DNA of 37,141 nt from an uncultured bacterium. Lineage in GTDB: Bacteria; Muiribacteriota; Ozemobacteria; Ozemobacterales; Ozemobacteraceae. Below the pieces are notes generated by a model that made no database searches, was not told the origin of the DNA, and saw only the letters and a program-made list of their open reading frames with translations. Positions within the stretch are counted from its first letter, which is position 1. Every line of letters begins with the position of its first letter. The stretch lies in contig CAZPCO010000003.1 of assembly GCA_964585025.1 (NCBI GenBank), forward strand, positions 1 to 37,141. Direction: 5' to 3'. Made by a program: the position numbers and the translations under genes. Below, piece by piece: positions 1 through 37,141 of the stretch.

Positions 1-1614
1 CAGAGTCGTGTTGTCGGTGAAGTCGGAAAGCAGCTGGAAAGTAAATTTGCGGCCAGAATAACCATCGGTGTCATAAGCTTTGTTCGGGTCGATTTCCCAG
101 GTTTTCGACAGATAGGTGGCTTCTACTGAAAGGTTGTTGGCCATGGCCAGCAGCTTGTTTCCAAAGTCGTAGTTGACCGAGAAGCGGGTCAGTTTTTCAC
201 CTTCAAAATTGGGGCGGCCATAATTGCTGTCGACATCGAGATTATAAGGGTAGTCATCGGTATCGCCAACATCGTAAGCCCAGACCGGAGCCATCATTGC
301 CCGGAAATGTCTGCCAAAATCATAATGTTTAACTGTGCCGGTAAAACCACCGTTCTGGACGCTGACATCGAAGCGGGAGCCTTCGTCGCCAAAGTTCTTC
401 TGGTTGGCATCCTTGTCTGCCGTATCGGTAAGATATGCATTCGAAGTAAGGAATTCGGCACTGCCGGTGATCTTGCCGGCCCTGTCGGTCGAGTAATTGA
501 GGTCGACGCCACGAACAGTGTTTGAATTGCCACGGGTCTTGTAATCAAAAATCTTTTCGGCGTATGAAGTGCCGACCGAAAATGTGTCTTCACTGAATTT
601 TTCCGGCAGTTTCCAGACCACACGACCTGAAATCATATCGGAAGTGTCACTGTAATCATCTCTGATATCACTTTTCAGGGCTGAACCCTGATAAGAAACG
701 CCGCCTTCCGAACCCGAAACTTCGACACCCTGATAAGGCTGCACGACATCAGTATCTTCAGTCAGCACGTTCATCGGGTCATCGATACCGGTCGCCGATT
801 CACCCGAGAATACCCTGACCTTCATCGATTTGGCCTTGCTGACGAGATGCAGCTTGTTCGAGCGCACGTAGTTGTCGTTCTGAACGTATCTTACATAATC
901 GTCGACATTGTCGAAGGGGTTCTGGCCGTTGTTGCCGACGTTGTTGTATACCACCTTGTTCCAGGTGCGGCCCTTGATATAGCCAAGAAGTTCATAAAAC
1001 GTTTCGATCTTTTCGCCAAAAGGCTTGCCGGTGAATTTCAGATAAATCTGCTGATAGAAAGTCACCAGACCAGGATCGACAAAGGAAGCTTCATCGCCGG
1101 CTTCGTTTCTGCCAACAGTTGAAGGCTCAACGATATACTGGCCGCGACCACGATAAAACCCGGTGATCTTCATTTTGGGAATCATATTTTCAAGGTCTTT
1201 TACCTTGTTTTCGTTGTCTACCATGCGGCGTTCGAGAGAATCGACGCGTACGTCGAGCAAACCGAGTTCATCACGGAATTCTTTGGTAAGACGTGAAAGA
1301 GCTGCCCGCTCTTCTTCGCTGGCAGCATCGATCGAAGCTTTTTTCTCTTCCATGCGCTTGAGAATACGCGCCAGGATGAGGGCAATATCGTATCTTGTCG
1401 TTACTTTGCGGCCTTTGAAGGTGCCGTCGGGGTAGCCTTCCATATATCCCTGGCTGATAAGAAAATCGACATCGGAAAAGGCCCAGTGATCTTTCGGCAG
1501 ATCCTGAAATGCTGCAGACTGGGCATTTGCGACAGCGGCAACCAGCAGGCACAAAAGTAGCGCAACAAACCCTCTAAACAGGGAAAATCTGCTTATATTC
1601 TTTGTTTGCCTCAT
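1..1614 (-). CDS. SLH-domain outer-membrane porin (SLH + coiled coil + beta-barrel, OmpM/Slp-like); 3' end runs off the window
   Basis: My own translation of the minus strand from the ATG at 1612-1614 gives MRQTKNISRFSLFRGFVALLLCLLVAAVANAQS, a signal peptide. It is followed by an SLH-like segment (FQDLPKDHWAFSDVDFLISQGYMEGYPDGTFKGRKVTTRYDIALILARIL) and a heptad-like coiled coil (EEERAALSRLTKEFRDELGLLDVRVDSLERRMVDNENKVKDLENM). After that comes Tyr/Gly/Asp/Asn-rich sequence with alternating beta-strand character. The frame stays open to position 1, which explains why it is absent from the complete-ORF track. Confidence 0.8.
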   Translation of the reverse strand, partial: MRQTKNISRFSLFRGFVALLLCLLVAAVANAQSAAFQDLPKDHWAFSDVDFLISQGYMEGYPDGTFKGRKVTTRYDIALILARILKRMEEKKASIDAASEEERAALSRLTKEFRDELGLLDVRVDSLERRMVDNENKVKDLENMIPKMKITGFYRGRGQYIVEPSTVGRNEAGDEASFVDPGLVTFYQQIYLKFTGKPFGEKIETFYELLGYIKGRTWNKVVYNNVGNNGQNPFDNVDDYVRYVQNDNYVRSNKLHLVSKAKSMKVRVFSGESATGIDDPMNVLTEDTDVVQPYQGVEVSGSEGGVSYQGSALKSDIRDDYSDTSDMISGRVVWKLPEKFSEDTFSVGTSYAEKIFDYKTRGNSNTVRGVDLNYSTDRAGKITGSAEFLTSNAYLTDTADKDANQKNFGDEGSRFDVSVQNGGFTGTVKHYDFGRHFRAMMAPVWAYDVGDTDDYPYNLDVDSNYGRPNFEGEKLTRFSVNYDFGNKLLAMANNLSVEATYLSKTWEIDPNKAYDTDGYSGRKFTFQLLSDFTDNTTL

Positions 1615-1681
1615 TCTTTTCTTATATTTCCTTGAGAATTGGAATGCTCCAAGGTCTTTATCGACAGAACCATGCAAAAAC

Positions 1682-2980
1682 ATGAGATTTTTGCACGGTA
1701 AAATTGTTATCTGTTATATTCTTTACATGCGCGAAGAATTCATCAGGGTAACCAGCTTTTTTGAACTGCGCCTGCGCTGGCTGCTGCCATCAGCGGCGGC
1801 TGTTTATATCGCCATACTTCTGGCCAATTCTCAGAAGCTTCTGCTGCATCTGCCAGGGCCGGCAATCATGACCGCAGTATTTCTGGTCTATCTGGCACTT
1901 ACCTGCCATGTAGCAGGCTTTATCACCAACAGATTGTCGATGGCCTGGAGAATCGCCTACCCGACTGTAATTCTCTGGCTTTATCCAACCATTGCAATGA
2001 TGACGATCACTGCCGGTTCCTGGTGCTTTCTGATCATATCAAATCGTCTTCTCGGCCGAGGGTTCTGGAGTGACTGGCTCGGCCTGACCGGCCAGGATAC
2101 CACTTCGTTTTTCTTTGCCAGCTTCGCGGCCATGATGATCTACATTGGCCTGCAATTCGCATTTTCGATGTTCAAGGTGCTGCGCTGGATTCTCGATATT
2201 CCTTACAGCCACATGCAGACAATTAATGCCAGCATCAACCCTTTCAGCGGTGATATCGGCCGGGAAATCGGCGCGGCACTCGAACAGGCAAAGCAGGAAA
2301 GCGAAATCATCAGAGAGAATCGCGGTCAGGCGACCCGCATGAACCGCACCGCTCTTCTGGTCATGATTTTGCTCGCCGCAGCCTCCGCAGCCTGGATCAT
2401 ATATTTCAGACCGGCACTGATTCTTTATTACCGGGCCGAAATTCAGCTGCGAACATTTCTCGAACCAGCAACCGCCTGGGAAACCTTCAGACATCTTGCC
2501 GACAAATACCCCGGATACCGTTTCCTCGATACAGTCAGATACCGCATGGCCTGGATACTTGACCGCAGGCTTGAACGTTACGAAGAGGCTGCAGAAGCCT
2601 ATGAAAACTTTCTCAAGCAGTTTTCCATCAACAATGTCTGGGCCGATGAAGCGGTTGCCGCTCTGGTCAGACTCAATCTCGACCGGCTCAATCAGCCTGA
2701 ACGCGCCCTGTCATGGATCGACACCTATCTGAAAAATTTCCCCGGCGGCGTCATGTTTCTGCATATGAAGCTCTACAGGATCAGGGCTCTGAACAAGACC
2801 TGCGCAATCACAGAAGCCAGAGCAGAGCTTGAAAAAGCCAGCCGGCTTTACTCACACCAGAAAATTCAGATTATCAACATCGAAGACCGGCTTGTAGACC
2901 TGATCAGCTTTGCAGACGCCCTGGCCGCTGAAGAGGCTGAACCGGCATCCATCAGGGAAGAGTCGAAAGATAGGCCTTGA
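1682..2980 (+). CDS. Polytopic membrane protein with a C-terminal TPR-like helical domain (hypothetical)
   Basis: This is a 432-aa ORF with several hydrophobic helices in the N-terminal 250 aa. The C-terminal part resembles TPR repeats (YEEAAEAYENFLKQF..., ALVRLNLDRLNQPERALSWIDTYLKNFP). No clear RBS is visible, so the start is uncertain; alternative ATGs exist at 1727 and further downstream. Confidence 0.5.
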   Translation: MRFLHGKIVICYILYMREEFIRVTSFFELRLRWLLPSAAAVYIAILLANSQKLLLHLPGPAIMTAVFLVYLALTCHVAGFITNRLSMAWRIAYPTVILWLYPTIAMMTITAGSWCFLIISNRLLGRGFWSDWLGLTGQDTTSFFFASFAAMMIYIGLQFAFSMFKVLRWILDIPYSHMQTINASINPFSGDIGREIGAALEQAKQESEIIRENRGQATRMNRTALLVMILLAAASAAWIIYFRPALILYYRAEIQLRTFLEPATAWETFRHLADKYPGYRFLDTVRYRMAWILDRRLERYEEAAEAYENFLKQFSINNVWADEAVAALVRLNLDRLNQPERALSWIDTYLKNFPGGVMFLHMKLYRIRALNKTCAITEARAELEKASRLYSHQKIQIINIEDRLVDLISFADALAAEEAEPASIREESKDRP

Positions 2981-3770
2981 TAAGCGGCCCGCTGAGCACT
3001 TTTGCGAGACCAAGACCGCGACGGGTGCGGGTTGTCTGTTTACCGGCCGGCCGCAACTCTTCGAGAAATACTTCCTGTAAAACCATACCGGCAAGAAAAC
3101 CAGTGCTGTCGCCACCCGAGAAAACCACCGGCGCTCCGCTGTAGCCCTCAAAGACCTCGAAATCGACGTAAAACACTGGCTGGGTAGAGCTCGGCAGAAC
3201 CGGAAAGCTCGAGACTACACCCTCCCTTACAAAAGCGAAGCCGGCTTCACTTCCGGCCTCACCATATGGATACCCTGGAATGAGAACCCGCACCCCGCTG
3301 CCAAAACCAGCACGGTCAAGACGACTGTCGTCGGCGGCAAAATCACGGGCAAGCACACAACAGTCAGCTTCACCAGGCAACCCGATTTTCAGGGCTGCCA
3401 GGTCGAGTTCAGCGTTGAGATAAAACAAAGGTTGCCTGCCGGTGCGAATCTTTACCTGCACCGGACTGCCGTAAAAAATTCCGCGCACCTGCCGACGCAT
3501 GGTTATCTGGGCATTTTCACCGCTGATGCGGGTCAGAATATGCCCGGCGGTAACCAGCCAGGCCTGATCGGAATTACCACCACGCCCCTGCATCAGAAAC
3601 GCCGTGCCGAAAACAGGTTCGCCAGAAGCGTCGCTGCCACTGATACGCAATACCGACCGCAGAACCGCATCGAAAGGCGAACCAGCCATAACCGGCCCGC
3701 TGACAACCAGAACAAACAGCAGCAACAGCGCCCCTCGGCGCCACCAGCCCATGCCGATAGATTCTGACAT
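2952..3770 (-). CDS. Secreted trypsin-like (S1 family) serine protease
   Basis: The catalytic triad context is visible: LVTAGHIL (His), DLAALKI (Asp) and GYSGAPVV (GxSGxP Ser). I chose the internal ATG at 3768-3770 because AGGAG lies 8 nt upstream and it yields the signal peptide MSESIGMGWWRRGALLLLFVLVVSGPVMAGSP. The longer track ORF (to 3872) adds a non-signal extension. Confidence 0.8.
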   Translation of the reverse strand: MSESIGMGWWRRGALLLLFVLVVSGPVMAGSPFDAVLRSVLRISGSDASGEPVFGTAFLMQGRGGNSDQAWLVTAGHILTRISGENAQITMRRQVRGIFYGSPVQVKIRTGRQPLFYLNAELDLAALKIGLPGEADCCVLARDFAADDSRLDRAGFGSGVRVLIPGYPYGEAGSEAGFAFVREGVVSSFPVLPSSTQPVFYVDFEVFEGYSGAPVVFSGGDSTGFLAGMVLQEVFLEELRPAGKQTTRTRRGLGLAKVLSGPLIKAYLSTLP

Positions 3771-4027
3771 AGAATAATCTCCTGCTGAATAATACCATAG
3801 AAGACCTGCCTGACATAACCTGCCGGTCAGCAATGCCCGGCCAGCAGCAATTCTCGATGAGCTGCAAAACACCAGACATCTGAGCTTGTCGGAAGGCCGG
3901 CCCGGCAGCTTCGACGCCGCTCAGTCAACCTGCTTTGCCAGTTTCAGCAATCAGAGAAGCTACGCCTTCGCAAAATTTAACGACATTTTTTACCGAAAAT
4001 TGCTGTGCGACCAGAGCATGTCACTGT

Positions 4028-5143
4028 TTAAACAAACAGGCTGGCCATGACGTGGTCGGCGATGGCCAGCCCACGGTCGGTCAGACGCACACATTCGCCA
4101 TTTTTTTCGAGATTACCCTGAATGATCTGGTGTTCCAGCTCAGCAAAAAACTCTGTCGGCTGGGCACCGAACCTGGCCGTCAGCTGGGCAAGATCGAGAC
4201 CATCAGAGAGCAGACGCAGGCTCAGCATCAGAAACTCGTTTCGCCTGTCGATTGCCGATAGTAGTTCCTGCTGCGGCTGACAGGAATGCAGCCAGCGTTG
4301 CAGATCGGCAGGAGCAGTCAGACGCAGACCGTTACGACATGACACGGCCGATGGGCCAATACCGATGTAATCATCGGCATGCCAGTAGCCAAGATTATGG
4401 CGACAGCGGCGCCCTGGCCTGGCATAATTCGAGATTTCATAGTGCTCGAAGCCGGCAGCCAGAAGCACAGCCCGCAACTCAAAAAGCTCTTCGGGGCCGA
4501 TTTCTGAAGGATCAGGCAATTCTTTTGCTTCGATGCGACGATGCAGCGGGGTATTTGCCTCGACGGTCAAAAAGTAGGCTGAAACATGTTTGAGATCAAA
4601 ACGTTGCAGCAGAGCGGCAGCGGCCGCAGCCAGCGACGGACAACCGGGAACGCCGAGAATAAGGTCGATGCCGATGTTTTCGATTCGGGCGCAGGCAAGA
4701 TCGAGAGACCGGTAAACAGCGTCAAGCCTGGCATGCCGGCCCAGCAGCACCAGTTCACTGTCTGCAAGGCGCTGCACACCGATACTCAGTCTTATTCCCG
4801 GCAGATCCGCCAACAGATCGACAATTTCACTGGTCAGAGTTTCCGGGTTGGTCTCAAAAGTCATTTCCACAGGCGGTTTTGCAGCATAAAACGGCCTGAT
4901 AATTTCCAGCAGGCGTGTTATACCGGTCAGCCCAATGGCAGTAGGGTTGCCGCCACCGACAAAAACCGTATCGACTGCTTCAGGGCCGCCGACTCTTGCG
5001 GCAACAGCTTCTTCAGCCAGTCTTACCAGATATGCGTCGACAGAACCGCTCACCGGCACAGTCGAATAAAAACCGCAGTAATCGCATCTGCTCAGGCAAA
5101 ATGGCACATGCACATACAGCCCGGTTGAACCGCGGATTTTCAT
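4028..5143 (-). CDS. hemW: Radical SAM HemN/HemW-family protein (heme chaperone / oxygen-independent coproporphyrinogen oxidase-like)
   Basis: The radical SAM motif CLSRCDYCGFY (CxxxCxxC) lies near the N-terminus, with GGGNPT and the HemN-family segment CRHNLGYW further on. The start is set at the ATG at 5141-5143 (MKIRGSTGLYVHVPFC), which gives about 371 aa, typical for HemW. The track ORF start at 5284 would run 110 nt into the 3' end of the upstream gene. Confidence 0.8.
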   Translation of the reverse strand: MKIRGSTGLYVHVPFCLSRCDYCGFYSTVPVSGSVDAYLVRLAEEAVAARVGGPEAVDTVFVGGGNPTAIGLTGITRLLEIIRPFYAAKPPVEMTFETNPETLTSEIVDLLADLPGIRLSIGVQRLADSELVLLGRHARLDAVYRSLDLACARIENIGIDLILGVPGCPSLAAAAAALLQRFDLKHVSAYFLTVEANTPLHRRIEAKELPDPSEIGPEELFELRAVLLAAGFEHYEISNYARPGRRCRHNLGYWHADDYIGIGPSAVSCRNGLRLTAPADLQRWLHSCQPQQELLSAIDRRNEFLMLSLRLLSDGLDLAQLTARFGAQPTEFFAELEHQIIQGNLEKNGECVRLTDRGLAIADHVMASLFV

Positions 5144-5174
5144 AGCCAGCTTCCTGGGTTTCCTGAACCAGTAT

Positions 5175-5768
5175 TCATGAGGGAACACCAGGATCATTTG
5201 AATCGCTGCCGGCAGAGCCTCCGCTGATACCAAAACGTCGCTGCAGAGTCTGCACAAAAGCTCGATCTGCAGTCTGGCTGACAAGAACGAGCGGCGAAAA
5301 TGCGTCGAGGGCTGATTTTCTTAGAAAAACGTAGAGAAGCCAGACGGTCAGCAGAATGTTTGGCCAGGCGTTGATTTCCCACTGGCCCGACCAGGTCATA
5401 CCATAATCAGAAAATGGAAACAGGTAATAAATTGGCCACTGATAGCCATCAGGGCCGCGGGCGCCGATCAGGTCGCAGAGCAGATGCAGATGAAAAATGG
5501 CGGCACACCACAGACTCAGGCGGGCATCTTTCCGGTAGAGAAAAATTGCCAGCACCAGAAGCAGACAAAAGGGCAGACAGTGACCGAATTTATGATGAAA
5601 AGCGCTGAAGAACTCAGCCTCGCCACCCCTGGCAATATCCAGCAGGGCCCCGGCGGCATCGATATCAGGAAGCAGTGAAACACCGGCGATCAGAGCAATA
5701 TCCCGAGGCTGCCTTCTGATGCTGCGACCAGCAACCCAGCCGATCAAAGCATGGGTGACAATATTCAT
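5175..5768 (-). CDS. Membrane-bound metal-dependent hydrolase (YdjM/DUF457-like)
   Basis: The N-terminus MNIVTHALIGW and the segment LLPDIDA are family-typical, as are the His-rich helices (FHHKFGH). The protein is a small polytopic membrane protein of 197 aa. Confidence 0.65.
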   Translation of the reverse strand: MNIVTHALIGWVAGRSIRRQPRDIALIAGVSLLPDIDAAGALLDIARGGEAEFFSAFHHKFGHCLPFCLLLVLAIFLYRKDARLSLWCAAIFHLHLLCDLIGARGPDGYQWPIYYLFPFSDYGMTWSGQWEINAWPNILLTVWLLYVFLRKSALDAFSPLVLVSQTADRAFVQTLQRRFGISGGSAGSDSNDPGVPS

Positions 5769-5837
5769 TCTTGCTTCCTGATAAAACTTTATATAGATTT
5801 ATATTAACATCAAATAATCGCTTTGGGGGCTGCCGAG

Positions 5838-6464
5838 ATGATTTTTGCACAGATCAGTGTTGGAAAAATGCAGAATTACTCGTATCTGTTTGCCGACCCG
5901 GTGAGCCATGAGGGTGTGGTCATCGACCCGGCATTCGACCATGATGCGATTCTGGCGGCAATACGCAGCAGCGGGGTGAACCTGACCAGAATCATTCTCA
6001 CCCACCACCACTTCGACCACATCAATGCCGCCACCCAATTAAAGGCTCATTCTGGCGCCGAGGTCATCTGCCACCGGGAAACAGCGCCATTGCTGCATGG
6101 TGGCGCGGCTTACGACCGACTCATCGACGACGGTTACAGCTTCAAGATCGGTGAAAACATCAAGACAATTTGCCTGCACACACCGGGGCACGCCCCCGGC
6201 GGGCTGTGCCTGGTCATCAACGACCAGTGGCTGGTAACAGGCGACACTCTATTCGTCGGCGACTGCGGGCGGGCCGACCTGCCTGGCAGCGACCCGCTGG
6301 CTCTATACAAAAGTCTCCAGCGTCTGAAAATGTTACCGGATCATCTGGTAGTATGCCCTGGTCACAATTATGGGCCGGCACCAACCCGCACTCTCGGGGA
6401 AGAGAAGCGCTTGAATCCAACTCTGCTGGCTGCCAGTCTCGAAGAGTTTTACCGGTTGCCGTAA
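5838..6464 (+). CDS. MBL-fold metallo-hydrolase (glyoxalase II-like)
   Basis: The HxHxDH motif is present (LTHHHFDH), followed by HTPGHAPGG and GDTLFVGDCGR. The ATG at 5838 is preferred over the in-frame TTG at 5823, but the start is uncertain by 15 nt. Confidence 0.85.
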   Translation: MIFAQISVGKMQNYSYLFADPVSHEGVVIDPAFDHDAILAAIRSSGVNLTRIILTHHHFDHINAATQLKAHSGAEVICHRETAPLLHGGAAYDRLIDDGYSFKIGENIKTICLHTPGHAPGGLCLVINDQWLVTGDTLFVGDCGRADLPGSDPLALYKSLQRLKMLPDHLVVCPGHNYGPAPTRTLGEEKRLNPTLLAASLEEFYRLP

Positions 6465-6468
6465 GGCA

Positions 6469-8814
6469 TCACCATTCGTAAGGTGCGCCCTGTTTCAGAG
6501 CCCAGTAAGCCGCGTCTGTCCAGCTCTTTTCAAAATCGGCTTCGCTGATCTTGAATACCTGGTTCAACGCCGGGCCAAACTCGCTGCCTTTGCTGACAAG
6601 CTCAATCAGTTTCATCATATCTCGACAGCCCTTGTCGAGCCCGCCTGATTTTTTCACGAGAAAGGCGGTCATCAGATATGCCTGAGCGGTGGCAGTTTCG
6701 AAAACCGCCGGCGAAGTATAACCCTCAGCAAAGATACTGTTGATCATATTTGCCGAAGCAAGTTTGGCAACTTTCGCCTCAAGGCTTTTCTGGGCAATCA
6801 GCATACGGTAACGCTGCGCCATGGTGCTGCCGGCAAGAATTTCCGCGAGACCGATCTGCATCCAGGCGGTACGATCCTTGTTGGTTTTGGCTTCAGGAAT
6901 GAGAATCTGAATGATCAAACGGGTGAGTTCTCCGGCAAGAAGATGCCCGGGAAGCTCTTCGATCAGAGTGCCCATTTCTTCGTCACCGAGCGCATCAAAA
7001 TTCGACAGAATGATATTTCTGATCATTTCTGAATCGTAATAAGCCGAAGTAACGGTCAATGCGGTGTTCTGCGGTTCATACATAGCAATGGTCGGCCCAA
7101 GGCCCTCAGCCGAAAGAAAGTTTACGAAAATAGGCACGCTGAGCGTTCCGATACGCGAGGCAATGCGTTCGTACATCTTATTGAGTTCAGCAGCAATCAT
7201 AGTTCTGCCCGATGGGTCGAGACCAGGACCGAGGGTAATCTGAAACATACCATCACCAGAAACAGGCGCTGACCCGGCTGCAGAAGGAGAAGCTGCCGCT
7301 GCCGGCGGCGGCGCTGTGACCTGCGGCAGAGGGGTTGCCGTCGAGCCCTCAGGAACAGGCATCGGCATAAAACCAGGCACCGCGGCACTTGCAAGCCGGT
7401 TGTTGATCTCTGTGAACAGTGCAATATCATCGCCAAGAGCAGGAAAGCCAGAGAGAAATTTGAGCATGTCAAGACGGTTTGGGTTCTGCTGAAACCCCTT
7501 TCGCAGCCATTCAATGGCCTTCTGGTTATCTCCAGTCTTGAAATGATAGAAGGATTCGAGATAGCAATACATGCTGCGTTCGGTCGAACGCGACCGCCAT
7601 TCATCGAGAGCCGATCGGGCATCAGGCAGTCTGTCGCTCAGCAGCAGGAGTGAAATGTAGCTCGGGTAAGCCTCAGGGTCGGTAAATGGCCGGCTGTTGG
7701 CCGCGTCGTTCAGGATGACGTTCAACTCGTTCGCCCGACCGCCCTGCAGAGCAAAAAGACCGGCCGCCAGACTTACCGACGGCATGTTATAACCTCTTCT
7801 GAAAGCCCGGGCAAGCCTTTTTGAAGCCTTATCACTTTCTTCACGCTGTAACAGATAACCAACCCACAGCAGCTCGAGCTCAGGATTGCCAGGGTCGCGC
7901 ACTCCGGCTTCCTGCAGAGCCTGACCGGCTTCTTTTATTTTATGCAGATCGAGCATGATTCTGGCCTGAGTAATGAAAGCGTCAGGGGAATTCGGATTTG
8001 CCTTGTTGAACTGGTCAACCAGCGACATGGCTTTATTCCACTGGTCGATATCGTAGAGGGCCCGGAAATAATTACCGGCTGAACTGCCTGGATGCGGGTC
8101 GTTGATCATCGCTTTAACAAAAAGCAGAATTGGCTGATATGGCGATTTTGCGAGATTCTGTTCGGCAATATTGAGAGCATCACGGTTACGCCCGAGAAAC
8201 CAGGCGCAGAGCGCTGTCAGAGAAGACCCATCAGGACCAGGGTATCTCTTTTCATATTCTTCGGACAGAGCGAGCGCCAGATAAATCTGACCGCGCTCGA
8301 TTGCCTTCATGACTGAGTCGAAATGCAGTTTCTGGTTAACGAGCCGGTCGAGCAGTTTTGGCAGCGCCTCGGAAATTTCGGCAAAATGGTCGGCCAGCTT
8401 GGTCTGATCGACTGGAATCGGCCGCGGTCTGGCCGGCAGGCGCGAAAGATACCTCTGAGCGACCTTGTTGACCAGACTCAGAGAACTGGCTTTGCGCAGC
8501 CATTCTGCAGCAAGCAGGGGCCGACCGGCCTGCAGCTCGATAACACCGAGAAGATTCAAAATGTTCTGACTGCGGTTTCCATCAAAATAAAGGCGCAGAG
8601 AATACAGCCTGGCCGCATCGAGCTGTCCCGAGGCCATTGCTTCACGGGCCAGGCGGTAAAGATCTTTTGCAGAAAGCAGATTGGGCTTGGAAAAAGCCTC
8701 CTGCGGCGTGGCCGTGGCACCACTCTCTGTTTGAGCGAGCAAAACAGATTGAAACGATAAAAGACAAAACAACAAGCATAAAACTGTCGTGGTTATTCTG
8801 TTCATGGAATTCAT
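6469..8814 (-). CDS. Secreted TPR-repeat protein with Pro/Ala-rich linker and a C-terminal degenerate peptidase-MA-like domain
   Basis: From the ATG at 8814 (or 8805) the product begins MNSMNRITTTVLCLLFCLLSFQSVLLAQT, a signal peptide. The track start at 8883 is a TTG. About 500 aa of TPR-like helical repeats are followed by the linker PLPQVTAPPPAAAASPSAAGSAP. The last 259 aa contain AGELTRL and WMQIGLAEIL (see findings). Confidence 0.7.
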   Translation of the reverse strand: MNSMNRITTTVLCLLFCLLSFQSVLLAQTESGATATPQEAFSKPNLLSAKDLYRLAREAMASGQLDAARLYSLRLYFDGNRSQNILNLLGVIELQAGRPLLAAEWLRKASSLSLVNKVAQRYLSRLPARPRPIPVDQTKLADHFAEISEALPKLLDRLVNQKLHFDSVMKAIERGQIYLALALSEEYEKRYPGPDGSSLTALCAWFLGRNRDALNIAEQNLAKSPYQPILLFVKAMINDPHPGSSAGNYFRALYDIDQWNKAMSLVDQFNKANPNSPDAFITQARIMLDLHKIKEAGQALQEAGVRDPGNPELELLWVGYLLQREESDKASKRLARAFRRGYNMPSVSLAAGLFALQGGRANELNVILNDAANSRPFTDPEAYPSYISLLLLSDRLPDARSALDEWRSRSTERSMYCYLESFYHFKTGDNQKAIEWLRKGFQQNPNRLDMLKFLSGFPALGDDIALFTEINNRLASAAVPGFMPMPVPEGSTATPLPQVTAPPPAAAASPSAAGSAPVSGDGMFQITLGPGLDPSGRTMIAAELNKMYERIASRIGTLSVPIFVNFLSAEGLGPTIAMYEPQNTALTVTSAYYDSEMIRNIILSNFDALGDEEMGTLIEELPGHLLAGELTRLIIQILIPEAKTNKDRTAWMQIGLAEILAGSTMAQRYRMLIAQKSLEAKVAKLASANMINSIFAEGYTSPAVFETATAQAYLMTAFLVKKSGGLDKGCRDMMKLIELVSKGSEFGPALNQVFKISEADFEKSWTDAAYWALKQGAPYEW

Positions 8815-8879
8815 TATAGCAGCGCTCAATTTCCCAGCCAAGCAACTTTTAGCCGGGATCTCATCTGGTATGTCGGTTT

Positions 8880-11264
8880 TCAAACCGCCGGATTTACCGC
8901 ATGGCCCTTAACTGCAATCCAGTTCTGCAGTTTTTCGACAATCACTTCGGGCATTATCGGCTTGCTTACATAATCGTTCATACCGGCACGCAGACAATTT
9001 TCACGGTCACCCTGCATGGCGTTCGCAGTCATGGCAATGATGGGAATGTCGTGCTGTCTTACCATCGAGTTGTGTGCTCTGATAATCCCGGTAGCCGTAA
9101 AACCATCCATGACCGGCATTTGAATGTCCATGAAAACCAGATCGAAATCCATAATTTCCAGAAGCTTAACCGCTTCTTCGCCATTGACGACAATGTTGGT
9201 TCTGACTCCAAGGCCTTCAAGCATACCTCTGGCAACTATCTGATTCGTAACGTTGTCTTCGACCACCAGCACTCTTGGGTTGAAACCAGCAAACATGTTT
9301 TTGACAATGCGCGGCCGCTCTGTCGCCGATGTCGAGACTGAAAGGCCCGCGGCTCCATCGGCCCCGTGTTCGATAAGAGCCTGCAAACGGTTGAAAAGAT
9401 CGGAAGAACGAACCGGCTTATCAATAACCACCAGTCGTGACAATTTTTCGAGTTCGGCAATGCCTGATGAAAATGGCGAAACCATAAGCAATTTGTCGGT
9501 AGCATCGAGAGTCGGGTCTGAAGCAAACACCCTTACTACTTCATCACGAAACTTTTCAACTGTCTGCATATCGATCATCACAAGTTGATAAGGATTATGC
9601 CCTTTGATTGCATGCTGAAGAAGCTTGACACCGCTGTTAAATTCATCTGCTTCGGTTACCGCGATTCCCCAGAACTCGAGCCGGCGCCGTAAAACCATAC
9701 AACTCAGACTGCTCTTGTCTATTATCAAAGCTCTCATTCCAGCGGAATCCATTTTCAATTCCGAATCCGGTTCAGTGCTTTCCTGGAGTTCGAGTTTTAC
9801 ACTGAACCAGAAAGTGCTGCCCGGGTTACTGGCGTAGGGCCCTGAAAGGAACGAAGGACTTTCGAGGCCGATTTCACCGCCCATAAGTTTTACCAGCTGT
9901 TGCGAAATCGACAAACCGAGACCGGTTCCACCGTATTGTCTGGTATTCGATTCGTCGATCTGAGTGAACTTGTTGAAAAGCAGATGAATTTTGTCTTTTG
10001 GGATGCCAATTCCGGTGTCATGAACAAGGAATTTCAGAACGATCGCCTTATCCTCTTCGGTTTCGCGAAGCACCTGAATGATGACGCTGCCTGAACTCGT
10101 AAACTTGATGGCATTGGCAGCCAGATTGGTCAAAATCTGCAGCAATCGCCCCGGGTCGCCACGCAGGCGCACCGGCACGGCAGGATCACAGTCACACACC
10201 AGCTCAATTCCTTTTTCATGAGCCTTTAGAACCATAGCGGCAGTAAAATCTTCGAGCAGAACGTTCAAATTGAAATCAAGCTTCTCAAGATCGAGTTTTT
10301 CCGCCTCTATTTTGGAAAAATCGAGAATGTCGTTGATGATTGAAAGCAGTGATGAAGCACTGTTGTGAGCAACCTGGGTATATTTTCGCTGTTCTTCGGT
10401 CAGGCTGGTATCGAGAAGCAGGGTGATCATGCCAAGAACCCCGTTCATCGGCGTGCGTATCTCATGGCTCATATTGGCAAGAAAGCATGACTTGGCACGG
10501 GTTGCGCTTTCAGCAGTCAGTTTTGCCTGCTCAAGCTGCCTGGTGCGTTCGACAACCTTTTGTTCAAGGGTTCGATTGGCTTCTTCCAGAAGAACCTGAG
10601 CGCTGCCAAGACGTTCGATCATCTTGTTGAAAGATTCTGCAAGCGTTCCGAGTTCGTCAGATCGGGTAACTTCAAGACGTTTATCGTATTCGCCGGCGCG
10701 AAAAGCGCTGACCTGCTCAGTTATCCAGGTCATCGGACGGCCGAGAAAAACCCTGAACGCCCAGCGAAACAGAAGCAGCAAAACAGCAGTCATAAAGAAC
10801 CAAGACACCGCAGTCAATACAAAGCCGAATTTGACACGGTCATTGACGACCCTTGAGCCGGAAAAGACTTTTACCGTGCCAATCTGGGTCACCTTGTCGC
10901 GAAAAATGTTGGTCAGAATGAATTCGTGTACGAAGAGCCCGGCTTTGCTCTGGTCGATGCCGTCGCCGAAAGCGGTCATTACCTTACCGTTGATGTTTCG
11001 TATCTCGATGCCGGTAACCATCGGCAGATCGAATATCGATCTAGCGATAGCGTTGATCTGACCATCGTCATACTGCCAGACCGCTGTCGACAATGACTTG
11101 AAAAAAGTCGGCTCGAGACCTGCAAGTTCACCAGCTACAAGATTTCTGGTATGATTGAATTGAATCCAGTATTGAACCGTAGTTACGACAACAGATATGA
11201 AGAAATAGATGATCAGCACAACAAAAAGAAGTTTGTTGGAAATAGACCTCTTCAGTAAATTCAT
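8880..11264 (-). CDS. Hybrid sensor histidine kinase / response regulator (TM-sensor-TM, HAMP, HisKA, HATPase_c, REC-like, REC)
   Basis: The kinase motifs are all present: H-box MSHEIRTPMNG, N-box NLAANAIKFT, G1 HDTGIGI and G2 GGTGLGLSI. Two TM helices bracket a sensor domain of about 140 aa. The C-terminal receiver reads VLVVEDNVTNQ...DLVFMDIQMPVMDG...SKP, and an additional degenerate receiver-like segment lies between the kinase and the REC domain. Confidence 0.9.
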   Translation of the reverse strand: MNLLKRSISNKLLFVVLIIYFFISVVVTTVQYWIQFNHTRNLVAGELAGLEPTFFKSLSTAVWQYDDGQINAIARSIFDLPMVTGIEIRNINGKVMTAFGDGIDQSKAGLFVHEFILTNIFRDKVTQIGTVKVFSGSRVVNDRVKFGFVLTAVSWFFMTAVLLLLFRWAFRVFLGRPMTWITEQVSAFRAGEYDKRLEVTRSDELGTLAESFNKMIERLGSAQVLLEEANRTLEQKVVERTRQLEQAKLTAESATRAKSCFLANMSHEIRTPMNGVLGMITLLLDTSLTEEQRKYTQVAHNSASSLLSIINDILDFSKIEAEKLDLEKLDFNLNVLLEDFTAAMVLKAHEKGIELVCDCDPAVPVRLRGDPGRLLQILTNLAANAIKFTSSGSVIIQVLRETEEDKAIVLKFLVHDTGIGIPKDKIHLLFNKFTQIDESNTRQYGGTGLGLSISQQLVKLMGGEIGLESPSFLSGPYASNPGSTFWFSVKLELQESTEPDSELKMDSAGMRALIIDKSSLSCMVLRRRLEFWGIAVTEADEFNSGVKLLQHAIKGHNPYQLVMIDMQTVEKFRDEVVRVFASDPTLDATDKLLMVSPFSSGIAELEKLSRLVVIDKPVRSSDLFNRLQALIEHGADGAAGLSVSTSATERPRIVKNMFAGFNPRVLVVEDNVTNQIVARGMLEGLGVRTNIVVNGEEAVKLLEIMDFDLVFMDIQMPVMDGFTATGIIRAHNSMVRQHDIPIIAMTANAMQGDRENCLRAGMNDYVSKPIMPEVIVEKLQNWIAVKGHAVNPAV

Positions 11265-11318
11265 ATCTATTCTCTAAAACAGGCCAATCAGGCTACTCAA
11301 ACAAAAATAGAACGGACA

Positions 11319-11355
11319 GCAGACAGCTCAGAAGCATCAGCTTTGAACTGTCTGC
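11319..11355 (-). terminator. Candidate hairpin downstream of the zinc-ribbon gene
   Basis: GCAGACAG and CTGTCTGC form perfect 8-bp arms. On the minus strand a T-rich tract (TATTTTTGTTTG) follows about 9 nt later. The spacing is non-canonical, so confidence is low. Confidence 0.3.
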
Positions 11356-11365
11356 AGAGAAAGAG

Positions 11366-11857
11366 TCAGAAGCGGCGGCGCAGTTTGCGCATGCGCATTT
11401 CGGCCTCTTCCTTGATGCGTTTTTTATCTTCCTGAACTTTTCTGGCGAAGTCCCTGGCCATCTGTTCACGTTCTTTATTAGAGAGCTGGACTGCCTGGCT
11501 TTCTCGTAACTCTTTGAGTTCGCCGCCATCGAGCCACAACCCACCGCAACCGTAGCAGGTGTCGACAAAAATACCGGCATTCTCACGATATTCGTGACGT
11601 TTCATTTTGATGCCGCATTTGATGCAGCTGATTTTGTCACGATTGTCAGCATCACGCGGAGTTTCGAACGCCAGCAGCTTTTGCAGTATGGGGTCGTCAA
11701 CGCCTTCTTCCGATGAATCGAGGCGAAACAGTTCGGCAGCGTCGAACCAGATGCCACCACAGCCATTTACACAGGCTTCCAGCTCGGCATTGCAGACGGT
11801 GACGGTTTCGAGCATCTTACCACATGCAGGACAGGTAAAACCTTCGTTTCGGTTCAT
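11366..11857 (-). CDS. Double zinc-ribbon protein (two zf-TFIIB-like modules)
   Basis: Two repeats share the pattern CPxCG...C..CGG[IL]W[FL]D..EL: CPACGKM...CVNGCGGIWFDAAELFRLD and CIKCGIKM...CYGCGGLWLDGGELKELRE. A basic, coiled C-terminal tail follows. Confidence 0.7.
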   Translation of the reverse strand: MNRNEGFTCPACGKMLETVTVCNAELEACVNGCGGIWFDAAELFRLDSSEEGVDDPILQKLLAFETPRDADNRDKISCIKCGIKMKRHEYRENAGIFVDTCYGCGGLWLDGGELKELRESQAVQLSNKEREQMARDFARKVQEDKKRIKEEAEMRMRKLRRRF

Positions 11858-11869
11858 TGTTTCCTCCGG

Positions 11870-12472
11870 TCAGTCAAGTTTTCGGGGCCGCGACCATCTG
11901 ACGAAGCAGCCCAGGGTTTCATTAACAACATTCCGGTCAAAATATTCCGGATCGAATTTTCCGGCAGTCGGCTGAACTCCGGCCGACCAGGCAACCATCG
12001 CGTCATGCTGCCGGCTTCTCGGGTTTCGGATGATTTTGCAGAATTCTTCATATCCCGGCGGGCCACCCACGTCTTCGGGTGGACATGAGCGCTCGCCTTC
12101 AATGCAGCTGATTTCACAGTCATCTTCACGCAACTGATAGTTCGCATTTTCGAGGGTAAGCCGATGCGCCCAGGATTCCCCAAAATCATAAACATACAGG
12201 CAATTATCGCCCTTCTTCTTCATATGTTTACTGAGTCGGGCTGTGCCATCGAGAAGAGTGCTTTCATCGTCGAATTCCTCGTTGATGTTCTCGACATAGC
12301 GATGACTGCCGAAATTGAATTCATGCTGATGCGAATCTTTCCAACCCATGACGATCTGAATGACATCGTGCAGCCGATCGAGCGAAAGTTCGGCAGGCAC
12401 AACAAACCTTCTCCAGATCATGGGTTCGATTTCCATCATCTCAATTTTCAACAGATAATACTTCTGTTTCAT
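11870..12472 (-). CDS. pRiA4b ORF-3-like (MM3350-like) family protein
   Basis: Family-typical segments are present: YLLKIEMMEIEPMIWRRFVVPAELSLDRLHDVIQIVMGWKDSHQHEF, CPPEDVGGPPGYEEF and FDPEYFD. The start is set at the ATG at 12470-12472 (MKQKYY), which has AAAGGCGG upstream. Confidence 0.8.
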   Translation of the reverse strand: MKQKYYLLKIEMMEIEPMIWRRFVVPAELSLDRLHDVIQIVMGWKDSHQHEFNFGSHRYVENINEEFDDESTLLDGTARLSKHMKKKGDNCLYVYDFGESWAHRLTLENANYQLREDDCEISCIEGERSCPPEDVGGPPGYEEFCKIIRNPRSRQHDAMVAWSAGVQPTAGKFDPEYFDRNVVNETLGCFVRWSRPRKLD

Positions 12473-12714
12473 CGATGGTCCGCCTTTCACGTTATGCAAT
12501 CATCCTCTGTCATCCCGGGTATTATTATACACCTCCCCCGATCACAAGCAAGCTTTCTTGCTCCAACTTCAAATCAAACACACTAAAATCATGACCTCCT
12601 GGTTAGCGCCCCGAATAACACAGGCAAAGACTGACGCCAGGGGTGGCAAACGCCAATGATGCTCTTGACGGGCTAATGGTATAATTGCAGAAAATCTTCC
12701 TGAGGTTTTCTTTC

Positions 12715-13731
12715 ATGCTTAAAAAAGCCGCTGTATATCTTTGGATTCTAATCTGTCTGCTTTCATGTTCAGGCGAACTTTTCGCCGGAACACTTCGTGA
12801 ACGCCTGAGAAATGCAATTGCAGGAAAAATTGACCAGCGTGCCATGCAGCAGGATGTCAGGTCAGAACTTAAATATCTGGATCATGGAGGCAGAAAGAGG
12901 TCTTACTACCTGTATCTGCCTGAAAGCATCGACAGGCAAAAACCGATGCCGGTCGTCTTTCTCTTTCATGGTGGCGGTGGTGGCGCACGTGGCGCGCTCT
13001 ATTCATATGGACTCGAGAAAAAGGCCGATGAAGCCGGATTTATTCTTGTTGCACCGAACGGCACCGGTGAAACTGAAAACATTCTTCTGACCTGGAACGT
13101 CGAATTTGGCTTTGGTTATGCTCAGAAACACAATGTCGATGATATCGGCTTCGTCAATGCCATCATCGATCAACTTAACACTACCTGTGCTATCGATCAA
13201 AGGCGCATTTTCGCCACCGGGCTTTCAAACGGTGCTATTTTTTGTCATTTTCTTGCCGCTCACCCGGGCAATCGTTTCGCAGCAATCGCCCCAGTTGTCG
13301 GTACAGCCGGTGGCCGTGATCTGGAAGAGAAAAACATGCATATGCCTCCGAAGCCTGAAAAGCCGGTGTCGGTATGCATGATTCAGGGCTTGGTCGATGA
13401 GCATATTCCGATCGAAGGAGGCCGACAGAAAAAATCTCTCGGAAGCCCTAAATTCCTCCTTTCAGCATCTGACACCATTGTCTTCTGGGTTGAGGCGAAC
13501 AGCTGTAATCCGGTCGCCTCAAGCACTTACAACGACAGATTGCAGAGCACCCTTTTCCATTACGGCAATGGTCGAGAGCAGAGCGAAGTCACCGCCTGGG
13601 TAGTCCACAACCTCGGACATGCCTGGCCCGGCTCGACGCGCACCCCGCGCCGTGGCTCCGACAAACCACCACAACAATTCAAAGCCAACGACATCATCTG
13701 GGATTTTTTCAAAAGTCACCCTCTTCCTTGA
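12715..13731 (+). CDS. Secreted (possibly lipoprotein) esterase, PHB-depolymerase/LpqC-like alpha/beta hydrolase
   Basis: The ATG at 12715 has GAGG 9 nt upstream. The signal sequence is MLKKAAVYLWILICLLSC. Family-like segments are YYLYLP...PVVFLFHGGGGG and the nucleophile elbow GLSNG. Confidence 0.75.
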   Translation: MLKKAAVYLWILICLLSCSGELFAGTLRERLRNAIAGKIDQRAMQQDVRSELKYLDHGGRKRSYYLYLPESIDRQKPMPVVFLFHGGGGGARGALYSYGLEKKADEAGFILVAPNGTGETENILLTWNVEFGFGYAQKHNVDDIGFVNAIIDQLNTTCAIDQRRIFATGLSNGAIFCHFLAAHPGNRFAAIAPVVGTAGGRDLEEKNMHMPPKPEKPVSVCMIQGLVDEHIPIEGGRQKKSLGSPKFLLSASDTIVFWVEANSCNPVASSTYNDRLQSTLFHYGNGREQSEVTAWVVHNLGHAWPGSTRTPRRGSDKPPQQFKANDIIWDFFKSHPLP

Positions 13732-13923
13732 ATATCAGCCAGCTTTGGAGCAACGTGGGCCTTTGATCATTACATAAAGCGGCCAGATGCATGGAAAACT
13801 TTCGTTTGATCATTATAAACAGCCGACGCCAGGAAAAAATCACATTCGATTATCTTTTTCGTCCGAAATGGCTTAGAATATAACCTCACAGAAAATCAAA
13901 CCCTAGATAAACAGGAGCGCCAA

Positions 13924-14379
13924 ATGAACGCAAAAGCAGAAAAATTCGCCAAAATGCTGACCGACAACGATATCAAGTGTTTTTCCAGCGAAGAACTCAA
14001 AGATGAAATGCACCCGGTTCTTTTCCGTTCTTCAATGGAAATCGAAGGTCAGCGCCTGCCGCTGATTGTCGTCATCGACGACAGCATTTATATCATCTGC
14101 CGCACTCTCGTTGCCGGAAAATGCATAACCGATGCCAACCGGGTCGCTACTCTGAAGCATCTGAACATGCTCAACGGCAGCTATAAAACCTTCAAATATT
14201 TCATCACCGATGCCGGTGAAATTCTCATGGATCTCTGCCTGCCGACCACTAACGAAGTCTTCGACCCGAACATGGTTCGCGGCCTCATCGATCTTTGCGT
14301 CAAGAATCTCGAAGAAAACTACCGCAAACTGATGCAGACCGTCTGGGGAACCTCGGCCGGCAAAACTGCCGAAGCCTGA
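13924..14379 (+). CDS. YbjN-domain protein (putative chaperone/sensory-transduction-regulator fold)
   Basis: AGGAG lies 7 nt upstream of the ATG. The 151-aa acidic soluble protein has the pattern F..F.....L.L.V..D...L......L.........L..LN typical of YbjN-like proteins. The assignment was made by eye. Confidence 0.65.
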   Translation: MNAKAEKFAKMLTDNDIKCFSSEELKDEMHPVLFRSSMEIEGQRLPLIVVIDDSIYIICRTLVAGKCITDANRVATLKHLNMLNGSYKTFKYFITDAGEILMDLCLPTTNEVFDPNMVRGLIDLCVKNLEENYRKLMQTVWGTSAGKTAEA

Positions 14380-14389
14380 TTGCCTGTTA

Positions 14390-14422
14390 CTGCCGGGTCA
14401 CATCCCCGTTGTGGCCCGGCAG
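14390..14422. terminator. Hairpin between convergent genes (candidate bidirectional terminator)
   Basis: CTGCCGGGTCAC and GTGGCCCGGCAG form a 12-bp stem with one mismatch and a 9-nt loop. The hairpin sits between the stop at 14379 (+) and the stop at 14545 (-). Neither side has a clear U-tract. Confidence 0.35.
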
Positions 14423-14544
14423 AACAGTTTCAAGACCGCCGGGTTCGATGAAAACCTTTCGCAAAGGCTCAAATTAAGCACCACAGCAGTTCAAAGGCAA
14501 CGGCCTTATCCGGAACAATTGCCAATCCCACTTCAGACCCTGAA

Positions 14545-15384
14545 TCATTCTGAAAAAAATCGACTGCCACCTTTGCGAAACAACATTGCTGCGAATGTTA
14601 AAGAAACGATCAGCACAAACCTGGCGTCATAAAATATCCAACCATCTGAAACTCTGGCAGTGTAAACAAAATGACGTTCAATAATTGTGCAGAACGTATT
14701 GTGAAGAGCATGACTAAGAGCCAGGGGCCAAAGGCTTCCTTCTGAAAGCGAGTAAATCAGCAGAAAACAGAAAAAAATCGCCGGATATACGATAAGCTTC
14801 TCCAGAAAGTGTTCAGGCCCCATCAAACCAAGAGCCAGATGAAATGGAAAATGCCAGAACGTCCAGAAGATCGCCAGAATGCACAATGTTTTAACACCTG
14901 GATAAAGCACCAGAACTCTTGGCAGCAGATATGAGCGCCAGGCAATATCCTCGATAAAAGCGCCCACCAGATAATATATGAACAGTCCGAAAAGATGCCC
15001 CGAAAATGGAAGGGTAGTTAATTCCGGCCAGAACCCGGTTGCATACCGGTGAAAAACTGCTGCCCCTGCAACTGGTAAAACCACGATGGTAAGCCCGAGC
15101 AATAACCCATTTCTTTCTGCCGGCCATGAAAAGGATCTATAGAACCATTTTTTCAAATCACTTCCTTCAAGCCAGAGCAGAAAAATAGCAATAATACATG
15201 GCGCATCTGCCAACAGAGTCATGGCGAAATCGCCGACCTTTCGAAATAATGGAACTATTGCCAGCACCATAACCAATGCCAGAAATAGATAAACCAGCGA
15301 AAACGACCTTGCCCGTGACAGTCTGCAAAATGCGGCAATACCCCAGACATCGGCTGAGTGACTGGCAGCTGGTGAATTTTTCAT
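14545..15384 (-). CDS. CPBP-family intramembrane glutamic endopeptidase (CAAX protease/Abi-like)
   Basis: The protein is polytopic and carries the family motifs: FIEDIAWRSYLL (EExxxR-like), FWTFWHFPFH (FxxxH) and HALHN. The start is taken at the ATG at 15382-15384; an alternative lies at 15396. Confidence 0.75.
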   Translation of the reverse strand: MKNSPAASHSADVWGIAAFCRLSRARSFSLVYLFLALVMVLAIVPLFRKVGDFAMTLLADAPCIIAIFLLWLEGSDLKKWFYRSFSWPAERNGLLLGLTIVVLPVAGAAVFHRYATGFWPELTTLPFSGHLFGLFIYYLVGAFIEDIAWRSYLLPRVLVLYPGVKTLCILAIFWTFWHFPFHLALGLMGPEHFLEKLIVYPAIFFCFLLIYSLSEGSLWPLALSHALHNTFCTIIERHFVYTARVSDGWIFYDARFVLIVSLTFAAMLFRKGGSRFFSE

Positions 15385-15468
15385 GCGGCAGTCCACAATA
15401 TAACCATGACTCTTCCAAGAATTAACCGGATCATTTTTGTAAACTGGCTTTGTAGAGTACTCAACTCT

Positions 15469-17115
15469 TTAACGTGAGACAAAATTGAAGTTCAGTCTGG
15501 CAACCGGCAGTGCCTTTCGATCACGGTTTGCAGCGTATTCAGACAAAATGACCGCCGGATCAGGCTTAACCGGTGCATCATGAATGACTCTGCCGTTGAA
15601 AATAACCCTGACCGGGCGCGTCAGGTCAAAATGCCCGGGAGTAACGGCTATCACCAGCTTCGCAACTCTGGAACCGGCAACTATAACCTCATTGCCATTT
15701 TTTTCAGCCCTGAGCGCGGCCGACGGTCCATCGCGTCTGAAAAGGAACCAGCCCTCAGGCTGCGGCAGGATACCGGGCAGTCGTAGTCTTTTGCCGAACC
15801 GACTGACGACAAATTCGAATGGTTGGCCACACCTGGCAGATTCCTTCGCAGCCTTGAGACTGAAGGAATCGCCGATATCGCAGCCGCCGGCCTGGCGGAG
15901 CACATCGCCGCAGCGCAGGCCAATTGCTTCGGCATAACCACCGCGATCGATTCGGTTGATGGTGATGCCTTCTTTGCCGCGGATGCCGGAAAAACCCCAG
16001 TTGATTGCCTCGTCGGTCAGAATGCAGTTATGGTCGACATGCCAGTCGGCAGCCGGCCAGGGGCCGATTTCAGCAATCTGCAACCAGCGACAGGCGCCGA
16101 ATTCGACATCCCCAGTTTCCCAGAAGATGCTGTCAGGCAGAGTATTACGGTGCTGCCGGCGTAGATATTGCCCGATCAGGGGCATTTCACTGGCGTGGTA
16201 GGCAAAGTCATGACCGCCGTGCAGCTGACGGTAGTGAATATTGGCGCCGGCACGACAGGCCATTGCAATAGCCGGCGCCATCTGCCTGGTCGGATAATAC
16301 TCATCGTTGTCGGTGGTAACTGCATAAACCGGTGTCATTGCCAGATTTGGCGCATACAACGGCAACTTGCCGTCAAGACTGCCGACTCCCATGTGCCCAT
16401 TCAATGCAACAATCGCCGCAAAGTCATCAGGCAGCAGCATTGCGTGCAGAAAACTGCCTGAAGCGCCATCAGAAAAGCCGCCGAGAAATACCCGGTTGTC
16501 GTCAATGTTTACATGGTATTTAACCGTTCTGATCAGGCGCCTGATGCCGGCCATACCTGTGCTGTCCCACCAGGTGGAGCCTTCCTGGCCGAACGGAAAC
16601 AGCAGCACCCAGCCATGTTCACGGGCCAGAGAAAACCAGGGTGATTCTTTGATAGTTTCAACGGGGTCTTCGTAGATATTCCTGCGCGAAACACCGCCAT
16701 GCAGTGCCACCAGCATCGGCAAAGACCGATATGAAGCAATCTGCGGGGGTAGATAAAGACCCCATGGCCGACTTACTCCATCGGTTCCGATGATACGGTT
16801 CAGCATCAGAATCTCATCGCCCGGTGCTGCCATTTTCTTATCGGCAAGGTGATTTTTTAAACCGGCAAGCTGCCGACTCAGAAGCTTTCGCTGCCGCAAT
16901 GGCCGGCTAACGATAAAATCTCGCAACGCCCGCCAGTCAGGTACCAATGCTGCAGCTGCTTCAATTTCCGCACTTGACGGGGGCCGGTCTCCGGCATCGA
17001 CTTCGGCCAGCGAAACAAAACCCCGCTGCAGCAGCTGATCGATACTGGTCTGCCAGTCATCAGCCCTGACTCCGGCCACCGAAAATATAAAAACCAACGC
17101 CAGAAAAAATCTCAA
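15469..17115 (-). CDS. Secreted alpha/beta hydrolase (esterase / S9-like) with C-terminal PDZ domain
   Basis: Hydrolase segments include LYLPP...PMLVALHGG and the nucleophile elbow GFSDGASG. The PDZ-like segment is GYAEAIGLRCGDVLRQAGG. I prefer the in-frame TTG at 17113-17115 because GGGAGG lies 6 nt upstream and it yields the signal peptide (M)RFFLALVFIFSVAGVRA. The track start at 17382 adds 89 aa that do not look like a signal peptide. Confidence 0.7.
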   Translation of the reverse strand: MRFFLALVFIFSVAGVRADDWQTSIDQLLQRGFVSLAEVDAGDRPPSSAEIEAAAALVPDWRALRDFIVSRPLRQRKLLSRQLAGLKNHLADKKMAAPGDEILMLNRIIGTDGVSRPWGLYLPPQIASYRSLPMLVALHGGVSRRNIYEDPVETIKESPWFSLAREHGWVLLFPFGQEGSTWWDSTGMAGIRRLIRTVKYHVNIDDNRVFLGGFSDGASGSFLHAMLLPDDFAAIVALNGHMGVGSLDGKLPLYAPNLAMTPVYAVTTDNDEYYPTRQMAPAIAMACRAGANIHYRQLHGGHDFAYHASEMPLIGQYLRRQHRNTLPDSIFWETGDVEFGACRWLQIAEIGPWPAADWHVDHNCILTDEAINWGFSGIRGKEGITINRIDRGGYAEAIGLRCGDVLRQAGGCDIGDSFSLKAAKESARCGQPFEFVVSRFGKRLRLPGILPQPEGWFLFRRDGPSAALRAEKNGNEVIVAGSRVAKLVIAVTPGHFDLTRPVRVIFNGRVIHDAPVKPDPAVILSEYAANRDRKALPVARLNFNFVSR

Positions 17116-17241
17116 GTTTCGCCTCCCATGACTGCCAATCAGTGTAACACCCACCGCATCTACCGACAAGAATAGCCGATAATTGATCATTTGCGGGGCA
17201 GATGTTATCATGGGCAGCAAATTAACTTTGTGGAGAAACAG

Positions 17242-17430
17242 ATGCAGAAATTCGCTATTGCCATCGGGCTGCTGCTTTCTCTTCTCTTTCTCACCGGCAG
17301 CAATGTCAATGCCGAAACCACCGAACCCGCTTCGCAAATGCACCGCACCCGGTCGATCATATATGCAGCATCCCGAACCCAACCCACACTCATAACCAGT
17401 GAGCCAGCTGAAAATGTCAGAAACCGCTAA
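17242..17430 (+). CDS. Small hypothetical secreted protein (62 aa)
   Basis: GGAG lies 7 nt upstream of the ATG at 17242. The predicted signal peptide is MQKFAIAIGLLLSLLFLTGSNVNA, followed by a short polar tail. The ORF overlaps the mnmA start by 17 nt. I recognise no homology. Confidence 0.3.
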   Translation: MQKFAIAIGLLLSLLFLTGSNVNAETTEPASQMHRTRSIIYAASRTQPTLITSEPAENVRNR

Positions 17431-18502
17431 AACCCTGATTGCCGCGATGAGCGGCGGCGTCGATTCTTCAGTAGCGGCAGCTCTCTATCTTGAGAAGGGT
17501 TATAAGGTTATCGGCGTCACCCTGAAAATGAAAACCTGCGACGACAGCCGCGAAAAAACAAAATCATGCTGCGGTCTCGACGACAATATTCAGGCGAGAA
17601 TGGTCGCCGAAAAACTCGGCATACCGCACCGCTTCATATCTGTTCGTGAAGAATTCTCCGAACAGATTCTCAGATATGCCTGGAACGAGTATAAAAACGG
17701 CAGAACTCCGAATCCGTGTGTATTATGCAATCACTACCTCAAATTTGGCGCGGTTCTCGGTCGTTTTGCCTCAGAACTCGGCGCTGAAGGCATAATCACA
17801 GGTCATTACGCGATCATCAACCGTGATATTCCCGGCCGCGCAAGGCTTTTCAAAGGCGCAAACAGCGAAAAAGACCAGACGTATTTTCTGTCGGCGCTGA
17901 CCCAGGAACAGCTTAACCACTCGTATATGCCGCTGGGCGACATGGCCAAACCCGATGTAAGAGCGATGGCTGCCCGGATCGGCCTGCCGAATGCCGCCAA
18001 AAAAGAGAGCCAGGATGCGTGTTTCGGTTACAAAGATGAAACTTTTGCCCTGACCCTGTCACGCTATTTTAACGAGAAGCCTGCATCAGGCCTACTCGTC
18101 GACGAAGGCGGCCATGTTCTCGGGCGCCACGAGGGAATTCAATTTTTTACCATCGGTCAGCGGAAAGGTCTGGGAATCGCACTTGGCCAGCCGGCCTACG
18201 TTATCGATATCAACCCGGCCAACAATCGCATCACGGTCAGCACCAACCACAATCTTCTGCTGACACGGCGATTCACAGCCAGCGACATGAACTGGCTCGA
18301 TTTCGATCACGACAGCCTGGAATGCGAAATTCAGACCAGATACCGCCAGCCCCTGCAGAAAGCCATGGTAAGACGGCAAGGCGACAAAGCCGTCGTTGAA
18401 CTCGCAGAACCGCTGGCTTCGGTTACGCCCGGGCAGCGTCTTGCCATCTACAAAAACGGGCAACTGCTCGGTGGCGGCTGGATCGAGAAATCACCACTTT
18501 GA
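17414..18502 (+). CDS. mnmA: tRNA 2-thiouridine(34) synthase MnmA
   Basis: The PP-loop AAMSGGVDSS lies at the N-terminus. Family-typical segments include NPCVLCN, KDQTYFL and FFTIGQRKGLGI. The ATG at 17414 is preferred to the GTG at 17399. Confidence 0.9.
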   Translation: MSETAKTLIAAMSGGVDSSVAAALYLEKGYKVIGVTLKMKTCDDSREKTKSCCGLDDNIQARMVAEKLGIPHRFISVREEFSEQILRYAWNEYKNGRTPNPCVLCNHYLKFGAVLGRFASELGAEGIITGHYAIINRDIPGRARLFKGANSEKDQTYFLSALTQEQLNHSYMPLGDMAKPDVRAMAARIGLPNAAKKESQDACFGYKDETFALTLSRYFNEKPASGLLVDEGGHVLGRHEGIQFFTIGQRKGLGIALGQPAYVIDINPANNRITVSTNHNLLLTRRFTASDMNWLDFDHDSLECEIQTRYRQPLQKAMVRRQGDKAVVELAEPLASVTPGQRLAIYKNGQLLGGGWIEKSPL

Positions 18503-19954
18503 TTCGCGCCAGATTTCTGGCCTGATGAATACGGCCAGCGCCATGATTTCGAGGCGGCCGGCCCACATCAGAAAGGTGTAGATCGTCTTGGTCACCCAGT
18601 GCAGATCGTAAAAACTACCCATCGGGCCGAGTTTGCCAAACCCGGGGCCGATATTTCCAAGAGTGGCGATGGCACCGGTATAACCGGTGATGATATTGCT
18701 TTCGATGAGGCTTGCCAAGGTGCCGCCAATTGCGAAGAAAATCAGATACATGGCGACAAAAGAAAAAACCGGCTGAATTTCGCCTTCTTTGAAGATCCGT
18801 TTCTCGAGTTTGACCGTAACGACTGCCTGCGGGTAAATAGTTTTCAGCAGGACCTTACCAAGATATCTGAACAACAGCAGAAAACGGACGACCTTGATGC
18901 CGCCGCCCGCTGAACCAGAGCAACCGCCAATGAACATCAAAACCAGCAGTATCACCTTGGCGCTGTCTGACCAGAGCTCGAAATCTACAGTTGCAGATCC
19001 GGTGGTGGTCATGATGCTGATATTCTGAAAAAGTGCGATTCTGATCGTATCGATGAGAGTCGGTCCGCCTGAGCCATTTTGCGACAATACGGCAACCAGA
19101 ATCACAGTGGCTGTAAGAATAATGAGAAAATAGAGACGCAGTTCCGGGTTGCGCAGAAACGATGCATAATTTCCTCTGATGAATTTAACCTGGAGAGTGA
19201 AGTTGGCACCGGCGAGAAACATGAAAATGATGGTGACCCATTCGGCAAAATGATTGTTGTAGCCCATGATGCTCTGCGGATGCGGCGAAAACCCGCCGGC
19301 GGCGAGTGTGCCAAAAGAATTCGCCATCGAATCGTTCAGCGGCATTCCTGAAAGGTAGAGCAGAAATGACATAAGGGCGGTCAGAAAAAAATACCAGCCC
19401 CAGAGATGTCGGGCGGTATCGCTGATACGCGGCGTCAATTTTTCTTTGCTTGCCGAAGATGTTTCGGCAAAAAATAGCTGCCGACCCGAAATAGCCAGAT
19501 GGGGCAAAACCGCGACGAATAACACCAGAATACCCATGCCTCCGAGCCATTGAGTGTAGCCGCGATAAAAGAACATCGAGCTGTTGAGAATCGAAAAGTC
19601 ACTGAGAATTGTGGCACCGGTAGTGGTAAATCCGCTCATTGACTCAAAAAGACTGTCAGTAAAACCAATCCCGAAACACATATAAGGAATAGCACCCATC
19701 AGAGCAACTGAAAGCCAGCTCAGGCTGACCGCCGCCATGCCTTCCATGCGGTTCAGATCATCGAAGTTTGTAGCATGACTGGAACGCCAGGCGAAGCGCC
19801 CAAGAAGAATCCCGGTCAGCATGCAAAGTACGAATGCAGCTGCAGAATCTGTCTGCCCGGCAATTATAGCTGCAATGAGCGGGATGATCATCACCGCGGC
19901 AACACTCTGAACAATCAGGCCAATTACTGAAACTACAATGCGAAATCTGATCAT
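18491..19954 (-). CDS. trkH: Trk/Ktr-type K+ transporter membrane subunit
   Basis: This is a 487-aa polytopic protein with repeated selectivity-filter-like loops (SGFTTTG, MTTTGSA, LAAGGFS, IGPGFG). Its ATG overlaps the trkA stop in a TAATG junction (19952-19956). Confidence 0.9.
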   Translation of the reverse strand: MIRFRIVVSVIGLIVQSVAAVMIIPLIAAIIAGQTDSAAAFVLCMLTGILLGRFAWRSSHATNFDDLNRMEGMAAVSLSWLSVALMGAIPYMCFGIGFTDSLFESMSGFTTTGATILSDFSILNSSMFFYRGYTQWLGGMGILVLFVAVLPHLAISGRQLFFAETSSASKEKLTPRISDTARHLWGWYFFLTALMSFLLYLSGMPLNDSMANSFGTLAAGGFSPHPQSIMGYNNHFAEWVTIIFMFLAGANFTLQVKFIRGNYASFLRNPELRLYFLIILTATVILVAVLSQNGSGGPTLIDTIRIALFQNISIMTTTGSATVDFELWSDSAKVILLVLMFIGGCSGSAGGGIKVVRFLLLFRYLGKVLLKTIYPQAVVTVKLEKRIFKEGEIQPVFSFVAMYLIFFAIGGTLASLIESNIITGYTGAIATLGNIGPGFGKLGPMGSFYDLHWVTKTIYTFLMWAGRLEIMALAVFIRPEIWRESKW

Positions 19955-21336
19955 TAGGATTTACCGGCTTCTTCGGCCTCATGAGCATTAATGGCAGCGA
20001 GCACCTGCAGTTTCAAATATTCGGCAAGTGTTTCTCCTTGATCCTTGGCACAAAAGACGCGCAGGTGATCCTTTTCCTTCAATTTGTCTTCACCACCAGG
20101 CACCATGGTATGCCCACCACGTCTGATAGCCGCGATGATGACCCCTTCAGGAAGTTTCAGATCCATGAGGCGGCTGGGTGGAAACCCGTTGGGAACGACG
20201 ACTTCGCGGATCTCGGCTTTGCCCTTTTCAAAGATGGTGAAAACGTCGATCGCGTCATCGGAAATTTGTCGGCAGACGCTCTGCACAGCATTGAACTGCG
20301 CGCTCAGCGCCACATCTATACCAAGCTTTTCGAAAAATTCGATATTATCTGTTGAGTGAGCCCTGGTGATGACCTTTTTAACGTTGAGCATCTTCGCATG
20401 CATTGCTACAAAGAGGTTGCGCTCATCGTTACCGGTTACGGCAACCAGGCAATCGCAGTTTTCGACCTGTTGCGAACGCAGAAAGCCGACATCAGTGCCA
20501 TCGGCATGCATTACCAGAATTCTCTCGGCCAGACGCTCGGTGAGCAGCTGACATTGCGGCAGCGACTTCTCGATGATTCTGACCTTGAAATGGCTGAAGG
20601 GTTCGAGAGCCTTGGCGAGAATATAGCCGACATTGCCACCACCAACGATCACCACATTGAGGTTTTTGCCGGGGTTTGGATTGAAACGGCTTTCAATCTT
20701 GCGCATACTCGCCTCGTGGCCCATGAAAATGATTTTGTCATTGCGATAAAGAGTGGTCATGCCACCGGGAATGATAACCTGATCTTCACGGAAAAGAGCC
20801 ACTGCAAGAGCACCTCGCGGAATCCCGAGATCCTTGAGTTTTTTGCCGACCGCACTGTTGCCGGTTTTGAGTCGGAATTCAAGCAACTTGAGGTCTTCGT
20901 GCTCGAAAACCTTCACATCTATGGCGCCCGGAACGGTAAGAATCTGGGCAATATATTCGCCCAGAAGCATTTCAGGCCAGATCAGACGGTCAATTGCCAG
21001 ATGTTCGCCGAGTTCACCAGCGAAAGTTTCGAAATAGTGCGCCTTGTTGACGAAACAGAAAGTCTGAGCCTTGCTCAATTGCTTGACCGCAAGACAGGAA
21101 ATGACATTGACCTCGTCGGAATGAGCACAGCCGATAAAAGCATCGGCTTCAGCGACCCGGGCTTCCTGAAGTACGCTCAAGCTTGTCGGGTTGCCGTTGA
21201 CAACCTGCAGGTCGAGCTGTTCGAGAACTTCTATGGCATGAGGGGCAGATTCGATGACGTGAACATCATGGTTGCTTGCCAGGGTCCTGGCGAACAGCAT
21301 GCCAATTTCCGTTCCACCTGATATGACTATTTTCAT
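19954..21336 (-). CDS. trkA: Trk system NAD-binding regulatory subunit (two RCK_N + two RCK_C domains)
   Basis: Two Rossmann starts are visible (MKIVISGGTEIG and NVVIVGGGNVGYILA), each followed by a TrkA_C-like segment. The gene is directly coupled to trkH. Confidence 0.9.
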   Translation of the reverse strand: MKIVISGGTEIGMLFARTLASNHDVHVIESAPHAIEVLEQLDLQVVNGNPTSLSVLQEARVAEADAFIGCAHSDEVNVISCLAVKQLSKAQTFCFVNKAHYFETFAGELGEHLAIDRLIWPEMLLGEYIAQILTVPGAIDVKVFEHEDLKLLEFRLKTGNSAVGKKLKDLGIPRGALAVALFREDQVIIPGGMTTLYRNDKIIFMGHEASMRKIESRFNPNPGKNLNVVIVGGGNVGYILAKALEPFSHFKVRIIEKSLPQCQLLTERLAERILVMHADGTDVGFLRSQQVENCDCLVAVTGNDERNLFVAMHAKMLNVKKVITRAHSTDNIEFFEKLGIDVALSAQFNAVQSVCRQISDDAIDVFTIFEKGKAEIREVVVPNGFPPSRLMDLKLPEGVIIAAIRRGGHTMVPGGEDKLKEKDHLRVFCAKDQGETLAEYLKLQVLAAINAHEAEEAGKS

Positions 21337-21375
21337 GATTAAAGATTTAACTCGCAGTCAGAATAGCGATGGCTT

Positions 21376-22461
21376 CTATTTAAAAACTGGGTAAAAACCG
21401 CAGCAGCGGCCAAGTAGACCTTTCTTTTTGAATTCAGCGGTCAGCGCATCGAACACTGCCGGGTTGGCTGGCAGAATCATTTCGATTATTACCACTGTAT
21501 CCCAGGGTTTTTCGACAAAATTCAGGTTGTGAATGTCGGTAACTTCGATCTCACGGTCGCGCATCTGCCCGATTATGTCGTAAATATGCTCACTGCGGCG
21601 GTTAAGAGGGCACATAATCGTGGTTTTGAGACCAGCCCGGTATTGCACCGGAACCGCTGAAGAAAGAGTCAGAAACTTCACTTTCGGCACCTGTTCAGAT
21701 TTTATGCCTGACTTGATAACAATCATGTTCGAAAAGCTTTCGACCAGCTTCGAAGGCAGAATAGCCGCCACCGGATTGACGCTCTCGAGGTTTTCACACA
21801 CTTCCGACATACTGCGGCAGATTTTAACCTTGAGATCGAATGACAGGGTTATGAAAAAATGGCGCATCAGGCGCAGCATTTCGCTGGTAACACAAATTTC
21901 ATGAGCTTCTGAAAGATCACGGGCGCTGTTGGTTACCACACAGAATTCCGGGGTGTAATTGAATTCTTCTACAATTCCAAGTTTTCCCGACATCAACGTT
22001 TCGACCAGAGCGAGGCGATCAGGCGAATGCTCAGGTGTAAAGGTCGCAAAACCCAGATTCACCTGGCTTTTGCCAAGTTCGGCGCAAAAATCATCAAAAT
22101 TGTCTATGGCTATAATATCAGCGCTGTGACCAAAGCGGGCCAGAGCAGCATCGTTGAACCAGCCGTTTTTCTCTCCGAGAACCGCAATGCGGCCCTGTTC
22201 CTGGGCGGAACGGCAGGCAGAAACAATCTCGACGAAAATGCTTTCAACACTGCTGCGATTGAGCCCTTCGAGATTATAATGACCAAGATTCTTGAAAACA
22301 TCTGCCTCGCGAATTGGAGCGAAGCAGGCTTCAAACCCAGAAGCCCGCTTGACACCACCTATTTCACGGGCAAGCACGACGCGCTGTTTCACGAGATCGA
22401 TCAGACCACGGTCGATGGCATCAAGACTCTTTCTCAGTTCCTCCAGGTTTTTTCCGGTCAT
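21376..22461 (-). CDS. Chorismate mutase fused to a divergent prephenate-dehydratase-like domain and an ACT-like domain (P-protein architecture)
   Basis: The N-terminus is CM_2-like (LEELRKSLDAIDRGLIDLVKQRVVLAREIGGVK). The central domain has PDT-like layout (RIAVLGEKNGWFNDAALARFG) but shows substitutions at conserved motifs (see findings). The C-terminus has ACT-like beta-alpha-beta character. A strong RBS (AGGAGAAT) precedes the ATG at 22461. Confidence 0.6.
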   Translation of the reverse strand: MTGKNLEELRKSLDAIDRGLIDLVKQRVVLAREIGGVKRASGFEACFAPIREADVFKNLGHYNLEGLNRSSVESIFVEIVSACRSAQEQGRIAVLGEKNGWFNDAALARFGHSADIIAIDNFDDFCAELGKSQVNLGFATFTPEHSPDRLALVETLMSGKLGIVEEFNYTPEFCVVTNSARDLSEAHEICVTSEMLRLMRHFFITLSFDLKVKICRSMSEVCENLESVNPVAAILPSKLVESFSNMIVIKSGIKSEQVPKVKFLTLSSAVPVQYRAGLKTTIMCPLNRRSEHIYDIIGQMRDREIEVTDIHNLNFVEKPWDTVVIIEMILPANPAVFDALTAEFKKKGLLGRCCGFYPVFK

Positions 22462-23161
22462 ATTCTCCTGTCCTCTTTTTCATGGATTTATATTGCGGGC
22501 AATTCTCATCGTTCTCACGACAATACGGCATAACTGCAAATTGACACGGCGCTCCGGCGCTTTTGAAAATCAGCGGCGCAACAGCTCTGACCGCCTTTAG
22601 CATGTCAAAGGCCAGCTGCCTGATTTCCCATTGGGCTTTGATACAGCACCTCTGTTCAAAAAAATTGAACAGACTGCGGGCATTGAGGGTAAAAACCAGC
22701 TTCGTTTCAATGGCGTTTGGAAAGATATAACGCGCATCTTCTGGCGCCACCCCGGCTTCAACCATCTCGCGGTAGGCGTCGAGCGTCTGCTGCACCGCCT
22801 TGTCGAAAATTCGCCTGGCATCCGGCTTGTTGTCGAGCGAAGGCGGAACGATATACGGCAGTGACGGCACTTTCATGTAGTTGACGTAGCGCTGACTCTC
22901 CTGGGAATACGAGGCAATGCGGTGCCTGACCAGTTGATGCGACAAGGCCCGCGAAATACCGTCGGCACTGAAGGTAAAATCGGCATGTTCAAATGGCGAC
23001 AGATGGTTGCGCTGTCTCAGAAAGCCAAGCAGGCGTTCGATTTCCTCTTCGGTCAGGTGCTCTTCAATATCATCGGCAGCCCGCGAAGAGTAACAACGAC
23101 GCGCCGCCAGGGCAACCAGGCGGTCAGGCTCAGGAGTATGGCGGAGTAACAGCAGCGTCAA
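22421..23161 (-). CDS. thyX: FAD-dependent thymidylate synthase ThyX
   Basis: The ThyX signature RHRIASYSQESQRY (RHRxxSxxxxSxRY) is present. The TTG start at 23159-23161 has GAGGAAG 5 nt upstream. The 3' end overlaps the next gene by 41 nt. Confidence 0.9.
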   Translation of the reverse strand: MTLLLLRHTPEPDRLVALAARRCYSSRAADDIEEHLTEEEIERLLGFLRQRNHLSPFEHADFTFSADGISRALSHQLVRHRIASYSQESQRYVNYMKVPSLPYIVPPSLDNKPDARRIFDKAVQQTLDAYREMVEAGVAPEDARYIFPNAIETKLVFTLNARSLFNFFEQRCCIKAQWEIRQLAFDMLKAVRAVAPLIFKSAGAPCQFAVMPYCRENDENCPQYKSMKKRTGEYDRKKPGGTEKES

Positions 23162-23194
23162 AGGTTACTTCCTCAAATCAGGATCTTGCTATAC

Positions 23195-23234
23195 TGAAAA
23201 TCTGCTGCCCGGCAGTTTGACCGGACAGCAGATT
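23195..23234 (-). terminator. Candidate rho-independent terminator downstream of rpmE
   Basis: AATCTGCTG and CAGCAGATT form perfect 9-bp arms, with an inner CCGG/CCGG pairing. On the minus strand the stem runs into AUUUUC. The element lies 23 nt downstream of the rpmE stop codon. Confidence 0.45.
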
Positions 23235-23256
23235 CTCACCACGAAAATCTGAAGAC

Positions 23257-23538
23257 TTATTCAGTTTTGGCTTCGGCTGGAGCAGCTGCTTTGGCGGCTT
23301 TTTTGCTCTTTTTGGTGGCTTCGGCTTCTGCAGCCTTTTTCTGGGTTTCGAGTTTGGCTTTGAATCTTTCGACGCGGCCGGTGGTGTCTACAAAGCGCTG
23401 GGTGCCGGTGAAGAAGGGGTGGCAGGCCGAGCAGACTTCAACCTTGAGTTCGGCAGAGGTCGAAAGGGTGGCAAAAGTATTGCCACAAGCGCAGGTTACG
23501 TTGATGAGGTTGGTTTTCGGGTGGACATTCTGTTTCAT
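23257..23538 (-). CDS. rpmE: 50S ribosomal protein L31 (Zn-ribbon type) with a Lys/Ala-rich C-terminal tail
   Basis: The core sequence is [45 protein letters not shown]. It is followed by [34 protein letters not shown]. Confidence 0.9.
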
Positions 23539-23553
23539 TTCCGGGGTCTCCTG

Positions 23554-23916
23554 TTAAAATTCTTTCGAAGCTTCTTCAAGGCTGTCATAGGTCTTGATGA
23601 TGTGCTGCAGCTGAATAAGCTGGAAAATACCATAAATATACGCGTTCAGACTGATCAGAACCAGCTCGCCACCGGCATCACGCAATTTTTTGAGAGTGCC
23701 GATAAAAAAGCCGAGGCCTGAAGAATCTATGTAATTGGTTCTTTCAAGGTCGAGAACCACTTTTACCTTGTTTTCGTCAACCAGCTTCTGAATCTGTTCT
23801 TTTGCAACCGGCAGGGTCCACATGTCGAGGTCGCCGATCAGCGACAGCACGACATAGCCCTTGGTGGCATCTTTTCTTTCGAAGCTCAGTTTATCTTTTT
23901 CTTTCTGGTCGGTCAT
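23554..23916 (-). CDS. STAS-domain protein (SpoIIAA/RsbV-like anti-sigma-factor antagonist)
   Basis: The segment LDLERTNYIDSSGLGFFIGTLKKL carries the canonical DSSG phospho-serine context. The ATG at 23914-23916 is preceded by GGAGGA. The track ORF start at 24018 would overlap the ComFB gene. Confidence 0.8.
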   Translation of the reverse strand: MTDQKEKDKLSFERKDATKGYVVLSLIGDLDMWTLPVAKEQIQKLVDENKVKVVLDLERTNYIDSSGLGFFIGTLKKLRDAGGELVLISLNAYIYGIFQLIQLQHIIKTYDSLEEASKEF

Positions 23917-23945
23917 TTCGTCCTCCACAGGGAAGTATGGCACAA

Positions 23946-24239
23946 TCAACTGTGCCTTGGTCTGCTGCGAACAATTTCGATGGCCTTGCAAACCGCCATG
24001 GTGACGTTTGCCTGCCATTGCGAAGACTCTAAATCTACATTGGTAACGGCATTACCAATATTGGTCACCACGTATTTGGGCGGCAGCGAATTCAAAGCCA
24101 AAGCCAGAATATCGAGAGTGCAGCGGGCGCAAGAACAGGCAGTTTCGCCCTTCTTTGCCAGCATCTGACTCGTGATCTGCCTGACCACGCTCTCCATTTT
24201 ATTCACTAATACTATTTCATCCATTTTATTGTCATCCAA
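23946..24239 (-). CDS. ComFB-family protein
   Basis: The ~95-aa protein contains VLVNKMESVV...CSCARCTLDILALALNSLPPKYV...WQANV...AIEIV, which matches my recollection of the ComFB fold family. The start is either the TTG at 24239 (overlapping the upstream stop by 8 nt) or the ATG at 24224. Confidence 0.7.
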   Translation of the reverse strand: MDDNKMDEIVLVNKMESVVRQITSQMLAKKGETACSCARCTLDILALALNSLPPKYVVTNIGNAVTNVDLESSQWQANVTMAVCKAIEIVRSRPRHS

Positions 24240-25155
24240 GCTTGGTTCTGAGTGTTTTCGGATCTATATCGAGCAATCGTGCCGCTTTAAGCTTGTTACC
24301 GCCCGCATACTCAAGAACCTTCTTTACATACATGCGTTCCATCTCGGCAAGAGTGTATATCCTGTCTTCTACAGGGTTGTCACCACCAGCCGCTGAAGGC
24401 TGCCTGATCTTCTCAGGAAAGTCTTCAGGCTCTACCTGCGAGCTTCTCGAAAGAACGACCGACCGTTCGATCACATTGCGCAGCTCTCTGACATTGCCGG
24501 GCCAGCTGTAGTTCTGCAGCGTCTGCAGCGCCTGCCTGCTGATGCAGAGATCGGGCTTGTTGTATTTGGCCCTGAATTCCTGGACAAAGGCCTCAACTAT
24601 CTCGGCAACGTCTTCCATACGCTCACGCATTGGCGGAATATGAATCTCGACGACATTCAGCCGGTAATAAAGATCTTCACGGAACCGCCCGCGCTTGATT
24701 TCATCGAGCAGATTCTTGTTGGTGGCTGCAAGAATGCGAACATCGACCTTGATGGTATTGTTACCGCCGATTCTTTCGAATTCCTGTTCCTGCAGAACCC
24801 GCAGTAGTTTCGTCTGCGTCATCATCGACATGTCACCGATTTCATCAAGAAACAATGACCCGCCGTCGGCGCGTTCGAAACAGCCTTCCTGGCGGCTGAC
24901 CGCCCCGGTGAAGGCACCACGCTCATGCCCGAACATTTGACTTTCAAGGAGCTCAGAAGGTATTGCCGCACAGTTCATCTTCAAAAACGGTCGCGTCTTT
25001 CGGGGACTCAGCTGCTGAATCGTTTCAGCAACCATCTCCTTGCCGGTACCGCTTTCGCCGGTGATAAGAACCGTCACATCGTTTCCAGCTACTTTCGATA
25101 CCAGATCGAGAACATCTTTGATCGTATCGCTTGAACCGATTATCTTTGATTTCAT
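24232..25155 (-). CDS. Sigma-54-dependent transcriptional activator consisting only of the AAA+ and Fis-type HTH domains
   Basis: The motifs are Walker A GESGTGKE, GAFTGA, Walker B LFLDEIG, RVLQEQEFERIGG, and YSWPGNVRELRN. The C-terminal HTH reads GGNKLKAARLLDIDPKTLRTKL. The protein begins directly at the AAA+ core (MKSKIIGSSDTIKDV) from the ATG at 25155, so there is no receiver, GAF or PAS domain. Confidence 0.85.
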   Translation of the reverse strand: MKSKIIGSSDTIKDVLDLVSKVAGNDVTVLITGESGTGKEMVAETIQQLSPRKTRPFLKMNCAAIPSELLESQMFGHERGAFTGAVSRQEGCFERADGGSLFLDEIGDMSMMTQTKLLRVLQEQEFERIGGNNTIKVDVRILAATNKNLLDEIKRGRFREDLYYRLNVVEIHIPPMRERMEDVAEIVEAFVQEFRAKYNKPDLCISRQALQTLQNYSWPGNVRELRNVIERSVVLSRSSQVEPEDFPEKIRQPSAAGGDNPVEDRIYTLAEMERMYVKKVLEYAGGNKLKAARLLDIDPKTLRTKLG

Positions 25156-25312
25156 AGTCCGGCAAAACCTTATATGATTGAGCTTGAGCCTTATCCCCGG
25201 GGTTTTCACCACGAGAATATCACTCCGGCTCAGTCGTAATGATTGATGTTATCACAGGCCTACAGGCGTGTCAAGAACTCTCGGATAGCACCAGCAATCA
25301 GCACCAGTATCA

Positions 25313-25340
25313 TTTAGGGTACCGAAAACCGTACCCTAAA
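25313..25340. promoter_or_regulatory. Perfect 10-bp inverted repeat in the divergent intergenic region (candidate operator)
   Basis: TTTAGGGTAC cgaaaacc GTACCCTAAA. The repeat lies 158 nt upstream of the activator ATG (minus strand) and 112 nt upstream of the RRM-gene ATG (plus strand). Neither side has a flanking U-tract, so it is not terminator-like. Confidence 0.35.
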
Positions 25341-25451
25341 ATATTTTCATGGGGGCTTGCAATTTACTCTGTTATAGTAGAAAATATTATCAGCCTGAAC
25401 TTCACTTAAAGATGTGAAAAGGCGCGAGATGTTTTTGGAGGAACTTGCAAA

Positions 25452-25703
25452 ATGTCTGCAAAAATCTTTGTTGGTAACCTGCCTTTCAGCGTTGACAATC
25501 GCAAACTCGAAGAAGAATTCGCCAAATTTGGCAAAGTTGTTAGTGCCAAGGTAATTCTCGACAAAAATTCCGGTCGCTCCCGAGGCTACGGATTTGTCGA
25601 ATTCGCCGAAGAAGGCAGTGCTCAGGCCGCCGTCACCGGCATGAACGACCAGCCAATCGAAGGGCGCAAACTGACGGTCAGCCTCGCCAAAAACCAGGCC
25701 TGA
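25452..25703 (+). CDS. RRM-type RNA-binding protein
   Basis: RNP2 (KIFVGNLPF) and RNP1 (RGYGFVEF) are both present in an 83-aa protein. A strong RBS (GGAGGAA) lies 8 nt upstream. Confidence 0.9.
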   Translation: MSAKIFVGNLPFSVDNRKLEEEFAKFGKVVSAKVILDKNSGRSRGYGFVEFAEEGSAQAAVTGMNDQPIEGRKLTVSLAKNQA

Positions 25704-25763
25704 CGCAACACAAATCAATCAAGGTCTGCAGAGTCACGCCACCCATTCAAAGGAACCCCAAAC

Positions 25764-26501
25764 ATGCAGGTCAATACTGAACTGCTGCAGAAAATAAAAA
25801 CTGCAGCGGCCAGAAATTTCGATGCATATCTGCAGAAGGCATTGTCTGCCTCGGCCGATCATGGGCCATTCGGCATGGAAATGCTCGACCGGCTTCACGA
25901 CCAGTTGCCACGCACCAGCTGCAGCAATTGCGGTCAGTGTTGTAATTCCGTATCGATTTTTTCCCTCGAATACCATCGCATCATCAGAGAAGTCCTTGCC
26001 ACCTGGCAGCCCGATCGACTTCGCCGCCTGATCAAATCGGCGCTGCGTTTCGATCTCCGCCAGGCTGATGCCGGCAACGAAAGGCGACTGCGCTGCATCT
26101 TCCGGGATGACGAAACGAAAGTTTGCCTGATTCACCCGGTCAGGCCTTTTGCCTGCCGCATCTTCGGACTGCTTAAAGAAGACGGTACCAGAGAATGTTG
26201 CCAGGTAAACGATCTATCAATGCCGGCTCGCGTCGTCAGTGAAAAGTATCTCACCGACCTGCAAAGCCGGGTTCTCGAAAATTCCGAGAGTTTCGAGCCC
26301 TGGCCAGGTAGCGGCAAAATTCACTTTTTTCCATTTGAATTCTGGTTTTTCCGCCAGATTTTTTCACCTGAACGGGCTCTGCAGATTTACCGTGAAATAC
26401 TGGTTCCGATGTCGACACCACTCTCGCATCTCTGGCAGAAGCAGCTTTCAATTCCAGAACTGCGCGAAGATCTCTACGAAGATAACGGAGACAACCAATG
26501 A
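25764..26501 (+). CDS. YkgJ-family cysteine-cluster (CxxCxxCC) protein
   Basis: The first motif is CSNCGQCCNS. A second family-typical cluster reads RCIFRDDETKVCLIHPVRPFACRIFG. The stop overlaps the next ATG (ATGA at 26498-26501). Confidence 0.7.
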   Translation: MQVNTELLQKIKTAAARNFDAYLQKALSASADHGPFGMEMLDRLHDQLPRTSCSNCGQCCNSVSIFSLEYHRIIREVLATWQPDRLRRLIKSALRFDLRQADAGNERRLRCIFRDDETKVCLIHPVRPFACRIFGLLKEDGTRECCQVNDLSMPARVVSEKYLTDLQSRVLENSESFEPWPGSGKIHFFPFEFWFFRQIFSPERALQIYREILVPMSTPLSHLWQKQLSIPELREDLYEDNGDNQ

Positions 26502-26926
26502 GCAAACTCCTGCGGGTCATCGCCCGGGAACAATGCATCGGCTGTTACAGCTGCATGTTTGCATGCAGTCGAACCTGGTTCAAAGCCCTCACTGTCGAAA
26601 AGGCAGCGCTGCGTATAAAAAACTACGCCGGGGCCGAAGGAGCTTTCTCGATTCGACCATGTTACGGCTGCCTTGATCCAGACTGCGCCCGGGCCTGCCC
26701 AACCGCAGCCCTGACTCCACGCGAAGGCGGTGGCGTCAAGCTAGATGCTTCCAAATGCGTTCACTGTCACAAATGCGTAACCGCCTGTATCGCCAACGCC
26801 CTCCAATGGGACAGCGAAACCCGCATGCCAATTCCATGTCATCAATGCGGTGTCTGCGTCAAATTCTGCCCGAACGGGGTCATCGACATGGTCGAAATCG
26901 ACCGCAGCCGAAAGGTAGAACCATGA
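26498..26926 (+). CDS. 4Fe-4S dicluster ferredoxin-like protein
   Basis: Cys clusters are CIGCYSCMFAC, CYGC..PDCARACP, CVHCHKCVTAC and CHQCGVCVKFCP. The gene has ATGA overlaps with both neighbours. Confidence 0.85.
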   Translation: MSKLLRVIAREQCIGCYSCMFACSRTWFKALTVEKAALRIKNYAGAEGAFSIRPCYGCLDPDCARACPTAALTPREGGGVKLDASKCVHCHKCVTACIANALQWDSETRMPIPCHQCGVCVKFCPNGVIDMVEIDRSRKVEP

Positions 26927-28692
26927 AAAATTTTTACATGCTCGATATCGATCTGACCAGCGGCAAAAGCGAAAAAAAAGATGTAACCGATCTCTTCAGT
27001 CGTTATATCGGCGGCACCGGGGTCGCTACCGCATTGCTCGATGAATTCACCCCGACAACCGATGCCTACGATCCTTCAGCCCCGATAATATTCGCCACCG
27101 GGCCTTTCAGTTCAATTTTTCCTGTTGCAACCAAGACCGTTGCGATGTTCAAATCCCCGCTCACTGGCAATATGGGCGAATCACATGCTGGTGGGCGTCT
27201 GGCGCTGGCCATGTCTGGAGCAGGTTATCATGTTATCCGCATACGCGGCCGCTCCGAGTTTCCATGTACCGTAGAAATCGAAGGAGACAATGTACGGGTC
27301 AACTCTGCAAGCTCTCTGCGCGGTATGTCAGCGCTTGCCGTCGAACGCGTTCTGCGCGATCACTACAAATCCGATTTTAAGCGTTCGATCGTCAGAATTG
27401 GGCCTGCCGGTGAGCGTTTGTCGCCTATCGCCGCAGCCACAGTCGACTCGTCACGGCATTTCGGCCGCCTGGGCCTTGGCGGAGTTCTTGGCAGCAAAAA
27501 CCTTAAAGCCATCGTGATCAGCGGTGGAAAATATTGGAAAATTGACGAACCAGGCCCGTTCAACGCATATTATACCAGGCTCTATCAGGCGGTCGTTGCC
27601 TCTGACCAGATGAAGAAATATCACGACCTCGGCACCCCGATCAATGTCGTTCCATTGAGCAAAATCAACGGCCTGCCAACCCGCAATTTCTCTCAAGGCT
27701 ATTTTGAAGGAGCTGAAGGCATCAGTGGCGAAACTTTCGCCGAACGCCATCTTTCACAGCAGATTGCCTGCGCCCACTGTCAGTGCGGTTGCATTCACAT
27801 GGCCACCCTGCGCGAAAGCTTCAACGAAGCAGAACATATGTATAAAACTTTCAAGGTCTCATACGACCATGAACTGATTTTCGCCTGGGGCTCCAATCTT
27901 TCGATTTCAAACAGCGAAGATGTCCTGCGACTGCTCTATCACGTAGAAAAGCAGGGCTGGGACGCAATCAGCATGGGCGTCATTCTCGCCTGGGCCGTTG
28001 AAGCCTTCCAGCGCGGCTATATCACCACCACCCAAACCGACGGTCTGGTGCTCAATTTCGGTGATGCCGCCACTTATGCCAAAATTCTCGACCGCATCGC
28101 CAACCGTCACAATGAATTCTATGCCGATCTCGAAAAAGGCTCGGTTTTCTGTGGCGAAAAATACGGCGGCAAAGATTTTGCAATTGCCTTCGGCAAAAAT
28201 GAAGCCCCAGGCTATATGACCGGCCTGCATGCTTTTCTCGGCTACGGAACCGGCGTCCGCCATTCACACCTCGACAGCGCCGGCTACTCGATCGACCAGA
28301 AAAAGATCAACAGCAATAAATCCGACTCCGACTGGACAAAAGAAATGTATAAGGAATCGGTCTGGCGTATGGCACTCAACTCACTCGTCATCTGCCTTTT
28401 TGCCCGCAATATATACACGCCGGCAGTCGTCAGCGAAGGACTTGGACTGCTGGGAATGAACAATTGCGATGAAGCGTCAGTAAATCAGGCTGCCCGGCTG
28501 ATTCATGCTCTGAAAATCAGGCAGAAGATGAACTTCGGCTTCCGCTTCTCCGACCTGTATCTGCCGGCACGCCTCGAAAAGGCAGTTACCACCTGCGGGC
28601 ATGTCACCCGCGAACAGTTCGATGAGCAGGTCAAAGTATACCAGGCACTAGCCGAAGAAGACCTGAAACTCCTGGATTCGTTAAAAAATTAG
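26923..28692 (+). CDS. aor: Aldehyde:ferredoxin oxidoreductase family (tungsto/molybdopterin) enzyme
   Basis: The N-terminus is AFOR_N-like (MKNFYMLDIDLTSGKSEKKDV...YIGGTGVATALL). The [4Fe-4S] ligand pattern is CAHCQCGC (CxxCxxxC), with a distal Cys in NSLVICLFARN. The start is set at the ATG at 26923 (ATGA overlap). The track start at 26755 lies inside the ferredoxin gene in another frame. Confidence 0.9.
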   Translation: MKNFYMLDIDLTSGKSEKKDVTDLFSRYIGGTGVATALLDEFTPTTDAYDPSAPIIFATGPFSSIFPVATKTVAMFKSPLTGNMGESHAGGRLALAMSGAGYHVIRIRGRSEFPCTVEIEGDNVRVNSASSLRGMSALAVERVLRDHYKSDFKRSIVRIGPAGERLSPIAAATVDSSRHFGRLGLGGVLGSKNLKAIVISGGKYWKIDEPGPFNAYYTRLYQAVVASDQMKKYHDLGTPINVVPLSKINGLPTRNFSQGYFEGAEGISGETFAERHLSQQIACAHCQCGCIHMATLRESFNEAEHMYKTFKVSYDHELIFAWGSNLSISNSEDVLRLLYHVEKQGWDAISMGVILAWAVEAFQRGYITTTQTDGLVLNFGDAATYAKILDRIANRHNEFYADLEKGSVFCGEKYGGKDFAIAFGKNEAPGYMTGLHAFLGYGTGVRHSHLDSAGYSIDQKKINSNKSDSDWTKEMYKESVWRMALNSLVICLFARNIYTPAVVSEGLGLLGMNNCDEASVNQAARLIHALKIRQKMNFGFRFSDLYLPARLEKAVTTCGHVTREQFDEQVKVYQALAEEDLKLLDSLKN

Positions 28693-28824
28693 CCGGCCGG
28701 GCACAGAAAACTTCCCCGATGGATCACAAAGGTGGTCCTGACCGGAAAACAATCGATGCATTTGGCTCTATTCTGGTTTAGCATGATTGTATTGCGTCAC
28801 AATTATTCTGCCCGAGGACTTACA

Positions 28825-30819
28825 ATGCATTCAGATTTTTCCGATCATGTTGCTATCGGCCAATTGCCGAGACCATTCAGTCCGGCAGCAAAATTGATCA
28901 GTAACATCCGGCATTTGCTGCTTGTCGTTTGCCTTACCCTGGCAACAACTGCCTTAAGCGCAGATTCATTGCAGAAGCAGGTATTCTGCCCGGTCTGCAA
29001 CATAGAATATACAGCCTTCCTTACCGCTTCTTCGACAGCCGGGTTCTGCCTCGACGGCAGACCCACCGATGGACGCCTTGAACCTCTTGCAGAATGCCCG
29101 CTCTGTCACGGAGTTTTTCTCAAACCATCTCATACTGCCGACGAAATGAAGGCGCTGCATAAATTCATCTGGTCCGATCAGTTTCAATCTCTCCGGACTG
29201 CAACAACTGCAACCCGCTACGCTTCGATTCTTGAGAATCTTGACAGCAGCAGTTACGAGATCGCTGCCGCCTGGCTGCACGCCGCCTGGGCCGAGGAAAA
29301 TGACCAGACTGCTTTCAGGAACTGTCTCGAAAAAAGCCTGAAATTTTTCCGACTGGCACGAGAAGAAGCCAGCAAAAATGGCGAAAAGGCCAGATTTTTT
29401 GACATTTCTCTGAAAATCGCCGATCTGCTGCGCCAGCTCGAAAAATTTGCCGAAGCCACCCAATGGCTTGACGAGCTGGCCGCAGACCCGGAATGCAAAA
29501 GCAGTTGGTTGCCCGCCGTAATCAGACATTCTCGACAACTTGTAGAAGCCCGTAACAGCAAGCCCTCACAGCTCCCGCCCGGGAATCTTCTGCATGCGGC
29601 AATCAATGCCGGAAACCTCGCAGAGGCCATCAGGCTGGCCTCAAGCAGTCAAAACCTCCTCAAAGAAATAAACATTGCCGGGCATACTCCCTTGATTCTG
29701 GCAATAAACCGCAAGGATGAGCCGATGATAGATGCCCTCCTCTCAGCCGGCGCCGATAGCGCCCAAACTGATCTCGATGGCAATACCCCGCTGCACCATG
29801 CTGTATTGTCAGCCAGTCATCAGATTTTCGAGAAAATTCTCGCCAGAACCGGCAACCCCGATCCGGTGAACCGTTATAATGAAACACCTCTGCTTCTGGC
29901 CGCCCGAGTCGGCAAAGTATCGCTCATCAAGTCACTGCTGGACGCCGGTGCCGATTTCAACCATAAAGACGCCCGGGGCAATACCATTTTACATATACTC
30001 TGCACCAGACCAGGTGCCGGCCGCGAAGCAATCGTCGAAAGGCTTGCCAGTCAGGTTCGCGATGTCAATCTGCGCAATTTCGATGACCGCACCCCGTTGC
30101 ATCTTGCTGTCATGGCCGGGAACCTTGCCGCAGTCAACTCATTGCTCGATGCCGGCGCCAGAATCGATGCCCGACTTCCTGATGGTTCCGCTGTGCTCTT
30201 TTTCTGCAAACCCCTGCTGATTTCAAACCTGATTGGCAAAGGGGCTGATATAACCCTGCAGAACAATGCCGGTTACAACGTCATGGTTAACGCCAGAATC
30301 AATGGCGATCTTGAAAGGGTTGCCTTTCTGAAGAAAACCGGTCGCTTCGGCAGGAGATCACGACGTTTCAATGTGAATGGTCACGAAACTGATATTTTTG
30401 CCGCAGTGCAGGCAGAAAACCTTCAGGACATCCGGGAAATCGTCAAACTCGACCGCAAAGAGCTCGATGCCCGCGAACCCGAGCTTTCAGCAACCCCCCT
30501 GCATCTGGCTGCTGAACTTGGCAACCCTGAAGTGGTCAGACAGCTCATCGACCTTGGCGCCAAGATTGAAGCGACCAATGATTTTCTCCGTACGCCGATT
30601 CATTACGCTGCATCAAGAGGCAATCTCGAAGCACTCAAAGTTCTCCATCAGGCTGGAGCCAACATTCAGGCCGTCGATGCACGTGGTTCGACTCCCATGC
30701 ACGACGCAGCCGCCGCCAGGCATCGCAATGTTTACGTCTACCTCAGCGAACTGAATGCCAGCGACACCACCCGCGACAATGCAGGTTACACCCCTGCCGA
30801 ACTTTTTCAGGAACCTTGA
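28825..30819 (+). CDS. Large ankyrin-repeat protein with N-terminal signal/anchor, CxxC...CxxC zinc-ribbon-like element and a helical TPR-like region
   Basis: GAGGA lies 6 nt upstream of the ATG at 28825. The hydrophobic segment is IRHLLLVVCLTLATTALSA. A possible zinc ribbon reads FCPVCN...ECPLCHG. About 11-12 ANK repeats follow (GHTPLILAI..., GNTPLHHAV..., ETPLLLAA..., RTPLHLAV..., ATPLHLAAELGNPEVVRQLIDLGA..., RTPIHYAA..., STPMHDAA...). Confidence 0.85.
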   Translation: MHSDFSDHVAIGQLPRPFSPAAKLISNIRHLLLVVCLTLATTALSADSLQKQVFCPVCNIEYTAFLTASSTAGFCLDGRPTDGRLEPLAECPLCHGVFLKPSHTADEMKALHKFIWSDQFQSLRTATTATRYASILENLDSSSYEIAAAWLHAAWAEENDQTAFRNCLEKSLKFFRLAREEASKNGEKARFFDISLKIADLLRQLEKFAEATQWLDELAADPECKSSWLPAVIRHSRQLVEARNSKPSQLPPGNLLHAAINAGNLAEAIRLASSSQNLLKEINIAGHTPLILAINRKDEPMIDALLSAGADSAQTDLDGNTPLHHAVLSASHQIFEKILARTGNPDPVNRYNETPLLLAARVGKVSLIKSLLDAGADFNHKDARGNTILHILCTRPGAGREAIVERLASQVRDVNLRNFDDRTPLHLAVMAGNLAAVNSLLDAGARIDARLPDGSAVLFFCKPLLISNLIGKGADITLQNNAGYNVMVNARINGDLERVAFLKKTGRFGRRSRRFNVNGHETDIFAAVQAENLQDIREIVKLDRKELDAREPELSATPLHLAAELGNPEVVRQLIDLGAKIEATNDFLRTPIHYAASRGNLEALKVLHQAGANIQAVDARGSTPMHDAAAARHRNVYVYLSELNASDTTRDNAGYTPAELFQEP

Positions 30820-30970
30820 ACCGCATTGACAATTTTTCCTGCTGAATGTGATCTGATCGCACCCGAACGGAATGCGACCGCTTCAGTATCTGCCCACTTA
30901 ACTGTTACATAAATTGATACTGAATAGCCGCAGCCCGAATATATCAATGGCAGATGGGTAAAAAATCCTG

Positions 30971-30976
30971 TATAAT
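30971..30976 (+). promoter_or_regulatory. Candidate -10 box upstream of the DUF2760/Hsp70 module
   Basis: A perfect TATAAT lies 35 nt upstream of the ATG at 31012. No convincing -35 element sits at 17±1 bp, so this is only a candidate. Confidence 0.2.
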
Positions 30977-31011
30977 TCGGCTTTGAAGTTATACCCTTAG
31001 TGAGGTTCCGA

Positions 31012-32193
31012 ATGAAAAAAGCTGCAGCTTTTCTGACCCTGCTGGCCCTGCTGGTGATGACCGGCGGCGCCCTTTACCTGCAGCAGCGCGAAGCTTCACC
31101 GAAGCTCAGCGATCTGCAACCTGCCCTCGACAATTTAAAAACTTTTATACCTGAAACTCTCCAGATGCCTGCCGCTGCTGGCATCTCCGTTCTTATGCTT
31201 CTGGTTTTCCTCCTTGCACTGGCTGTTCTCTTTGAACGCCGCAGTCTGCCCGTTATCGAATCAGCCACCAAACCAGCCGAAACCCCGGCCGTAGAAAATA
31301 AAGCCCATGCCGAACTCGAGCTTCTCAAAAAGAAAGTCGAGGAGGCCGAAAGCACTCAAGCAGCCCTCAAACGTCAGATCAACGACCTCGACGCTGACAA
31401 TGCCGGTCTCAAAGGCCAGCTCGAAAAACTTCGCTCTGCTCCCGCAGCCGACAAAGAACTTGAAAAGGCCATGCAGCAGGCTGCCGACCTTGAAAACCGG
31501 ATAAAAGAAGCTTCTGCCGCACGCGAAAAGCTGGTCACCGAGCAGCAGCAATCCCTGCTGGAAGTTAAGAATGCTCTCAACGAACGCAACCGCCTGCAGA
31601 CAGAAGTCGACGCTCTGATTGCCCGGGCCGAAAAATCCGAAAACGATGCAAAAAGTGCCCGCCGTGACAGCGAAAAGGTTTCCGGTCAGCTGAAAACCGC
31701 CCAGTCAGAACTCGAAAAGAAAAGCGACGAAATCACCAACCTTCGCCAGCAGCTTGAAACGCTCAACAATGAACTCAAATCAGCCCGTGCTAATCAGAAA
31801 GGTGGCAAAGAAGCCATTCCGCCGGCCGCATATCAGATTCTCTATCTATTTCAGAAGGAAGGGCGCCTGATCGACCTGCTCAGCGAAGATATTTCCGAAC
31901 TCGATGATGAAACTCTCGGCGGCGCTATCAGGCCAATTCACGAGGGCTGCCGACGTCTGCTCGCCGACCGTCTGATTCTTGAACGCGTACTCAACGAAGA
32001 AGAAGGCAGTATCGTTACCCTCGACGAAATCGACCCCGAGGCCGTCAAACTCTCGGGGCGCGTTCCACCAGCCGGACCATACAAGGGCGAACTCATACAC
32101 CGCGGCTGGCGGCTCAAAGAATGTAATCTTCCCGAACTTGTAGACGGCTGGAAAGGCAACGTCATCGCCCCGGCCGAAGTTGAAATCAGCTGA
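31012..32193 (+). CDS. Membrane-anchored coiled-coil protein with a C-terminal DUF2760-like domain
   Basis: GAGG lies 6 nt upstream of the ATG at 31012. Two hydrophobic helices are present (AAAFLTLLALLVMTGGALYL and AAAGISVLMLLVFLLALAVLF), with basic residues on the inferred cytoplasmic side. About 170 aa of heptad-rich Glu/Lys/Leu/Gln sequence follow. The C-terminal ~115 aa (AYQILYLFQKEGRLIDLL...IHEGCRRLL...) I assign to DUF2760 from memory only. Confidence 0.7.
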   Translation: MKKAAAFLTLLALLVMTGGALYLQQREASPKLSDLQPALDNLKTFIPETLQMPAAAGISVLMLLVFLLALAVLFERRSLPVIESATKPAETPAVENKAHAELELLKKKVEEAESTQAALKRQINDLDADNAGLKGQLEKLRSAPAADKELEKAMQQAADLENRIKEASAAREKLVTEQQQSLLEVKNALNERNRLQTEVDALIARAEKSENDAKSARRDSEKVSGQLKTAQSELEKKSDEITNLRQQLETLNNELKSARANQKGGKEAIPPAAYQILYLFQKEGRLIDLLSEDISELDDETLGGAIRPIHEGCRRLLADRLILERVLNEEEGSIVTLDEIDPEAVKLSGRVPPAGPYKGELIHRGWRLKECNLPELVDGWKGNVIAPAEVEIS

Positions 32194-32206
32194 GGAGAAC
32201 CCAGCC

Positions 32207-34000
32207 ATGGCAAAAGCTAAATACATCGTCGGCATCGACCTCGGAACCACCAACATCGTTCTCAGCTATGCCCCGCTGGCAGCCGGCAATGGCGACGAAC
32301 CCGCCCAGATCAGCCTGATGCCGATCGTTCAGGAACTCGCCAAAGGGGCCATCGAAAAGCTCGATGTTCTGCCTTCTTTCATTTTTGAACGTCTGAAAGA
32401 AAAACCTGTCTTCACCTGGGAAGACGACGCCCAGTATATTATCGGTGACTATGCCCGCGAGCGCGGTGCTGAGGTTCCAGACCGCCTTATTTCATCAGCC
32501 AAGTCATGGCTGTGCAATACCCGCATCGACCGAACCCAGCCGGTTTTACCCTGGAATTCACCCGAAGAAAATGCAAAAATTTCACCGCTGCAGGCGATGG
32601 CCACTTTCCTGCGTCACGTCAGACACACCTGGAGTGAAGAATTTGCCAAAGATAAACTCGAAGACCAGAAAGTCGTAGTAACCATCCCGGCTTCATTCGA
32701 TGCAGCCGCGCGCGATTTAATCGTGGAAGCTGCACGCATGGCCGGTCTTCCGACCATTACATTACTGGAAGAACCTCAGGCAGCATTTTATTCCTGGATA
32801 TCGCAGAGCGACAAACCATGGCGACAGCAGGTTAAAAAGGGTGACGTGGTTCTCGTCGTCGACGTAGGCGGCGGAACTTCCGACTTCAGCCTGATCGAGA
32901 TCAGCGAATCCGACGGCGATCTGGCCCTTGAACGCGTCGCGGTCGGCAATCACATACTTCTGGGCGGCGATAATATGGATCTTACGCTCGCTTATGTCGC
33001 CCGTCGCAAGCTCGAAGAGAGCAATAAGAAGATCAGCCAGTGGCAGACAGTTCAGCTCAGCCACCAGTGCCGCAAAGCAAAAGAAACCCTTCTTTCCGAT
33101 CCAACGAAAGATTCGGTGCCGATAGTCATTTCCGGCCGCGGCAGCAGCGTCATCGGCGGTTCTCTGAAAACTACGATCGAACGCGCTGACATCGAAAAAA
33201 CGCTGATCGATGGCTTTTTTCCATTCTGCAATATGAGTGATGATCCTGCCGAAGACACTCAGGGCGGGGTGCGCGAAGTCAGCCTGATGTATGCAGCTGA
33301 TCCGGGCATTACCCGACATCTTGCAAAATTTCTGCGCAGCCAGAATGCCGGTGAACGCCAGTATGGGTTTCCGAAGGCAATTCTGTTCAATGGCGGTGTC
33401 TTTCGATCGGAAATTTTCCGTAACCGCCTGATCGAAGTCATCAACAACTGGCTTGCAAGCGCCGGCCATGAGAACATAAGGGTTCTCGAAGGTATCGAAC
33501 TTTCGCAGGCCGTAGCCCGAGGGGCGACCTACTACGGCATTGCCCGCGAAGGCAAGGGCATCAGAATCCGTGGCGGTGTTTCCCAGGCCTATTATCTCGG
33601 CATTGAATCGTCACTGCCTGCCGTACCGGGCTTCAAACCGCCCCTCAAGGCTCTCTGTGTTGCGAAGCAGGGCACTGAAGAAGGCACCATTTCGGATGTT
33701 CCCGGGCGCACCTTCGGCCTGGTGATCGGGCGCAAGGCAGAGTTCAAGTTTTTCAAATCCAACTGCAGGCGTGAAGACGACTTCGGCCAGATGATCGACG
33801 AAATCGACGACAGCTTCGAAGATACCAGTGCCCTGCAGATAGAACTGCCGGCCTATGAAGGCATGAAAGCCGGCGACCTCGTTGACGTGGGTCTGCAGGT
33901 CGCAATTACCGAGATCGGCACTCTCGAAGTCTATTGTCTGGCCCGCAAGGGCGAACACCGTTGGAAGCTTGAATTCAACGTCAGAGAAAACCTGAAGTAA
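32207..34000 (+). CDS. Non-canonical Hsp70-family ATPase (about 597 aa, no helical lid)
   Basis: GAGGAG lies 9 nt upstream of the ATG at 32207. The NBD motifs are GIDLGTTN, VVTIPASFD, EEPQAAFY, VDVGGGTSDFSLI, GGDNMDL, LFNGG and AVARGATYYG. The NBD is followed by only about 150 aa of beta-rich sequence. Confidence 0.9.
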   Translation: MAKAKYIVGIDLGTTNIVLSYAPLAAGNGDEPAQISLMPIVQELAKGAIEKLDVLPSFIFERLKEKPVFTWEDDAQYIIGDYARERGAEVPDRLISSAKSWLCNTRIDRTQPVLPWNSPEENAKISPLQAMATFLRHVRHTWSEEFAKDKLEDQKVVVTIPASFDAAARDLIVEAARMAGLPTITLLEEPQAAFYSWISQSDKPWRQQVKKGDVVLVVDVGGGTSDFSLIEISESDGDLALERVAVGNHILLGGDNMDLTLAYVARRKLEESNKKISQWQTVQLSHQCRKAKETLLSDPTKDSVPIVISGRGSSVIGGSLKTTIERADIEKTLIDGFFPFCNMSDDPAEDTQGGVREVSLMYAADPGITRHLAKFLRSQNAGERQYGFPKAILFNGGVFRSEIFRNRLIEVINNWLASAGHENIRVLEGIELSQAVARGATYYGIAREGKGIRIRGGVSQAYYLGIESSLPAVPGFKPPLKALCVAKQGTEEGTISDVPGRTFGLVIGRKAEFKFFKSNCRREDDFGQMIDEIDDSFEDTSALQIELPAYEGMKAGDLVDVGLQVAITEIGTLEVYCLARKGEHRWKLEFNVRENLK

Positions 34001-36777
34001 TGAGCAGAGCAAACGCTGCAGACACAAGATTCATCATTGGCATCGACCTGGGGACCACCCAGTGCGCTCTTTCATATGTCGATCTTGAAGACAAGAATCT
34101 GAAAGTGCGCAATCTTGAGATCGCGCAACTGGTCAGCGGCGGCATGCTTGAAAATCTGCCGACCCTGCCATCGGTGATCTACCTCTGCGAAGAAGAGCGA
34201 GCCGTCAACCGCCCACCCTGGATGCGCCAGGACGGCATGATCGTCGGCGCTTACGCAAAAGAACTCGGGTTCGAAATTCCCGGTCGCTTTGTGCACAGCA
34301 GCAAATCATGGCTCTGCCACCCGCGCGCCGAGCGCCAGTCACCGATACTGCCATGGCAGAGCGAAGTGGTCGACCGCAAAATTTCTCCGGTCGAGGCCGC
34401 TACCGAATATCTGGCCTATCTGTCCCGTCTCTGGGATGCCACAATCGGCGCCAACAACGAAGCGTTCACTTTTGTGCGCCAGAAGGTCATTGTCACCGTT
34501 CCAGCTTCATTCGACCCTTCGGCCCGCAATCTGACGCTGGAAGCTATCGAAAAAGCCGGTATAAAATCAGTTTCGCTGATCGAAGAACCTCAGGCTGCAT
34601 TTTATGACTATCTGCAGCGCAATCCGAAAACCATGGTCGGCGAACTCAAGGGAGTCGATACGGTTCTCGTCATCGACATTGGCGGCGGCACTACCGACTT
34701 CAGTCTGATCAGAATCAACTGGTCGACTGACCGCGATTACCCCGAATTTTCGCGGCTCGCGGTTGGCCCGCATCTGCTGATCGGCGGCGACAACCTCGAC
34801 CTGGCACTGGCCAGACGCGTCGAAGCAGAATTCAAACATCGCGGCCGCAAACTGGCCGGCAAACAATGGTTGTCGCTGCTGGCTCAGAGCCACAGTAACA
34901 AAGAACAGGTATTGTCAGAAGAAGTTTCCGGGGGAGTGCATTTCAACCTCGCCGGCTCAGGCAGCAAGGTTCTCGCCGGTGCTGCCAAAATCAGTCTCGA
35001 CAGCGAAGAAATTAAGAAAACTCTGGTCGATGGCTTTTTTCCGCTTGTAGAAGCAGACGAAATGCCAGATGAAGACGATACTCTCGGCCTTTCCGAAGCC
35101 GGCTTGCCGTTCACTCGAGATGCGGCTGTCACCAGGCATCTGGCCGCTTTTCTGCGCGCCAATGACGTGAAGCCTGACGCCATTCTCTTCAACGGCGGAA
35201 CGATGAAAGCCGACTGTCTGCGCAACCGGTTGTTTGAAGTTCTTACCCTTTGGAAAGGCACAGAACCAAAGATTCTCGAGAACCCGCATCCGACACTCGC
35301 AGTTGCCGCGGGAGCCGCTTATTACGGGCTCGTGACTCTTGGCCTTGGGCAGCGCATTCAGAGCGGCAATCCAGTCTCTGTTTATCTGGGAATCGGCACT
35401 TCAAAATCATCGACTTCTTCGCGACATGTTCCAGAGCAACTGATGTGCATTCTTCCCAAAGGCTCCGAAGCCGAAAAAGACTACCACATGGCTGATAAAA
35501 CACTCGGTATCGACTTGAGCCGCGACTCAGCCTTCTATCTTTTTTATACGCCGGCCCCGCCAAAAGCAGAAGAAAGCGGGCGCCTGATCAAATTCAACTC
35601 AAAGCGCTACCTGCCGTTGCCGCCATGTATTCTCAAAGCCCGCACCAGCAAGGGCGAAAAGCAGGTCGAAATTCGTGTCAGATTACGCGAAACAGGCTAT
35701 CTGCAGATTTTTTGCGAAGAAGTCGCCGGCACCTTTTCCCAGGAACTTCGCTTCGACCTTGGCGAAAGCGATAAGGCCGGCAAAGGCGCAGCTGAAGCCC
35801 CGGCCAAACGCCGCGTGCCGCTGACCAGTTCCCAGCTCAAAAAGATCACCGCCCTGCTCGACGGTGCTTTTGCCGGAAAATCCGAATTCAACGCCGTATT
35901 TAAGGAACTGGAAGAAATCGTCGGTTCGCCGCGCACCAACTGGGATGCCGAAATGCTGCGCCAGCTCTTCGACCTTTTCATAGAACGCGAAACAGAATTC
36001 AGAAGCTCTCAGAGTTCGCTGGTTCTATGGTTCAGACTGCTTGGCTTCTGCCTTAGGCCAGGGTTCGGGGTGACAGGTGACGTCGAACGGGTTGACCGCA
36101 TCTGGAAAATGATCGACGATCAGTATGATTTCAGTAATGCCGAGTTCTGGTCTGAATGGTGGATCATGTGGAAACGCATCGCGCCCGGGCTGTCGCTCGA
36201 ACGCCAGGAAGCCCTGAAGAACAGGCTTGAACCGGTGCTTTTTCAGACCAAACGTCGCGAAAAACGTGACCGCGAAATCGGTCAGCATGAGCGTAACCAG
36301 CTCTGGAGACTGTTTGGTCACCTTGAACGTATTTCGGTGGCCGAAAAGGAACGCATCGGCTGGTGGATCATCAAAGCACCGCCCAGCTATGGCGTCGATG
36401 CCGTTGCGCTTTCCGCTCTTGCCCGACTCGGAGCCCGGGAACTCGCTTATGCTCCAGACTCCGCGATGGTTTCGCAGTCGGTGGTCAACGCATGGGCTGA
36501 ACAGCTTCTAAAAAAGGCAATTCCCGGCAATTCGTATCTTGACACCGCCCTGCGTGAAATAGGCCGCAAAACTGGTGACCGCATGGTGCAGATCGACGAC
36601 CTGCTGCGTAAGAATATTCTCGACGTTTTCAAAAAGAAAATGCGCAAGAAGGGTTTCATTCAGCCACTGCTAAAAGCGGCCCGCCTTGAAGAAAAAGAAC
36701 TTGCCGAAATGGTTGGCGAAGCTCTGCCATCAGGGTTTGTCTGGGTCAAAGACCAGCCGGCAACGAAATCGGATTAA
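34000..36777 (+). CDS. Non-canonical Hsp70-family ATPase with a C-terminal helical extension of about 336 aa (925 aa)
   Basis: The ATG overlaps the upstream TAA (TAATG at 33998-34002). The NBD motifs are GIDLGTTQ, VTVPASFD, EEPQAAFY, IDIGGGTTDFSLI, GGDNLDL, LFNGG and AVAAGAAYYG. A beta-rich segment ends near residue 588, followed by a Trp/Arg/Glu/Leu-rich tail in which I recognise no motif. Confidence 0.9.
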   Translation: MSRANAADTRFIIGIDLGTTQCALSYVDLEDKNLKVRNLEIAQLVSGGMLENLPTLPSVIYLCEEERAVNRPPWMRQDGMIVGAYAKELGFEIPGRFVHSSKSWLCHPRAERQSPILPWQSEVVDRKISPVEAATEYLAYLSRLWDATIGANNEAFTFVRQKVIVTVPASFDPSARNLTLEAIEKAGIKSVSLIEEPQAAFYDYLQRNPKTMVGELKGVDTVLVIDIGGGTTDFSLIRINWSTDRDYPEFSRLAVGPHLLIGGDNLDLALARRVEAEFKHRGRKLAGKQWLSLLAQSHSNKEQVLSEEVSGGVHFNLAGSGSKVLAGAAKISLDSEEIKKTLVDGFFPLVEADEMPDEDDTLGLSEAGLPFTRDAAVTRHLAAFLRANDVKPDAILFNGGTMKADCLRNRLFEVLTLWKGTEPKILENPHPTLAVAAGAAYYGLVTLGLGQRIQSGNPVSVYLGIGTSKSSTSSRHVPEQLMCILPKGSEAEKDYHMADKTLGIDLSRDSAFYLFYTPAPPKAEESGRLIKFNSKRYLPLPPCILKARTSKGEKQVEIRVRLRETGYLQIFCEEVAGTFSQELRFDLGESDKAGKGAAEAPAKRRVPLTSSQLKKITALLDGAFAGKSEFNAVFKELEEIVGSPRTNWDAEMLRQLFDLFIERETEFRSSQSSLVLWFRLLGFCLRPGFGVTGDVERVDRIWKMIDDQYDFSNAEFWSEWWIMWKRIAPGLSLERQEALKNRLEPVLFQTKRREKRDREIGQHERNQLWRLFGHLERISVAEKERIGWWIIKAPPSYGVDAVALSALARLGARELAYAPDSAMVSQSVVNAWAEQLLKKAIPGNSYLDTALREIGRKTGDRMVQIDDLLRKNILDVFKKKMRKKGFIQPLLKAARLEEKELAEMVGEALPSGFVWVKDQPATKSD

Positions 36778-36902
36778 CTCAAATAATCGGCCACGAATGA
36801 GCACGGATTAAATTCAACAGGCTGGAGAGTTCGGCCGGGCGCGCGGCAAGAAGCTTTTTTGCACAGGATATTGCGCTCCAGAAAAGCTTAGACACAACAA
36901 TA

Positions 36903-37141
36903 TCAGGTGCTCTCAGTTTTGAGGCGGATCAGTTCAAAAATTTTCACCGCCTGCTGCTTGCCTCGTATTTCGGTGAACGGCATTTCTTCTGCTTCGACAT
37001 AGGCACTGACCAGGTTGAAGGTAGCGCCCGAAAAGATGATTTTTGAATGCCGGCCTTTTTTGGAAGCCGATTCCAGTCGCGAGGCAAGATTGACTTCGTC
37101 GCCGATGACCGTCAGGTCTTTGCGGCGGGAACTGCCGACAT
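36903..37141 (-). CDS. Class III adenylate/guanylate cyclase, C-terminal part (5' end off-window)
   Basis: My translation of the minus strand gives VGSSRRKDLTVIGDEVNLASRLESASKKGRHSKIIFSGATF...IRGKQQAVKIFELI, ending at a TGA (36903-36905). The VIGD.VNLASRLES segment is the hallmark of class III cyclase catalytic domains. Confidence 0.8.
   Translation of the reverse strand, partial: VGSSRRKDLTVIGDEVNLASRLESASKKGRHSKIIFSGATFNLVSAYVEAEEMPFTEIRGKQQAVKIFELIRLKTEST

What the first reader, a model, noticed from the sequence alone, without database searches (positions are those of the whole stretch)
31012..36777. Coupled three-gene module: membrane coiled-coil DUF2760-like protein plus two divergent Hsp70-family ATPases, with no J-domain or GrpE partner
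Seen in sequence:
- Three same-strand genes are packed as one translational unit. A 13-nt gap containing GAGGAG separates genes 1 and 2, and a TAATG stop/start overlap joins genes 2 and 3.
- Both ATPases keep every nucleotide-binding motif of the actin/Hsp70 fold: GIDLGTT, EEPQAAFY, D[VI]GGGT[ST]DFSLI, GGDN[ML]DL, LFNGG and AVA.GA.YYG. Both therefore look catalytically competent.
- They also share signatures that I do not associate with DnaK, HscA or HscC. These are S[AS]KSWLC[NH].R..R..P[VI]LPW, KTL[IV]DGFFP followed by an acidic loop, and [IV]TRHLA.FLR.
- Neither protein has the helical lid or an EEVD-type tail. One ends after a short beta-rich domain, and the other replaces the lid with about 336 aa of unrelated helical sequence.
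- I could not find an HPD/J-domain or a GrpE-like gene anywhere in the window.
- Gene 1 would place a long coiled coil and a small C-terminal domain on the cytoplasmic face of the membrane.

Inference: this is a dedicated, membrane-tethered two-ATPase machine rather than a general chaperone. From memory, Hsp70-family pairs are annotated next to DUF2760 genes in other bacteria, yet I know of no assigned function. Possible roles include membrane or envelope stress handling, an actin-like scaffold, or a conflict/defence-type sensor. The sequence cannot discriminate between them. The neighbours, a large ankyrin-repeat protein upstream and a convergent class III cyclase downstream, may or may not belong to the module.
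Basis: partly seen in the sequence, partly recalled or inferred. Interest (0 to 1): 0.85.

Follow-up and report, generated by a model that had tools for sequence, protein, structure and literature searches.

The report
Conserved DUF2760 plus two-Hsp70 operon
This is a real three-gene operon (a small anchor protein with an unknown fold plus two divergent Hsp70-type ATPases) that recurs in at least ten bacterial phyla, has no J-protein or GrpE partner nearby, and has never been studied, so it is a concrete entry point into the unexplored bacterial Hsp70 relatives.

Summary

**The three genes**
- Gene 1 (31012-32193) has two TM helices, a coiled coil and a C-terminal DUF2760 domain (PF10816, E=2e-36).
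- Gene 2 (32207-34000) is a lidless Hsp70: NBD plus SBDβ.
- Gene 3 (34000-36777) is its paralog (35% identity) extended by DUF3731 (PF12531, E=3e-57). This is a known Pfam family, not "unrelated sequence". It models as a basic, Arg/Trp-rich HEAT-like solenoid.

**Conservation**
- Of 69 informative loci from about ten phyla, 48 keep the order gene 1, gene 2, gene 3.
- The flanks are unrelated. There is no fourth conserved gene, no J-domain or GrpE, and no defence-island context.
- The module is absent from phages and rare on plasmids.

**Sequence and structure**
- Catalytic residues are invariant in both ATPases.
- The DnaK linker VLLLD and the J-contact residues are replaced.
- DUF2760 gives a confident model with no PDB or viral structural match.

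- The coiled coil is Rifleibacteria-specific.
- TM anchoring is found in only 20 of 34 orthologs.
- The ankyrin and cyclase neighbours do not belong to the module.

**Best reading (inferred):** a self-contained Hsp70-derived machine that does not use J-proteins. The two ATPases would pair as Hsp70 and Hsp110 do, and DUF2760 would act as the targeting adaptor.

No paper found describes the module.

The parts
30947..30976 (+). Promoter-like site (ATGGCA, 18-nt spacer, TATAAT) about 35 nt upstream of gene 1
   Evidence: Consensus scan, 10 of 12 matches. The scan as a whole is not enriched over shuffles. GTATAAT is invariant in the upstream regions of four Rifleibacteria orthologs, as are the TGAGGTTC Shine-Dalgarno and the ATGAA[AG]AAAGC start. 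No CIRCE heat-shock operator is present in the window.
31012..32193 (+). Gene 1: 393-aa anchor/adaptor protein
   Evidence: ORF. The start codon is conserved among Rifleibacteria. Homologs carry only PF10816 and are named 'DUF2760 domain-containing protein'.
31024..31233 (+). Gene 1 N-terminal hydrophobic hairpin (TM1 aa 5-23, TM2 aa 56-74)
   Evidence: Kyte-Doolittle 19-residue windows score 2.06 and 2.92. KK precedes TM1 and RR follows TM2, suggesting N-in/C-in (inference). Two TM segments are also found in Desulfobacterota, Binatia and Methylomirabilota. Methylococcales have one, and 14 of 34 orthologs have none.
31294..31806 (+). Gene 1 coiled-coil spacer (about aa 95-265), lineage-specific
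   Evidence: Only weak coiled-coil-type hits: SMC, Rad50, JetC, TolA_bind_tri. The region is absent from orthologs outside Rifleibacteria, which have a short Pro/Ala-rich linker instead.
31825..32184 (+). Gene 1 DUF2760 domain (aa 272-391), acidic α/β domain
   Evidence: PF10816 E=2.1e-36. Invariant residues: Q281 R285 D288 D299 G303 A305 R307 G349 G359 H363 G365 W366, plus the tail APAEVE[LI]. AF2 pLDDT 83, with the core above 90: 4-5 helices then 7 strands, and the tail is a sheet strand. No PDB or viral fold match, E>1.5. Median net charge -5.
32207..34000 (+). Gene 2: 597-aa lidless Hsp70 (NBD aa 1-448, linker equivalent IRIRGG aa 452-457, SBDβ aa 459-597)
   Evidence: PF00012 E=3.5e-22. 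GAGGAG lies 7 nt upstream of the ATG. Collinear with gene 3 over all 597 aa at 35% identity. Catalytic residues are invariant in 53 orthologs. It is the most conserved of the three genes, with a median of 45% identity to orthologs in other phyla.
34000..36777 (+). Gene 3: 925-aa Hsp70 paralog with C-terminal DUF3731
   Evidence: PF00012 E=3.9e-14 and PF12531 E=3.2e-57. More than 8000 homologs, all with this architecture among those listed. TAATG overlap with gene 2.
35368..35754 (+). Gene 3 SBDβ-like β-sandwich (aa 457-585)
   Evidence: AF2 model with pLDDT mostly 80-93. Foldseek matches to the DnaK, BiP, Kar2 and HscA substrate-binding domains have probability 0.99-1.00 and E from 7e-4 to 6e-3. 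TM-score is 0.48-0.50 against SBDβ-only chains 3h0x and 6jpv.
35758..35811 (+). Gene 3 disordered linker (aa 587-604)
   Evidence: pLDDT below 50 in the AF2 model. Length varies from 19 to 39 residues among orthologs.
35827..36738 (+). Gene 3 DUF3731 domain (about aa 610-913): basic, Arg/Trp-rich all-α solenoid
   Evidence: PF12531 at aa 676-913. The AF2 model has about 17 helices at pLDDT 90-97. The best non-Hsp70 fold matches are the Spiral2 HEAT-like domain 8y9r (TMt 0.48 over 321 columns) and a designed helical repeat, 5k7v. Median net charge +7 and pI 9.4. Of the 35 columns at least 90% conserved, 9 are Arg and 7 are Trp.

Best explanation
The three genes encode one self-contained, Hsp70-derived ATP-driven machine that works without a J-protein or GrpE.

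**What is shown**
- Gene 2 (lidless Hsp70: NBD plus SBDβ) and gene 3 (the same core plus a basic HEAT-like solenoid, DUF3731) are paralogs.
- Both have fully intact catalytic sites.
- Both have lost the canonical hydrophobic interdomain linker and the J-domain contact residues.
- They are co-transcribed and usually translationally coupled with a small protein whose only conserved part is the acidic C-terminal DUF2760 domain.
- That small protein sits behind a variable N-terminal anchor, which is a two-TM hairpin in this organism.

**What is inferred**
- The two ATPases form an NBD-NBD heterodimer, as Hsp70 and Hsp110 do, and each regulates the other's nucleotide cycle.
- DUF2760 takes over the targeting or activating role that J-proteins have in canonical systems. 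In this organism it holds the machine about 170 residues of coiled coil away from the inner membrane.
- The Arg/Trp-rich DUF3731 solenoid binds an anionic partner or client. This could be the acidic DUF2760 domain or a specific client.
- The SBDβ domains clamp extended polypeptide segments.

**Most likely cellular role:** remodelling or quality control of a dedicated set of clients that are probably close to the membrane, not general folding.
For: **The module**
- 48 of 69 informative loci keep the order gene 1, gene 2, gene 3.
- The phyla include Planctomycetota, Desulfobacterota, Binatia, Myxococcota, Methylomirabilota, Chloroflexota, Lentisphaerota, Fibrobacterota, Rifleibacteriota, and Beta- and Gammaproteobacteria.
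- The triad is also intact on plasmids and in Motiliproteus.
- Flanks are unrelated. No fourth conserved gene was found. Among 106 neighbouring proteins there are 145 Pfam families, and none recurs more than 3 times.

**Coupling**
- In the window there is a 13-nt gap and a TAATG overlap.
- 27 of 48 gene 2 to gene 3 junctions and 19 of 50 gene 1 to gene 2 junctions leave at most about 15 nt.
- The triad has its own conserved -10 box.

**Active ATPases, non-canonical regulation**
- D8, K70, E171, D194, T199 and D201 (DnaK numbering) are invariant in 53 gene 2 and 83 gene 3 sequences.
- VLLLD is replaced by I-[RG]-G-G.
- N170 becomes an invariant E, and T173 becomes Q.
- No J-domain or GrpE appears in the window or in any of the loci scanned.

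**Domains**
- The SBDβ fold is retained.
- The lid is absent from gene 2 and replaced by a HEAT-like solenoid in gene 3.

**Complementary charge:** DUF3731 has a median of +7 and DUF2760 a median of -5.

**Sub-module hint**
- Gene 1 to gene 2 pairs exist without gene 3.
- Gene 3 can be encoded alone.
- This fits a core of gene 1 plus gene 2 with gene 3 as a separable partner.

**Published precedent:** an NBD-NBD Hsp110-like role has been proposed for bacterial DnaK derivatives (PMC13580251).
Against: **No interaction was tested.**
- AF-Multimer was not available, and about 50 triads are too few for coevolution analysis.
- The heterodimer, the adaptor role of DUF2760 and the DUF3731 ligand are therefore all inference.

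**Membrane tethering is not universal.**
- 14 of 34 orthologs lack a TM-grade segment.
- The hydrophobic moment of their N-terminal helix is mostly no higher than in shuffles.

**The triad is not obligatory.**
- 15 loci have gene 3 alone.
- 3 loci have genes 1 and 3, and 3 have genes 2 and 3.
- One DUF2760 gene stands alone.

**A J-protein or GrpE encoded elsewhere in the genome cannot be excluded.** That includes the housekeeping pair.

**The SBDβ match is fold-level only.** Identity is about 10%, and MAFFT could not align the DnaK pocket residues. Peptide binding is therefore unproven.

**No client, phenotype or expression data exist.**
Confidence: 0.45

Rival explanations
1. The two proteins are co-chaperones of the housekeeping DnaK, not an autonomous machine. 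One or both would bind DnaK NBD to NBD and act as a nucleotide-exchange factor or disaggregation enhancer, as Hsp110 does. DUF2760 would localise this activity.
For: - A 2026 review proposes this generic role for bacterial DnaK derivatives. It also notes that such derivatives were found only in genomes that have a bona fide DnaK (PMC13580251).
- The operon has no NEF or J-protein of its own.
- HEAT/ARM-like solenoids serve as Hsp70 NEFs in eukaryotes, for example HspBP1, Fes1 and Sil1. This rests on established knowledge and was not tested here.
Against: - Two paralogous ATPases are kept together and translationally coupled, which points to each being the other's partner.
- Both retain every catalytic residue and an SBDβ. 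A pure NEF would not need these.
- The module transfers as a unit on a conjugative plasmid.
Confidence: 0.2
2. It is an anti-phage or conflict system. The Hsp70-like proteins would sense a viral protein or RNA, as proposed for the CnuD proteins (Hsp70-like NBD/SBD plus HEAT-like repeats) of CoCoNuT type IV restriction systems. The membrane protein would act as the effector.
For: - The domain description of CoCoNuT CnuD matches that of gene 3 (PMC11090510).
- An intact triad sits on a conjugative plasmid next to VapC.
- PIN, Mrr and type I R-M genes lie 5-8 kb downstream in L005.
- DUF3731 is basic and Arg/Trp-rich, which is compatible with nucleic-acid binding.
Against: - PADLOC gives only a weak generic hit (30 bits, PDC-M61B) and coiled-coil noise.
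- No McrB or McrC, nuclease, TIR, pore-forming or other effector domain appears in or next to the module.
- Flanking genes are housekeeping and show no defence enrichment.
- No phage copies exist, and only 11 of 72,556 plasmid records carry it. Most of those are megareplicons.
- The gene 3 tree largely follows taxonomy.
- Gene 2 is about 45% identical across phyla, which is slow for a defence gene.
- CnuD ATPase motifs are degenerate, whereas these are invariant.
- The CoCoNuT supplements do not mention DUF3731 or DUF2760.
Confidence: 0.08
3. The proteins are actin-like (ASKHA) filament formers. Together they would build a membrane-anchored cytoskeletal scaffold, with DUF2760 as the membrane adaptor.
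For: - Both ATPases give weak MreB_Mbl Pfam hits. Gene 2 scores 33.3 bits and gene 3 scores 27.7 bits, against a gathering score of 27.
- A membrane anchor protein is encoded in the same operon.
Against: - The MreB hits reflect only the shared ASKHA fold. NCBIfam MreB scores are 25-32 bits against cut-offs of 293-366.
- Hsp70-specific features are present: the K70 motif, EEP (NEPTAA-like), and a true SBDβ.
- HSP70 is the best Pfam match for both proteins.
Confidence: 0.04

Closest known systems
DnaK-DnaJ-GrpE (canonical bacterial Hsp70 system)
   Same: - Same ASKHA/Hsp70 NBD, with all catalytic residues: D8, K70, E171, D194, T199, D201.
- Same SBDβ fold.
- It is likewise a multi-component ATP-driven machine encoded in an operon.
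   Different: - No α-helical lid.
- The hydrophobic linker VLLLD is replaced by I-[RG]-G-G, and the J-contact residues are changed.
- No J-protein or GrpE lies nearby.
- Scores are 50-70 bits against DnaK cut-offs of 648-822.
- There are two paralogous ATPases plus a DUF2760 protein instead of one ATPase plus two co-chaperones.
- No CIRCE operator is present.
Hsp70-Hsp110 (Sse1/Apg2) heterodimer of eukaryotes
   Same: - Two diverged Hsp70-family ATPases act together.
- The larger one carries an extended C-terminal helical region.
- It is the published model for how bacterial DnaK derivatives might work (PMC13580251).
   Different: - Hsp110 keeps a lid-type SBDα. Gene 3 instead has a separate HEAT-like solenoid after a disordered linker.
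- The eukaryotic pair still needs J-proteins.
- Here the partnership is inferred only from operon coupling.
CoCoNuT CnuD / CnuCD (Hsp70-like NBD/SBD plus HEAT-like repeats in type IV restriction systems)
   Same: The domain order as described is the same as in gene 3: Hsp70-like NBD, then SBD, then HEAT-like helical repeats (PMC11090510).
   Different: - CnuD is encoded with, or fused to, McrB/McrC homologs and HEPN nucleases. None is present in this module or its flanks.
- CnuD ATPase motifs are degenerate, whereas these are invariant.
- Homology between DUF3731 and the CnuD HEAT region was not tested, because no CnuD sequence was at hand.
HscA-HscB, HscC-DjlC and YegD (specialised E. coli Hsp70 relatives)
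   Same: They are also specialised, non-heat-shock Hsp70 derivatives with shortened or missing lids, each with dedicated partners.
   Different: - HscA and HscC each use a dedicated J-protein, and YegD is an NBD only.
- Scores here are 68-86 bits against an HscA cut-off of 708.55, and 28-42 bits against a YegD (PRK11678) cut-off of 331.
Myxococcus xanthus StkA-StkB-StkC
   Same: It is an Hsp70-like protein in a small operon with non-chaperone partners, and it has a regulatory phenotype in exopolysaccharide production.
   Different: - StkA is a single 540-aa DnaK homolog.
- Its partners are an SCP2-like protein and a small PhaE-like protein, not DUF2760 and a second Hsp70 (PMC4319316).
- It is a different module.

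Membership tests
Hsp70 superfamily (PF00012) | ASKHA nucleotide-binding domain that matches the Hsp70 profile above Pfam's gathering score | tested here: met
   Gene 2 scores 78.8 bits and gene 3 scores 52.2 bits against a cut-off of 20.6. The matches cover only NBD positions of the profile.
Hsp70 superfamily (PF00012) | Catalytic and phosphate-binding residues (DnaK D8, K70, E171, D194, T199, D201) | tested here: met
   Invariant in 53 gene 2 and 83 gene 3 family sequences. The residue letters at all cited positions matched the expected ones.
Hsp70 superfamily (PF00012) | Substrate-binding β-sandwich (SBDβ) | tested here: met
   Foldseek probability is 0.99-1.00 against the DnaK, BiP, Kar2 and HscA SBDs, and TMt is 0.48-0.50 against SBDβ-only chains. 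Gene 2 aligns with gene 3 through this region. Pocket residues could not be aligned.
Canonical DnaK (TIGR02350 / NF001413) | Whole-protein score above the NCBIfam equivalog cut-off | tested here: not met
   Scores are 68-70 bits (gene 2) and 50-51 bits (gene 3) against cut-offs of 648-822.
Canonical DnaK (TIGR02350 / NF001413) | Hydrophobic interdomain linker (388-DVLLLD-393) and α-helical lid | tested here: not met
   The linker columns read I-[RG]-G-G. Gene 2 ends after SBDβ. Gene 3 continues with a disordered linker and a HEAT-like domain.
Canonical DnaK (TIGR02350 / NF001413) | Cognate J-protein and GrpE | tested here: inconclusive
   None was found in the window or within 6-10 kb in any of the loci scanned. 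The rest of the genome could not be searched.
HscA (TIGR01991) | Whole-protein score above the equivalog cut-off | tested here: not met
   86.1 and 68.4 bits against a cut-off of 708.55.
YegD (NF008673 / PRK11678) | Whole-protein score above the cut-off; NBD-only architecture | tested here: not met
   28 and 41.9 bits against a cut-off of 331. Both proteins also have an SBDβ.
HscC | Membership of the HscC clade with its DjlC-type J-protein partner | not tested
   No HscC-specific model appeared among the NCBIfam hits. No phylogeny against HscC references was made. No J-protein lies nearby.
DUF2760 (PF10816) | Match to the Pfam profile above the gathering score | tested here: met
   124.9 bits against a cut-off of 25, covering profile positions 4-124 of 124.
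DUF3731 (PF12531, 'DNA-K related protein') | Match to the Pfam profile above the gathering score, C-terminal to an Hsp70 NBD | tested here: met
   194.7 bits against a cut-off of 25, covering profile positions 7-246 of 248 at aa 676-913.
CoCoNuT CnuD | Encoded with, or fused to, McrB-like GTPase and McrC (DUF2357) homologs | tested here: not met
   No such neighbour was found in the window, among the flanks of the triad loci, or in PADLOC.
CoCoNuT CnuD | Sequence homology of the helical domain to the CnuD HEAT-like region | not testable with these tools
   No CnuD sequence or profile was available. The paper's supplements do not mention DUF3731.
MreB / actin-like filament proteins | Score above the NCBIfam MreB cut-offs | tested here: not met
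   25-32 bits against cut-offs of 293-366. The Pfam MreB_Mbl hit is marginal at 33.3 and 27.7 bits against 27.
Known anti-phage defence systems (PADLOC-DB 2.0) | Significant match of the components to a defence-system model | tested here: not met
   Only PDC-M61B at 30 and 18 bits over the NBD core. The coiled coil of gene 1 gives noise hits to LmuB and JetC.

The most novel reading that the evidence does not exclude
The triad is a previously undescribed class of Hsp70 machine that needs no J-protein.
- DUF2760 has a fold with no solved or viral analogue. In this reading it replaces the J-domain as the factor that targets and activates the ATPases.
- The DUF3731 solenoid is a built-in exchange factor or client platform.
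- The two paralogous ATPases fire alternately as an obligate heterodimer.

If so, bacteria evolved an Hsp70-Hsp110-like pairing independently, with a wholly different co-chaperone set, and it is spread across at least ten phyla.
Probability: 0.3. Interest if true: 0.8.

Novelty: new variant of a known kind. Interest (0 to 1): 0.6.

Why it matters
**An open question in the field.**
- Hsp70 action is thought to depend on J-proteins and exchange factors.

**Why this module is a good test case.**
- It has three genes and is self-contained.
- It occurs in cultivable organisms such as Burkholderia cenocepacia and B. multivorans, Methylotuvimicrobium buryatense, Corallococcus, Zavarzinella and Stieleria.
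- Both ATPases are catalytically intact, yet the canonical allosteric linker and J-contact residues are replaced.
- Two partner domains are unknown, and one of them has no structural precedent.

**What solving it would show.**
- Whether Hsp70 engines can be driven by non-J adaptors.
- Whether Hsp70-Hsp110-type pairing arose independently in bacteria.

**Practical value.** The work gives two Pfam DUFs a concrete genomic and structural context.

Tried and rejected
1. **StkA/StkB/StkC of Myxococcus.** I suspected the same module. StkB is SCP2-like and StkC is a small PhaE-like protein, so it is a different operon.
2. **Gene 1's C-terminal tail (APAEVEL) as a free pseudo-substrate peptide for the SBDβ.** The AF2 model places it as a confident strand inside the domain's β-sheet.
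3. **Amphipathic-helix membrane binding for the TM-less DUF2760 proteins.** The hydrophobic moment is mostly within one SD of shuffles, so the result is inconclusive.
4. **A conserved alternative partner next to 'solo' gene 3 copies.** None exists. Every recurring cluster was a shadow ORF.
5. **A fourth conserved gene, J-domain or GrpE in the flanks.** None was found.
6. **Defence-island context.** Not supported.
   - The first attempt at this census failed on a residue limit.
7. **Phage carriage.** None.
8. **CIRCE heat-shock operator.** None.
9. **Sequence search of the PDB for DUF2760 and DUF3731.** Nothing beyond NBD hits.
10. **Literature.**
    - No paper in the library contains DUF2760, DUF3731, PF10816 or PF12531.
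    - My first literature search was too broad to be useful.
11. **Ankyrin protein and cyclase as parts of the module.** Rejected.
    - The ankyrin gene is 5 genes away in L005 and absent from the L007 and L008 flanks.
    - The cyclase is convergent and found only in Rifleibacteria.

Full report
**1. What is in the sequence**

The window comes from a member of the Rifleibacteriota. The best homologs of all three proteins are 90-97% identical and come from Candidatus Rifleibacterium and Riflebacteria MAGs.

Three + strand ORFs occupy 31012-32193, 32207-34000 and 34000-36777.
- Genes 1 and 2: TGAGGAGAACCCAGCCATG, a 13-nt gap with a GAGGAG Shine-Dalgarno that overlaps the stop codon.
- Genes 2 and 3: a TAATG stop/start overlap.

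Four Rifleibacteria orthologs share three upstream elements:
- an invariant GTATAAT about 35 nt upstream of gene 1;
- the TGAGGTTC ribosome-binding site;
- the ATGAA[AG]AAAGC start.

The triad therefore has its own promoter, and 31012 is the true start. No CIRCE heat-shock operator occurs in the window.

**2. Domain content**

| Gene | Pfam result | Comment |
|---|---|---|
| 1 | DUF2760, E=2.1e-36, aa 272-391 | Only conserved part of the protein |
| 2 | HSP70, E=3.5e-22 | NBD positions of the profile only |

- Genes 2 and 3 are paralogs, collinear over all 597 residues of gene 2 at 35% identity. Gene 3 is therefore a gene-2-like core, then a linker, then DUF3731.
- NCBIfam scores are far below every curated cut-off.
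  - HscA: 86 against 708.55.
  - DnaK: 70 against 648.
  - YegD: 42 against 331.
  - MreB: 32 against 293.
- PADLOC gives only a 30-bit generic hit plus coiled-coil noise.

**3. Structure predictions**

*Gene 3, residues 440-925* (53-sequence alignment, pLDDT 85). The model shows three parts:
- a β-sandwich (aa 457-585);
- a disordered linker (aa 587-604);
- an all-α domain of about 17 helices (aa 610-905).

Foldseek against the PDB gave two kinds of match.
- The β-domain matches the DnaK, BiP, Kar2 and HscA substrate-binding domains with probability 0.99-1.00. TM-score is 0.48-0.50 against SBDβ-only chains.
- The best non-Hsp70 matches for the helical domain are helical-repeat proteins: the Spiral2 HEAT-like domain 8y9r and a designed repeat protein.

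Gene 2 is therefore a lidless Hsp70. Gene 3 is an Hsp70 whose lid is replaced by a HEAT-like solenoid.

*DUF2760 domain* (58-sequence alignment, pLDDT 83, core above 90).
- It is an α/β domain of 4-5 helices followed by seven strands.
- Its conserved C-terminal tail is part of the sheet.
- It has no meaningful match in the PDB (best E=3.2, TM at most 0.2) or in the viral structure library.
- Sequence searches of the PDB found nothing for DUF2760 or DUF3731.

**4. Catalytic and regulatory residues**

I aligned 53 gene 2 and 83 gene 3 family members with E. coli DnaK.
- DnaK D8, K70, E171, D194, T199 and D201 are invariant in both families.
- The hydrophobic interdomain linker VLLLD is replaced by a conserved I-[RG]-G-G.
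- The J-domain contact positions are changed. N170 becomes an invariant E, T173 becomes Q, and R167 becomes T, V or R.

Both proteins therefore look like active ATPases whose allosteric and J-protein interface has been rebuilt.

**5. Conservation of the module**

The 80 best loci span these groups:
- Planctomycetota, Desulfobacterota, Binatia, Myxococcota and Methylomirabilota;
- Chloroflexota, Lentisphaerota, Fibrobacterota and Rifleibacteriota;
- Burkholderiales and Methylococcales.

Among the 69 loci with at least 3 kb upstream:

| Arrangement | Loci |
|---|---|
| gene 1, gene 2, gene 3 in that order | 48 |
| gene 3 alone | 15 |
| genes 1 and 3 | 3 |
| genes 2 and 3 | 3 |

- The solo copies have no alternative conserved neighbour.
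- One clade (Gemmataceae plus Kuenenia) is entirely solo. The other solo copies are scattered among triad-linked relatives.
- Starting from DUF2760 proteins, I found a gene 1 to gene 2 pair without gene 3, a lone DUF2760 gene, and a full triad in the gammaproteobacterium Motiliproteus.
- Tight coupling is common but not universal. 27 of 48 gene 2 to gene 3 junctions leave at most about 15 nt.
- Gene 2 is the most conserved component.
  - Gene 2: median 45% identity to the window protein outside Rifleibacteria.
  - DUF2760: 42%.
  - Gene 3: 33%.
- An exhaustive profile search found 2,202 DUF2760 representative clusters among 1.84 billion. The 150 best hits are 135-392 aa, and in nearly all of them the domain lies at the C-terminus.

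**6. Context**
- Flanks differ completely between phyla.
- Clustering the flanking ORFs of the 48 triad loci found no fourth conserved gene.
- phmmer with the DnaJ J-domain and with GrpE found nothing at E<=10 in the window or in any of the loci held at that point.
- Among 106 nearest neighbours there are 145 Pfam families, and none recurs more than three times. PADLOC hits among them are scattered and mostly generic.
- The rest of the window is housekeeping: aldehyde:ferredoxin oxidoreductase, ThyX, PheA, TrkAH, MnmA, a σ54 activator and a hybrid histidine kinase.
- Gene 3 relatives are absent from 50,697 phage records.
- They occur in 11 of 72,556 plasmid records, mostly Burkholderia and Caballeronia megareplicons.
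- One 110-kb conjugative Bradyrhizobium plasmid carries an intact triad.
- NCBI names the genes only 'DUF2760 domain-containing protein', 'Hsp70 family protein' and 'hsp70 family protein'.

**7. The anchor protein**

Only the last 120 residues or so of gene 1 are conserved.
- The 170-residue coiled coil is specific to Rifleibacteria. Elsewhere a Pro/Ala-rich linker takes its place.
- N-terminal anchors fall into three classes:
  - two TM segments in this window, Desulfobacterota, Binatia and Methylomirabilota;
  - one TM segment in Methylococcales;
  - no TM-grade segment in 14 of 34 orthologs, including Planctomycetota, Burkholderiales, Lentisphaerota, Fibrobacterota and Corallococcus.
- The TM-less forms share a short hydrophobic N-terminal helix. 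Its amphipathicity is mostly not above shuffles.
- 'Membrane-tethered' therefore holds for this organism and is unproven as a general property.
- DUF2760 is acidic (median net charge -5).
- DUF3731 is basic (median +7, pI 9.4). Its conserved columns are dominated by Arg (9) and Trp (7).

**8.
- *Ankyrin-repeat gene.* In R. amylolyticum it is separated from the triad by five genes. It is absent from the upstream flanks of two other Rifleibacteria.
- *Partial convergent gene at 36918-37141.* It is the C-terminus of a HAMP plus class III cyclase protein. It is conserved downstream only in Rifleibacteria.
- Neither gene belongs to the module.

**9. Literature**
- No paper in the library mentions DUF2760, DUF3731 or their Pfam accessions.
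- The Myxococcus StkABC locus is a different module.
- A survey of M. xanthus Hsp70s says only that non-canonical members have unknown specific functions.
- A 2026 review calls bacterial DnaK derivatives 'dark matter'. It notes their altered or missing linkers and lids, and proposes Hsp110-like NBD-NBD partnerships.
- CoCoNuT type IV restriction systems contain CnuD proteins described as Hsp70-like NBD/SBD plus HEAT-like repeats.
  - This is the same domain order as gene 3.
  - CnuD has degenerate ATPase motifs and is always found with McrBC homologs, which are absent here.

**10. Interpretation**

*Shown:*
- a self-contained, widely conserved operon of a DUF2760 protein and two paralogous Hsp70 derivatives;
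- both derivatives are catalytically intact, have no lid or a replaced lid, and have a rebuilt linker and J-interface;
- there is no J-protein or GrpE nearby and no defence context.

*Inferred:*
- the ATPases pair as Hsp70 and Hsp110 do;
- DUF2760 is the targeting or activating adaptor, anchored in the membrane in this organism;
- the basic DUF3731 solenoid binds an anionic partner or client;
- the role is dedicated remodelling or quality control.

*Rivals:*

| Rival | Confidence | Main reason |
|---|---|---|
| Co-chaperones of the housekeeping DnaK | 0.2 | Plausible, and already proposed in the literature |
| Anti-phage or conflict system | 0.08 | Disfavoured by genomic context, distribution and slow evolution |
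| Actin-like scaffold | 0.04 | Disfavoured by Hsp70-specific features |

**11. Verdict**
'Dedicated two-ATPase module without J-protein or GrpE' holds. 'Membrane-tethered with a coiled coil' is lineage-specific. The gene 3 tail is a known DUF.
- As a family it is already catalogued in Pfam and PGAP. As a system it is undescribed and differs in partner set and regulation from every characterised Hsp70 machine, so I rate it a new variant of a known kind.
- Interest is moderate to high. The existence of divergent Hsp70s is not surprising, but this triad turns an acknowledged open question into a tractable three-gene experiment.

Noticed in passing
window 11870-12499 (-): A 208-aa protein matches 'Plasmid pRiA4b ORF-3-like protein' strongly (PF07929, E=6e-56). 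It lies among housekeeping genes.
   Followed up: no
window 1682-2980 (+), 12685-13731 (+), 15469-17382 (-): Three sizeable ORFs (432, 348 and 636 aa) have no Pfam match at E<=1e-5.
   Followed up: no
window 28732-30819 (+): The large ankyrin-repeat protein has a non-ankyrin N-terminal part of about 270 aa with a weak DUF2225 match (E=7e-5). It also gives a strong PADLOC PDC-M72A hit (E=1e-50), probably driven by the ankyrin repeats. It is not linked to the triad in related genomes.
   Followed up: partly
window 36918-37141 (-): This is the C-terminal end of a convergent HAMP plus class III nucleotide cyclase gene, 74% identical to its ortholog in R. amylolyticum. The gene is conserved downstream of the triad in Rifleibacteria loci L005 and L008, but not in L007 or in other phyla.
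   Followed up: yes
L007 (DYKG01000058.1): The contig is labelled 'Candidatus Methylomirabilis sp.'. Its triad is 72% identical to the window's and clusters inside Rifleibacteria, which suggests a mis-binned contig.
   Followed up: partly
P0189 (EukProt, Anaeramoba ignava transcriptome): A 394-aa DUF2760 protein with the Rifleibacteria-type coiled-coil architecture (44% identity) appears in a eukaryote's transcriptome set. It is probably a bacterial symbiont or contaminant.
   Followed up: no
L012, L016, L019, L024, L063, L074, L079 and relatives; L089; L090: The module is split in some lineages.
- A Gemmataceae/Kuenenia clade has gene 3 alone.
- L089 has a gene 1 to gene 2 pair without gene 3, convergent to a MoxR/VWA/DUF58 operon.
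- L090 has a DUF2760 gene alone.

Whether the missing parts lie elsewhere in those genomes could not be checked.
   Followed up: partly
L001 2668-4853 and two related loci: An NfeD plus SPFH/Band_7 (stomatin-like) pair lies just upstream of the triad in 3 loci. That is too few, and possibly too closely related, to call an association.
   Followed up: no
L088 (Bradyrhizobium barranii plasmid pCC829_3, 110 kb, conjugative): An intact triad sits between trb conjugation genes and a topoisomerase/VapC region. The module can therefore move horizontally as a unit.
   Followed up: partly
window 23554-25212 (-): A σ54-dependent activator (Sigma54_activat plus HTH_8) lies next to a STAS-domain protein. 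No σ54-type promoter was looked for upstream of the triad.
   Followed up: no
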